A program made the translations under genes and the position numbers. Shown in pieces: positions 1 to 43,224 of a stretch of 43,224 nt of DNA. Below the pieces are notes generated by a model. That model was not told where the DNA came from. It ran no database searches and worked only from the letters and a program-made list of their open reading frames with translations. This stretch comes from Candidatus Omnitrophota bacterium. GTDB lineage: Bacteria > Omnitrophota > Gorgyraeia > 2-02-FULL-51-18. The DNA is taken from NCBI GenBank assembly GCA_016206805.1, contig JACQQX010000041.1, positions 1 through 43,224 of the forward strand. Reading direction: 5' to 3'. How positions within the stretch are numbered: position 1 is the first letter of the stretch; each line of letters opens with the position of its first letter.

Positions 1-49
1 GGTCAGACCCCTGTGGATAACATAGGGTTATCCACAGGGGTCTGACCCC
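1..49. repeat. GGGGTCAGACCCC-type palindrome containing inverted DnaA-box 9-mers
   Basis: ggtcagacccc-TGTGGATAA-cataggg-TTATCCACA-ggggtctgacc; near-identical copy at 21743-21793. Confidence 0.85.
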
Positions 50-569
50 CTTTGGTGGAACGCGGCTGGAGGAGCTCGGTCATGTTGAGCTTCATCTGGT
101 CGCGATTATAGGCGGCGATGTCGAGGATCTGGGTGTCCATGCGGATCGCGTCTTCGGGGCAGACTTCAACGCAGTAACCGCAGTAAACGCACATGCCCAA
201 GTCCAGGTCGAAAGAAGCCGGCGCTTTTTCAATATGAGGATCCGGATGATCGCGGGCGATGATATTGATGCAGCGCGCCGGACAAACGGTTTCGCACATC
301 ATGCAGGCCACACAGCGCGGAGAACCATCTTCCCTTTGGGTCAGGCGGTGACGGGTGCGCGTCCGCTTGGCCAGGGGCCTTGGATCTTCCGGATACTGAT
401 AGGTTACGGCCGCGCGAATATGCCGGAAAAGGCCGAGACTGTGCAGGAAATGAAAAAAGAGATTGCGGAAAAAATGCTTCGAGGTGATCCAAAGCCCCAG
501 AAAAACGGATGGCAGATAAGTTTTATCCAGCCAGTTTAAGTTTTTCCGGTTCACAACAATTGTCGACAT
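3..569 (-). CDS. nuoI: NADH-quinone oxidoreductase subunit I
   Basis: Two ferredoxin motifs (CVACMMCETVCP, CVYCGYCVEVCPEDAI), TYQYPE motif, follows nuoH; C-terminal tail is encoded by a palindromic repeat. Confidence 0.95.
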   Translation of the reverse strand: MSTIVVNRKNLNWLDKTYLPSVFLGLWITSKHFFRNLFFHFLHSLGLFRHIRAAVTYQYPEDPRPLAKRTRTRHRLTQREDGSPRCVACMMCETVCPARCINIIARDHPDPHIEKAPASFDLDLGMCVYCGYCVEVCPEDAIRMDTQILDIAAYNRDQMKLNMTELLQPRSTKGGQTPVDNPMLSTGV

Positions 570-600
570 TTAATCCTCTTTGTCATCCCGAACTCTCTTT

Positions 601-677
601 TGTCATTCCGAGCGAAGCCGAGGAATCAACTTGATCCCTCGCGGGGTTTATCCCCTAAAAGGGGACTCGGGATGACA
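601..677. repeat. REP/MITE-like palindrome, TGTCATTCCGAG...CTCGGGATGACA family
   Basis: Terminal inverted repeats with internal GAGGAATC/GATCCCTC and CCCCT..AGGGG stems; copies at 1803, 6848, 8398, 21373. Confidence 0.9.
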
Positions 678-683
678 GGTTTT

Positions 684-1787
684 CTAACTTTTCATTACTA
701 CCCATATACTCGTGATAAGGACATTTACCAACGATGCTGGAAATAATATCTTCCATCCTAGGTGCATCAGCTGGTCATATCGAAAACGGGGCAGCGTCCA
801 GCGAATCGCCATAAAAAGCCAGTTAAAAAAAGCGACCTTGAGCATAAAAGCCAGAACGCCGAGGGTTACGACTACTCCTCGCGACAAAAGCCACACATCC
901 CCCGATGGCCAATGAAAACCGTCCGCCAAAAGATACGGCACCTGCCATCCGCCGAAGAAAAAAGTAGTCATCAAACAGGCCACCAGCACCGTTTCCACAA
1001 GATCCGTGAGAAAAAACATGCCAAACTTCATTCCGCTATATTCCACAAAATACCCGATGATTTCCGATTCCCCTTCCGGCAAATCAAACGGCACGCGCTT
1101 GGTTTCAGCGAGAGCGGCCGTCAAAAAAAGAAAAAAAGCCAGGGGCTGCACGGCAAATCCCCAGACATTGGCCTGTTGACGGACGATTTCCTGCAAACTC
1201 AGCGTTCCGTAAGTCAGCACAATGCCCATGATGGAAATCCCCATGGTGATTTCATAAGACAGCATTTGGGAGGCCGCGCGCATGCCGCCGAGGTAGGCAT
1301 AATTGTTATTGGACGCGAAACCGGCCAGAATCACGCCATAAACGCCGAGCCCCATCATGGCAAAAACAAAAAGAATACCGGCGTTGACGTCGGCAATTTG
1401 CAGATGGATAACCCTTCCCCCGATGGCGATCGAGTCCCCAAAAGGGATGGCCGCAAAAGCCATCAGCGCGAACACCACCGAAAGTGCCGGAGCCAGCGTG
1501 TGCAGAAACTTGTCCGCGCCCCTGGGCATAAAATCTTCTTTCAGAAACATCTTCATCGCGTCCGCAAGGGAATGAAAAAGACCCAGCGCATTCAACGGGT
1601 GTAAAAGCCAGTTGACGGGCGCAAGCCATGGGGACTTGAATTTGATCCACGCGCGGTTAGCGCCGATTCGGTCTTGCATGACAGCGCTTTGCTTGCGCTC
1701 CACCCAAGTCAGCAGTCCCGCCAAATTCAACACCGCCCCCAGGAAAAGGATTGCAAGAATACTTTTTGTAAGGAAATCAATAAACAT
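684..1787 (-). CDS. nuoH: NADH-quinone oxidoreductase subunit H
   Basis: ERKQSAVMQDRIG, LADAMKMFLKED, AETKRVPFDLPEGESE, PRFRYDQLM; start placed at 1787 because the ATG at 1808 lies inside a repeat. Confidence 0.95.
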   Translation of the reverse strand: MFIDFLTKSILAILFLGAVLNLAGLLTWVERKQSAVMQDRIGANRAWIKFKSPWLAPVNWLLHPLNALGLFHSLADAMKMFLKEDFMPRGADKFLHTLAPALSVVFALMAFAAIPFGDSIAIGGRVIHLQIADVNAGILFVFAMMGLGVYGVILAGFASNNNYAYLGGMRAASQMLSYEITMGISIMGIVLTYGTLSLQEIVRQQANVWGFAVQPLAFFLFLTAALAETKRVPFDLPEGESEIIGYFVEYSGMKFGMFFLTDLVETVLVACLMTTFFFGGWQVPYLLADGFHWPSGDVWLLSRGVVVTLGVLAFMLKVAFFNWLFMAIRWTLPRFRYDQLMHLGWKILFPASLVNVLITSIWVVMKS

Positions 1788-1802
1788 ATTGGCCCCGTGA
1801 CT

Positions 1803-1892
1803 TGTCATTCCGAGCGAGCGAAGCGAGTCGAGGAATCAACTTAACTTGATCCCTCGACGGAGTTTATCCCCTTTAGGGGACTCGGGATGACA
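1803..1892. repeat. REP/MITE-like palindrome (TGTCAT family) overlapping the nuoG 3' end
   Basis: tgtcattccgagc...ctcgggatgaca; encodes the NuoG tail VIPSPLKGINSVEGSS and the stop codon. Confidence 0.9.
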
Positions 1893-3457
1893 GTGTTTTT
1901 GTTCCACATCTTTCCTTGAGCGCTGATTGCTTTATAAGTCAGTCCACGAAAAACCTCATCGTCCTTGGCTAAGTCATTAAAAATAAATTCTGGGCGGGTG
2001 TAGCTAAGGGGCAACCCCAGAAGTCCAGCCAACTCCAGCAGAATCTCCCAGGTCGGCTTGGAAGGAACCATCGGCTCCAAAGCTTTTCGGATGCGCTGAA
2101 CACGGCCTTCAAAATTGGTGAATGTCCCGTCCTTTTCGGCATACGAGGCAGCCGGTAAACCGATGTTGGCGACGGCGGAAATCGCATTTTGATTGGGCCC
2201 TTCAAAAATAATGGTTTTCACATTTTTCCGGATGACTTCCAGCGTTTCATTGCCAAAAATCTTGGCCAGATCATGCGAGAAAACAAAAAGACCGTCCAGT
2301 CCCCCGCGCTTGGCTCTTTCAATAATAGCCGTCATGTCACCGCCATCGGCCAAACCCAAGATCTGCGACGCGCCGGAGGTATTGGGATTTTTATCGGCCT
2401 TCAGCAGGAAATTATCCGCATAACCCTCCTGGCCGGGAGCCTTAAAAGCGATCTGCTGCCACTTGAGCGCGTCTTTGAAAATGCGCTTCACCAGATACAA
2501 CTCCTCATTGGTGTTTTGAGGAGAAGCCAGTACCGCCCAACGCTCAGGTACGGCCGCGGAAAGATGCGTCACAACTTTTTCAAAAGTGGTTTTCCAATCC
2601 GTCACGGGCCTGAAACGATTTTCATCGATGGACTTGTAGCCATAGCGTCCCTCGTCGCACATCCACCACTGGTTGACCGCCTGATTCTCCCTGGGTTTTA
2701 AGCGCATGACCCGCGATTCTTTCAAATGATAAGGGCGGGATTTTTCATAATGGATTTCGATATTGCAGCCGCGGGAACACCCCGGACAAACCGATGACTG
2801 GGAGCCCAGATACCACACGCGCATTTTGAAACGAAAATCCCTGTCGGTTAAAGCGCCTACCGGGCAGATATCCACCACATTGCCCGCGTACTTGCCTTCC
2901 CAAGTTTTGCCCGGATAAACATCCAGCTCCGAATGATCGCCGCGGTTAAACACGCCGAACTCATGGGTTTGGGTGACTTCATCGGCATAGCGCACGCAGC
3001 GCGTGCACAGAATGCAGCGCTCCTGGTCCAGCATCACGTTGGGGCCGATCGGAAAAGCCTTTTTGGTTTTTTTGACTTTCATGTCGTCAAACATGGGATC
3101 GTACAGGCCGACTTCCATGTAATAATCCTGAAGTTTGCACTCGCCCGACTGGTCGCAAACAGGGCAATCCAGCGGATGGTTGGCCAAAAGAAACTCGAGG
3201 ACGACCCGCTGAGACTCTTTGGCTTTGGAGGACTGCGTGTGAATCACCATGCCTTCGGCCACGCGCGTATTGCAGGCAATCACCGTGCGAGGCATCTTCT
3301 CCACTTCCACCTGGCAGATGCGGCAATTGCCGGCGATGGAAAGACCGGGATGGTAACAATAACGCGGCAGAGGAATCCGCGCCTGATCAATGGCCTCAAT
3401 AATCGTAATGCCGTCTTTTACGGTATAAGGCTTTCCGTCAATGGTAATGTTGGCCAT
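1841..3457 (-). CDS. nuoG: NADH-quinone oxidoreductase subunit G (short form, ~538 aa)
   Basis: CYHPGLSIAGNCRIC, HPLDCPVCDQSGEC, CILCTRC...ICPVGAL, CPGCSRGC...C, AEKDGTFTNFEGRVQ. Confidence 0.93.
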   Translation of the reverse strand: MANITIDGKPYTVKDGITIIEAIDQARIPLPRYCYHPGLSIAGNCRICQVEVEKMPRTVIACNTRVAEGMVIHTQSSKAKESQRVVLEFLLANHPLDCPVCDQSGECKLQDYYMEVGLYDPMFDDMKVKKTKKAFPIGPNVMLDQERCILCTRCVRYADEVTQTHEFGVFNRGDHSELDVYPGKTWEGKYAGNVVDICPVGALTDRDFRFKMRVWYLGSQSSVCPGCSRGCNIEIHYEKSRPYHLKESRVMRLKPRENQAVNQWWMCDEGRYGYKSIDENRFRPVTDWKTTFEKVVTHLSAAVPERWAVLASPQNTNEELYLVKRIFKDALKWQQIAFKAPGQEGYADNFLLKADKNPNTSGASQILGLADGGDMTAIIERAKRGGLDGLFVFSHDLAKIFGNETLEVIRKNVKTIIFEGPNQNAISAVANIGLPAASYAEKDGTFTNFEGRVQRIRKALEPMVPSKPTWEILLELAGLLGLPLSYTRPEFIFNDLAKDDEVFRGLTYKAISAQGKMWNKNTVIPSPLKGINSVEGSS

Positions 3458-3461
3458 GTTC

Positions 3462-3570
3462 AATGAAAAATGTAGAATGAAAAATGTAAAAAACGGAGTC
3501 CCTTCGGGACTTCTATAAAGGTCGCGTCAGCGACACCTTATTTTACATTTTGCATTTCTAATTTTACATT
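3462..3570. repeat. AT-rich 7-mer-based inverted repeat around the nuoF/nuoG junction
   Basis: aatgaaaaatgtagaatgaaaaatgtaaaa versus ttttacattttgcatttctaattttacatt, with small hairpins (agtcccttcgggact; gtcgcgtcagcgac) between. Confidence 0.6.
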
Positions 3571-4812
3571 CCTCCCTATGTATTCTTCAAATTCACTTCT
3601 AAACTTGGTGATATAACTCTGAATCGGCCATGCGGCCGCGTCGGCGAAAACGCAAATGGTGCGGCCTTCCATGTTGGAAGCGATTTTAAGAAGCGTGTCC
3701 AAATCCTTCACGCTCCCCTGGCCCTCATAAATCCGCTTCACGATTTTAAACGCCCAGCCGGTGCCTTCGCGGCAGGGCGAGCACTGCCCGCAGGACTCAT
3801 GCGCGAAAAATTTACAGGCGAGGTAAAGGGCCCCCACCATGCAGGTGGTGTCGTCCATCACGATGACGCCAGCCGAGCCCAGCATCGTGCCGGCGGCCTT
3901 CAAGCCGTCATAGTCCATTTTGACGTCGATTTCATTCGCCGTTAAAATCTTGGCGGAAATTCCCCCGGGGATCACCGCCTTCAACTTCCGGCCGTCCCGC
4001 AAACCGCCGGCATGCTTTTCAATGATCTCCCGCAGCAATGTCCCCATCGGAAGCTCGTAAACCCCCGGCTTTTTCACGTGCCCGGAAACGCTGAATAAAT
4101 GCGTCCCGCCATTGCCTGGTGAACCGAGTTTAGAAAACCACTCGGCGCCATTTTTCAAAATAGGCGGCACGCAGGCCAGCGTCTCGACGTTGTTGATAAT
4201 CGTCGGGCAACCAAAAAGCCCGACAATGGCCGGAAAAGGCGGTTTCAGGCGCGGAAAACCTTTCCCGCCTTCCAGAGAATTCAAAAGCGCGGTCTCTTCT
4301 CCGCAAATATAAGCGCCGGCGCCCCGATGGACCACAAGGTCCAAATCCCAGCCGGATCCAAAAATATTTTTGCCGAGAAAGTTTTTGGCGTAAGCTTCAT
4401 CAACGGCTGATTGAAGGCGGCGAAAAGGCTCAACGTATTCTCCGCGGATATAAATATAGGCTTTGTGGGACCGGATCGCGAAAGCGCTGATAATGATTCC
4501 CTCGATCATCTGGTGCGGATCGCGTTCCAGAATATAACGGTCCTTAAAAGTGCCCGGCTCGCCCTCGTCGGCATTCACGACGAGGTAAATGGGTTTAGTG
4601 GTTTCTTTCGGCAAAAATTGCCATTTCTTTCCCGTAGGAAATCCGGCACCGCCCAAGCCACGCAGATTCGCCGCGGTCACGACCTGCGTGATTTCATCCG
4701 GCTTCATGGACGTAAGCGTTTTGCGCGCCGTCTCGTAAGCCCCGCGTGATTCGGCGACTGAGAGTTTCCAGGCATTTGGAACATTGAAGTTACGTGATAG
4801 AATGGGTTCCAA
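3538..4812 (-). CDS. nuoF: NADH-quinone oxidoreductase subunit F
   Basis: LRGLGGAGFPTGKKW, NADEGEPGTFKDR, GAGAYICGEETALL, ESCGQCSPCREG, ICVFADAAAWP. Confidence 0.96.
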   Translation of the reverse strand: MEPILSRNFNVPNAWKLSVAESRGAYETARKTLTSMKPDEITQVVTAANLRGLGGAGFPTGKKWQFLPKETTKPIYLVVNADEGEPGTFKDRYILERDPHQMIEGIIISAFAIRSHKAYIYIRGEYVEPFRRLQSAVDEAYAKNFLGKNIFGSGWDLDLVVHRGAGAYICGEETALLNSLEGGKGFPRLKPPFPAIVGLFGCPTIINNVETLACVPPILKNGAEWFSKLGSPGNGGTHLFSVSGHVKKPGVYELPMGTLLREIIEKHAGGLRDGRKLKAVIPGGISAKILTANEIDVKMDYDGLKAAGTMLGSAGVIVMDDTTCMVGALYLACKFFAHESCGQCSPCREGTGWAFKIVKRIYEGQGSVKDLDTLLKIASNMEGRTICVFADAAAWPIQSYITKFRSEFEEYIGRNVKLEMQNVK

Positions 4813-4829
4813 GAATTTTCCTTATTCTG

Positions 4830-5330
4830 TCAAGATTTCTCGGCCGCCTGCGGCGACCTCGAAATGACATCGATTATTTCATCCACTTTTTTTTCCGTCA
4901 AATCTCCGTGATACTCGTCCCCCACCTGCATCATCGGCGCCATCTCACAAGCGCAGAGACATTCGGCTTCTTCGAGAGAAAATTTGCCGTCCGCGGAGAC
5001 ACCGCCGTTATCGATACCAATTTTTTTCTTCAAATGATTTAAAATTTTGTCGCCGCCGAGCAGGGCGCAAGTGGTGGTCGTGCAAAAACGGATGTGATGG
5101 CGTCCCGCGGGTTTTTTGTGGTACATCGAATAAAACATCACCACTTCCCGCACATGCACTACGGGAATTTCCGTCCACTTGGAAACCCAGGCCTCAACCT
5201 CTGGCGTCACATAACCCACCTTGTCCTGGGCCAGATGCAGGAGAGGAAGCGTCGCCGCTTTTTTCTGATCGTACTTAGAAAGGATCCGTTCCGCTTCAGC
5301 ATCTAGACTTTTCAAAAGAAACTCGCTCAT
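4830..5330 (-). CDS. nuoE: NADH-quinone oxidoreductase subunit E
   Basis: LPLLHLAQ, CTTTTC and ECLCAC..APMMQV 2Fe-2S ligands. Confidence 0.93.
   Translation of the reverse strand: MSEFLLKSLDAEAERILSKYDQKKAATLPLLHLAQDKVGYVTPEVEAWVSKWTEIPVVHVREVVMFYSMYHKKPAGRHHIRFCTTTTCALLGGDKILNHLKKKIGIDNGGVSADGKFSLEEAECLCACEMAPMMQVGDEYHGDLTEKKVDEIIDVISRSPQAAEKS
4833..4869. repeat. Half copy of the TGTCATTTCG...GAGAAATCT palindrome in the nuoE 3' end
   Basis: agatttctcggccgcctgcggcgacctcgaaatgaca matches the right half of 22731-22809. Confidence 0.75.
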
Positions 5331-5339
5331 AGATTGATT

Positions 5340-5475
5340 AAATCCGAAGCACGAAACACGAAATTCGAAACAAATTCTAATTTTTCAAATTTCAATGCTC
5401 TAAACGTCTTGTTTGATATTTGTGTCATTTTAATTTTGAATTTGTTTCGTGCTTCGAGTTTCGGATTTCGTGCTT
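5340..5475 (-). repeat. ~136 bp heptamer-based (GCACGAA/ATCCGAA) inverted-repeat element directly after nuoD
   Basis: Reverse complement aligns to 25593-25728 with about 12 mismatches. Confidence 0.9.
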
Positions 5476-5479
5476 ATCA

Positions 5480-6853
5480 TTATCTGTCCAGTTCTCCCCC
5501 GATCATATTCACCGATCCAAAAGTGGGAACGATATCCGCCACCATTTCACCCACCACCATTTTGTGCAAAGCCGACATGATGGCAAAACAGGGCGGGCGC
5601 ACCCGCACGCGATAGGGCCGGTCTGAGCCATCGCTGACCACATAAAAACCCAGTTCTCCATTGGCGCCTTCCACCGGAAAATAAGCTTCTCCTTTGGGCG
5701 GCCTCAAACCATGGCCGTGCATCACCAGTTTAAAGTGGTTCATCAACCCCTCGATATTGCCATAAGTGTCTTCTTTGGCCGGCAAGGACACGCGCTTGTC
5801 ATCCGAATAGACATCGTCATGATACCGCTTGGTGGTTCCTTCGAGCGTGGGATCCAAATCCACTTCGACTGTTTTAAAATCACCGGTTTGACCCATCTTG
5901 GCCTGGTCCACCATTTCAGCCGCCGTCAGCACTCGGCCAAAATCCCCAGCTGAGATTTCTCCCTTGGGAAGATCCCTCAAAGCCTGCTCGGTGATGCGAA
6001 TGCTCTGATGCATCTCCTCCATGCGCACATAATAACGGTCCAGATTGTCTCCATGTTCGCCAATGGGAATATCAAAATCCAGCCGGTCGTAAACCAAATA
6101 AGGCTGCGCTTTGCGCACATCATAATCCACGCCCGTTGATCGTAAAAACGGGCCCGTCACTCCATAAGCCAACGCGTCCTGCTGGGAAATAACACCGATG
6201 TCTTTCAGGCGATCGACAAAAATGCGGTTTTTATTGAGCAGCGCCTCGACTTCCTTCAAAATTTTATAGGTTTCTTTAAGCGCTTTGCGGCATTTCTCTT
6301 CAAAACCCTCCGGCAGATCGGATTTGAGGCCTCCCACGCGCGCGTAGGAAATCGTCAGGCGCGCTCCTGTCACCTCTTCCAAAATTTCATACAAATATTC
6401 GCGGGCCTTGATCATGTACAGGAAAACGGTGAAAGCGCCCAACTCCATCGCCGAAGCGCCGATGCAGGTCAAGTGGTCGGTGACGCGCGAAATCTCACTC
6501 ATGATCACACGGATATACTGCGCGCGCTCGGGGGCCTTCACGCCCAACAGTTTCTCGACGGCCAGGCAATAGCCGATGTTATTGATGAGCGGCGAGACGT
6601 AATTGAGACGGTCGGTGTAAGGAATCGCGTTATTGTAGGGGCCTTGTTCGCACATTTTTTCGAACGCGCGATGCAGGTAGCCGATTTCCACATCGGCGGA
6701 AGTGACGGTTTCGCCTTCCAACTCGACCGTGATATGCACGATGCCGTGCATGGCCGGGTGTTGGGGGCCGACATTCAAAAGCATGGAACGCTTTTCTTTC
6801 AAACTCAAAACAACAATCTCCTGATCATCCCGATCCCCGTTTCTCCTGGTCAT
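5480..6853 (-). CDS. nuoD: NADH-quinone oxidoreductase subunit D
   Basis: LNVGPQHPAMHG, GYLHRAFEK, DRLNYV, GVTGPFLRSTG, EGANGELG, GGELDR; start uncertain (6853 lies in a repeat, alternative 6784). Confidence 0.95.
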   Translation of the reverse strand: MTRRNGDRDDQEIVVLSLKEKRSMLLNVGPQHPAMHGIVHITVELEGETVTSADVEIGYLHRAFEKMCEQGPYNNAIPYTDRLNYVSPLINNIGYCLAVEKLLGVKAPERAQYIRVIMSEISRVTDHLTCIGASAMELGAFTVFLYMIKAREYLYEILEEVTGARLTISYARVGGLKSDLPEGFEEKCRKALKETYKILKEVEALLNKNRIFVDRLKDIGVISQQDALAYGVTGPFLRSTGVDYDVRKAQPYLVYDRLDFDIPIGEHGDNLDRYYVRMEEMHQSIRITEQALRDLPKGEISAGDFGRVLTAAEMVDQAKMGQTGDFKTVEVDLDPTLEGTTKRYHDDVYSDDKRVSLPAKEDTYGNIEGLMNHFKLVMHGHGLRPPKGEAYFPVEGANGELGFYVVSDGSDRPYRVRVRPPCFAIMSALHKMVVGEMVADIVPTFGSVNMIGGELDR

Positions 6854-6916
6854 CCCGATCGAGTCGAAAACGAGTCGAGGGATCGAGTTGATTCCTCGGC
6901 AGAGCTCGGAATGACT
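6848..6916. repeat. REP/MITE-like palindrome (TGTCAT family)
   Basis: gtcatcccga...gagggatc..gattcctc...tcggaatgac between the TPR gene stop and the nuoD start. Confidence 0.85.
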
Positions 6917-7907
6917 ACTCGTTGGAGCGGGTGATTTGCCTTAAAATAGCTTCTTTCAGTCTTGGGTCGTCCGTCAAAGACATCGCCTTGGTGTAATACT
7001 CGGCGGCCTTCGACAACTGCCTTTCTTTCTCATAAGCCAGCGCCAGACTCAAACAGGCTTTGTAGAAATTCGCGTCCAGCGAAACGCTTTTTTCAAAAGC
7101 CTGAACCGCCTGGGCCGTTTGGCCTTCTTCCGTATACGCGTGTCCCAGGTCATACCAGGCCAGCGCGTCCTCCGGCGCGATTTCCACCGCGCGCCTCATA
7201 TACTCGATGGCCTTTTTGTTCTCGCCCATTTCCTGAATTACATAGGCGATATTCGAGTACGCGAAAATATTGTTAGGGTCGGCCGAGATGGCTTTTTCAT
7301 AAGCCTCCCGGGCCTCTTTCAAATCCGATTGCCGGCTATAAAGATTGCCGATCGAAAGCCAGATGTCGGTATTTTTGCGATCGCCGGCGGCGCCTTTTTT
7401 GTAAGCGGCTAGGGCCTTCACCGTCTCTCCGGCCCCTTCGAGCGCCAGACCCAGCGTGTGATGGGCCTTGGCATTGCCAGGCGTCAACCCAACCGCCTTG
7501 CGCGCGAACGTAACGGCGTTATCGTAATCTTCCTTCTCAAGGTAAACAAGAGAAAGATTGATAAAAGCCTCGGCGTTTTTGGCATCCAACTCGCCCGCCT
7601 TTTTCAAGGCTTCCAGCGACTGGTCCCACTTCTCTTCTTCGGCATAATTAACGCCCAAACTCAAAAAAGCGTCGGCATTCGCCGGGTCCTCCTGCACCGC
7701 CTTTTCATAGAGCTCGGTGGACCGCTTCAGGTGGCCGCGCTGATACGCCAGGTCCGCTTCCTGCAAAAACCCCGAGCGTTTCCCGTCGGCGGCGAAAGAA
7801 TTCAGACAGTAGTTAGAAGTTAGAAGACAGCTGACGGCGAAAAAAAAGGAAATAAGTCTTTTCCCTGACTGCTGACTACTGACTACTGAATACTGATCAT
7901 CGTTCAA
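6915..7907 (-). CDS. Tetratricopeptide-repeat protein, possibly exported
   Basis: About 8 TPR units (e.g. ADAFLSLGVNY, AKAHHTLGLAL, ALAWYDLGHAY), hydrophobic N-terminus, ATGA overlap with nuoC. Confidence 0.88.
   Translation of the reverse strand: MNDDQYSVVSSQQSGKRLISFFFAVSCLLTSNYCLNSFAADGKRSGFLQEADLAYQRGHLKRSTELYEKAVQEDPANADAFLSLGVNYAEEEKWDQSLEALKKAGELDAKNAEAFINLSLVYLEKEDYDNAVTFARKAVGLTPGNAKAHHTLGLALEGAGETVKALAAYKKGAAGDRKNTDIWLSIGNLYSRQSDLKEAREAYEKAISADPNNIFAYSNIAYVIQEMGENKKAIEYMRRAVEIAPEDALAWYDLGHAYTEEGQTAQAVQAFEKSVSLDANFYKACLSLALAYEKERQLSKAAEYYTKAMSLTDDPRLKEAILRQITRSNE
7807..7896. repeat. CTGACTA heptamer array with a degenerate inverted partner in the TPR gene 5' end
   Basis: ctgactg ctgacta ctgacta ctgaata ctga at 7865-7896; cagtagttagaagttagaagacag at 7807-7830. 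Confidence 0.65.
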
Positions 7908-8389
7908 TGCATCGGCCCAATCAACGGTTGTCGTTTATTATACGGATAATCTTTCCTCAGAGGGTGCCCTTTAAACTCCTCATACATCAAAATCCGCTTC
8001 AGATTGGGGTGGCCGTTGAAACGGATGCCGAACATGTCCCACACTTCCCGCTCAAACCAGTTCGCCGCCGGCCAGACATCAGTGACCGAATCCAGGGCCG
8101 CGTCCGTCTCCTTTACCGGCACTTTCACGAACAAACGGTGTTTTTTGGAAATGGAATAAATGTTATAAACCACTTCAAAACGCTTTTCTTTTTCCTCCCA
8201 GAATAAATAATCCACTCCAAAAAGGTCCATCAGCACATTGAACTGGAAATCAACATCATCGCGAAGAGCCGTCATGAGATTTTTAATCGTTTCCTTTTTG
8301 GCGACAATCGTCGGGTCGCCGCCGGCAATCGCCGTCGCCTCAAGAACCATTGAGGAATATTTTTGCTTAATCTTCTCGGCTAAATTCAT
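7904..8389 (-). CDS. nuoC: NADH-quinone oxidoreductase subunit C
   Basis: RFEVVYN, WPAANWFEREVWDMFGIRFNGHPNLKRILM, GHPLRKDYP. Confidence 0.96.
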   Translation of the reverse strand: MNLAEKIKQKYSSMVLEATAIAGGDPTIVAKKETIKNLMTALRDDVDFQFNVLMDLFGVDYLFWEEKEKRFEVVYNIYSISKKHRLFVKVPVKETDAALDSVTDVWPAANWFEREVWDMFGIRFNGHPNLKRILMYEEFKGHPLRKDYPYNKRQPLIGPMH

Positions 8390-8397
8390 AAAACAAT

Positions 8398-8489
8398 TGT
8401 CATTCCGAGCGCAGGCGCTTGCGCCGAAGTCGAGGAATCAAGCTGATCCCTCGCGGAGTTTATCCCCTGAAAGGGGACTCGGGATGACA
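8398..8489. repeat. REP/MITE-like palindrome (TGTCAT family)
   Basis: tgtcattccgagcgcaggcgcttgcgccg...ctcgggatgaca between nuoB and nuoC. Confidence 0.9.
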
Positions 8490-8491
8490 TC

Positions 8492-8980
8492 TTAGACCTC
8501 CTGCTTCTGGTTTTGAATCTTATCCTGCAATTTCATCAGTCCATCCAGCACATTTTCCGGCCTTGGCGGGCATCCGGGGATGTACACATCCACGGGAATG
8601 ATGTGGTCGATGCCCATGACCGTCGCGTAATTGTCATAAAAACCGCCGGTGCAGGTGCAAACGCCGAAAGCCACCACCCACTTGGGTTCGCACATCTGGT
8701 CATAGATTTTTTTCAAAACGGGGGCCATCTTTTGGCTGATCGTGCCGACGACAAAAAGAACATCCGCTTGGCGCGGTGAAAAACGCGGGAAACCGGCGCC
8801 GAAACGATCCACGTCATAATGCGCGCAGGCGGTGGCCATGTACTCCATGCCGCAGCAGGCCGTGACGAAGGGGTATTGGAAAATGGAGAACTTGCGCGCC
8901 CAGCCAATGGCATCGTTGAGCTTTGTGGTCATAAAACCAAACTTTTCGAGATTAACGCCGCCTTCCGCTACCGCTCCCAT
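8492..8980 (-). CDS. nuoB: NADH-quinone oxidoreductase subunit B
   Basis: [41 protein letters not shown]; start moved to ATG 8980, which overlaps the nuoA end. Confidence 0.95.
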   Translation of the reverse strand: MGAVAEGGVNLEKFGFMTTKLNDAIGWARKFSIFQYPFVTACCGMEYMATACAHYDVDRFGAGFPRFSPRQADVLFVVGTISQKMAPVLKKIYDQMCEPKWVVAFGVCTCTGGFYDNYATVMGIDHIIPVDVYIPGCPPRPENVLDGLMKLQDKIQNQKQEV

Positions 8981-9336
8981 TCCAAAGCTCCTTTTTTCCA
9001 GGCATAAACAAATCCCAGCGCCAACAGCGCCAAAAATGAAAACATCACGGTGATCCCTGCCCATTTCAAGTCTTTCAGAATGACCGCCCAGGGGAAAAGC
9101 CATACGATTTCCACGTCAAAAAGGATAAAAAGCATGGCCACCAGGTAAAATTTGACGGAAAGCCGCCCGCCAACCGGCGCGGCCTGGGATAAACCGCATT
9201 CAAAGGGTTCGGACTTCTCAACCGACTGCTTGTTTTTCGGTCCGAGAATCTTATTGAGAAAAAGAATGGCCCCCGCGATGCCCGTCGCAATCAAAAAAGT
9301 GACCAGCACGCCAAGGTATTCCGTGGACTGCTCCAT
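8968..9336 (-). CDS. nuoA: NADH-quinone oxidoreductase subunit A
   Basis: KSEPFECG, FYLVAMLFILFDVE, AWKKGALEW; start ATG 9336. Confidence 0.95.
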   Translation of the reverse strand: MEQSTEYLGVLVTFLIATGIAGAILFLNKILGPKNKQSVEKSEPFECGLSQAAPVGGRLSVKFYLVAMLFILFDVEIVWLFPWAVILKDLKWAGITVMFSFLALLALGFVYAWKKGALEWER

Positions 9337-9342
9337 GGGCTC

Positions 9343-9372
9343 ATTATAACCAGATAAAGGGCCGCGTGACAA
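9343..9372 (-). promoter_or_regulatory. Sigma70 promoter of nuo operon 1, probably leaderless
   Basis: TTGTCA-18 nt-TATAAT, 6 nt before the nuoA ATG; no SD. Confidence 0.6.
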
Positions 9373-9412
9373 GCGTGACGCTATATGTGGTGGGCATAAC
9401 CAGCGGCTCCCT

Positions 9413-9449
9413 TGTCATTTCGAATCCGCCGCAGGCGGATGAGAAATCT
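9413..9449. repeat. Half copy of the TGTCATTTCG...GAGAAATCT palindrome
   Basis: tgtcatttcgaatccgccgcaggcggatgagaaatct. Confidence 0.75.
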
Positions 9450-9456
9450 TGTTTTA

Positions 9457-9485
9457 TTGACAACTTGTGATCAATCGAGGATACT
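9457..9485 (+). promoter_or_regulatory. Putative sigma70 promoter
   Basis: TTGACA-17 nt-GATACT, 6 nt before ATG 9492. Confidence 0.45.
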
Positions 9486-9491
9486 CGGGTT

Positions 9492-9713
9492 ATGTTAAAA
9501 CATGCGCCCAAAAAAATCGTTTCCGAAGAAAGTCTTATGCTTGTCGAAAAGATCTATCAAAAAGAAAAAAAATTGGCTAAGCTGGTAACCCACATCTGGA
9601 TCAAGAAAGCACACTGTCAAGCAGCGATGCCGGCCGCGTGTAAGGCCAAACGGGCTGCGGCGAGGGCGTTGCCTAACAACCGCCCCAAGGCCTTGACCGT
9701 GGTTTGGGAGTAA
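9492..9713 (+). CDS. Small basic hypothetical protein (uncertain), overlaps the giant gene 3' end
   Basis: ORF starts at the predicted TSS of a TTGACA promoter; no recognisable family. Confidence 0.3.
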   Translation: MLKHAPKKIVSEESLMLVEKIYQKEKKLAKLVTHIWIKKAHCQAAMPAACKAKRAAARALPNNRPKALTVVWE

Positions 9714-12700
9714 TCAAAATCCTCATCAAAATTCTGCATCGCTTCGTAGACCTCAGGAGTTAACCGGAAAGAAGCGTGAATACCTCCGCGGATCAGCGTT
9801 TGGAAAAGCTGGATCCCTTTATCGTCCAGGTCACGGTACTCCAATCTTCCCTCGGCAATAGCCGCCATAAACATCGCCGTAAACGGCAGAAAATCCTGAT
9901 GGCTATCTTCTTCCCAGACCAAAACACCCATCCCCTTTTTTGTCAGCGCTTGTTCTTCTAAATGCGCCGGAAACACATTAATCGTTTTTTCCGGCTCAAA
10001 ACCTACCAAATCATCCGAAAGGTCATCAGCCTTAAAACGCACATTATTGAAATTCTGGCGGATAAACTCGATGCTCTTGACCAACGCATAACGCCTAGCT
10101 GGTTTCATATTCTCCCAATCATCAGTTACTCTGATTAAGAGAGGCTTGCCATCTCGGACATCTTCGGTAACATCCAGCCCAAGCTGGTGAATTCGAGCAA
10201 ACAGGACCTCCATTTCATCTCTGCCAAACCTGTCATTCCCGAATGCTTCCATCGGGAATCGACTTTCGCTTGACCCACCACGTATCCGCAAAATAGGCCG
10301 CCTCATTCCATCCCATAAAACCCCACCATCTTCCTCTCGAACCGCAAACCCCGCTCCCTTCCCTATCCTCACCGGATAAGCCAAGCGCTCAGGCAGTTCA
10401 TTCAACCTCACCGCCTCCGAAAAGGATCGTTCCAGGCTCAAAATTTCGGGCCGAGAAAGCCTGCTTCCTCTCTGTAAGGGTCGTGGCAAGATATCGCTTG
10501 CTAACAGCGCAACCGGCTCCCGATCTCCTTCCCCGGGCGCGACCCATCGCGCCCCTACGCGGGTTTCAAAAGCGGATGATGGATCGTTTTCCCTCTCCCC
10601 TCTTACCTCTTCCCTCTTACCTGCCCTTATCGCCCGCCGCGCCCGTCCATTTCGGTGAGATTCAAATCTTGGGTGCGGTTTGCTCGCCAGCCTTGCCCCG
10701 GGAGGATCGGGCCGATCCAGCGCCGCGATAACATCCCTTGCTCCGCGGCGCCAATTCGGGTTTTGGCTTTCAAATAAAGAAAAAAGATGGTCCTTGAGAT
10801 CGGGGGCGCCCGCGGCGATCCTGACAAGCTCACAAACCGCTTCCCGATGAAACTCCGTCCACCGTTCGTGGGCGCCCATCTGCAGAAGCCATCGCCTGGC
10901 CATAAGATCATGGCCGTGGAGACTGAAAAACTCCAGGAGCGACTCCGCGGAAGAAATAATTTCCCGCTGGATTTGACTCTCGGTAAGAAAACGGGTTGCC
11001 GCCTCGATCAGATCGGGAAGAAACGCGATGGAAAAAACAAAAAACGGTTCGGCCAGCTGATCGCGCCAGTTGGGGGCCGCCTTGATTTCCAGGAGCCTTT
11101 CATACAAAGCCACCGCTGTCTTCCGCCATAAGGAGACCGGATTTTCCCGGTCATCGCCCCACCAGGCCCCCTCCACCGCGTAAACCAGCTCCTCCGAATC
11201 CTTCAAGACAGCATTAAAAGAATCGTCGGGTTTAATGATTAATAAATAATGCCGCAATCTTTTCATCGAACCGGCAAGCTCGTTTTCATACCGGAACGGG
11301 CTGTCATGAAATCTCCCGACGATCGCGTCCATCGCGGACATCAATTTGTTAAGAACCTTTCCTAAACCCCCGTCCCAGAGATCGGTGAACCGTAAACCCC
11401 GATTTTTGATTAAAATAAGAGCGCGGCGGATCTTTTCAAAGCCCAGACGCATCTGGCTCCTTTCTTCCGGAGTCAGGCCAACGCGCCCCAACAAGGAAAG
11501 AATCCGCTCCGTCTCCCCGATCGCCCGATCCAAAACCGTAAAGCCCCAATCCCTCTTTTCCGCCAACCGCGACCCGGGGCGCTTTTGGAGCTTGGCGATC
11601 ACGTCGGCGGTTAGACGCGTAAGGGCGGCCCGTCGCTCTTGGGTGAACGCGATGCGACTAATTTTCAGAAAGCTTCTCCGCAATGAACGCGCCGTTGACA
11701 CGTCGCTGGCGGCGGGAATGCTGGCCTCGTAGTAATGATAAATGGCCTCCCGGAGACGCGGGATCCATCGTTCAGCCTCCTCCTCTCCCTCCCGCTCTCT
11801 AACTTGAGACCAGTCATGCAATAATTCCCAAATATCCTGAACGCTTTTTAAATTATTTATCCGGTTTTCCAAATCAGCAAGATAATCCCGCGCCGCCAAC
11901 CGCGCGGCGGTTGAGGAATTATTTTCATTCTTAGGTTGCCCGGATCTCAAAAAGCGCAGCGCTCCCGGCTTGAACGTCCACTCCACGCCGCCCTCTTTCG
12001 GTTTTGCGAAAGCTTTCCCGCGCGCGCGCGCCATCTCGGCGATCCGCTGCCACAACCGGCGGTCAAATAACTGCACTTCGCTCAGGAAAATATTGAGCCT
12101 CAAATCGTCGTCATTTTTAGACATTAAAAGCAGCGAGCTCCAGCGCCGAGCCGGACCATCGTCCGGCAATCTTTCGACGCCAAGCCTTCTGAAATATTCC
12201 AGCGGCGCCCGGTATCCGAAAAGCTCCATCTCGATAAGCCGGTCGGCCAATTGCGCGCAAAACCAGTCGGGCAAATCGCCGGCCTCGGCCCTGCGGAAAA
12301 AATCCTCAGCCAAGGCATTGAGCCTGCGGTACTCTTTCGGATGCGCTTTCATATCGGACAATGTGGAGCCTTCCTTGAGCGCCAAAGCAATAAGCGCGTG
12401 GCGGGTGGCGGCATTCCGTCCGGCCGACTCCAGAAGTTTCTCGAAATGGTTAACGTTTAAAGTGAGCTGTCGCGTATCCTTGGCTCCGATGGTATCGTTT
12501 ATCTTCACGGCCGCGGCCGGCCGAGGCGGCTGGGGATCCTCATCGCCGATATCCGGAAAAATCATGAGCAGCTTGTTGGGGACGTTGAGAAACTCGTCCA
12601 CCCAGGCCCTTTCGTTGGCGCTGAGACCAGGACGAATTTCATCAAAGAATCGCTTCAGCCCTGCCAGTACCCGCTCGGAACGCTCCTCTTTCGCCGATTG

Positions 12701-15700
12701 AGGCTCCGTCCGCTCATTCCCTCGGGGTCTGTCCCCGCTTAAGAAGTCATAAAAAAGGCTTATTAAATAAATAGATCCGGCGGCCCCTAAAAGCGCTAAC
12801 AGTGTTTCCCGGCGATCCATTTTTCCCGCCAGCCGCGCGGCATTTGAGGCTGAAGGAGAATCGGTCTGGGCTGCTTCCGCCCTCGGCCTTCCGCCTTCCG
12901 CCGGTTCTTTCCCCGCCGGCCTTGCCCCGCGCCCGGCAAGGGGCCGCGCGGAGTCATCTCCCGCCACATGGACTTCCGCCAGTGGAAGAATTTGAAAATG
13001 AGGGATTAAGTTTGGCGAGGGGGTTTGTTGTAATAGGCCCAGGATGGCTCGGAGAGCGACCTCAAAAGGAGTGATCCATCCGCCGACGTCTTCCAGACCT
13101 TGAGAGCTGATTCTCACGTTGGCCAGCGCTGCTTCGCTCGGACCGTAAATAGTCAACTCGTTGATATTTTCTCTTAAACTCACGCCGGCCGCCGCCTCCC
13201 GCACGGCCCTTTCAAAAGAAGCGACCACGGGAAGCTCGTTTTCCAGGCGCGTCAAAAACCCCGACAGAACCTCAAGCGGTTTATCGTGGGCGGTTGTCCA
13301 ATCAACGGCGTGAATGAATACACGGTGGTTCCGGAAAATCCTCTCCAAAAGCCGCTGGATCTCCACCTGGCTCGAGCGATCCAGCGCGGCGCCTCCAAAC
13401 CGGATGTCGATATCCGAAGGGAAAACCGCGGCGGCTTTTCCGGCACGATGAAGCCGCTGGGGATAAATAACATTAAAGAACGCGTCCCCGTAGTCGGCGA
13501 TGTCCTGAGTGATGTAATTGAGAGCCGCCTGATCGGGAAACAGACCCAGTCGCATCGCGCCGCGGGCAAAACTCCCCGTCAAAAAAATCTCGGCTCCCGG
13601 CGCGATGCGGGAAACGCCTCCGCTCAACTCACCAGCGGCCGCGCGAATCCGATCGATGGTTCGGCGAACACCGTCGAGGGTGACCGCCATTCCCTTGTCG
13701 TTAAAATCGCCCTCTTCCCGACGACCGGTCGCCAACCGCGCGGCGGAAGGAGTCTGGTCCGCTGATTCCATGTCCGAAATGAAACGAAGCAAATCATTCA
13801 CGAGCCGGTTGAACTCCCTCAGGCTCCAGGCCAGCTCCAGCGCCCCGGCAGGCTCGCCCGTCTTCGCGTTAAGCTGCTCACTCATGACCTGCCCGTTCAG
13901 ATGACGCATATGGCTGGTTATCCAATCCAAATAACCCAAAGCTTTTTCAAGAACTTTATCCTGAGTGCTGGCCCTCACATCCGTGCCCAACAGGATGTGG
14001 AACGCCTGGGGATTAATGCGAGGATTGGGGTTTTCCGCGAAAAGCCGGAGCATGTAAAAAAGAAGCCGGCCGTACCAGGCCGTTGTCAGATACCAGGGAT
14101 TCTGACCCACATAGCCATCCAGAGGATAGCGCCCGATTCCCTGCCCCTTCCTCGGGCCATTCTCATCTTTCCACTCCCCGTTGATGGGGTAAAGCGAACG
14201 AAACACGATTTCATGGGCCGCAAAAGTTTGAATCACATGAAGATCAACGGCCGTCAAGAAAGGCATGCCTTCACGGCTTTCCTCGATGCTGTGAATAATG
14301 GCGCCTATCACCGAGGAATCAATGGGCCTTACGGTACGCCTGTCCTGTTCGGTAACCGTCGAAACAATAATTTCAAAATCGCCCGCCTTTGTGTCGGCCT
14401 CTTCGTCCCCGTACTGGGCTTCGAGATATTTTTGTTTGATCGCCTCCCGCAATTCAAGAATTAGTGGGAGTTGTTTTTTGTTTTTGTCGTCCTCGTGAAG
14501 ATATCGCATCTCCCGCAAAACCTGGTCCAGCGGCTTGATGTGGTCTTTGCGGATATTTTGCCGTATTTCAACCGCTTTCGCCTCCCAACGTTCGATTTCT
14601 TCGCCGGCGATGCTCAGGCGCTTGGCTAAAACAACGGCCTTATCCAAGGCGCGCGCCTGAGCCATTCGTGTATAAAAATGCAGTCCGTACAATTCCTCCC
14701 AAAGGTCAAAGCAAGGCTGATCCGCCGTCCTGCTGACAAAAGCCGTCAGTCGCTGAACGATGGGCCATGTCTCTTTTCGGAGCTGATCATTCGTCGCCGT
14801 GCCCGGGGTTTGCTCCATACGCGCCAACGCTTGATCGACGTAAGTTACAACCGTCAGCGCCGCGCCGTCAAACTGCGGGTTGCCCCATGGTCCGGAATAT
14901 ATCGTCCCATCCACCTCCCATTTGGCGAAACCCAGCAAATCCGGGAAGTTCCGTGACCGGCTTTTGTCGTCTTCCTCAAAAACCTTGGCCATGTATTGAA
15001 AAAGGTAGGCGTGGATTTTGTGGTTGATGCGGCGCTTAAGGTCAGGCGGCAAATCCACGTATTGAACCAAATGGATAAGGCCTTTGATGAGCAGGGCGGC
15101 GTCACGAGGCCATACGTACCAATAGGGATGGATTTTACTATGGTGCCTGGCCGCCACAGCCGCTCCCTCGATCGCGGCCGGGACCGGATGCCATTCTTCC
15201 CTCGTTCCCATTTTTTGGAACGAGAAAACGCGGAATCCGTCTTGCGACGAAGGGTCAATCGGCAACGAAAAACTATCCTCGTAAAGATGCATCCCGTCTT
15301 TATAGTCCCTGTGACCTTCTCGCCGAATCTCATACCAATAATCCAGGGACCACCAGATGGACGACGTAAAAATACGGCCAATGGATTTTTTCCGGTCCGG
15401 CTCCGGGAGAGCGACAACAATGCCTGTGGAACAAACAGTTTTGGAAGGGTCCTGGTTTTTGTCCAGAGATTGGACGAAAGCCGGAACCCTTGGATCGTTT
15501 GTCAGAATTTTTGTAAAACCTTTCGCGATCAGGAGTTCTTCCGGGCTGGCGCCGGCTTTCAAGTTTTTTAGTTCGGTTGTTAAGTCATTCACCCGTTTTT
15601 CCAAATCTTTTTGTTCTTTCTCTTTTTCCGCCTCGGTAGGACGCCAAAACGGTCGGTCGCCCTCCCGTAACACAAACTCCAAAAGCTGTTCGGCCGTTTC

Positions 15701-18700
15701 CTGAAGCGTCCGTAAAGCCCAATTCTTTCGGTCACCCGCCGCTTCCGCCAATCGCGCGCCGCGTCCCGTTCGTCCTCGGGCGCGGATCGAGCCCCACGCG
15801 CTGTCAATAGGTTCCTTGAAAAACGGGTAAGCCGCCTTAAGCGCGGAAAAACGCCGCTGCGCGTGAGTCATCCGATCGGCAGGAGACGCGTAACTCATTA
15901 CCCGGGACATCGCATGACGAAGCAAGCGCTCAAACGGTGTCAGATAATACTCCCCGAATTCCTGCACCCGTCTATCCCATGAATAATCCGAGTTCAGCGC
16001 GTTGGAGACCACTTCTTTCCATTCGGCCGGACGGTTATAAACAGCCATCGCTTCCACGATGGCCCCAAACAACTCATCTTTATCGTATCCCTCAAAAATA
16101 AAACCGTTTCCGTCAGGGCGCCTCTGGGTGTGAAAAGACCGAACCGTGTCCTGAAGGCCGCCCGTTTTTCTCACGATGGGAACCGTTCCGTAAAGCATCG
16201 CGATTGGGGGAGTCAGGCCAAACGGCTCCGTTTTGGAGGGCACAAGAAACAGGTCGCTCCCCGCATACACGAGTTTGTCGTTGGAATCGATCCTGTAGCC
16301 TTCCAAGTCCACCGGGCCCCTGTCCAAACGATCGTCCGGATCGTTCAGATAAAAACGGAACCGTCCGTCATACCCGCTCTGCCAAAGGTATTGCGCCAGA
16401 TTTCTAAAGTTCGCCTTTTCCTCGTCAAAACCGTTCATGTCATTGAAAATAATGACTTGCGCGCCGAGCCTCAGGAACTTTTCGACGTTGTCCCGCACAA
16501 GACCCGTTCCCTTTTGGTCCGGATCCAACCGGGCGATCATGGAAATGATCGGCGCTTTCGGATCAACCTTCAAACCAAACCGCTTTTGCAATTCGGTCTT
16601 CGCCATGGGTTTTATTTTTTTCATCTGTTCAGCGTCCGTAAACCCGCGATAAGCGCCGGAGCCGTTCCCGTTTCCCTTGTCCAGTCCGTTGGCGATCGGG
16701 TGCCACGCTCCTTCCTGGAGTCTCCTTCCGGCGACTTCACCCAAACCCTCCGTCAGAGAAGGATCGCCGAGAATTTCCCCGCCGTATCCCCGGCTGACCG
16801 GATCGACCCCGTCGGCAAGCGCCATGGCCGCCCGCGCCAAATTAAACCCGCCTCGAAGCGAAAAATCACGGGCGTATTGGGCCGGATCCGTCAGATGAAG
16901 GCCGAGCATGCCGAACCACTCATCCGGAAATTGGCCCTGATAAGAGAGCCCGGCGTTGTGGATTCTGTAAAAATACATGGCCCGGGAAAGCGAGTCTTTA
17001 AAATCATTTCTCTCATCAAGATGCCAGCTGGAGTGTTCGAGCCTCGCCAGGATGGGGACAAGAGCCGTCATCCAGTCATGAGCGTGAATGACATCGGGGG
17101 CGGGCATCAGGTTTTTTTGAACTAATTTAGGAATGATCTCCATCACACTGCGTGAGATAAAAACAGCCTGCCCAAGCGCGGAGTCCGGATAAGTGGTGTC
17201 GTAGAGATGGTGCGTATAATCCAGGGACGGATCCGAAGCGTGAAAAAGCCAGTGGTCAACCCCGTTGACTACCGCGTGTTTCACCGCGCCGGGAACTTGC
17301 GCGTTTCCGACAGGAACTGAATATTCAATCCCTGTCGATCGGACTTCAAAATCCGGCGGCGCTGAGTTTCCATTGATTTTGCGCCGGTACTCCGGCATGA
17401 CTAACGAAACACGCGGTCTCCCCCGCTCATCCCTCGAACCCTGCCGCGCGATAGCCGCGGCCTGTTGAGCCGCCGAATCCCCGAGGCCTCCCCCTTTTGC
17501 GAACGGAACCGCTTCCGAAGTAACGATGGCAACCCGCGATGGAAACCCATCCCATGAGATCGCCTTTCCACGCTCCGCCAGCCGCGCGGCAGTGATTTTT
17601 AGCGCCACGTCCTTCGAAGTGAAATCACGGTGCGCAAAATCATACATTCGAACGAACCCGGATGGAGTCAGCATAGCCAGAGGAGCTCCTGTTTCTCGCA
17701 TTGTTTGAAAGTCCTCATCCTCAAGGTAGAGAGTTTCTCGTCCATCCGCATGGTAGCGTAGAGTAAAAAGCAGTACGGCATCTTCTGGAGTCTGGAGAAT
17801 GGTTTCAGCGGATTGGCCGGAAGAAGCCGGAATGATTTGTATTCCCCGCTTAAAATGATAGTAAACCTCAGCATCCTCTCGGAGCCCGCGCAAAGACCTA
17901 GATAAATAAGATGAGGCCCTTATGAAATCGACCAATTCACCCACTCGGCGATCAAAACGAGCTTTCTTAATGCGACTCACCCTCTCCTCAACAAGTCTTA
18001 CCTTGGCACGACGACCATACGGAAACCCGGAACTTCGCTCCTTGATGAACTTTCTAGCTCGATACACTATTTCGCGTAATTTGCCTGAAGAGATATTCAG
18101 TTCTTCCGCGGCTTGTTCATAACTTGTGCCTCGGATAATCAATAAAAGCGGCTCCTTCCATTCTGGCTTAAGCCTACTAATAGCGCGTCCAACGGCGTCC
18201 CAGGCTTCTTCAGCAACAATCTGTTTTAAAGGATCCGCTTCCGGCCTGTCAGGCAATCGAAGAAAAGCGTCAATGCCAAGGTCCGCCTTATCCGGATGTT
18301 TTGATAATACAATATCCTCATCCGAACGCCTGGCCTCACTACCCAATCCGATCATTCTGTCGCTCCCCTTTATTTCTCTCACTACCAGAAATCCCCGGCG
18401 AATAAGATAAGATAGTTTGCGCGCGATTTTCTTAATATGGGAAGGCGTGATCGGCTCGTCGGCTTTTATTCCCAAAAGTGTGCGGACACTATCGTGCTGT
18501 CGGATATAATCGGATAGCTCGAAATACCCCGCTTGGATTTTGCGATAGAAGGGAAGCTGCGGGTTGACCAAATCCGCGTAAAAACGGAATGCTAGGGTTT
18601 CTGCCTGCATCATTCGTTCAGTTTCACGCCGTGAATATCCTGCGATGTGGTATCGCTGAAAATGCCCTGGATTACGTTTAAAATATGGCATTAAGATTTC

Positions 18701-21700
18701 ATAAGGCACCGCCAACTCTTCGGCGACTTCTTCCATAGTCATTCCCCATAAGAGCTCGCCATAAGCATCCATCAAAGATTTTAAATCCATTGGAGTATCG
18801 TGCCGCTCCAAGACTTTACGCTCAGTCAAAGAGACGGGCGTGGCTTGGGATTTGAGTTCCGCCAGCCGCGCTCCCGGGGGAACCGTGGACGAGCGCCTAA
18901 CGAAACCAGGGAGATCTTCGTAGCCCAATGCCCGGCAAACGTCCTGGAAAATTCTATCTCTTGGTCGTTCGTTTTGAGCAAATTTCCAGAATTGCAGCGC
19001 GATTTGTGTTTGGACGGACAAGGACATTTCGGGCCTAACGATAAACCCATACCGGCCGGGATTTTTTTCGATCAGTCGGAGCATTTCATCACGAATGCGC
19101 TTTCTGGCGGACCGGCGATCCGGCAGAAGCTGGCTCTCATTCACGAGAAAATCAAATAGCCCCAAAAGCCCTCCGTGACGAAAATCGACCAGCATGGCAC
19201 GGCCTTCGCTGTCCGCCGATCCCCAGCGGTTTTCATTAAAATTCTTGTTAAAGATAGGGTTTCCATTATCCAAATGATGCCCGTATTCATGGGTGGCGAT
19301 GGATTGTAGAAACAACGGCTCGGCGTTCTCCGGATTCCCCACCAAAGAAAATAATTTTAGCCTGGACATGGAAAAAGCCCGATCTAGATTGACATCATTC
19401 GCCCCTCCGCTCTCAAACATAAGCGGTATATCCTCCACGCGCCTTAACGCTTCAAGCTTTTCTTGGATTCGAAACATTTCGCTCCGGATTTTCTCTACAT
19501 GGGATCTGAATGGATCCTCATACACCATGGGCTGTGAAAACAACGCCTCCCCGCCAACGCTTACCGTCTTTCCGATCACTCCGGCTTCTTTCATTTCCGG
19601 ATTGGACACCACAGGGACGGCGGGATTTCCGGGCATGTCGTTTAGCCTAACCGTGCTTTTGACCGGATAAATTCCATTGAGGGGAACGTAGCTTCTTTCA
19701 AAATTTGTTTTTTTGAACAACCACTCTCCCTTGTAAACAACAATAAAGCCGTGTCCTGCCGCATAAGCGCGAATGCGCCCGTAAAGAGCGCGATTCCCGG
19801 CTTTTGAGTCCAACGCGGCCCCGACGCCCTTACGGTATGCCTCTGGAAGAAAATCTAAAAGACGCCGATGAAATTCGTCCAGCATTTGAACGGTATCGTT
19901 ATTTTTGTCACGGCTAAGAATCCTGGACTCGAAACTACGAAACAATTCTTCCAGTCGCCGCATTTTAGGCGCGGTGTCCTCAGTTTCAGCCGATCCCTGA
20001 ACCGCAATTCGCGAAGGACGCTGCGGTCTCGGCCCCGCGTTTCGATCCTGTCTTGTCCAGCAACCGGCGCCCATTCCGATCATCAACACTCCTAAAAGAA
20101 AAACACTCCGAAATGCCCCCGCCACCGAAACGTCGGCGGCCAGCCGCGCGGCTGTGAGTTTCCAAGCTGCCAACATCATGGCCGGAGGGGATGGAAAAGA
20201 CTTGTTGAGTAGTTTTTTGTAATCTTCTGGGACGGTAAAAAACGACAACCGGTAGTCCCGTTCATCAATCAGCGATTGGGCGAATCGGATAAGACCCAGC
20301 GACGTTTCCGATATCACGTCATGGCCGAGGAATGTGATGATCAATAGCCCTCCGGGCTTGAGCACCCTTTTTGCCTGCTGAATCAGCGCCCATGGCCTTG
20401 AATCGATATTATTGATGGTGACAATATCCTGAGAGGAGACGCTCAGGCCCGGGACGTTGTGATAATTCGGCGCGGATCGGCCCTCAGGATCAGCGTGATA
20501 TAGCCGGCGTTCCGGCGAAGGGATATTCTCAACAAGACTTTTCATCGGCTCGACACCCATCACTCTGACATCAACCCTTAAAAGATTTTTGAGATAATCG
20601 CCGAATGCGGGAACAAACGCGCCGGAACCGCTGTCCAGATCAACAAACCGCAGCGGCGAAACATGGGTAAACGCTTGTTTGATCATTAATTTCAATAATA
20701 ATGTTTGCACCTCATCAATATTTGAAAGATATTGCCTCTCAAATTTATCCGGAACCGACGAAATGCTCCGGATGGTTACCTTCCATGGAGTGGACTTAAA
20801 CGGTAGAGCTATCGAAACCACAACCTCTTGCAAGGACAGCGCCTGAATGAGATCATCCAAACGTAGACCGTCGGGCGAAGTGGCCCCATGCCGCCTGACG
20901 CGTAGGCCATTTTTTCGGATTAAGGGATTTCCTAAATGAAACGAAAGGTTTCTAAGAAAGCTCATGGATTGATCGTGTAAATTCCCGGAAAGCACATCGC
21001 TCTCTGCTGCAACGTGGCCGGATACTTCGTTCATCAAACTAGCCAACCGGCTTGCGGCGGCAGGTTCGAGAATGGGAAGCGCGCGGACTCCACTTGCCGC
21101 GGGCAATGAGGAGTCCGCCGACGCCTTGTGGCGGACTCCGGACTGACTGGGAGAATGGGCAACAGCGGATCGAGAACGTGGTCCATTTTCCATTTTCCAT
21201 TTTCCATTTTCGGCCTTTCCAAGCGGCTCTAAAAGGACCTCCTCGTATTTTCGTTGAATGGTTTCGGAGCGGATGTTGGGGGTGAGGATAACGTAGGACC
21301 AGCCTTTTTCGCGGAAAAGCCGCTTCAAATGGTCGGTGTGATAACCACCGGCGATGAGAATTACCGCACGCTTGTCATTCCGAGCGGAGGCGCTTGCGCC
21401 GTAGTCGAGGAATCGACTTGATCCCTCGACTTCGCTCGGGATGACATTGCCTGTCTTATCAATAATCCGTTCGGTGTTTCTCACAAACGCCCTGTCCCGC
21501 GCCGCCACGGAGCCGTAAAACCGCCGCAGGCTTTTCTTGCCCTTCTCCAAAATATCCTCATACGGCGCCATATCCTCAAACGCGCCGCGGTCCAGAAGCT
21601 CGCGGTTCAAAAAAGCAAGCATCGACAGCGTCGAGAAATCCTTTTCGTTAAAATCAAATAGCCGGTATTCCTCAGAGGACATCTGTATCCGGTAAGCGTT

Positions 21701-22630
21701 TTCAAGAAGGCGAAGATAACGGTCAATGGCCCTTAGCTTAAAGGGGTCAGACCCCTGTGGATAACCGCTCTTTATCCACAGGGGTCTGACCCCTTTCAAT
21801 ATCTGTGAATAAACCTCTTCCTCCAACCGCTCCATTTCATCCAGCACGGCGTCAAAGTTGACCTTTGACAATTCATCCGGGTTATTAAAAGACTTGGGCA
21901 AGTGATTAAGAGAAGTGGGGATGGAATATTTCTGAGCCAACTGAATCAGTAAGGTCAGTCTGTCATTCCCGCGCAAGCGGGAATCCACCGGATCCCCGCT
22001 AAAAGATTGCGGGGATGACCATTCCTCGTAGTCCAATAACTCTTTCGGATAGACCCGCCGTTTGAGCGTCTCCACCGCCCGGCGGATGCGCGCCAAGTAT
22101 GCCAAAGAAGCTTCTCTTTTTTTCACCAGTTCCGCGTACGCGCGGAGGCTTCGCATGTACAACCGCTCATCCTCAATGCCGAGCATTTTCATGGGATGAC
22201 TGGATGTGAGATTGAGATATTCTTCGCCGGAGATCCTGCCTTCGATGAGAAACTTCCTCGCCACGCGGCGCCAGACTTTGTCGGATGCGATATTTTTAAT
22301 GGGAGTAAGCGTATCGTCTTTCGTGCCGCCTTCCACAAGAACCGTGTGGATTTTGTATCGCGTCATCAATGAGTCAATGGTTTTGGAAAGATTCTCCTGG
22401 CCGGAGAGATTGGAATGGGCGTCTTGGATGTGAATGATCAGCGGCGCCCCGGCACGAATATACCGCTCTTTTAAAGAACAAAATTCAAGAGGCGGCTCAA
22501 AAGAAGGCGCGTCGGCCGCCGGCCGTATTAAGGAACCGGCCTGCGTGATGTCGGAGAAAAGGAAAATACCTGCCGCTAAGAGGGCGACGATTTTTGTCGT
22601 ATTTCGATGGGATTTTCGGGTCATTTTCAT
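9617..22630 (-). CDS. Giant (4337 aa) multi-module exported polyprotein with ARLA-delimited cargo domains
   Basis: Uninterrupted 13 kb ORF, Sec-like N-terminus, recognisable methyltransferase, HEXXH, sigma70 r4, GT5, GH15 and NTase-like segments separated by [GA][AS]RLA. Confidence 0.93.
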   Translation of the reverse strand: MKMTRKSHRNTTKIVALLAAGIFLFSDITQAGSLIRPAADAPSFEPPLEFCSLKERYIRAGAPLIIHIQDAHSNLSGQENLSKTIDSLMTRYKIHTVLVEGGTKDDTLTPIKNIASDKVWRRVARKFLIEGRISGEEYLNLTSSHPMKMLGIEDERLYMRSLRAYAELVKKREASLAYLARIRRAVETLKRRVYPKELLDYEEWSSPQSFSGDPVDSRLRGNDRLTLLIQLAQKYSIPTSLNHLPKSFNNPDELSKVNFDAVLDEMERLEEEVYSQILKGVRPLWIKSGYPQGSDPFKLRAIDRYLRLLENAYRIQMSSEEYRLFDFNEKDFSTLSMLAFLNRELLDRGAFEDMAPYEDILEKGKKSLRRFYGSVAARDRAFVRNTERIIDKTGNVIPSEVEGSSRFLDYGASASARNDKRAVILIAGGYHTDHLKRLFREKGWSYVILTPNIRSETIQRKYEEVLLEPLGKAENGKWKMENGPRSRSAVAHSPSQSGVRHKASADSSLPAASGVRALPILEPAAASRLASLMNEVSGHVAAESDVLSGNLHDQSMSFLRNLSFHLGNPLIRKNGLRVRRHGATSPDGLRLDDLIQALSLQEVVVSIALPFKSTPWKVTIRSISSVPDKFERQYLSNIDEVQTLLLKLMIKQAFTHVSPLRFVDLDSGSGAFVPAFGDYLKNLLRVDVRVMGVEPMKSLVENIPSPERRLYHADPEGRSAPNYHNVPGLSVSSQDIVTINNIDSRPWALIQQAKRVLKPGGLLIITFLGHDVISETSLGLIRFAQSLIDERDYRLSFFTVPEDYKKLLNKSFPSPPAMMLAAWKLTAARLAADVSVAGAFRSVFLLGVLMIGMGAGCWTRQDRNAGPRPQRPSRIAVQGSAETEDTAPKMRRLEELFRSFESRILSRDKNNDTVQMLDEFHRRLLDFLPEAYRKGVGAALDSKAGNRALYGRIRAYAAGHGFIVVYKGEWLFKKTNFERSYVPLNGIYPVKSTVRLNDMPGNPAVPVVSNPEMKEAGVIGKTVSVGGEALFSQPMVYEDPFRSHVEKIRSEMFRIQEKLEALRRVEDIPLMFESGGANDVNLDRAFSMSRLKLFSLVGNPENAEPLFLQSIATHEYGHHLDNGNPIFNKNFNENRWGSADSEGRAMLVDFRHGGLLGLFDFLVNESQLLPDRRSARKRIRDEMLRLIEKNPGRYGFIVRPEMSLSVQTQIALQFWKFAQNERPRDRIFQDVCRALGYEDLPGFVRRSSTVPPGARLAELKSQATPVSLTERKVLERHDTPMDLKSLMDAYGELLWGMTMEEVAEELAVPYEILMPYFKRNPGHFQRYHIAGYSRRETERMMQAETLAFRFYADLVNPQLPFYRKIQAGYFELSDYIRQHDSVRTLLGIKADEPITPSHIKKIARKLSYLIRRGFLVVREIKGSDRMIGLGSEARRSDEDIVLSKHPDKADLGIDAFLRLPDRPEADPLKQIVAEEAWDAVGRAISRLKPEWKEPLLLIIRGTSYEQAAEELNISSGKLREIVYRARKFIKERSSGFPYGRRAKVRLVEERVSRIKKARFDRRVGELVDFIRASSYLSRSLRGLREDAEVYYHFKRGIQIIPASSGQSAETILQTPEDAVLLFTLRYHADGRETLYLEDEDFQTMRETGAPLAMLTPSGFVRMYDFAHRDFTSKDVALKITAARLAERGKAISWDGFPSRVAIVTSEAVPFAKGGGLGDSAAQQAAAIARQGSRDERGRPRVSLVMPEYRRKINGNSAPPDFEVRSTGIEYSVPVGNAQVPGAVKHAVVNGVDHWLFHASDPSLDYTHHLYDTTYPDSALGQAVFISRSVMEIIPKLVQKNLMPAPDVIHAHDWMTALVPILARLEHSSWHLDERNDFKDSLSRAMYFYRIHNAGLSYQGQFPDEWFGMLGLHLTDPAQYARDFSLRGGFNLARAAMALADGVDPVSRGYGGEILGDPSLTEGLGEVAGRRLQEGAWHPIANGLDKGNGNGSGAYRGFTDAEQMKKIKPMAKTELQKRFGLKVDPKAPIISMIARLDPDQKGTGLVRDNVEKFLRLGAQVIIFNDMNGFDEEKANFRNLAQYLWQSGYDGRFRFYLNDPDDRLDRGPVDLEGYRIDSNDKLVYAGSDLFLVPSKTEPFGLTPPIAMLYGTVPIVRKTGGLQDTVRSFHTQRRPDGNGFIFEGYDKDELFGAIVEAMAVYNRPAEWKEVVSNALNSDYSWDRRVQEFGEYYLTPFERLLRHAMSRVMSYASPADRMTHAQRRFSALKAAYPFFKEPIDSAWGSIRARGRTGRGARLAEAAGDRKNWALRTLQETAEQLLEFVLREGDRPFWRPTEAEKEKEQKDLEKRVNDLTTELKNLKAGASPEELLIAKGFTKILTNDPRVPAFVQSLDKNQDPSKTVCSTGIVVALPEPDRKKSIGRIFTSSIWWSLDYWYEIRREGHRDYKDGMHLYEDSFSLPIDPSSQDGFRVFSFQKMGTREEWHPVPAAIEGAAVAARHHSKIHPYWYVWPRDAALLIKGLIHLVQYVDLPPDLKRRINHKIHAYLFQYMAKVFEEDDKSRSRNFPDLLGFAKWEVDGTIYSGPWGNPQFDGAALTVVTYVDQALARMEQTPGTATNDQLRKETWPIVQRLTAFVSRTADQPCFDLWEELYGLHFYTRMAQARALDKAVVLAKRLSIAGEEIERWEAKAVEIRQNIRKDHIKPLDQVLREMRYLHEDDKNKKQLPLILELREAIKQKYLEAQYGDEEADTKAGDFEIIVSTVTEQDRRTVRPIDSSVIGAIIHSIEESREGMPFLTAVDLHVIQTFAAHEIVFRSLYPINGEWKDENGPRKGQGIGRYPLDGYVGQNPWYLTTAWYGRLLFYMLRLFAENPNPRINPQAFHILLGTDVRASTQDKVLEKALGYLDWITSHMRHLNGQVMSEQLNAKTGEPAGALELAWSLREFNRLVNDLLRFISDMESADQTPSAARLATGRREEGDFNDKGMAVTLDGVRRTIDRIRAAAGELSGGVSRIAPGAEIFLTGSFARGAMRLGLFPDQAALNYITQDIADYGDAFFNVIYPQRLHRAGKAAAVFPSDIDIRFGGAALDRSSQVEIQRLLERIFRNHRVFIHAVDWTTAHDKPLEVLSGFLTRLENELPVVASFERAVREAAAGVSLRENINELTIYGPSEAALANVRISSQGLEDVGGWITPFEVALRAILGLLQQTPSPNLIPHFQILPLAEVHVAGDDSARPLAGRGARPAGKEPAEGGRPRAEAAQTDSPSASNAARLAGKMDRRETLLALLGAAGSIYLISLFYDFLSGDRPRGNERTEPQSAKEERSERVLAGLKRFFDEIRPGLSANERAWVDEFLNVPNKLLMIFPDIGDEDPQPPRPAAAVKINDTIGAKDTRQLTLNVNHFEKLLESAGRNAATRHALIALALKEGSTLSDMKAHPKEYRRLNALAEDFFRRAEAGDLPDWFCAQLADRLIEMELFGYRAPLEYFRRLGVERLPDDGPARRWSSLLLMSKNDDDLRLNIFLSEVQLFDRRLWQRIAEMARARGKAFAKPKEGGVEWTFKPGALRFLRSGQPKNENNSSTAARLAARDYLADLENRINNLKSVQDIWELLHDWSQVREREGEEEAERWIPRLREAIYHYYEASIPAASDVSTARSLRRSFLKISRIAFTQERRAALTRLTADVIAKLQKRPGSRLAEKRDWGFTVLDRAIGETERILSLLGRVGLTPEERSQMRLGFEKIRRALILIKNRGLRFTDLWDGGLGKVLNKLMSAMDAIVGRFHDSPFRYENELAGSMKRLRHYLLIIKPDDSFNAVLKDSEELVYAVEGAWWGDDRENPVSLWRKTAVALYERLLEIKAAPNWRDQLAEPFFVFSIAFLPDLIEAATRFLTESQIQREIISSAESLLEFFSLHGHDLMARRWLLQMGAHERWTEFHREAVCELVRIAAGAPDLKDHLFSLFESQNPNWRRGARDVIAALDRPDPPGARLASKPHPRFESHRNGRARRAIRAGKREEVRGERENDPSSAFETRVGARWVAPGEGDREPVALLASDILPRPLQRGSRLSRPEILSLERSFSEAVRLNELPERLAYPVRIGKGAGFAVREEDGGVLWDGMRRPILRIRGGSSESRFPMEAFGNDRFGRDEMEVLFARIHQLGLDVTEDVRDGKPLLIRVTDDWENMKPARRYALVKSIEFIRQNFNNVRFKADDLSDDLVGFEPEKTINVFPAHLEEQALTKKGMGVLVWEEDSHQDFLPFTAMFMAAIAEGRLEYRDLDDKGIQLFQTLIRGGIHASFRLTPEVYEAMQNFDEDFDYSQTTVKALGRLLGNALAAARLALHAAGIAA
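12842..13729 (-). other. Giant-protein module: Pol-beta-type nucleotidyltransferase-like domain
   Basis: IFLTGSFARG and SDIDI motifs, with an unusually long spacer. Confidence 0.5.
13745..15745 (-). other. Giant-protein module: GH15 glucoamylase domain
   Basis: YWYVWPRDAAL, WGNPQFDGAAL, FDLWEE..G.HFYT, IGRYPLDGY..NPWYLTT, MSEQ...GE..GA.ELAWS. Confidence 0.88.
15761..17575 (-). other. Giant-protein module: glycogen/starch synthase (GT5, GlgA-like) domain
   Basis: SEAVPFAKGGGLGD, PDVIHAHDW, IHN..YQG, PSKTEPFGL, YGTVPIVRKTGGLQDTV, DYSW. Confidence 0.92.
17591..18859 (-). other. Giant-protein module with sigma70 region-4 (ECF-like) HTH
   Basis: AISRLKPEWKEPLLL..GTSYEQAAEELNISSGKLREIVYRAR (~18040-18236) and a second HTH-like GMTMEEVAEELAV. 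Confidence 0.7.
18875..20137 (-). other. Giant-protein module: membrane/lipoprotein-like segment plus HEXXH zinc-peptidase motif
   Basis: VFLLGVLMIGMGAGC; ATHEYGHHLD (19277-19291) with a downstream Glu (SEGRA). Confidence 0.55.
20153..21040 (-). other. Giant-protein module: class I SAM-dependent methyltransferase-like domain
   Basis: FVDLDSGSG (motif I variant), VMGVEP, QDIVT, RVLKPGGLLII. Confidence 0.75.
21183..21210. repeat. 4x CCATTTT tandem heptamer, translated in the giant ORF
   Basis: Directly visible; encodes ENGKWKMENG. Confidence 0.85.
21373..21447. repeat. TGTCAT-family palindrome inserted in frame in the giant ORF
   Basis: tgtcattccgagc...ctcgggatgaca; encodes VIPSEVEGSSRFLDYGASASARND. 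Confidence 0.9.
21743..21793. repeat. GGGGTCAGACCCC/DnaA-box palindrome inserted in frame in the giant ORF
   Basis: ggggtcagacccc-TGTGGATAA-ccgctct-TTATCCACA-ggggtctgacccc; 51 nt, encodes GVRPLWIKSGYPQGSDP. Confidence 0.9.
21961..22019. repeat. GTCATTCCCGCG..GCGGGAATCC palindrome inserted in frame in the giant ORF
   Basis: tgtcattcccgcgcaagcgggaatcc...gcggggatgac; encodes SSPQSFSGDPVDSRLRGND. Confidence 0.85.
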
Positions 22631-22650
22631 TCGGGAAATTGAGTCACCAA

Positions 22651-22679
22651 AGTATACACGAGGCTCCCTTATTTTCCAA
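22651..22679 (-). promoter_or_regulatory. Putative sigma70 promoter of the giant gene
   Basis: TTGGAA-17 nt-TATACT, 20 nt upstream of the ATG. Confidence 0.45.
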
Positions 22680-22730
22680 ATAAAACCTGTGAAAAAGTTG
22701 ATTAATTTTAGATAAAATTGTTAATTTATT

Positions 22731-22809
22731 TGTCATTTCGAGGCCGTCAGACCGAGAAATCTCATGAAACAAAGATTTCTCGCCCGCCTTTGGCGGCCTC
22801 GAAATGACA
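22731..22809. repeat. TGTCATTTCG...CGAAATGACA palindrome
   Basis: Full two-armed copy between the divergent promoters. Confidence 0.88.
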
Positions 22810-22839
22810 GGGGGTTTGAGTGGATTGCGTGAGAGAAAT

Positions 22840-22868
22840 TTGACTTGCCTTCGCGCTTTTTGTATACT
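22840..22868 (+). promoter_or_regulatory. Sigma70 promoter of nuo operon 2
   Basis: TTGACT-17 nt-TATACT; SD AGAAGGA before ATG 22949. Confidence 0.65.
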
Positions 22869-22948
22869 CCGTTCATAAACCCTGTCATTCTTTCCCGTCT
22901 TCCCTAAAAAACCGGCAAGGGTTACACTGAAACTAGAAGGACTTTGCG

Positions 22949-23314
22949 ATGTCGCTGTTGCATGACTACGCGTATGTGTTGGGTTTTTTCATTATTGGCA
23001 TCGGATTTGTTGTCATTAATTCCGTCCTTCCTCTCCTGGTCAGTCCCAAAAGTCGCGGCGCGATGCGCGCAAAACCTTATGAGAGCGGTGAAGTGCCTCT
23101 GGGCGGCGCGTGGGTGCAGTTCGATATCAATTACTATCTTTTCGCCCTCATCTTCATCGCCTTCGACGTGGAGGCGGCTTTTTTGTTTCCGGTGCTGGTC
23201 GTTTATAAAGACATCCCCGGCATAGCGGCGCTGGTGGAAGTGACGCTCTTTTTAGCCATCCTCTCTTTCGCCATTCTCTATGCCTGGAAAAAGGGACTCT
23301 TCGCGTGGAAATAA
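22949..23314 (+). CDS. nuoA: Complex I-like subunit A
   Basis: [36 protein letters not shown]. Confidence 0.95.
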
Positions 23315-23907
23315 ACCAGGATCCCCATTATTTAAACACCCAAACCCCCTCTCCCGACATGGTTCGCTTTTTTAAAGTGGAAGACGTTTTCAATATGGCG
23401 CGCGCCAACTCGCTTTGGCCGCTGACTTTCGGCTTGGCTTGCTGCGCGATTGAGCTGATGGCCGGGGGCGCGGCGCGCTTCGATATGGATCGCTTCGGCT
23501 TCGGCGTGTTCCGCCCTTCTCCGCGCCAGTCGGACCTCATGATTGTCGCCGGAACGATTTCGCGCAAGATGGTCCCCTGCATTAAGACCCTTTATGACCA
23601 GATGCCTTCACCCAAGTATGTGATCGCGCTCGGCGGATGCGCGACCGCCGGCGGCCCCTTCAAATATCCCGGCCAATACGGCATTCTCGAAGGCATTGAC
23701 AAGATCATCCCGGTAAACGTTTACATTCCCGGCTGCCCGCCAAGACCCGAAGCGTTGATCGCGGGCATCCTCGAACTCCAAAAACAGATTAAAGAAGGCC
23801 GCACGCAGGGCGTGATGTCCCCCGCCGCGGTCAACGACTCCCAAGACGCGCGTCCGGCCGAATACAAAAACGCGATGTCCCGCGCGGAGTTTAGGAAACA
23901 GGTGTAA
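23305..23907 (+). CDS. nuoB: Complex I-like subunit B
   Basis: [40 protein letters not shown]. Confidence 0.96.
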
Positions 23908-23913
23908 ATCATG

Positions 23914-23940
23914 TGTCATTTCGAGAGAAGCGAGAAATCT
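23914..23940. repeat. Truncated TGTCATTTCG...GAGAAATCT repeat
   Basis: tgtcatttcgagagaagcgagaaatct between nuoB and nuoCD. Confidence 0.6.
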
Positions 23941-23963
23941 TGAGTATCACCGTGGAAAGAAAC

Positions 23964-25586
23964 ATGAAACAGTGGCTTTTGGACACGATCAAACCGGACG
24001 AGTTTGCCGAAAAGGATTTAAAAAAGAACGGTATTTTATTCGAAGCGCTCGCCCGGCCCGATCAGATTCAAAGTGTCGCCCGTGAGTTCTTAGCGCAGCG
24101 CTATTTTCTGGAAAGTCTGACCGCTGTGGACTTCGCCGAATGTCTGGAGCTGGTTTATCACTTTAACCGCTGGGACGGATGCCGGCGCGTCTGCGTCAAA
24201 GTCCTTGTTCCCAAAGAAGGCGGCGTTCCCGGCAACGGCGCGTGGCATGCGCCGACTCTCTCCTCTATTTTCAAATCCGCCAACTGGTTTGAGCGGGAGA
24301 TCCACGAGATGTTCGGCATCGTTTTTGACGGGCATCCGCATTTAAAAAGACTGTTGCTTCCCGAAAGTTCCACCATTTTTCCCCTTTTAAAAAGTTTCAA
24401 AGGCGAGCCCAAAGGATCCGACGTTGCCCAGTCTTTAAAGCTGATCGAGGAAGACGCCAAAGAATTTCGGGTCCAAGAAGCGCAAAGCCTGACTAAAAAA
24501 GACAAAGATTATTATCTGAACCTCGGACCCCAACACCCTTCCACGCATGGCGTATTGCGCGTGCTGCTCCATCTTTCCGGTGAGCGGGTGCTGGATGGCG
24601 AACCCATCATCGGTTATTCGCATCGTCATCATGAAAAAATGATGGAAATCCAGACCTATTTTGGCTGCTGGCCCAATATGGGCCGCTTGGATTACGTGGG
24701 CGCCATGAGCTACAACATGGGTTACGCGCTGTTAGCCGAAAAAGCCCTGGGCCTTGTCCCCCCTCCTCGCGTGGAACATATCCGCGTTCTGATGACCGAG
24801 CTCAATCGCATTTCCAGCCACCTTTTATGGATGGGCACTTTCCTTTTGGATTTGGGAGCCTTTACTCCGTTTTTTTACTGCTTCGACGACCGCGAACAAA
24901 TCCTCGATATCCTGGAAATGGCCACCGGCGAGCGATTAACCTATGACTATTTCCGCTTTGGCGGCGTCGACCATGATATTCCCCAGGAGTTCGCTCCGGC
25001 AATCAAGGCTTTTATTCCGGGATTTAGAAAACGTTTGGCCGATTACGATAAATTGATCCGCCGGAACATCATTTTTGAAAAAAGAACCAAGGGATTGGGC
25101 GTTCTCACCAAAGAAAGCGCGCTCTCTTACGGCGTGACAGGCCCTTCGCTTCGCGCGGCCGGCGTCGCTTACGATTTGCGGCGGGATGAGCCTTATTCCC
25201 TCTACCCGGAGCTGGATTTTAATATTCCAACGGCGACCGACAGCGACGTCTATTCCCGTTATTGGGTGCGTTTTCGCGAGATGGAAGAAAGCCTTAAAAT
25301 TATTTCCCAACTCGTTGACAAAATCCCGGCCGGAGAAACTAAACTCGCGCGCGTGCCAAAAAATTTCCCCAAGGGCGAATATTATTCAGCGTGCGAATCC
25401 GCCCGCGGACTGTTTGGGATGCATCTTGTCAGTGATGGGTCGCTTAATCCCTATCGCTTCAAGCTCCGCACCCCGTCTTTTTCGAATTTGAATTCCATTA
25501 TCGACATGCTGCCAGGCTGCCTGATATCCGACGTGGTGGCGGTTCTGGGAAGCATTGATATCGTGTTGCCAGAGATTGATAGATAA
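23964..25586 (+). CDS. nuoCD: Fused complex I-like subunit C/D
   Basis: ANWFEREIHEMFGIVFDGHP followed by LNLGPQHPSTHGVLR, RLDY, EIDR; no NiFe CxxC ligands. Confidence 0.94.
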   Translation: MKQWLLDTIKPDEFAEKDLKKNGILFEALARPDQIQSVAREFLAQRYFLESLTAVDFAECLELVYHFNRWDGCRRVCVKVLVPKEGGVPGNGAWHAPTLSSIFKSANWFEREIHEMFGIVFDGHPHLKRLLLPESSTIFPLLKSFKGEPKGSDVAQSLKLIEEDAKEFRVQEAQSLTKKDKDYYLNLGPQHPSTHGVLRVLLHLSGERVLDGEPIIGYSHRHHEKMMEIQTYFGCWPNMGRLDYVGAMSYNMGYALLAEKALGLVPPPRVEHIRVLMTELNRISSHLLWMGTFLLDLGAFTPFFYCFDDREQILDILEMATGERLTYDYFRFGGVDHDIPQEFAPAIKAFIPGFRKRLADYDKLIRRNIIFEKRTKGLGVLTKESALSYGVTGPSLRAAGVAYDLRRDEPYSLYPELDFNIPTATDSDVYSRYWVRFREMEESLKIISQLVDKIPAGETKLARVPKNFPKGEYYSACESARGLFGMHLVSDGSLNPYRFKLRTPSFSNLNSIIDMLPGCLISDVVAVLGSIDIVLPEIDR

Positions 25587-25592
25587 TAATGC

Positions 25593-25728
25593 GAGCACGA
25601 AATCCGAAGCACGAAGCACGAAACAAATTAGAAATTAAAATGACACAAATATCAAACAAGAGGTTTAGAGCATTGAAATTTGAAAAATTGGAATTTGTTT
25701 CGTGCTTCGGATTTCGTGCTTCGGATTT
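25593..25728 (+). repeat. ~136 bp heptamer-based inverted-repeat element directly after nuoCD
   Basis: Copy of 5340-5475, same orientation relative to transcription. Confidence 0.9.
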
Positions 25729-25734
25729 AAATAA

Positions 25735-26694
25735 ATGATTCCCGAATTATTTACAATTATTCTTTACGGTACCCTCGTCATCCTATTTGTCTCTGTCAAT
25801 GCTCTCTTTTTAGTGTGGATGGAGCGCCGTGTGTCGGCGCGCATCCAGCTGAGGCGCGGGCCGATTCATGTCGGCTGGCAGGGACTTTTGCAAACCGTGG
25901 CCGATGCCGTGAAGCTCATCAGCAAGGAACTGGTCCTTCCCAGCGAATCGGACCGTTTTTTGTATATCCTGGCTCCGATGCTGGTCTTTGCTCCGCTCCT
26001 GGCGGCTTTTCTGATATTGCCTTTGGGGCCGGGAATGGTGATGCGCGACTTGAATGTCGGATTTCTCTTTGCGTTCGCGCTCACCAACATCACCTTTATC
26101 GGGATTTTTATCGCCGGCTGGTCTTCCAATAGCAAATATGCCCTCTTGGGCGCGATGCGGGCTGTGGCACAAAATATTTCCTACGAAATCCCCTTGCTTC
26201 TTTCAACCATGGGCGTGGTTTTGCTGGCCCAAAGCCTGAAAATGTCGGAACTGGTGGCTGCGCAAAACTCCGTGTGGTTTATATTCCTCCAACCGGTGGC
26301 TTTTTTGATTTTTCTCTGCTCAAGCCTTGCCGAAGCCAATCGCGCCCCGTTTGATATTCCGGAAGCGGAGTCGGAGCTGGTCGCCGGATTCCATACCGAG
26401 TATTCCGGGATGCGTTTCGCGCTCTTTTTTCTCGGAGAATATACGGCAATTTTTATTTCGTCGGCCATCGCGGCAACCCTTTTCCTGGGCGGATGGGAGG
26501 GACCGTTTTTGCCGGGCGCTGTCTGGCTTCTGATCAAAACTTACGCGATTGTGTTAGTAGTGATGTGGATACGCTGGACGTTTCCGCGTCTGCGCAGTGA
26601 TCAACTCATGAGCTTCGCTTGGAAGGTGTTGATCCCTTTTGCGATTGTGAATGTGTTCATCACCGCCGTTGTGTTAGAATTGCAAAAAATTTAA
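25735..26694 (+). CDS. nuoH: Complex I-like subunit H
   Basis: [43 protein letters not shown]. Confidence 0.96.
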
Positions 26695-27195
26695 ATGACC
26701 TATCTTAAAGAAGTCCTCAGAGGTTTTTGGAGTCTCCTGGTGGGCATGGGGATCACGTTCCGGTATTTTTTCAAAAAACCGGTGACGGTGATTTACCCCA
26801 AAGAACGCATCCCCATAAAACGCTTCAAAGGCCCGATCAATTTCGTCGTCGATGAAAAAAGCGGCGACCATAAGTGCATCGCCTGCAATGCCTGCATTAA
26901 AGTCTGCCCTTCCCGCTGCATGTCTCTGGAAATCGGAAAAAGCGCGGCCGATGGCAAGCGGGTTTTGACGGATTTTAAAGTCAATTACATGCTCTGCAGT
27001 TTGTGCAGTTTATGCATCGATGTCTGCCCAACCGACGCGCTCAAACACGCCGACGGCGACTATGATATGGTGTCCATGACGCAAAAAGAGCTCATCATGG
27101 ACCTTTTGGAGCCATTTGAGAAACGGGGTACGCCGCTCACCAAGATTCCGCTGGCGACTGAGACTCCAAAACCCGAAGCGCCGAAACCCCAATGA
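26695..27195 (+). CDS. nuoI: Complex I-like subunit I
   Basis: CIACNACIKVCP, CSLCSLCIDVCP. Confidence 0.93.
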   Translation: MTYLKEVLRGFWSLLVGMGITFRYFFKKPVTVIYPKERIPIKRFKGPINFVVDEKSGDHKCIACNACIKVCPSRCMSLEIGKSAADGKRVLTDFKVNYMLCSLCSLCIDVCPTDALKHADGDYDMVSMTQKELIMDLLEPFEKRGTPLTKIPLATETPKPEAPKPQ

Positions 27196-27680
27196 TGGAA
27201 AATATCGTTTTCTTTGGCGTAGTGGCGCTCACTCTTTTGGGCGCCTTCTTAGCGGTCTCGCTCCGCAATGTTTTTTACAACGCGTTGGCGCTGGTGCTAT
27301 GCCTTTTTGGCGTAGCTTGTCTTTTCATTTTTCTCAATAGCGAGTTTCTAGCCGTCATGGAAGTCATTGTTTATATCGGCGCCATTTCTATCGCCATCAT
27401 TTTCGCCATCATGCTTTCCACGCCGATGCTTCAAAAAACCGAAGCGCCTCAAGACCGCTTGAAAACATTGCGTTCTTTCGTCATCGCCGCTCTTTTATTC
27501 GGCGGCCTATTCAAGGCTTTACAGAAAACAACCTGGCCCGCGGCCGGCGTCGATGGGGATTACAGCCTTCATGCGATCGGTCGCCTGCTGTTAACAGGCC
27601 AGGTGCTGCCGTTTGAAGCGGTATCGCTGGTGCTTTTAGTCGCCATCATGGGCGCGCTCTTACTGGCGGAGAAAAAATGA
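27192..27680 (+). CDS. nuoJ: Complex I-like subunit J
   Basis: EFLAVMEVIVYIGAI, LPFEAVSLVLLVAIMGA. Confidence 0.92.
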   Translation: MMENIVFFGVVALTLLGAFLAVSLRNVFYNALALVLCLFGVACLFIFLNSEFLAVMEVIVYIGAISIAIIFAIMLSTPMLQKTEAPQDRLKTLRSFVIAALLFGGLFKALQKTTWPAAGVDGDYSLHAIGRLLLTGQVLPFEAVSLVLLVAIMGALLLAEKK

Positions 27681-27994
27681 GCGCGGCCCAGTCTCTTTCC
27701 AGTTATCTTTTGATTTCCGCGGCGCTTTTTTCCATCGGCGTTTTCGGTCTCCTGAGCCGGCGGAATCTAGTGGCCATTCTCATATCGCTTGAGCTCATCC
27801 TGAACTCCGCGAGCCTTAATTTTGTGGCTTTTAATAAATTTTCTCTCGTCGATAAGGCACTAGGGCAGGTCTTTGCGATTTTTATCATTGCGCTTGCGGC
27901 GGCTGAAGTTTGTATCGGGCTCAGCCTGATTCTTTTATTGCATCGTAAAAAAGATTCCATCAATGTGGATGAAGCGCGGGAGCTAAGAGGATGA
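27677..27994 (+). CDS. nuoK: Complex I-like subunit K
   Basis: RRNLVAILISLELILN, LAAAEVCIGL. Confidence 0.94.
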   Translation: MSAAQSLSSYLLISAALFSIGVFGLLSRRNLVAILISLELILNSASLNFVAFNKFSLVDKALGQVFAIFIIALAAAEVCIGLSLILLLHRKKDSINVDEARELRG

Positions 27995-29835
27995 CGGACC
28001 TCCATCTTTTTTGGGTCATACAATTAGCGCCGCTTTTGGCTTTCCTGCTGATCCAGGTTCTGCCGAAGACGATTAACAAAGTCGCGCCGGCCATCGGCAT
28101 GGCCTTTTCCCTGACGGCGGCGCTGGCCAGCCTAAACCTTTCCTTCGCCCATTCTCAGGGCGCCGGACTTCCGGTGGAGTTTTCCCGCCAGTGGCTAGTG
28201 GTGGCCGATTACGCGGTGTGGCCCAATATTCCCGTTCCCCACTACACGCTTTCGGTGGGCTTCCTGCTGGATCCTCTCAACCTTCTCATGATCACATTGG
28301 TGACCACGATCAGTTTTTTTGTCCAACTATTCTCCTTTTACTACATGAATGAGGACCCTTCACGGCCGCGCTATTTTGGTTTCTTAAGTTTCTTTTCCTT
28401 TTCCATGACGGGCCTGGTGCTTTCCAATAACCTGCTTCAGACCTTTCTTTTCTGGGAACTGGTGGGTTTGACCTCTTATCTTCTGATCGGTTTCTGGTTT
28501 GAGAAAAAATCGGCGGCGACCGCGGCCCGGAAAGCCTTTGTCATCAACCGCCTGGCGGATCTGGGTTTTTATCTGGGCATTATTCTTCTTTTCCTGCTTT
28601 TTGGAACGCTGGGCTTCGCTACTTTGAAAGCCGATGCGCTGCGCAATGTCCTGGGTCATGGAACGCTCACTCTCATCGGCCTTTTGATTTTCTGCGGGGT
28701 GATGGGCAAGTCCGCTCAATTCCCATTTCATGTGTGGCTGCCCGACGCGATGGAAGGCCCCACACCGGTAAGCGCGCTGATCCACTCCGCCACTATGGTG
28801 GCTGCCGGCGTTTTTCTTTTGGCGCGCGCCTTCGATCTTTTTAGCGCGTCCCACACCACGCTGCTGGTGATTCTCAGCATTGGAGCGATTACCGCCCTGA
28901 TGAGCGCGACACTAGCCGCCATTCAACGGGATATCAAACGCATCCTCGCTTATTCCACCGTCAGCCAGCTGGGACTCATGGTCATGGCTATCGGCGCCGG
29001 GTCGGCCGAAAGCGGCATGTTTCATCTGTCGACACACGCTTATTTCAAATCTTTGCTTTTTTTAACCTCCGGCGCCTTCATTCACCGCTTCCACACCAAT
29101 GACATTTGGGAAATCGCCGACCGTGGCGGTAAAAAGGACGCTGTCGCGCTGGGATGCTTGGCTTTTGGGCTTTTATCTCTGTCCGGTGTCCCTCCTTTTG
29201 CCGGATTTTTCAGCAAGGATTTGATTCTGGAGGTGTTGAAACACCATGGCGGGATTTTCTTTTATGGCGTGGCGGTGCTGGTGAGTTTCTTGACGGCGTA
29301 TTATTCTTTCCGCCTTTTTTTTGTGATCGCGCTTTCCAAGATCGGGCACGAAGTGCGTGCGCATCATGAGTCATTAACGCTTAAAATCAGCCGCGCGCTT
29401 CCGCTGTTCTCTTTGGCGGCGCTCTCCCTGATCACCGGATTCACCGGACACGCGTTCCATTTGAATATGGAGCTTTTGATCACCACCGTGATTCTTGTCG
29501 TTGCCGGAGGCGCTTTGGCCTACAGCCAGTTCAAGGATCCGGCGGCGGCCGAAGCCGCGCTCCGCGGCAATCAGGGCTTCATTTTCAAAATCCTGGAAAG
29601 AAAATTCTTCATGGATGACGCGTACGATTTCCTGGTCAAAAAAGTGGGTTTGGCGCTGGGCCGATGGTTAAATGCTTTCGACCGCGCGGTGATCAATAGC
29701 CTCATGGTCAACCAAACCTCTTTCAGCGTCATGCGCCTGGGGCGCGTGGTCTCTCGGCTGCAAAACGGCCTGTTGCAGGACTATCTGGCATGGGCGGTCG
29801 GCATCGGCATTCTGATCGTTTTTTGCTTCCTATGA
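27991..29835 (+). CDS. nuoL: Complex I-like subunit L
   Basis: GKSAQFPFHVWLPDAMEGPTPVSALIHSATMV, DIKRILAYSTVSQLG. Confidence 0.96.
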   Translation: MTDLHLFWVIQLAPLLAFLLIQVLPKTINKVAPAIGMAFSLTAALASLNLSFAHSQGAGLPVEFSRQWLVVADYAVWPNIPVPHYTLSVGFLLDPLNLLMITLVTTISFFVQLFSFYYMNEDPSRPRYFGFLSFFSFSMTGLVLSNNLLQTFLFWELVGLTSYLLIGFWFEKKSAATAARKAFVINRLADLGFYLGIILLFLLFGTLGFATLKADALRNVLGHGTLTLIGLLIFCGVMGKSAQFPFHVWLPDAMEGPTPVSALIHSATMVAAGVFLLARAFDLFSASHTTLLVILSIGAITALMSATLAAIQRDIKRILAYSTVSQLGLMVMAIGAGSAESGMFHLSTHAYFKSLLFLTSGAFIHRFHTNDIWEIADRGGKKDAVALGCLAFGLLSLSGVPPFAGFFSKDLILEVLKHHGGIFFYGVAVLVSFLTAYYSFRLFFVIALSKIGHEVRAHHESLTLKISRALPLFSLAALSLITGFTGHAFHLNMELLITTVILVVAGGALAYSQFKDPAAAEAALRGNQGFIFKILERKFFMDDAYDFLVKKVGLALGRWLNAFDRAVINSLMVNQTSFSVMRLGRVVSRLQNGLLQDYLAWAVGIGILIVFCFL

Positions 29836-31298
29836 CACCCCCTTTTCCGATCTTAAGCGCTATTTTACTTTGCCCGGTAGTGGGACTGCTTTTGGTTTTA
29901 TTGACGCCGCGCAAATATGAAACGCTGATCAAGCTCACTGCGCTGGCTTCGGCGCTGGGAACGCTGGTGCTGTCTGTTGTCCTGCTTTTTATTTTTAAGC
30001 CCTCTGTTCCCGGCTTTCAGTTAATAGAGCATATGGAATGGATTAAAAGTTACGGCATTCACTATTCCAACGCCGTCGACGGACTCAATGTGTCGATGAT
30101 TCTCCTCACCGCCATCGTGATATTCTGCGGCATCCTGGTATCCTGGAGCGTGACTTACCGCGTGAAGGACTTTTTTGCCAATATGCTTTTTCTGGTGTCG
30201 GGCGTGTTCGGCGTTTTCATGACGACCAATCTTTTCTTCTTCTTCCTCTTTTATGAAATCGCCGTCATCCCGATGTACCTTTTGATCGTGATCTGGGGTT
30301 CCACCAACAAAGAATATGCCGCTATGAAGCTGACGCTCTATCTGCTTTTGGGCAGCGCGCTGATGTTCGCCGGATTTCTGTACATGTATTCGCTGCCGGA
30401 TGCCCGGACATTTGATTTGATCGCCCTGAAACAAAACGTGCGCTTCACGCCCGAGGTTCAAAATATCCTTTTTCTCGGACTTTTCATCGGCTTTGGTGTT
30501 TTGGCGGCCTGCTTTCCCTTTCACGTGTGGTCGCCGGATGGTCACGTCGCGGCTCCCACGGCCGCCAGCATGCTGCACGCCGGGGTGCTGATGAAATTGG
30601 GCGCTTTTGGTATTTTGCGGGTCGGTGTTTATCTCTTGCCGGAAGGCGCGCGGCATTGGGCGGATTGGGTCGCGGTCCTGGCGCTCTGCAATATCGTTTA
30701 TGGCGCGATGGTGGCCACCCAGCAAAAGGATTTAAAATACATCGTCGGCTATTCCAGCGTCAGCCACATGGGTATCGTGCTTCTGGGCATTGCCACCATG
30801 ACCACCGTCGGCTTCAACGGCGCTATTTTCCAGATGTTCGCCCACGGCATCATGACAGCCCTTTTCTTCGCTTGCGTCGGTTTTATTTATGACGGTTGTC
30901 ACACGCGGATGCTGGATGAACTGGGCGGGCTCTCCAAACAAGCGCCGGTGATTTCCGCTTTTTTCATCATCGCGGGACTCTGCGGACTGGGTCTGCCGGG
31001 CATGGGCAGCTTCGTGGCTGAACTTCTGGTCACCATTGCGGCTATCGGAACCTACCCTGCCATCGGCATCATTTCCATTGTGGCGCTTTTGATCACGGCT
31101 TTTTATGTGCTGACGGCCATTCAGAAAGCTTTCTATGGGCCGGCCAATCCGCATCATGCCGATTTTAAAGATTTGGATTGGTTTCAATTCATTCCCAGGG
31201 CTTTTCTAGTCGCTTGCCTCATTTTCTTCGGGATATTTCCGGATATTTTTATCAACTGGGTCTCCTTGTCCACTAAAACCCTTTTAGGAATCGGCTGA
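29832..31298 (+). CDS. nuoM: Complex I-like subunit M
   Basis: FPFHVWSPDGHVAAPT, DLKYIVGYSSVSHMG; ATGA overlap with nuoL. Confidence 0.95.
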   Translation: MTPPFPILSAILLCPVVGLLLVLLTPRKYETLIKLTALASALGTLVLSVVLLFIFKPSVPGFQLIEHMEWIKSYGIHYSNAVDGLNVSMILLTAIVIFCGILVSWSVTYRVKDFFANMLFLVSGVFGVFMTTNLFFFFLFYEIAVIPMYLLIVIWGSTNKEYAAMKLTLYLLLGSALMFAGFLYMYSLPDARTFDLIALKQNVRFTPEVQNILFLGLFIGFGVLAACFPFHVWSPDGHVAAPTAASMLHAGVLMKLGAFGILRVGVYLLPEGARHWADWVAVLALCNIVYGAMVATQQKDLKYIVGYSSVSHMGIVLLGIATMTTVGFNGAIFQMFAHGIMTALFFACVGFIYDGCHTRMLDELGGLSKQAPVISAFFIIAGLCGLGLPGMGSFVAELLVTIAAIGTYPAIGIISIVALLITAFYVLTAIQKAFYGPANPHHADFKDLDWFQFIPRAFLVACLIFFGIFPDIFINWVSLSTKTLLGIG

Positions 31299-32719
31299 TG
31301 GACCTGTCTCTTTTCGTTCCCGAACTCATTCTTTTGGGCGCCATCGCGTACCTGTTATGCCTGACCCTTTCCAGCCGTCAAATCGCGGGTTCGGCATTGA
31401 ATATTTTCCTGCCGGGCCTTGGGATGATTTTAATGGTTTCCACTTTCTTCACGTTAGGCCACTCCGGAGTGCTTTTCTCAGACACTTACCGGATCGATAT
31501 GATTTCGCAGGGTTTTAAACTGGTGCTCGCGCTTTCATTTTTGCTGGTGGCCGTCCTTTCCTGCCATCGCATCTCGATTCCGCGGGACCGAGAGGTGGAG
31601 TATGGTATTTTTCTGTCCACCTCCCTTTTGGGAATGATGATGATGACTAGCGCTGTCGATATCCTGACGTTGTATGTTTCTATGGAGCTTTCCTCCTACT
31701 CCCTCTATCTTTTGTCAGCCCTTAGGCGGGATCAGCGCGCTCCGGAAGCGGGCGTCAAATACCTGCTGTTTGGCGCGGCCGCCAGCGGAGTTTTCTTATG
31801 GGGCATGAGTCTCTTGGTGGGTTTGTCAGGGACAACGTCCCTAGCCGGCATTGCGGCCCAAGCTCCGGCGCTCGTGGCACAGCCGGCGTTTTCGCTGGGA
31901 CTGGCATTCGCTCTTTTCGCGTTTTTATTCAAACTTTCCGCTTTCCCGCTTCACTTTTGGGCGCCGGATGTTTATGAAAGCGCCGCGACCCCGGTCACTT
32001 CTTTTATCGCCACCGCCTCCAAAGCGGCGGCCGTGGCTATTTTTATCCGTATCTTTATGGCGACAGGACTTTCCGCTGGGTTGATTTGGGTTTTGGGGAT
32101 ACTGGCCTTTCTTTCGATGACACTGGGCAATGCCGTGGCGTTAGTCCAGCAGGATGTGAAACGGCTTTTGGCTTACTCCAGCATCGCGCAAGCGGGTTAT
32201 CTTCTGCTGGGCCTGCTTTCGGGAACGCTTGAAGGATATTCCTCGAGCTTTTTTTACGCTTTCGCGTATGTGTTGATGAATACGGCGGCATTCTTAGTGG
32301 TGATTGTTGTGGCGGAGTCTTCGCGGCATGACAATCCTCAGATTTCTCACTTTAACGGCCTTGCCGAACGCTCCCCTTTTCTGGCGCTGCTGCTGCTTTT
32401 GGGACTCTTATCGTTGGCCGGCATCCCGCCGCTGGCCGGATTCACGGGTAAGTGGATTCTTTTTTCGGCGGCGATGGATCAGGGGCATTGGTTCCTGGTA
32501 TTGTGGGCGGTGTTGAATAGCGTTGTCTCCCTTTTTTATTATTTGACGCTGGTCAAACATGTCTATTTGAAAAAACCGGAAACGGCTCAACCCATTCTTC
32601 TTTCCACCGGCACAAAAATAGCAGCCTTCTTACTGTTAGTCAGCCTGGTTCTGTTAGGCGTATTTCCTAATGCTTTCATCACTTTCACTCAACAAGCCAT
32701 TCTCTCGGGGGCGTTTTAA
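31298..32719 (+). CDS. nuoN: Complex I-like subunit N
   Basis: EAGVKYLLFG, FKLSAFPLHFWAPDVYE, KRLLAYSSIAQAGY, SLAGIPPLAGF. Confidence 0.95.
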   Translation: MDLSLFVPELILLGAIAYLLCLTLSSRQIAGSALNIFLPGLGMILMVSTFFTLGHSGVLFSDTYRIDMISQGFKLVLALSFLLVAVLSCHRISIPRDREVEYGIFLSTSLLGMMMMTSAVDILTLYVSMELSSYSLYLLSALRRDQRAPEAGVKYLLFGAAASGVFLWGMSLLVGLSGTTSLAGIAAQAPALVAQPAFSLGLAFALFAFLFKLSAFPLHFWAPDVYESAATPVTSFIATASKAAAVAIFIRIFMATGLSAGLIWVLGILAFLSMTLGNAVALVQQDVKRLLAYSSIAQAGYLLLGLLSGTLEGYSSSFFYAFAYVLMNTAAFLVVIVVAESSRHDNPQISHFNGLAERSPFLALLLLLGLLSLAGIPPLAGFTGKWILFSAAMDQGHWFLVLWAVLNSVVSLFYYLTLVKHVYLKKPETAQPILLSTGTKIAAFLLLVSLVLLGVFPNAFITFTQQAILSGAF

Positions 32720-33987
32720 TGTTCGCGGATCTTGTCTGGGCCACTCCTTTTGCCGTGCTGTTGGGTTCAATTGCCGTCCTTCCGCTTACCCATAAACATT
32801 TTTGGGAGAAGAATTATCATTTCATCGCTCTGGGCCTGGCGGTGATCGTCGCGCTCCATTATCTTCTGGGTCTCAAAAACGCCTCGCCCCTTCTCCATAC
32901 GGCACACGAATACTTCAGTTTTATCGCCCTCATCGGGTCGCTGTACATTGTGGCCGGCGGAATTCATATCAACGTCAAGGGTGAGGCCACGCCACTAGTG
33001 AACTGTGTATTTCTTTTAATCGGCGCGGTCCTGGCCAATTTCCTAGGCACCACCGGCGCCTCCATGGTGCTCATTCGCCCCTGGATTCGCATGAATAAAT
33101 ACCGCCTGACGGCATTTCATATCGTTTTTTTCATTTTCATCGTCAGCAATATCGGAGGAGGACTCACCCCTATCGGCGATCCTCCGCTTTTCTTAGGCTA
33201 TTTAAGAGGCGTGCCGTTTTTTTGGGTCCTGGAAAAGGTGTGGATGATATGGCTTTTAGGTTTGGGGCTGGTGTTGTTCATTTTTTATTGCCTGGACATC
33301 CGCAATTTTAAAAAAGCGCCGGCTCAAATCCGGCAAAAGGAAACCGGCGGCGGAGAACAGTGGCGCTTTGGCGGCAGTCACAATGTGTTTTTTCTTTTGA
33401 TGATTCTGGGATCGGTTTTTATCAATAATCCCCCCTTCCTGAGGGAGCTCATCATGATTGCCGCGGCTATCTTGTCTTACAAAACCACGCCGCGACCGGT
33501 TCATGAGGCCAATGATTTTAGTTTCGCTCCGATCCGCGAAGTGGCCATTCTCTTCGCGGGGATTTTTGTGACTATGCTGCCGGCGCTGGAGTGGCTTGAA
33601 CATAACGCCGGCGCCATCGGCATCCAGACGCCGGGACAGTTTTATTGGGGGTGCGGGATCCTGTCCAGCGTGCTGGACAATGCGCCAACCTATCTCAACT
33701 TTTTAAGCGCGGCCCTGGGACTTTTTGGATCAGGTGACGGCTCCCATTCGGTTTCCGCGCTGCTGGCCAATCACCCTATTTACGTCCGCGCCATCAGCGT
33801 AGCGGCGGTCTTTTTCGGCGCCATGACCTACATCGGGAACGGCCCCAATTTCCTAGTCAAGTCCATCGCCGACCACTCCAAAGTAAAAACCCCCAGCTTC
33901 TTCGGCTACGTCCTCTGCTACAGCCTCCCAGTTCTCCTGCCCGTCTTCACCCTAATCTGGTTCCTGTTCTTCCGAGTTCCAAACTAA
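32719..33987 (+). CDS. Putative sodium:proton antiporter (IT superfamily)
   Basis: Multi-TM; GTTGASM, NIGGGLTPIGDPPLFLG, SSVLDNAPTYL, TYIGNGPNF; stop/start overlap with nuoN. Confidence 0.82.
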   Translation: MFADLVWATPFAVLLGSIAVLPLTHKHFWEKNYHFIALGLAVIVALHYLLGLKNASPLLHTAHEYFSFIALIGSLYIVAGGIHINVKGEATPLVNCVFLLIGAVLANFLGTTGASMVLIRPWIRMNKYRLTAFHIVFFIFIVSNIGGGLTPIGDPPLFLGYLRGVPFFWVLEKVWMIWLLGLGLVLFIFYCLDIRNFKKAPAQIRQKETGGGEQWRFGGSHNVFFLLMILGSVFINNPPFLRELIMIAAAILSYKTTPRPVHEANDFSFAPIREVAILFAGIFVTMLPALEWLEHNAGAIGIQTPGQFYWGCGILSSVLDNAPTYLNFLSAALGLFGSGDGSHSVSALLANHPIYVRAISVAAVFFGAMTYIGNGPNFLVKSIADHSKVKTPSFFGYVLCYSLPVLLPVFTLIWFLFFRVPN

Positions 33988-34080
33988 GCTAGTTTTCACA
34001 CTTACTTGTGAATTCAATCGCTAGTTTGCTCCGGCAGGGCATCCTGTCCGGCGGACGCACTTTGGGAACGGTTGCGTCTG

Positions 34081-34174
34081 GCGGTAACGAAGCCCGCATC
34101 GGTATTCGGTGACGGTGACGCCAAGGTCTGGACCGCAACACGTTACCGATAGACGATACGGGCTTCGTTACCGC
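34081..34174. repeat. Long GC-rich hairpin
   Basis: gcggtaacgaagcccgcatcg / cgatacgggcttcgttaccgc (21 bp, 1 mismatch) plus an inner stem. Confidence 0.8.
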
Positions 34175-34184
34175 AACCGAAGTT

Positions 34185-34221
34185 GGGGACGGTTCCTTTT
34201 TGGCCTAAAAGTGCCAGGTGT
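34185..34221 (+). repeat. Single arm of the GGGGACGGTTCC palindrome family
   Basis: 36/37 identical to 36775-36811. Confidence 0.85.
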
Positions 34222-34268
34222 TGATTGCAATTGGCTTATCGATGAATTCACACTTATCAATGTGCGGT

Positions 34269-34337
34269 GCTCCGGGTGGGTGTCCACTTTATCGGGGTAA
34301 GTCCAACGCGTCCCCCAGGGGGACACCCACCCGGAGC
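34269..34337. repeat. Hairpin with a 17-bp perfect stem between convergent genes (possible terminator/REP)
   Basis: gctccgggtgggtgtcc / ggacacccacccggagc. Confidence 0.75.
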
Positions 34338-34370
34338 TCACATGCGATGGAATTCAGAGACTTAAGGCGG

Positions 34371-35276
34371 TTAAAGCTTCGAGTCGTTGCGGGAGATGGT
34401 GGTTACGGTGTTGGCCTTCATAGACGGGATGAGGAGTTCGTTTTTTTTGCGGTCGTAGGCAATGTCGGTTGGGGTGGTGAGGCCTTTGAGGAATGTGGTT
34501 AGCGGGCCACGGCCCATGCGTTCGATTTTGTAAATTTCTCCCATCTCGAAACTGGATACATACAAATTGCCCTCACGGTCATAATCCATCCCATCCAGCC
34601 CCTTCAACCCTTTTTTCAAGATATGAATGCCGCCGAACGAGTCGATTTCCAAAATCATTCCCGGATCAAAAGTGGCCACCATGAGATTTTTGGAACGGGG
34701 ATTCACCAAAAGTCCGTTGGGCCGACTCAAAAGCGGTCCACCTTTATAGACCGTCACTTCATACGCTTTTTTAGGCTTAATTTTAAAAATACGATTGGCA
34801 AACATGTCCGTCACGTAAAGATCGCCTTCGGCATCCAGCGCCAGATCGTTTAAGAATTTCACATGATGCTTGGAAAGATCGACAATAGCCGTCAGCTTCT
34901 GGCTTTTTTTATTGAAGACTTTGATGGTATCGATATCGGCGACAAACAACTCGTTTCCCGATAGCGCCAATCCTTTAGGCGAATGGAGAATCGCGTCCCC
35001 TTTTTTACCGCCAATGAACTTCTGGATCACGATGTTGCCGCTGGAGCTGATTTTGGAAATATACCCATTGCTGTCTTTTTCGGTGGGGCTGCCGGCCAGA
35101 TTGGAAACGTAATACGAACCATCTTCGGGATCCACCACCATGCTTTCCGGCGAGTCAAATTTGGAGAGGGTAAATGCCAAAACCATGCAGGGAACGGCCA
35201 TCCACCCCATTGTCATTCCGATCGAAGCGAGGAATCTTGCGGAGCCAGGTCTCATAACCAAAGGCCTCATAGCCAA
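34371..35276 (-). CDS. SMP-30/gluconolactonase-like beta-propeller protein, probably exported
   Basis: PES, SPKGLAL, FLNDLALD, PNGL, LDGM..D blades; N-terminus contains a TGTCAT half repeat (35211-35237). Confidence 0.75.
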   Translation of the reverse strand: MAMRPLVMRPGSARFLASIGMTMGWMAVPCMVLAFTLSKFDSPESMVVDPEDGSYYVSNLAGSPTEKDSNGYISKISSSGNIVIQKFIGGKKGDAILHSPKGLALSGNELFVADIDTIKVFNKKSQKLTAIVDLSKHHVKFLNDLALDAEGDLYVTDMFANRIFKIKPKKAYEVTVYKGGPLLSRPNGLLVNPRSKNLMVATFDPGMILEIDSFGGIHILKKGLKGLDGMDYDREGNLYVSSFEMGEIYKIERMGRGPLTTFLKGLTTPTDIAYDRKKNELLIPSMKANTVTTISRNDSKL

Positions 35277-35277
35277 A

Positions 35278-36474
35278 TTATAACAAAGAAGTGACAGAAA
35301 ATAAAAACCCCTTGAGATAATAAGTTTCCGGAATGAACGGATTGATGGGATGGTCCGCCGATTGCTTAAAAAATCGGATTATTTTAAGGGTTTTTCGGGC
35401 ATCATGCGCCGCGGAAAGCGAAGACTTTAAAAGCAGCGTGTCGTCAATATGATAGGAGCAGGAAAAAACAGCCAGAAGTCCGTCGGGTTTTAGGATTTTC
35501 ATTGAGCGGAGGAGAATTTCTTTATAGCCCGACAAAGCGCCTTCAATCGCGTCCTTTTTCTTCACAAAAGAAGGAGGGTCGAGAATCACAAGGTCAAATT
35601 TTCGACCTCCTTTTTCCATGGCCTTGAGCTCATCAAAAACATTGGCCGCTTTAAAAACCAATTGGTCTGCCGCCAGCCCATTGAGCTCCCTATTCTTTTC
35701 AGCTTTGCGCAGCGCCTCTTCCTGGATATCCACCCCCAGCACTTTCGCGCCGGACGAAGCCAGGTGCAACCCAAATCCCCCTTCATAACAAAATGCGTCA
35801 AGAACATCGCCTTTGATTCCCAAGCTCGCCAGATAAAATCGGTTTTCCCTTTGATCGAGATAAAGACCTGTCTTATGCCCACCCATGTCCACGCCATAAC
35901 GGATCTTCCCTTCCCGGACAGTGATCGGGCCTTCGGCCGGTTCCCCCACCCATCCGGTTCGAAATTCCAGCCCCTCGATCTTCCGTGAGAACGCGTCACT
36001 TTTCTCATAAATGGCATAGCCGGGCATGAGTTGACGCAAAGCCCCAAACACCCCTTCCCTCAAAACTTCCATTCCCGCCGTTAAAATCTGGACACAAAAA
36101 ATCTTGCCGTATACATCAATGATAAGCCCCGGCAATCCGTCCGCCTCGCTCGACACCAAGCGATAGGCATCCGTGTCGGCAACCCAACACCTCCGGTAAG
36201 CAAGCGCTTCTTGCAACTTGGTTTCCAGAAAATCCCGGCCAATAGCAATGTCCTGGCGGGAAAGAATACGGGTGGTTATTTCCGAACGGCTATTGAAGTA
36301 ACCGGTGCCAAGGTATCGTCCCGAAGCGGTGAGAATCCGGACAAGCTCCCCCGGCTGGGGGTTCCCGGAAACCTGGGCGATTTGGCTGCGGTAAATCCAG
36401 GGGTGCCAGAGATAAGCCTGGTCCCTCCCGGCCCGCTTGAGGGTAACAACTTTGGCGGGATTATTTGCTGTCAA
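35278..36474 (-). CDS. rlmI: RlmI/RlmK-family SAM-dependent rRNA methyltransferase
   Basis: HPWIY (PUA), SEADGLPGLIID, GHKTGLYLDQRENR, FDLVILDPPSF, FSCS, DHP..PETYYLK. Confidence 0.85.
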   Translation of the reverse strand: MTANNPAKVVTLKRAGRDQAYLWHPWIYRSQIAQVSGNPQPGELVRILTASGRYLGTGYFNSRSEITTRILSRQDIAIGRDFLETKLQEALAYRRCWVADTDAYRLVSSEADGLPGLIIDVYGKIFCVQILTAGMEVLREGVFGALRQLMPGYAIYEKSDAFSRKIEGLEFRTGWVGEPAEGPITVREGKIRYGVDMGGHKTGLYLDQRENRFYLASLGIKGDVLDAFCYEGGFGLHLASSGAKVLGVDIQEEALRKAEKNRELNGLAADQLVFKAANVFDELKAMEKGGRKFDLVILDPPSFVKKKDAIEGALSGYKEILLRSMKILKPDGLLAVFSCSYHIDDTLLLKSSLSAAHDARKTLKIIRFFKQSADHPINPFIPETYYLKGFLFSVTSLL

Positions 36475-36670
36475 TTTTATTGACGAGGTGGGCGTCCAGG
36501 AGGTCTTTTTTGCTGCGCCATCTGCCGCCGATTTTAAAACCGGGGAGAACCCCCTTTTTGAGCCACCGATAAACCGTCATCTCATGAACGCCGAGGTATT
36601 TGGCAATCTCCTTGGTCGTCATGATCTGTGTGCGCTCTGGTCTTTTAACCTCGGCTCCATTGGTTTGCAT
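36461..36670 (-). CDS. Excisionase-like HTH_17 DNA-binding protein
   Basis: MTTKEIAKYLGVHEMTVYRW...LPGFKIGGRWR; SD AAGGAG. Confidence 0.88.
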   Translation of the reverse strand: MQTNGAEVKRPERTQIMTTKEIAKYLGVHEMTVYRWLKKGVLPGFKIGGRWRSKKDLLDAHLVNKIDSK

Positions 36671-36706
36671 CGTCTTCTCCTTATTAAATTAATACAATCT
36701 ACAATA

Positions 36707-36734
36707 AGTATACATAATAATTACTATTTGTCAA
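36707..36734 (-). promoter_or_regulatory. Sigma70 promoter for the HTH-rlmI-propeller operon
   Basis: TTGACA-16 nt-TATACT in an AT-rich tract. Confidence 0.55.
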
Positions 36735-36774
36735 CTTATCTAATCAAAATTAATCAATAGCACACATCTGGAAA

Positions 36775-36866
36775 GGGGACGGTTCCTTTTTGGCCCAAAA
36801 GTGCCAGGTGTCAAGGGAGGCTTAACAGAACACCTGGCACTTTTGGGCCAAAAAGGAACCGTCCCC
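36775..36866. repeat. Perfect 37-bp-arm palindrome downstream of the permease gene
   Basis: ggggacggttcctttttggcccaaaagtgccaggtgt and its exact reverse complement at 36830-36866. Confidence 0.92.
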
Positions 36867-36885
36867 ATGTAATACGTATTAAAAG

Positions 36886-37959
36886 TTAGAATAGCTGGTT
36901 GGCGATGTAGCCTAGGAGGAGGGTTTGGGGGATGGCGATGATGGGGATCCATAGGGCTGTTTTTCGGCCGACGTTGGCCCAGATAAGGCCTATTTCCGTG
37001 TAATCGGTGACTACCCCCGCCATCAGAAAAACGAACGCATTTCCATAGGCATGCGTTTGGCGGTAGATTTCAAAAGCCAGTGGCGTGGTGCCCTCGGAAC
37101 AGACTTCCAGGATAGTCGCCAGGCCCAGTGTGGCAAATAGGCCCCCTATCGAAGGACCCATAAACTGATGAAAAAAAGTAGAGGGAATGAAAGCGGCCAT
37201 CAAGCCTGAAAGGGTGATTCCGATCAAGATCCACCAGAGCACCATATCCGCCAAAGCAACAGTCCCCTTTCCTATTCCTCGGATATCTTCCCACACCCGC
37301 TCTCTGGTGAGACGATAATCACGAATCCGCCTGGCCATGTCCTGAACGATTGAAAAATTTTCACTGACCTGGACGGTGTTTTTGTTGGCTTCGACCAGAC
37401 CCTTCTCTTCCAGAAACTGAAACGCGACACCCGTAGTGAACGCGATGGCCAGCGCGCCCAAAATAATATAAAGCGCCTTCAGCCCAAAAAAGCCGAATAA
37501 GATAAAAGTGATCGGCAGATTGGCCCATGGACTGGCCAGAAGAAAACTCACGACAACCGGTGTCGAAGCGCCTTTGCGGTGAAGCTCGATAGCCAGCGCG
37601 ATAATCCCGTGGCTGCAAACACTCATCAAAAACCCGAGCAACACCGACAATCCCACGGTTCGTTTTTTCTTCCGGGCCAGCATCCGGCTGAAATATTCCT
37701 GTGGGATAAAGTGCTCCACCATCCCTCCGATCACAAGACCCAAAACGATCAACAAACCGATTCGGCTCACATAAAGGAAAAAAGTGCTGCGAAATGTTTC
37801 AAGCGCCGTCACAAAATACGACGCGCCAATCAGCAGCGCCACCACGCAAACAGTGATAAAGGTCTTATCCGTCCAAAACCTTCTTTTTTTAGACGTCTGG
37901 CAGCAAGCGCTGGAAGGATGCTCAGGATGATGCAATGGATTTCCTCTTCCATAAGGCAT
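36886..37959 (-). CDS. DUF318/ArsP-like permease
   Basis: SVCSHG, FLLASP, EVCSEG..P, FLMAG; N-terminal HHPEH..CC; start uncertain. Confidence 0.8.
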   Translation of the reverse strand: MPYGRGNPLHHPEHPSSACCQTSKKRRFWTDKTFITVCVVALLIGASYFVTALETFRSTFFLYVSRIGLLIVLGLVIGGMVEHFIPQEYFSRMLARKKKRTVGLSVLLGFLMSVCSHGIIALAIELHRKGASTPVVVSFLLASPWANLPITFILFGFFGLKALYIILGALAIAFTTGVAFQFLEEKGLVEANKNTVQVSENFSIVQDMARRIRDYRLTRERVWEDIRGIGKGTVALADMVLWWILIGITLSGLMAAFIPSTFFHQFMGPSIGGLFATLGLATILEVCSEGTTPLAFEIYRQTHAYGNAFVFLMAGVVTDYTEIGLIWANVGRKTALWIPIIAIPQTLLLGYIANQLF

Positions 37960-40900
37960 AAACCGGCGGGTACACTAAAAGCTCCATCACAAAACTAGTC
38001 AAAAGCCCGCCAATCATCGGCGCGGCGATACGCTTCATCAAATCCGCCCCCGTCCCCATCGACCACATGATGGGCATCAAACCCATCATCGCCGCCATCA
38101 CAGTCATTAGTTTGGGCCGGATACGCTTAACGGCTCCATGGATAATGGCTTCTTCGAGATCTTGGGCGGTTTTCATTTTTCCCGCTTTCACGGCATCCTG
38201 ATAGGCCAAGTCCAGATAAAGCAGCATAAAAACCCCCGTTTCCGCGTCCAGTCCCATGAGGGCAATCATTCCCACCCACGTGGCGATAGAAACATTATAC
38301 CCGAGAATAAACAGTAACCAAATGGCCCCGACCAGCGAAAACGGCACCGCCAGAAGCACGATGCCTGTCTTGATCCAGGATTTGGTGTTCAAATAAAGGA
38401 GCAGCATGATGAGAAGAATCGTGATAGGCACGATCACTAAAAGCCTTTGCTTCACCCGGTTCATATTTTCATATTGGCCGCTCCACACCAGATACGTGCC
38501 TTTGGGCACCGAAATGGAACTTTCCACCAGTTTTTTGGCTTCTTTCACATAGCCGCCCACGTCCCGGCCCGCCACATCCACGTACACATAACCGGTCAAC
38601 CGCCCATTTTCATCCCGAATCATCGCGGGCCCTTGGACAATTTGGAGATCAGCGATGTGGGAAAGCGACACTTGCGCGCCCAAAGGGGTTTGAACCAATA
38701 CGCGACCGAGGCTTTCCAAATCATCCCGGAAATCCCGGGCATAACGCACATTCACCGAATAGCGCTCGCGCCCTTCCACGGTCGTCGAGATACTCTCGCC
38801 TCCGATGGCCGTCATGATCACGGCGTTGGCGTCTTCCACGCTCAACCCATACCGCGCCAGCTCTTGCCGCTTCAATGTAAAATCCAGAAAATAACCCCCC
38901 GTGACTCGTTCGGCAAAAATACTCCGGGTTCCGCGGACATTTTTAAGAGCCGCTTCAATTTCAAGGCCGGTTTTCTCGATTTGATGGAGATCATCCCCAT
39001 GGATCTTGATGCCGATCGGAGTGCGAATGCCCGTCGAAAGCATATCGATGCGGTTTTTGATCGGCATCGTCCAGGCATTGGTCACGCCGGGGATTTGAAG
39101 CTTCTGGTCCATTTCGTCGATGAGCCGGTCATAATCAAGCCCCCGACGCCACTGGCTTTTAGGCTTCAAAATAACCGTTGTTTCCATCATAGAAAGCGGA
39201 GCCGGGTCGGTCGCGGTCTCGGCGCGGCCCGCTTTCCCGAACACTCGCTCCACCTCTGGGAAACTCTTCAGAATCTTATCCTGTGTTTGCATCAGCTGTT
39301 GCGCTTGGGCCACCGAAATACCCGGAAGCGTTGTGGGCATGTAAAGAATCGCCCCTTCATTTAAAGGCGGCATGAATTCAGATCCCAGTTGAAAATAAAA
39401 CGGAATGGTTAAAATAAACACCAGCGCCGCGCCAATCATCGTGGTCTTTGGAAAGCGCAGGGTCCAGCGGACAACCGGTTCATACACACGGAAAAGCTGC
39501 CGGCTCACCGGATGTTTTTCCTCAGGATGATATTTTCCCACGCAAAGGGTGGTCGCCAAACGCGACAAAAATTTGGGCCGGAATGAAAAGGGCTCCATCC
39601 TGGAAAAAGACATGCGAAGCGCGGGGTCCAGAGTCACCGCGAGTAACGCCGCGATCGCCATCGCGATATTTTTACTCAATGCCAGCGGCTTAAATAACCG
39701 TCCCTCCTGATCCACCAGCGTAAAAATCGGCATGAAAGCCACCGCGATCACCAAAAGTGAGAAAAAGACAGAAGGCCCCACCTGTTTTAAAGCGTCCAAA
39801 CGCACGGCATGATAATCCCCTTTTCCGCCCGAGGATTGCCATTTCTCCAGTTTATTGTAGGCATTCTCCACCTCCACAATCGCGCCATCCACCAGCACGC
39901 CAATGGAAATGGCAATACCGGCCAGCGACATGATGTTGGAAGTAATCCCCATGCGGTACAGCGGAATAAAAGCCAGGAGCACCGCGATCGGGATGGTGAT
40001 AATGGGAATAATGGCCGAAGGCACATGCCAGAGAAAAATGAGAATCACGGCGCTCACGATAATCATTTCCTCGATCAGCTGATGTTTCAGCGTGTCGATC
40101 GATCGCTCAATCAATTCCGAGCGGTCATAAACGGGGATGACCTCCATGCCTTCGGGCAGCGTGCGCTTGAGGTCTTCCAGCCGCTCTTTCACATCACGGA
40201 TGACATTGAGCGCATTTTCATGGTAACGCATGATGACAATCCCGCCCACCGCGTCGCCCTCCCCGTCCAAATCGGAAATCCCCCGGCGGATATCGGGCCC
40301 GATCATCACCGTCGCCACGTCTTTTATCAGTAAAGGCGTTCCTTTCGCGTCGGAACGGATTACGATATTTTCAAAGTCGCTGACCGATCGGGCATAACCC
40401 CGTCCGCGGATCATGTATTCGGCGCCGGATAATTCAATAAGCCTGCCCCCTACTTCGCTATTGCCCTTCCTCACGGCATCCGCCACTTCCGTAATCGAAA
40501 TTCCATAAGCAAAAAGCTTATTGGGGTCCAGCTGAATCTGATACTGCTTTTGAAACCCGCCGATCGAAGCGACTTCCGATACGCCGGGCACGGATTGGAT
40601 GGCGTAACGCAAATTCCAATCTTGATAACTCCGCAGCGCTTCAAGACTGTGTTTTCCGGTGCGGTCGATAAGAGCGTACTGGTACACCCAGCCCACTCCG
40701 GTGGCATCAGGCCCAAGCTCCGTTTTCACCCCCTCCGGCAGACTTGGCTGAATTTTGGAGAGGTATTCCAGCACACGGCTGCGCGCCCAATACACATCCG
40801 TCCCGTCCTCAAAAATCACGTAAACATATGAAAAACCAAAATCAGAAAGCGCCCGCACGTCCTTGACGCGGGGCACGCCCAAAAGGGAGCTCACAATGGG

Positions 40901-41098
40901 GTAAGTGACCTGGTCTTCGATAATGTCGGGGCTTCTATCCCAGCGGGAATAGACGATGACTTGTGTATCGGATAGATCCGGGATCGCGTCCAGCGGGATG
41001 TTCTTAAGGGAATGCAGTGAAAGCAGGATCGCCGCGCCCGTGATAAAGAAAACTAAAAAACGGTTCCGGCTTGAAAATTCGATCAGTTTTTCAATCAT
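37922..41098 (-). CDS. cusA: CusA/SilA heavy-metal RND efflux transporter
   Basis: PLDAIPDLSDTQVIV, LGPDATGVGWVYQY, GSEFMPPLNEG, DPAPLSMMET, GAVKRIRPKLMT. Confidence 0.95.
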   Translation of the reverse strand: MIEKLIEFSSRNRFLVFFITGAAILLSLHSLKNIPLDAIPDLSDTQVIVYSRWDRSPDIIEDQVTYPIVSSLLGVPRVKDVRALSDFGFSYVYVIFEDGTDVYWARSRVLEYLSKIQPSLPEGVKTELGPDATGVGWVYQYALIDRTGKHSLEALRSYQDWNLRYAIQSVPGVSEVASIGGFQKQYQIQLDPNKLFAYGISITEVADAVRKGNSEVGGRLIELSGAEYMIRGRGYARSVSDFENIVIRSDAKGTPLLIKDVATVMIGPDIRRGISDLDGEGDAVGGIVIMRYHENALNVIRDVKERLEDLKRTLPEGMEVIPVYDRSELIERSIDTLKHQLIEEMIIVSAVILIFLWHVPSAIIPIITIPIAVLLAFIPLYRMGITSNIMSLAGIAISIGVLVDGAIVEVENAYNKLEKWQSSGGKGDYHAVRLDALKQVGPSVFFSLLVIAVAFMPIFTLVDQEGRLFKPLALSKNIAMAIAALLAVTLDPALRMSFSRMEPFSFRPKFLSRLATTLCVGKYHPEEKHPVSRQLFRVYEPVVRWTLRFPKTTMIGAALVFILTIPFYFQLGSEFMPPLNEGAILYMPTTLPGISVAQAQQLMQTQDKILKSFPEVERVFGKAGRAETATDPAPLSMMETTVILKPKSQWRRGLDYDRLIDEMDQKLQIPGVTNAWTMPIKNRIDMLSTGIRTPIGIKIHGDDLHQIEKTGLEIEAALKNVRGTRSIFAERVTGGYFLDFTLKRQELARYGLSVEDANAVIMTAIGGESISTTVEGRERYSVNVRYARDFRDDLESLGRVLVQTPLGAQVSLSHIADLQIVQGPAMIRDENGRLTGYVYVDVAGRDVGGYVKEAKKLVESSISVPKGTYLVWSGQYENMNRVKQRLLVIVPITILLIMLLLYLNTKSWIKTGIVLLAVPFSLVGAIWLLFILGYNVSIATWVGMIALMGLDAETGVFMLLYLDLAYQDAVKAGKMKTAQDLEEAIIHGAVKRIRPKLMTVMAAMMGLMPIMWSMGTGADLMKRIAAPMIGGLLTSFVMELLVYPPVYALWKRKSIASS

Positions 41099-42188
41099 GG
41101 GCCGCTCCATGTCCGGCATGCGAGGCCGCTGTCTCGCTTACGGACGCTTTCAGCCTGCTTTCGGAATCCAAAAGGAAATTGCCGTCGATGACGATTTTGT
41201 CCCCTTCCATCAGTCCGCCAAGAATGGGATAATCCTTCCCGGCTTTAATCCCCACCTGAACTTCACGGGGCTCAAAACGGCCGTCGCCCTTGTCCACATA
41301 CACGATGGAAGAAACGCCGGTGAAGAACACCGACTCTTGCGGCACGGCCAGGCCTTCCCCCCACGAGGACTCGATGACGACCGTCAAAAGCATTTCCGGT
41401 TTTAAAAAACCGTCGTTTTTTACGCGTATCCTCACCGGGATGCGCCTGGTCATGGGGTCTACCATGGACCCGATGTTATGGACAACGCTCTCATATTTTT
41501 TATCCGCGATCGACGCGATCTCGATATGGGCTTTGTCGCCGGCTTTAAGCCACTGGGCGTCCGATTCGAACACTTCCGCATCCAGCCAAACATCCCCATC
41601 CGGCTTGAGGTAGAGAAGCGCTTCGTCCGCTTTGGCCGTCCGGATCAGCTCTTCGATGGAGCGATCGTCCATTCCGTTCAAGATCAGTTTGGAACGCGCC
41701 TGCTCAACCCGCGGCGCCTCCCATCGGCTGTCCACGATATTTTTATAGGCCAGATCCCTCGCCCGCAGAGAGCCCTTCGCCATCCGGTATTCCCGCAAGA
41801 AATCAATCTGCGCCTGATAGAGATCCGGATCATAAACCACGCGAGCCGGAACGGAGAGCGCGGCTTTGAGCGCTTTTTTTTGAACGGTTGCCGTCCGCAA
41901 ACCGATAAGCTGCTGCCTTTCCGGATTGAGGGAAACGACGGAATATCCCCCAAGCGTTGAATTTTCCTGATCGCTCAGTTCGCGCTTCACCAGCCGCATT
42001 CCGCAAATCGGGCAATTTCCCGGTTTGTCTGAAACCACTTGAGGATGCATGGGGCATGTGTAAAGCACTTTTGCCTCACCGGCATTATGCGAATGCCCTT
42101 CTTGCGCCGGTGATTCGCCGACGGCCGCGCCAAAAAGAACGGACACCGACAAAAGAACCATTAAAAAATTTTTGAAAAATAATGACAT
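41091..42188 (-). CDS. cusB: CusB-like RND periplasmic adaptor with heavy-metal-binding domain
   Basis: YTCPMHP..PGNCPICGM, LKPEM, GNFLLDSESRL; SD AAGGAG before ATG 42188. Confidence 0.88.
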   Translation of the reverse strand: MSLFFKNFLMVLLSVSVLFGAAVGESPAQEGHSHNAGEAKVLYTCPMHPQVVSDKPGNCPICGMRLVKRELSDQENSTLGGYSVVSLNPERQQLIGLRTATVQKKALKAALSVPARVVYDPDLYQAQIDFLREYRMAKGSLRARDLAYKNIVDSRWEAPRVEQARSKLILNGMDDRSIEELIRTAKADEALLYLKPDGDVWLDAEVFESDAQWLKAGDKAHIEIASIADKKYESVVHNIGSMVDPMTRRIPVRIRVKNDGFLKPEMLLTVVIESSWGEGLAVPQESVFFTGVSSIVYVDKGDGRFEPREVQVGIKAGKDYPILGGLMEGDKIVIDGNFLLDSESRLKASVSETAASHAGHGAAHD

Positions 42189-42233
42189 GTTAGTCTCCTT
42201 TTTTTGCTGAAACAAAACCGCAAAAAAAAGAGT

Positions 42234-42569
42234 CTAAATGCGATAGACGGAGTAAAGGATGTGGAGATCGTTTAAGGGAGGTGGTGAGTGAACCGAAGCC
42301 GGCGCATGCGCCGATAAGCCGGCCGCGTCGAGAACAGAAAACTGGGGAGCCCCATACCCGGTCAGCGGTGAAAGTTGGGTTGAACTGAAAATAATTCCTT
42401 CCAGTTCCCTGGAATCGGCTTTGAGTTCGCATTGGCAAACGTCTTTTGGGCAGCACGACACCGAGTCATCGCAGGAGGGTGCTGAAGCCGCATAAGCCAC
42501 AGGACTCGCGCCGAGTGTCAAAACCAGCGCCAGTCGGATAAGCGCATTCATAACTGTTTTGGTGCTCAT
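42234..42569 (-). CDS. Small exported Cys-rich protein / putative metal-responsive leader (DUF2946/CutF-like)
   Basis: Signal-like LIRLALVLTLGASPVAYA, CDDSVSCCPKDVCQC, C-terminal HSPPP..LHILYSVYRI; immediately upstream of cusB; own promoter. Confidence 0.7.
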   Translation of the reverse strand: MSTKTVMNALIRLALVLTLGASPVAYAASAPSCDDSVSCCPKDVCQCELKADSRELEGIIFSSTQLSPLTGYGAPQFSVLDAAGLSAHAPASVHSPPPLNDLHILYSVYRI

Positions 42570-42575
42570 AGTATA

Positions 42576-42604
42576 AGTATGCCCGAGAAGGCGACCCGGG
42601 TCAA
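42576..42604 (-). promoter_or_regulatory. Sigma70 promoter of the cus operon, probably leaderless
   Basis: TTGACC-17 nt-CATACT-6 nt-ATG(42569). Confidence 0.55.
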
Positions 42605-42969
42605 TAGGCAAGCGCTTCGTCGACCTTATCCTTGAGCTTTTCCAGGGCGAGGCCCCCTTTCTCGAAAAAGGCGAAATAGCCCAAACCCTTGAACTTGTCT
42701 TCAACGTTCTCAAGAGTATATCCGGTAATGACGATAACCTTGATAAAGGGATCCACTTCCTGGAGGATGGGCAAAAACTTATCGCCGTTGACAATGGGCA
42801 TGTTGAAATCCAGCAGGACCACTCCCGGCGCCTGCTTATGAAAAGCGGACACGGCATCCTCCAGATTGCCGGCAGAAAACACCTCATACTGGTGAGACTT
42901 AAAATATTCGGTGATCAAACTTAAGAAACCCGGTTCGTCATCTACAACGAGAATTCGTTTTTTTCTCAT
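42601..42969 (-). CDS. Single-domain response regulator (CheY-like receiver)
   Basis: ILVVDDE, VLLDFNMP..G, VIVITGY, FEK. Confidence 0.9.
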   Translation of the reverse strand: MRKKRILVVDDEPGFLSLITEYFKSHQYEVFSAGNLEDAVSAFHKQAPGVVLLDFNMPIVNGDKFLPILQEVDPFIKVIVITGYTLENVEDKFKGLGYFAFFEKGGLALEKLKDKVDEALAY

Positions 42970-42985
42970 AGGAGGAATGGGAAGA

Positions 42986-43210
42986 TTATTTTTTCTTAGA
43001 TTCCTGAGGTCCACCCTTTTCGATTTCCTTGAGGAGATAGCTATCGAGGACTTCTTTCTTCGTCCGCCACTGTCCGCCCACTTTGAAACCGGGAAGCTTT
43101 TTTTCTTTCAATAAACGATAAACCGTCATCGAGTGTACGCCCAAGTACTTGGCGACCTCTTTTAAGGTCATAATCTGCGTGCGTTGTGGTCTTTTTTCTT
43201 CTTGTTGCAT
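42986..43210 (-). CDS. Excisionase-like HTH_17 DNA-binding protein (paralog of 36461-36670)
   Basis: MTLKEVAKYLGVHSMTVYRL...LPGFKVGGQWR. Confidence 0.88.
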   Translation of the reverse strand: MQQEEKRPQRTQIMTLKEVAKYLGVHSMTVYRLLKEKKLPGFKVGGQWRTKKEVLDSYLLKEIEKGGPQESKKK

Positions 43211-43224
43211 GAGTTCCTCCGCGA

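Follow-up and report, generated by a model that had tools for sequence, protein, structure and literature searches.

Omnitrophota encode giant multi-enzyme proteins, very long open reading frames (ORFs) tiled with unrelated enzyme domains, for which post-translational cutting is suspected (West-Roberts et al. 2023, bioRxiv 10.1101/2023.11.21.568195) and for which the term “multi-enzyme metabolic clusters” has been used (bioRxiv 10.64898/2026.06.07.730766). The texts of both preprints give the occurrence and position of cleavage as unknown and, supplements aside, lack the words “polyprotein”, “linker” and “junction”.

The window analysed here, a stretch of 43,224 nt from the genome of an uncultured Omnitrophota bacterium, contains one ORF of this kind, and all ten copies of a short ARLA-type junction lie inside it on the minus strand (Table 1). 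The ORF reads as a capped polyprotein, in which complete enzymes (GlgA, a GH15 glucoamylase, a sigma-70-like module and others) are spaced by [A/G]-A-R-L-A. The complete GlgA, GH15 and sigma-70 region-4 domains each sit between consecutive junctions, and the GlgA module also matches Glyco_transf_5 and Glycos_transf_1 in the profile search, which found no Pfam match for module 3. Module 8 has a homologue in the closest relative of the window's genome (G011), where it stands directly before GlgA. With its terminal copy the ORF holds 11 xRLA sites, and its C-terminus reads AAGIAA; a C-terminal AA or SA is found in all ten giant frames with a complete 3' end, compared with 15 of 912 ordinary frames.

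Table 1. Features of the giant ORF in the window (aa, residues of the ORF translation; G011, closest relative of the window's genome).
Feature	Coordinates	Strand	Evidence
Giant ORF, putative capped polyprotein, 4337 aa	9617..22630	-	ORF list, translation
Module 1 (aa 1-526): N-terminal hydrophobic anchor and conserved cap domain	21053..22630	-	Alignment of 24 caps, structure model
Junction 1, A-S-R-L-A (AGC CGG TTG GCT)	21041..21052	-	Codon listing
Module 2 (aa 531-827): weak methyltransferase-like match	20150..21040	-	Methyltransf_11, E 0.004, under curated cut-off
Junction 2, A-A-R-L-A (GCG CGG CTG GCC)	20138..20149	-	Palindrome CAGCCGCGCGGCTG at 20141-20154
Module 3 (aa 832-1253): hydrophobic segment, then domain with HEYGH (HExxH) motif	18872..20137	-	Translation
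Junction 3, G-A-R-L-A, exact 12-mer GCGCGGYTGGCG	18860..18871	-	Codon listing
Module 4 (aa 1258-1681): sigma-70 region-4/HTH module	17588..18859	-	Sigma70_r4_2, E 2e-8
Junction 4, A-A-R-L-A, exact 12-mer GCGCGGYTGGCG	17576..17587	-	Codon listing
Module 5 (aa 1686-2291): complete glycogen/starch synthase GlgA	15758..17575	-	TIGR02095, positions 2-474 of 477, E 1.6e-73
Junction 5, G-A-R-L-A (GCG CGA TTG GCG)	15746..15757	-	Codon listing
Module 6 (aa 2296-2963): GH15 glucoamylase-type hydrolase	13742..15745	-	Glyco_hydro_15, positions 19-418 of 427, E 8e-43
Junction 6, A-A-R-L-A, exact 12-mer GCGCGGYTGGCG	13730..13741	-	Codon listing
Module 7 (aa 2968-3264): possible nucleotidyltransferase	12839..13729	-	Only sub-threshold NTP_transf_2 match, E 0.13
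Junction 7, A-A-R-L-A, exact 12-mer GCGCGGYTGGCG	12827..12838	-	Codon listing
Module 8 (aa 3269-3575)	11906..12826	-	40% identity to G011 residues 454-766, stopping at junction
Junction 8, A-A-R-L-A, exact 12-mer GCGCGGYTGGCG	11894..11905	-	Codon listing
Module 9 (aa 3580-3686): short module	11573..11893	-	
Junction 9, G-S-R-L-A (TCG CGG TTG GCG)	11561..11572	-	Codon listing
Module 10 (aa 3691-3978)	10697..11560	-	
Junction 10, G-A-R-L-A (GCA AGG CTG GCG)	10685..10696	-	Codon listing
Module 11 (aa 3983-4325)	9656..10684	-	Weak homology to G011 residues 3215-3349
Terminal A-A-R-L-A (GCC CGT TTG GCC), then tail LHAAGIAA and stop codon	9620..9655	-	Codon listing

The motif recurs in frame in ten giant frames of the same genome (G000; 85 sites), junction-rich frames that make up about 7.8% of the 1.39-Mb assembly. 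Amino-acid composition predicts 20.5 copies of ARLA in the frames of the genome; there are 91, concentrated in the giant frames. A sample of polyprotein frames from 15 relatives, which represent three families of the order, adds 332 sites at which the peptide is kept; there it takes the form G/A-A-R-L/M-A/S (consensus GARLA) with variable codons, all six Arg and all six Leu codons being used. Given that it is in frame in ten giant frames and conserved order-wide while its codons vary, the motif is primarily a peptide signal. It would act as in-frame punctuation separating complete, otherwise unrelated proteins, and most probably indicates the points at which the chain would be cleaved.

The candidate protease for the polyprotein is its conserved N-terminal, hydrolase-like cap, which carries the motifs HIQDAHSN, VLVEGG and GGYHT and has 29 invariant columns in the 24-cap alignment, including D40, H42, E70, G398, G399 and H401. 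A search of 26 related genomes matched the cap in 23, many of them with numerous copies, at the start of frames of 1,000-14,000 aa. It has no Pfam match and no convincing PDB sequence match, and was compared with the TIKI, erythromycin-esterase, ChaN and TraB proteins, which we take to form one superfamily. When the structure model (pLDDT 79.6) was searched against 48,161 chains with VIA-align, for which Z 7-8 is typical without a true match, the scores were 9.1 for EreC (rmsd 4.4, 169 aligned), 8.7 for HopBA1, 8.6 for 2qgm, 8.5 for ChaN, 8.0 for 2rad and 5.7 for RRSP; Foldseek returned nothing at E<=0.001, with EreC as its best match (probability 0.66). The resemblance of the model to EreC, HopBA1, 2qgm and ChaN, at such middling Z, is suggestive only.

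The initial annotation had drawn attention to the DNA of the ten junctions, and its codon counts are correct: Arg is CGG in eight (the others being one CGA and one AGG), Leu is always YTG (CTG or TTG), the final Ala is GCG in eight and GCG precedes Arg in seven, with AGC-Ser, TCG-Ser and GCA in the other three. The 14-nt palindrome that it reported at 20141-20154, which falls at junction 2, is also present, and the window has five copies of the exact 12-mer, every one of them on the minus strand; shuffles average 0.02 and none of 100 reaches five. The use of CGG is in excess both of genome-wide usage (0.25; p=0.0004) and of the A-R-L context in ordinary genes (0.32; p=0.0025), as is that of final GCG relative to context (p=0.004), while YTG in 10/10 (p=0.056) and GCG before Arg in 7/8 (p=0.087) lie closer to ordinary codon context; junction sites are not independent, so that p-values here and below overstate. 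Ordinary genes use YTG for 75% of the Leu codons that precede Ala and GCG for 58% of the Ala codons in A-A-R, and the choice of YTG for Leu and of GCG before Arg is largely a matter of ordinary codon context.

The suggestion that codon constraint at the junctions may exceed what a peptide needs was borne out genome-wide, where codon choice at the 85 sites lies above both genome-wide and context-matched levels. Under a codon-pair Markov null, Arg is NGG (CGG or AGG) at 65 sites against 34.2 expected, the final Ala is GCG at 53 against 31.5, and codon −2 ends in C at 57 against 41.2; codon +3 shows no excess (27 against 27.8), and the excess spans six consecutive codons, from −3 to +2 (about 18 nt). 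The residual synonymous bias, GCC-GCG-CGG/AGG-CTG-GCG, is real. General selection at conserved residues does not account for it: of the 48 codons in the invariant Arg columns of the cap, 17% are CGG (background 24%), and the cap's invariant Leu columns show no excess of YTG.

This bias is shared in part among genera and is in part specific to a genome or ORF. CGG is used at 150 of the 332 junctions of the relatives, where about 65 are expected from the frames' own usage, and of the seven well-sampled genomes six share a bias towards GCG and CGG, among them AT-rich genomes in which CGG is rare (junction CGG 0.63 vs 0.15 in G008 and 0.29 vs 0.07 in G014); GC-rich G009 has no bias and spells its junctions CGC/CTC/GCC. 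The favoured Leu codon is CTG in G000 and G008 and TTG in G007 and G010, with CTG depleted in G013, and within one genome individual ORFs differ in whether they use CGG or AGG (permutation p=0.006). All four codons show both a significant junction effect shared across genomes and significant heterogeneity between genomes. Codons at orthologous junctions of G000 and G011 are identical in 11 of 16 cases, with no significant extra conservation over the baseline at identical residues (383/748, 51%).

Modules behave as units bounded by junctions, as had been proposed, and this is seen both in changes of order between genera and in two families of seamless, dispersed duplications whose DNA breakpoints lie inside the junction motif. 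G000 and G011 arrange their modules in different orders, and their homology breaks off precisely at ARLA/ARMA; among 24 homologous segments outside the cap that polyproteins share, several stop no more than a few residues from a junction in both partners. On contig C9 of G000, a 384-nt module copy (79% identity, unrelated flanks) starts at the CGG of one junction and stops in the GC of the next; at locus L096 of G013, one frame holds three copies of a module of about 225 nt, all bounded alike. Most junction pairs show no DNA similarity outside the motif.

The explanation preferred here, to which about even confidence is attached, is that junction DNA is kept alike by module exchange at ARLA, a probable cut-site peptide, with no integron machinery involved. 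The similarity would then have three layers: the conserved pentapeptide, the ordinary codon context of the genome, accounting for most of YTG and of GCG before Arg, and a residual synonymous bias arising mainly from non-independent evolution of junction DNA. Modules would be duplicated or relocated junction to junction, with crossovers in the short shared sequence through microhomology-guided recombination or gene conversion, which would keep the spellings of any one genome or ORF similar. Signs of such non-independence are the ORF-dependent choice between CGG and AGG, the genome-specific Leu codon and the heterogeneity among genomes. Exchange guided by microhomology at the junctions is plausible, although only two seamless duplication families were found, and selection for intact junctions could favour the same boundaries; moreover, as most junction pairs are similar only in the motif, copied tracts would have to be very short. 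The common direction towards GCG and CGG also counts against copying, since pure copying with drift predicts none, and RNA- or translation-level selection or GC-biased conversion may contribute to it. The absence of significant extra codon conservation between orthologous junctions of G000 and G011 likewise counts against the preferred explanation. That the synonymous bias is selected wholly at the mRNA or translation level, apart from DNA exchange, through a ribosome pause for co-translational folding or cutting or a tRNA need at the scissile Ala-Arg, is somewhat unlikely. The shared direction would suit it, as would the peak of the bias at the Ala(−1)-Arg pair, the presence of dedicated tRNA-Arg(CCG) and tRNA-Arg(CCU) genes and the more stable folding of 120-nt junction windows (−38.5 vs −31.5 kcal/mol), which are also more GC-rich; yet the folding gap follows GC content (58% vs 52%), and no conserved pairing partner or Rfam family was found at the junctions. 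The preference of Ala for GCC at −2 and GCG at −1 and +2 misfits a simple tRNA preference, that of Leu varies by genome without following codon rarity, and both the unbiased G009 and the conserved Arg and Leu of the cap speak against it. A GC-rich peptide motif written in the genome's usual codons would account for the YTG and GCG found at control xRLA sites in ordinary proteins (36/45 and 15/22), and for the two window preferences that are not significant against context. As a full account this reading is extremely improbable and is contradicted by three comparisons: with context, where Arg NGG reaches only 15/45 at the control sites and 238/532 in [AGS]-R-L (OR 4.0), and final GCG 468/1297; with the codon-pair null, exceeded at six consecutive codons; and with the relatives, which show the same excess.

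Integrons carry an IntI-type tyrosine recombinase beside the cassette array, and each cassette end has an attC site made of imperfect inverted repeats tens of bases long; in shufflons (sfx/Rci) inverted repeats permit segment inversion. The initial annotation had likened the junctions to such sites, and of this proposal the junction-bounded modules stand while the dedicated integron- or shufflon-like site does not. A system of this type, using the 12-mer or its palindromic core as the crossover site for inserting or shuffling in-frame cassettes, is very unlikely, even though a short DNA motif is repeated at every module border, module copies run seamlessly from junction to junction, module order varies at junctions between genera and codon homogeneity exceeds the null. 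Against it, no recombinase is encoded among the 24 flanking ORFs of the window, as first noted, and in the assembly (87.6% complete) the only recombinases found are two of the tyrosine and one of the serine type, none of them on the contig of the window; the two PF00589 matches lie on C46 and C41. DNA conservation covers only some 18 nt, and an inverted-repeat search found nothing at the junctions. The 12-mer copies of the window share one orientation and are in frame, which excludes inversion-type shuffling, and of 31 exact 12-mers in the genome 20 are in frame in giant frames, where same-strand copies dominate. The palindrome CCGCGCGG follows from the codons for Ala-Ala-Arg and is lost in relatives with Gly (GGC) for the first Ala, and outside junctions it is about as frequent as a Markov model expects (146 vs 129; 10-mer, 16 vs 17.9). 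A fixed DNA site is also hard to reconcile with the full range of Arg and Leu codons in the relatives or with the spelling used by G009. The anticipated module-order variants breaking at junctions did not appear in contigs from four metagenome runs, which are collinear across the junctions with no joints there, contigs being a form of data in which rare variants would be missed. Dedicated integron or shufflon machinery is thus neither needed nor seen, and is not supported. A bolder variant, which is unlikely, treats junction DNA as the crossover site of in-frame cassette exchange, an “integron inside an ORF” in which the exchange, perhaps catalysed by an unrecognised enzyme, would depend on uniform codons and so preserve them. 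A module between two junctions could, on that proposal, be excised, copied and re-inserted at any other junction, in whichever polyprotein gene, with the frame intact.

The likeness to integron cassette arrays (attC/IntI) and shufflons is partial: short repeats bound exchangeable modules, whose content and order vary among relatives. In contrast to integrons, the junction motif is translated, is about 12-18 nt long, lies in one orientation and lacks attC-type imperfect inverted repeats. The modules are parts of one ORF rather than ORFs of their own, and the search for an adjacent integrase found none. Viral polyproteins, such as those cut by picornavirus 3C, potyvirus NIa and flavivirus NS2B-NS3, carry recurrent cleavage motifs. 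The present ORF resembles them in being a single frame of complete proteins with a short conserved boundary motif and a hydrolase-like domain in cis; it differs in that it lies in a cellular genome with about ten such genes, encodes metabolic and regulatory enzymes, has only putative cut sites and carries a cap that is not a chymotrypsin-like protease. The defined junction peptide offers testable candidate cut sites and allows giant ORFs to be divided into real units for annotation and structure prediction, while the DNA-level result adds a mechanism of building, in which whole enzymes seem to be copied or moved between junctions with the frame intact. If the junction sequence itself were to guide exchange, this would be a new bacterial way to shuffle genes within a reading frame. 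Compared with the published Omnitrophota giant proteins, as described in the preprint texts, the phylum and the tiled-enzyme architecture are the same, and what the present analysis adds is the description of a specific peptide at the junctions, of how it is spelled in DNA and of module copies bounded by junctions.

A single minus-strand ORF on the window contig, which belongs to an assembly of 73 contigs (1.39 Mb), encodes a 4337-aa product containing all ten junctions, the x-R-L-A peptides that separate its modules. A hydrophobic anchor and a conserved domain of ~470 aa, referred to as the cap, make up the N-terminal module 1 of the polyprotein; a chain of segments split by x-R-L-A follows. 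The enzymes situated between consecutive junctions are complete. The GlgA module is a divergent paralogue rather than the sole glycogen synthase of the genome, since a stand-alone GlgA on another contig shares only 35% identity with it. The gene is enclosed by two divergently oriented complex-I operons, which are partly redundant; the downstream one has a TPR protein inserted between nuoC and nuoD.

Positions of features in the polyprotein (residues), in the window (nucleotides) and on two other contigs of the assembly
Feature	Position	Strand	Remark
Polyprotein ORF	9617-22630	-	
Arg of x-R-L-A sites	residues 528, 829, 1255, 1683, 2293, 2965, 3266, 3577, 3688, 3980, 4327		
Sigma-70 region-4 module	residues 1479-1528		between consecutive junctions
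Full-length GlgA	residues 1699-2229		between consecutive junctions; model positions 2-474 of 477
GH15 hydrolase	residues 2484-2936		between consecutive junctions
Module 3	18872-20137	-	HEYGH motif
C-terminal tail	9620-9655		
Junction palindrome, 14 nt	20141-20154		
Repeat-rich cap region	21083-22781		
Perfect palindrome	21740-21796		25-nt arms, 7-nt loop
Second copy of its arm	33-49		
Low-complexity stretch	10588-10625	-	codes GKREEVRGERE-type sequence
Complex-I (nuo) operon	3-9103	-	
Complex-I (nuo) operon	23305-32719	+	
Stand-alone GlgA	C27:4350-5459	-	464 aa
Tyrosine-recombinase gene	C46:17721-18221	+	in-frame 12-mer, as YARLAGV

As a peptide, the junction motif is a signal found throughout the genome: its frames contain 91 copies of ARLA against 20.5 expected from composition, with the copies concentrated in giant frames. 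Ten frames, open-ended ones included, each hold at least four [AGS]RLA sites, giving 85 in total; by our arithmetic their combined length of 36,163 aa corresponds to 7.8% of the assembly, and the set leaves aside contig C39, with 5937 aa and 4 xRLA sites, and contig C7, with 3 such sites. The exact DNA word coding the junction, a 12-mer, is found five times in the window (0.02 expected) and 31 times in the genome, of which 20 stand in frame within giant frames and the other 11 elsewhere; for its two spellings together, a third-order Markov model predicts 3.2 copies.

The junction peptide is also old. Of 26 related genomes searched, 23 have matches to the cap, many in each, at the start of frames as long as 14,000 aa; 39 loci were fetched from these relatives, and the commonest recurring 4- and 5-mers in the first 19 frames were GARL, ARLA and GARLA, or else GARMA. 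Over three families of the order the consensus reads G/A-A-R-L/M-A/S; at position −2 (counted in codons from the Arg), Ala outnumbers Gly by 42 to 27 among 81 sites of the present genome, and most relatives prefer Gly.

Ten giant frames, the window ORF among them, are complete at the 3′ end, and every one terminates in AA or SA, as opposed to 15 of 912 ordinary frames (1.6%). This tail resembles the residues that immediately precede the Arg at junctions, a likeness that hints at [A/G/S]-A as the possible ending of every released module; the tmRNA tag of the genome ends in PLAA. On contigs C4, C9, C50 and C55, some xRLA motifs come in pairs spaced by only 5-20 residues, as in GARLAAARLA, which closes the C9 frame; these double junctions could be traces of lost modules or of less precise events, or may enclose very small modules.

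The initial annotation had drawn attention to the uniform codons of the ten junctions, and its counts are correct (CGG 8/10, CTG or TTG (YTG) 10/10, final GCG 8/10, GCG before the Arg 7/10), as are its TCG Ser variant and the 14-nt palindrome. Across the genome-wide set, Arg is CGG or AGG (NGG) at 65 of 85 junctions, Leu is YTG at 72 of 85 and the final Ala is GCG at 53 of 85, whilst the Ala at −1 is GCG at 47 of 75 sites and that at −2 is GCC at 38 of 44; genome-wide usage is 0.25 for CGG, 0.09 for AGG, 0.395 for GCG and 0.51 for CTG and TTG combined. Part of this pattern is ordinary codon context: a control set of 45 xRLA sites from ordinary proteins has YTG for Leu in 36 cases and GCG for the preceding Ala in 15 of 22, but NGG for Arg in just 15 and GCG for the final Ala in just 16. 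Context-matched controls gave odds ratios of 4.0 for Arg NGG (65/85 against 238/532), 2.9 for the final GCG (53/85 against 468/1297) and 5.8 for GCC at −2 (38/43 against 113/199), although the p-values are generous because junction sites are not independent. Relative to a codon-pair Markov null, the excess spans six consecutive codons and is zero at +3, and third-position bias is back to background by −4 and +3. As both the matched controls and this null are exceeded, the spelling is constrained beyond the peptide and the codon habits of the genome, as the annotation had supposed. The choice between CGG and AGG varies among ORFs within the genome (permutation p=0.006).

Several sources of such a constraint were considered and rejected. 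The information is confined to ~18 nt, leaving no longer DNA site, and a conserved palindrome is incompatible with the order-wide motif, since CCGCGCGG requires Ala-Ala-Arg and is lost with the Gly (GGC) common in the order. Palindromic 8-mers and 10-mers, and GCTGGCGG, occur outside junctions at about the Markov expectation, contrary to a restriction-site or Chi-like role. At the RNA level, Rfam returned no matches at junctions, no conserved pairing partner sequence was found, and the greater fold stability of junction windows matches their higher GC content. Translational accuracy, or general selection at conserved residues, would be expected to act on the cap as well, but its invariant Arg and Leu columns are unbiased, with CGG in 17% of 48 codons and YTG in 29% of 254, at or below background. 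A single-tRNA preference is contradicted by Ala, for which GCC is favoured at −2 and GCG at both −1 and +2; all five Arg isoacceptors are present in the tRNA set.

In the relatives, 332 junction sites from 15 genomes use all six Arg, all six Leu and all four Ala codons, from which it follows that the DNA word is not itself required (the per-genome codon table omits G012, G006 and G027, which have 2, 4 and 0 sites). A preference is nonetheless shared: CGG stands at 150 of the 332 sites, whereas the codon usage of the frames themselves would give ~65, by our sums. When seven genomes were compared with context-matched backgrounds taken from their own polyprotein frames, CGG was enriched two- to four-fold in six, including the AT-rich G008 (0.63 against 0.15), but not in the GC-rich G009 (0.26 against 0.30). 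The junction Leu codon is genome-specific, being CTG in the present genome and G008, TTG in G007 and G010, and CTT or TTG in G013, where CTG is depleted. For all four codons, a likelihood-ratio analysis found a junction effect common to the genomes as well as significant heterogeneity between them. Orthologous junctions of the window genome and its closest relative, G011, agree in codon at 11 of 16 positions, no clear excess over the 51% baseline at identical residues.

Modules seem to move from junction to junction. G011 carries an orthologous polyprotein whose GlgA module is 69% identical to that of the window ORF, and there the window's module 8 directly precedes GlgA, the alignment ending and starting at ARLA/ARMA. 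On contig C9, a 384-nt module is present in two copies ~1.7 kb apart with 79% identity and unrelated flanks, the identity running from the CGG of the upstream junction to the Ala codon of the downstream junction. At a locus in G013 (L096), a module of ~225 nt occurs three times in one frame with 89-97% identity and identical boundaries. Polyproteins share 24 homologous segments outside the cap, several of which have ends a few residues from a junction in both partners; over all segments, mostly cap-to-cap matches, 181 of 1184 ends fall within 15 aa of a junction (7.9% by random placement).

A dedicated integron- or shufflon-like system, which the initial annotation had proposed on the grounds of codon uniformity, is not supported: the recombinase that it had found missing is indeed absent from the 24 ORFs flanking the gene, there is no site beyond ~18 nt, and the palindrome is not conserved. 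No orphan module can be bounded by the non-giant copies of the 12-mer, since these never occur twice on a contig. Three in-frame copies lie in ordinary proteins, one of them in one of the two tyrosine-recombinase genes, most likely by coincidence. Variants of module order were sought in four groundwater runs from a single study, one run being a possible source of the window itself; their contigs are collinear from 9400 to ~21100 with few differences, which argues only weakly against frequent rearrangement, since contigs, the sole material compared, can hide rare variants. Each of the joints listed has one or both ends in the repeat-rich cap region, where REP-like repeats raise contig depth to 2348. 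One joint, 21793->10588 (runs X1 and X2), ends in a pyrimidine-rich low-complexity stretch rather than a junction and is probably repeat-driven. The depth maximum falls on the perfect palindrome, which lies in frame in the cap coding region and is apparently a REP-like element translated as part of a cap loop. A search for the GlgA module in a protein database returned only three proteins (the query, its G011 orthologue and one distant protein) and no series of module-order variants, and in a metagenome scan with this module none of 55 loci exceeded 48% identity over short stretches, close relatives being absent.

We infer that the extra codon uniformity stems mainly from copying or conversion between junctions rather than from a need at the level of RNA or translation. 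The main point that copying leaves unaccounted for is the shared GCG-CGG direction in AT-rich genomes.

Two parts of the polyprotein are candidates for processing enzymes. An alignment of 24 caps has D40, H42, E70, G398, G399 and H401 invariant. Neither Foldseek with the cap model (pLDDT 79.6; E<=0.001) nor a profile search of PDB sequences gave a convincing PDB match. When all 48,161 chains were scanned, EreC, HopBA1, 2qgm and ChaN took four of the five best places (Z 9.1-8.5), with RRSP lower (Z 5.7); these five are members of the Tiki/erythromycin-esterase/ChaN superfamily. According to the tool, such Z values are common for models lacking a true match, and the cap is for this reason put forward only as a candidate processing hydrolase. 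Module 3, which has no Pfam match, carries a zinc-protease-like HExxH motif after a hydrophobic segment and is, judging by this motif, a second candidate.

The literature searched yielded nothing on 'polyprotein' together with 'Omnitrophota', and nothing relevant on bacterial or prokaryotic polyproteins or on ARLA, AARLA or GARLA motifs. In the portions available of papers on Omnitrophota giant genes, whose supplements may hold motif analyses, the words polyprotein, linker and junction do not appear. These portions suspect that the giant products are cleaved and state that cleavage points are unknown, and the junction peptide described here is a putative cleavage site.

Follow-up and report, generated by a model that had tools for sequence, protein, structure and literature searches.

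The window examined here is a stretch of 43,224 nucleotides from a Candidatus Omnitrophota bacterium, and it contains a giant ORF of 4,337 aa on the minus strand (Table 1). The ORF runs from a Sec-type signal peptide or leader through a head domain and about 10 cargo modules to a conserved tail, and its first 525 aa correspond to window positions 21056–22630. The hydrophobic 19-mer of the leader (aa 14–32) has a mean Kyte–Doolittle value of 1.72 and falls in a helix (aa 9–32) of the AF2 model; together with the K/R-rich N-terminus, it bears out the Sec-like signal proposed in the first-pass annotation of this DNA. A Pfam search of the ORF identified Sigma70_r4_2 (aa 1479–1528), GT5 (aa 1699–1956), Glycos_transf_1 (aa 2119–2206), and GH15 (aa 2484–2936) domains. 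There are also two TM-like segments. As inferred from the positive-inside rule, segment 1 reads as a stop-transfer segment of N-out/C-in orientation, and segment 2 reads as N-in/C-out in its presumed orientation. The neighbouring genes comprise two nuo (complex I) operons, a CitMHS transporter, and an RND efflux set, with no protease or dedicated secretion genes among them. The assembled genome is 1.39 Mb in size and 87.6% complete, and contains 11 head-bearing ORFs.

The modules are separated by a short repeated motif. ARLA occurred nine times in the giant ORF, against 0.37 occurrences expected from its composition, and SRLA occurred twice more. The first copy had previously been placed right at the end of the head, and ASRLA indeed begins two residues past aa 525. 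Across the 11 sites, Arg is encoded by CGG, CGA, AGG, or CGT, Leu by CTG or TTG, and Ala by GCG, GCC, GCT, or GCA. A DNA-level origin of the junction was rejected because the codons differ in this way, and the motif was therefore read as selected at the protein level. GCG-CGG is over-used at the junction codons.

Table 1. Features of the giant ORF and their positions in the window
Feature	Residues (aa)	Window position	Strand	Description or basis
Giant ORF	1–4337	9617..22630	minus	Leader and head, then about 10 cargo modules and the tail
Sec-type signal peptide or leader	1–32	22535..22630	minus	K/R-rich start and hydrophobic segment
Head domain	40–480	21191..22513	minus	AF2 model and structural matches
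D70-A-H72	70–72	22415..22423	minus	End of strand 64–70; predicted catalytic set, first acid with first His
E100	100	22331..22333	minus	After strand 96–99 (VLVEGG); conserved in 162/163
E153	153	22172..22174	minus	After strand 148–151 (GIED); further invariant acid, 163/163
Helical insert or lid	155–395	21446..22168	minus	Between the halves of the alpha/beta core; AF2 helices 155–393
In-frame short genome-wide DNA repeat	279–297	21742..21794	minus	blastn, as many as 18 copies in the genome
R378-D379	378–379	21494..21499	minus	In helix 360–393 (ARDRAFVRN); R 157/157, D 156/157
Second in-frame short genome-wide DNA repeat	395–410	21403..21447	minus	blastn, up to 38 copies
H431	431	21338..21340	minus	In G-G-Y-H-T after strand 422–428; second His, 155/155
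First junction, ASRLA	527–531	21038..21052	minus	Straight after the head; motif scan
Junction, ARLA	828–831	20138..20149	minus	Immediately ahead of TM-like segment 1
TM-like segment 1	834–857	20060..20131	minus	Acidic upstream side, Arg-rich downstream side
Junction, ARLA	1254–1257	18860..18871	minus	
Junction, ARLA	1682–1685	17576..17587	minus	Ahead of the GT5/GlgA-like module
Junction, ARLA	2292–2295	15746..15757	minus	Between the GT5 and GH15 modules
Junction, ARLA	2964–2967	13730..13741	minus	Past the GH15 module
Junction, ARLA	3265–3268	12827..12838	minus	Immediately ahead of TM-like segment 2
TM-like segment 2	3276–3294	12749..12805	minus	K/R ahead of the segment
Junction, ARLA	3576–3579	11894..11905	minus	
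Junction, SRLA	3687–3690	11561..11572	minus	
Junction, ARLA	3979–3982	10685..10696	minus	Start of the last (tail) module
Conserved C-terminal tail, ending ...AA-COOH		9620..9709	minus	Motif copy at aa 4326–4329, 12 aa from the end

Fold and predicted active site of the head

The AF2 model of the head, built from a 60-sequence alignment (pLDDT 82.7, pTM 0.77), has a parallel beta-strand core flanked by helices that can be superposed on solved members of the TIKI superfamily. The folds that the available text of PMC6254334 assigns to this superfamily include PMT, HopBA1, Bcr135, and ChaN. When the model was compared without bias with 48,161 chains in VIA-align, TIKI-superfamily entries occupied ranks 1–4 and 6, and they occupied ranks 1–6 and 8 in a second look. 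The best matches were ChaN (2g5g; Z 9.3, 183 residues aligned, rmsd 5.4), EreC (6xcq; Z 9.3, 165 aligned, rmsd 4.8), HopBA1 (5t09; Z 9.1, 162 aligned, rmsd 3.5), and the BcR135-type proteins 2qgm, 3b55, and 2rad (Z 8.7, 8.5, and 8.3); these best scores, of Z 8–9, lie just above the stated noise band of the program (Z 7–8). PMT (2ebf, rank 15, Z 6.7) and RRSP (5w6l, rank 18, Z 6.4) followed lower down. A Foldseek search, which had been suggested as a check when the locus was first annotated, was led by EreC, EreC, and 3b55 at E-values of 0.036–0.042, with no match at E ≤1e−3. Matches in the ESM Atlas (scores 0.87–0.89) were only to unnamed Omnitrophota and Elusimicrobiota clusters.

Sequence searches gave no significant match to a named family. 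Pfam returned no family at E ≤10 for the head and nothing in aa 1–525, phmmer returned no match in the PDB, and the 60-sequence head profile matched only low-complexity PDB sequences, such as huntingtin polyQ and SNF5, which were rejected. No match above the curated threshold was obtained with TraB_PrgY_gumN (PF01963), Cofac_haem_bdg (PF04187), or Erythro_esteras (PF05139). Among 21 heads, PF04187 matched one (E 0.043) and DUF5694 matched one (E 0.0018), with no others even at weak scores. Scans of the whole genome with the PF01963 and PF04187 profiles were negative, and the PF04187 control also gave no signal. In hhalign, the head aligned with E. coli YbaP, and with a TraB alignment of 11 sequences, at a probability of 0.2 in each case, which is not significant. 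That TraB alignment had little depth, as the 120 YbaP homologues listed were all enterobacterial and closely similar (at least 59% identity, and nearly all at least 67%), so the hhalign result is compatible with homology. Since Pfam, PDB-sequence, and hhalign searches gave no significant match, we regard the head as an unannotated family of the TIKI superfamily.

The five motifs originally picked out in the head were all found at their places in the 4,337-aa ORF, with IIHIQDAH starting at aa 65, VLVEGG at aa 97, MLGIED at aa 149, ARDRAFVRN at aa 377, and VILIAGGYH at aa 423. In a MAFFT alignment of 164 heads, in which 155–163 sequences contributed to each column, D70 and H72 were each conserved in 162 of 162, and the motifs are considered to exceed chance resemblance because they are near-invariant across this alignment. 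In the AF2 model, D70, H72, E100, R378, and H431 are each located either where a strand ends on its C-terminal side or in the helix that precedes it, and the predicted set was also unchanged in all 14 distant or stand-alone heads. N74, Q78, and E153 are further invariant residues, and E153 is likewise kept in 14 of 14. The published site of RRSP comprises E3900, H3902, E3930, H4030, and R4001, and that of Bcr135 includes H85 and E113, according to the available text of PMC6254334. D70-x-H72 of the head corresponds to E3900-x-H3902 of RRSP, although its first acid is Asp rather than Glu, and E100 stands 28 residues past H72, a spacing identical to that of H3902–E3930 in RRSP and H85–E113 in Bcr135. 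The invariant residues of the TraB alignment were H41, E67, R228-N229, and G-A-x-H252; R378-D379 corresponds to R4001 of RRSP and to R228-N229 of TraB, and H431 to H4030 and H252. The R378-D379 stretch was also the sole part that hhalign paired with YbaP, without significance. The predicted set D70-x-H72, E100, R378, and H431 is thus supported, at the level of sequence and model, as a mirror of the 2His/2Glu+Arg site of RRSP and Bcr135.

The strands of the core are interrupted by a helical region, previously noted as a long insert, which on its own resembled only generic helical bundles in a structure search, among them TTYH and designed ones. This region carries, in frame, one copy each of two short DNA repeats that recur across the genome (Table 1). 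The pLDDT falls to 60 in the block of aa 281–290, at the first repeat, and below 50 at aa 402–418, near the second.

These models and alignments support aa 40–480 as a predicted exported, hydrolase-like domain of the TIKI/TraB/ChaN/erythromycin-esterase superfamily. The first-pass annotation had likened the head to the TraB/Tiki/ChaN/EreA superfamily from its motif order, and the ranking of ChaN, EreC, HopBA1, and BcR135-type structures agrees with that suggestion. The head is very probably an active TIKI-type hydrolase.

Distribution of the head and of the junction motif

The head matched 6,335 cluster representatives at E ≤1e−3 and 386 at E ≤1e−30, and among the 150 matches listed, most were proteins of 1,000–7,364 aa with the match near the N-terminus. 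It was present in 114 of 151 sampled Omnitrophota genomes. The head starts most of the giant multi-enzyme proteins of Omnitrophota; it is their conserved first module, and in some lineages it is a separate gene directly upstream of them. A hydrophobic 15-mer was found in 97 of the 115 family heads with a complete leader, and a hydrophobic leader was present in all eight stand-alone heads inspected. The eight giant or long ORFs that adjoin stand-alone heads and have a visible N-terminus all carry leaders of their own. In four of five such loci, no 4-mer occurs four or more times in the giant, and one stand-alone head (L025) precedes ordinary-sized genes.

At least three matches to [AST]R[LM][AS] were found in 86 of 105 long close homologues, with a total of 761 matches against 115 expected. 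No other ORF of at least 300 aa in the genome had more than two matches, and all motif-rich ORFs of the genome with an assembled N-terminus carry the head. The first motif lies 16–176 aa past the equivalent of Y462 in 95 of 124 head-family proteins of at least 900 aa. In an alignment of 89 tails, the column of the junction that opens the tail module (aa 3979–3982) is kept in at least half (50%) of the sequences. Among 163 head-family proteins, 62 end in AA and 35 in SA (together 97), and the motif lies within 25 aa of the C-terminus in 19 of 99 long ones. Another candidate junction, R-[SA]-E-x-R, was absent from the giant ORF and occurred at least three times in only one of the 105 close homologues. 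The annotation had taken heads that routinely lack a repeated linker as evidence against its reading, and these were found in part: 19 of the 105 homologues have fewer than three matches even to the loose motif, against the majority that carry at least three, and the giants beside stand-alone heads have no enriched 4-mer in four of five loci, as described above. Within this genome, junction variants did not covary with the heads: the closest heads (C69 and C7, 55–56% identical) pair with GARMA, and the giant ORF and the more distant C38, C55, and C58 pair with AARLA.

Possible cleavage of the junctions by the head

We propose that the head may be a peptidase that works beyond the cytoplasmic membrane and has the giant proteins as its substrates. 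Their exported parts would be cut at the short G/A-A-R-L/M-A junctions, within the head's own chain and probably in trans as well. Such processing would be analogous to the release of effector modules by the cysteine protease domain of MARTX toxins. We assign a probability of about 0.4 to this proposal as a whole, namely, an exported TIKI-type head that is likely to be a peptidase cutting giants at junctions; that the head is a junction-cutting enzyme is itself held tentatively, at a little under even odds. The analysis establishes the motifs and fold class of the head, the invariance of its predicted catalytic residues, its export signals, and its association with giants and junction motifs. 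That the head hydrolyses anything, that its substrate is a peptide and not an ester, that this substrate is the junction, and that any cleavage takes place are inferred. The co-occurrence of the head and the junction motif in long homologues favours the proposal, as does the position of stand-alone heads next to giants with signal peptides of their own. The long homologues with few motif matches, the motif-free giants of the stand-alone loci, and the independence of junction variant and head relatedness in this genome stand against it. When aa 40–480 (60-row alignment) were co-folded with a junction peptide (aa 1236–1275) in a run without controls, the scores were 0.06 and 0.05, where the mark is 0.32, and they carry no weight in either direction as to binding.

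The membrane side of the junctions bears on the proposal in both directions. A crude topology based on hydrophobicity places 511 of 696 junctions on the same side of the membrane as the head, which favours it, but predicts 185 (27%) to be cytoplasmic, which counts against it; junctions are as dense in predicted cytoplasmic parts (2.02 per 1,000 aa) as outside (2.31). In the giant ORF, four junctions between the TM-like segments (aa 1254–2964) and a fifth just ahead of segment 2 (aa 3265) are predicted to be cytoplasmic; sigma-r4, GT5, and GH15 modules are normally cytoplasmic. Furthermore, twin-arginine-type signals followed 13 of 688 junctions versus 19 of 6,360 random positions (odds ratio 6.4, p 4e−6), and other hydrophobic signals occurred just after 42 of 688 versus 77 of 3,440. 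Two of the junction-following Tat-type signals are in this genome, in which TatC is present. Because Tat substrates fold in the cytoplasm, such junctions would need to be opened there, beyond the Sec-exported head. The suggestion in the first-pass annotation that the head cuts the ARLA sites in cis has fared less evenly than its superfamily suggestion, with co-occurrence and export signals on one side and the predicted cytoplasmic junctions and Tat-type signals on the other.

The signals after junctions would fit modules that need free cytoplasmic N-termini, and thus an active exported TIKI-type hydrolase with a substrate other than the junctions: an ester or peptide of the envelope or of prey, or signal-peptide-like fragments, which PrgY/TraB pheromone-shutdown proteins are reportedly proposed to clear. 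The junctions would then be opened by another, cytoplasmic enzyme or be mere linkers between fused former genes. The predicted cytoplasmic junctions, the stand-alone heads beside motif-free giants or, at L025, ordinary-sized genes, and the junction variants that ignore head relatedness all agree with this explanation, as does the presence in the superfamily of esterases (Ere) and non-enzymes (ChaN, PMT C1/C2), as given in the available text of PMC6254334. However, it leaves unexplained why there are 11 copies of the head per genome, each opening a giant ORF, and why a junction closes the head in so many proteins (95 of 124); the giants contain no other universal protease module, and the internal signals may have been left behind by gene fusion and no longer work. 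We consider a non-junction substrate plausible, although well short of even odds. An S41 tail-specific protease that reads the ...SAA end and then works backwards via the junctions was considered as the opening enzyme and dropped, because no PF03572 match was found in the genome (87.6% complete).

It is improbable that the head lacks catalysis and serves instead for delivery, for anchoring, or to bind a ligand, piloting the giant to or across the envelope, in the manner of haem-binding ChaN or inactive PMT C1/C2. ChaN is a joint best structural match (Z 9.3), a signal peptide always precedes the head, the head and the conserved tail frame variable cargo, and PMT is described in the available text of PMC6254334 as keeping the fold without catalytic residues or activity. 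Nevertheless, the D/H/E/R/H set that is missing from inactive PMT is invariant in 155–163 of 164 heads and in all 14 distant ones, and polar residues that are kept to this degree where strands end look like an active site, not like a scaffold. Still less credible, indeed very improbable, is a processing protease in another part of the giant. An H-E-Y-G-H string lies within the module at aa 832–1257, and, apart from the head, only the tail module (roughly 240–390 aa) is widely shared. However, the HExxH module had no match (E ≤1e−5) among other head-bearing proteins, against 133 for the head, so it was rejected as a universal protease and is regarded as cargo. The tail is poorly conserved, with only A355 invariant in 13 sequences, and its AF2 model from that alignment (pLDDT 38.2, pTM 0.29) was unusable, so nothing indicates a protease fold there.

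Extending the preferred reading, cleavage by the head, to the phylum, Omnitrophota may encode enzymes in operon-like sets, each set as one Sec-led polyprotein that is cut by the TIKI-type head at a five-residue junction, which we regard as doubtful. In a bolder version, the exported chains would reach prey or host, and the released modules, some with Tat or Sec signals, would use the machinery of the recipient. The question bears on whether Omnitrophota giants work as single chains or as cut pieces, and a head combined with a defined five-residue junction opens it to a simple assay. Should the junctions prove to be cut by the head, a strategy of making polyproteins that has so far been described mainly in viruses and in a few toxins would extend to bacteria, as a cellular equivalent of the processing of viral polyproteins, and the TIKI superfamily would gain a very large branch (the 6,335 representatives above) with a defined substrate. 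If the head spares them, there would still be a large, uncharacterised family of predicted exported enzymes tied to giant proteins.

Comparison with known systems

ChaN, PrgY, and TIKI are extracytoplasmic, and the head would share this location. It also has in common with the TIKI superfamily (TraB/PrgY/GumN, ChaN, EreA/B/C, Bcr135/136, RRSP, PMT C1/C2, HopBA1, and TIKI1/2) a core made of a parallel beta-sheet, as well as the order of acid-x-His, Glu 28 residues on, Arg, and G-x-x-His. It differs in the lack of a sequence-level match, in Asp as its first acid, in a 240-residue helical insert that splits the core, and in being fused or adjacent to giant multi-module proteins.

In MARTX toxins, an internal cysteine protease domain releases the effectors. 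The giants resemble these toxins in having a very long secreted chain whose ends are conserved and whose enzyme modules in between vary and are unrelated; however, the built-in protease of MARTX is known, whereas that of the giants is proposed. The roles are also exchanged, in that a cysteine protease domain processes MARTX and the TIKI-type domain is cargo, whereas the TIKI-type head is the proposed processor of the giants. We know of no five-residue junction mark in MARTX. MARTX toxins are exported by type I secretion, whereas the giants carry a Sec signal, and the cargo of the giant ORF is metabolic or regulatory in appearance (GT5, GH15, sigma r4) rather than toxic. The available text of PMC6254334 describes the MARTX effector arrays and the RRSP effector as a TIKI-type endopeptidase.

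Giant ORFs of Omnitrophota have been described as “Archaeovorins” (West-Roberts et al. 2023, bioRxiv 10.1101/2023.11.21.568195) and in a “multi-enzyme metabolic cluster” class (bioRxiv 10.64898/2026.06.07.730766), and the ORF studied here is likewise a very long, signal-peptide-bearing ORF of the same phylum that tiles unrelated enzymes, although at 4.3 kaa it is too short for the 2026 catalogue, which has a cut-off of 10 kaa. Starch synthase (PF08323) ranks with the most frequent domains of these giants, and in the available parts of the preprints C39 and S8 peptidase domains are proposed as possible processors; the 2023 preprint asks whether the giants are cleaved after translation and gives the cleavage points as unknown. 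The word “TraB” is absent from the main text of the 2023 preprint, and “cleav”, “motif”, and “linker” from that of the 2026 preprint, supplements aside; the accessible portions of the literature searched cover Omnitrophota giants without describing the head.

Viral polyproteins offer the remaining comparison. In picornaviruses, for example, one ORF encodes protein-sized modules separated by short conserved junction peptides, at which a protease of the same chain, 3C, acts. The giants differ in belonging to a cellular organism, in forming a signal-peptide-led and membrane-spanning chain, and in the TIKI-type fold of the candidate protease, and their cleavage is here only proposed.

The head domain and its surroundings

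The interval flagged by the first-pass annotation (21056–22630) encodes the first 525 residues of a giant protein, and residues 1–525 matched no Pfam family even at E ≤ 10; its N-terminal domain (aa 40–480, hereafter the head) also matched no PDB sequence. An exhaustive HMMER scan over 1.84 billion cluster representatives returned 6335 head matches at E ≤ 1e−3, 3351 at E ≤ 1e−10, and 386 at E ≤ 1e−30. Among the 150 matches listed, most proteins spanned 1,000–7,364 residues and aligned with the head close to their own N-terminus, and the homologues with a source name were hypothetical proteins of Candidatus Omnitrophica/Omnitrophota. At E ≤ 1e−10, the head was present in 114 of the 151 sampled Omnitrophota genomes, in 89/124 high-quality genomes, and in 85/112 genera. 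The head is a large family without annotation. In the source genome, a 1.39-Mb assembly of 73 contigs with 87.6% completeness, 11 ORFs carry it; adding two motif-rich ORFs truncated at contig ends gives a total of approximately 45,000 codons, about a tenth of the assembly.

The giant gene is flanked by two divergent NADH dehydrogenase (nuo) gene sets; nuoC and nuoD are separated by a TPR protein in one set and fused (nuoC-D) in the other. The GT5/GlgA-like, GH15, and sigma-70 region 4 domains of the giant protein are each contained in one inter-motif module, and the GT5 module (119.7 bits) diverges from its paralogue on another contig, a canonical stand-alone GlgA (273.7 bits). The cargo modules are not common to the family: the HExxH-string module had 0 matches, whereas the head matched 133 other proteins. 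The head itself contains two short genome-wide DNA repeats in frame, which are translated as low-confidence loops, and similar repeat-derived peptides occur at the same loop positions in homologous heads of other genomes; the giants seem to tolerate in-frame insertion of these repeats.

Features of the giant gene and its flanks
Feature	Contig position	Strand	Residues (aa)	Remark
nuo gene set	684–9372	−
Giant ORF, 4,337 codons	9617–22630	−		
C-terminal tail	9620–9709
GH15 domain			2484–2936	Pfam
GT5/GlgA-like domain			1699–2229	Pfam
Sigma-70 region 4			1479–1528	Pfam
Hydrophobic segment	20057–20131		834–858	ends G-A-G-C
DNA repeat in head	21403–21447			up to 38 copies
DNA repeat in head	21742–21794			up to 18 copies
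nuo gene set	22949–32719	+

The junction motif and the C-terminal tail

The modules of the giant protein are separated by a short junction motif, present as 9 copies of ARLA (0.37 expected) and 2 further copies of SRLA, and none of these 11 sites lies inside a Pfam domain. Because codon choice varies across the 11 sites, we take selection on the motif to act on the protein sequence. The first copy, which the first-pass annotation placed right at the end of the N-terminal domain, is ASRLA starting at aa 527, two residues beyond the end of the flagged interval (aa 525). In close homologues the junction generalizes to [G/A]-[A/S/T]-R-[L/M]-[A/S], with G at position −1 in 67% of 825 sites; variants, among them GARMA and GTRL[AS], occur in particular lineages. 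At least three matches were found in 86 of 105 long homologues, for a total of 761 against 115 expected. Heads routinely without a repeated linker, which the first-pass annotation had named as evidence against its proposal, were partly seen, in that 19/105 long close homologues had fewer than three loose matches. In the source genome, AARLA (44), GARLA (22), and GARMA (17) are the main forms and are restricted to giants, and no other ORF of at least 300 aa had more than two matches. The first junction lies 16–176 residues past the head in 95/124 proteins. Directly after the second junction of the giant protein, a hydrophobic segment has a lipobox-like end; its charges (acidic before, Arg-rich after) argue for a predicted stop-transfer orientation, with the Cys facing the cytoplasm.

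The second common element is the C-terminal tail, with an AA or SA ending in 97/163 proteins. The last module is mostly ~240 to ~390 residues long, commonest near 340, and a motif copy occurs within 25 residues of the end in 19 of 99 long proteins, including the present giant. The tail is conserved and amphipathic and ends in G/S/T-[A/S]-A-COOH. Small, apolar C-terminal ends are read by tail-specific proteases or ClpX, and the tail of the giants resembles such ends; no S41 peptidase was found in the 87.6% complete source genome.

Possible cleavage of the junctions by the head

The head would cut the giant proteins at the junctions, and we consider this the best single explanation, though with a probability no higher than roughly 0.4. 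It is supported by the co-occurrence of head and junctions, by the junction that closes the head, and by the lack of any other universal module. Eight loci that encode the head by itself (ORFs of 479–621 codons) were taken, and all eight of the stand-alone heads inspected carry hydrophobic leaders. At five loci the stand-alone head immediately precedes giant or long ORFs (591 to >2,976 codons) encoded on the same strand, and 8/8 of the downstream giant or long ORFs with a visible N-terminus start with a signal-peptide-like leader of their own. The link between head and giant survives gene splitting. At one locus (L024, G022:C9:73000–92900), a headless, signal-led giant of 2,614 codons with 12 R-S/A-E-x-R junctions and 16 SELR 4-mers adjoins the stand-alone head. 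Because leaders occur on both stand-alone heads and giants, both are predicted to leave the cytoplasm, and the head could act in trans. The loci in which the head has its own gene immediately ahead of giant ORFs (L019, L020, L022, L023, and L024) belong to other Omnitrophota lineages, and at L022 a single in-frame stop stands between the head and the next ORF, of 1,425 codons. Heads beside motif-less giants (L018, L019, and L020) have N137, K154, and Q172, in contrast to E137, D154, and R172 in GARLA-type heads; judging from these sequences, the three positions could determine specificity.

The main rival, nearly as probable in our estimate, is that the head has a different substrate, with the junctions either opened by other means or never opened. 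In a rough topology estimate that places the signal peptide outside and switches sides at each hydrophobic 19-mer, 511/696 junctions fell on the side of the head and 185/696 on the cytoplasmic side, the two densities being nearly equal. The giant protein has four junctions (aa 1254–2964) in the stretch bounded by its two TM-like segments and another (aa 3265) immediately ahead of the second segment; all five are predicted to be cytoplasmic, surrounded by enzyme types that normally work in the cytoplasm. A hydrophobic segment begins no more than 45 residues past a junction in 42/688 cases versus 77/3440 random positions (p = 5e−7), and twin-arginine-type signals follow junctions in 13/688 cases versus 19/6360 random positions (odds ratio 6.4, p = 4e−6). 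The source genome has TatC and two of these signals, in two other giants: S-R-R-D-F-L-R (G000:C7 ORF, aa 3925) and D-R-R-S-F-F (G000:C58 ORF, aa 2581), both of textbook form, a few residues past an internal junction, and each leading into a hydrophobic stretch. Because Tat substrates are already folded when exported, junctions before Tat-type signals would have to be opened in the cytoplasm, provided that the signals are not leftovers of gene fusion. Junction variants did not track head relatedness within the source genome, and no 4-mer was present at least four times in 4/5 loci among the giants beside stand-alone heads. Thus, the proposal that the head cleaves ARLA sites in cis keeps the co-occurrence in its favor but has the cytoplasmic junctions and the Tat-type signals against it. 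The giants are described in papers on Omnitrophota (including bioRxiv 10.1101/2023.11.21.568195 and bioRxiv 10.64898/2026.06.07.730766), and where cleavage is discussed, C39 and S8 domains are put forward as possible processors; neither a TIKI/TraB-type head nor a junction motif turned up in the main texts searched.

Fold and catalytic residues of the head

The sequence features first noticed in the head were confirmed: IIHIQDAH (aa 65), VLVEGG (aa 97), MLGIED (aa 149), ARDRAFVRN (aa 377), and VILIAGGYH (aa 423) are all present, preceded by a K/R-rich N-terminus and a hydrophobic segment (aa 14–32) that reads as a Sec signal. A confident AlphaFold2 model built on a 60-sequence alignment (mean pLDDT 82.7, pTM 0.77, 335 residues at ≥90) predicted strands at aa 51–57, 64–70, 96–99, 148–151, 422–428, and 445–451 with flanking helices, the core being split by a long helical insert (aa 155–395). 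The Foldseek comparison that had been suggested gave nothing in the PDB at E ≤ 1e−3, although its top three were two EreC hits and 3b55, an Ere-like protein from Bacillus (E = 0.036–0.042), and on re-examination of the candidates the same superfamily group occupied ranks 1–6 and 8. An independent VIA-align search of 48,161 representative chains returned members of this group as well.

VIA-align matches of the head model (top Z values are barely over the noise band of 7–8)
PDB	Protein	Z	Aligned	Rmsd	Rank
2g5g	ChaN	9.3	183	5.4	1
6xcq	EreC	9.3	165	4.8	2
5t09	HopBA1	9.1	162	3.5	3
2qgm	Ere-like	8.7	171	7.3	4
2rad	BcR135	8.3	158	5.1	6
2ebf	PMT	6.7	138	4.3	15
5w6l	RRSP	6.4	150	4.7	18

The superfamily assignment is made because so many top rows belong to one superfamily, not because of the size of Z; unrelated rows interspersed in the ranking matched only the helical insert. 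According to the RRSP structure paper (PMC6254334), PMT, HopBA1, Bcr135, and ChaN have TIKI-superfamily folds. A Tetrahymena complex IV subunit (PDB 8b6h chain DQ) scored level with these rows (Z 8.3 over 188 residues) and, from this structural match, may be an unrecognized TraB-like protein. By sequence, hhalign detected no homology between the head and the named families (probabilities of 0.2), and family hints were faint (PF04187, E = 0.043; DUF5694, E = 0.0018; each in 1/21 heads). At the levels of predicted structure and catalytic residues, the evidence supports membership in the TIKI superfamily, as originally proposed; sequence profiles do not.

Across 164 aligned heads, D70, H72, N74, E137, E153, R378, and H431 were invariant wherever the column was filled, and E100, R172, and D379 were one sequence short of invariance. 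In 14/14 distant paralogues and stand-alone heads, D70, H72, E100, E153, R378, and H431 were kept, whereas E137, D154, and R172 varied. At the sequence level, this pattern is a putative enzyme signature, and we consider it very probable that the head acts as an exported hydrolase of the TIKI type. Its residues follow the order D70-x-H72, E100, R378-D379, and H431 in G-G-Y-H-T; in the model, each is found either where a core strand ends or in the helix leading into one. As reported in the RRSP paper (PMC6254334), RRSP has a 2His/2Glu set (E3900, H3902, E3930, and H4030) plus R4001, its H3902/E3930 are equated with H85/E113 of Bcr135, and PMT, in which the set is absent, is inactive. The spacing from H72 to E100 in the head is exactly 28 residues, as in RRSP and Bcr135, and a small TraB alignment shows the same order, with invariant H41, E67, R228-N229, and H252.
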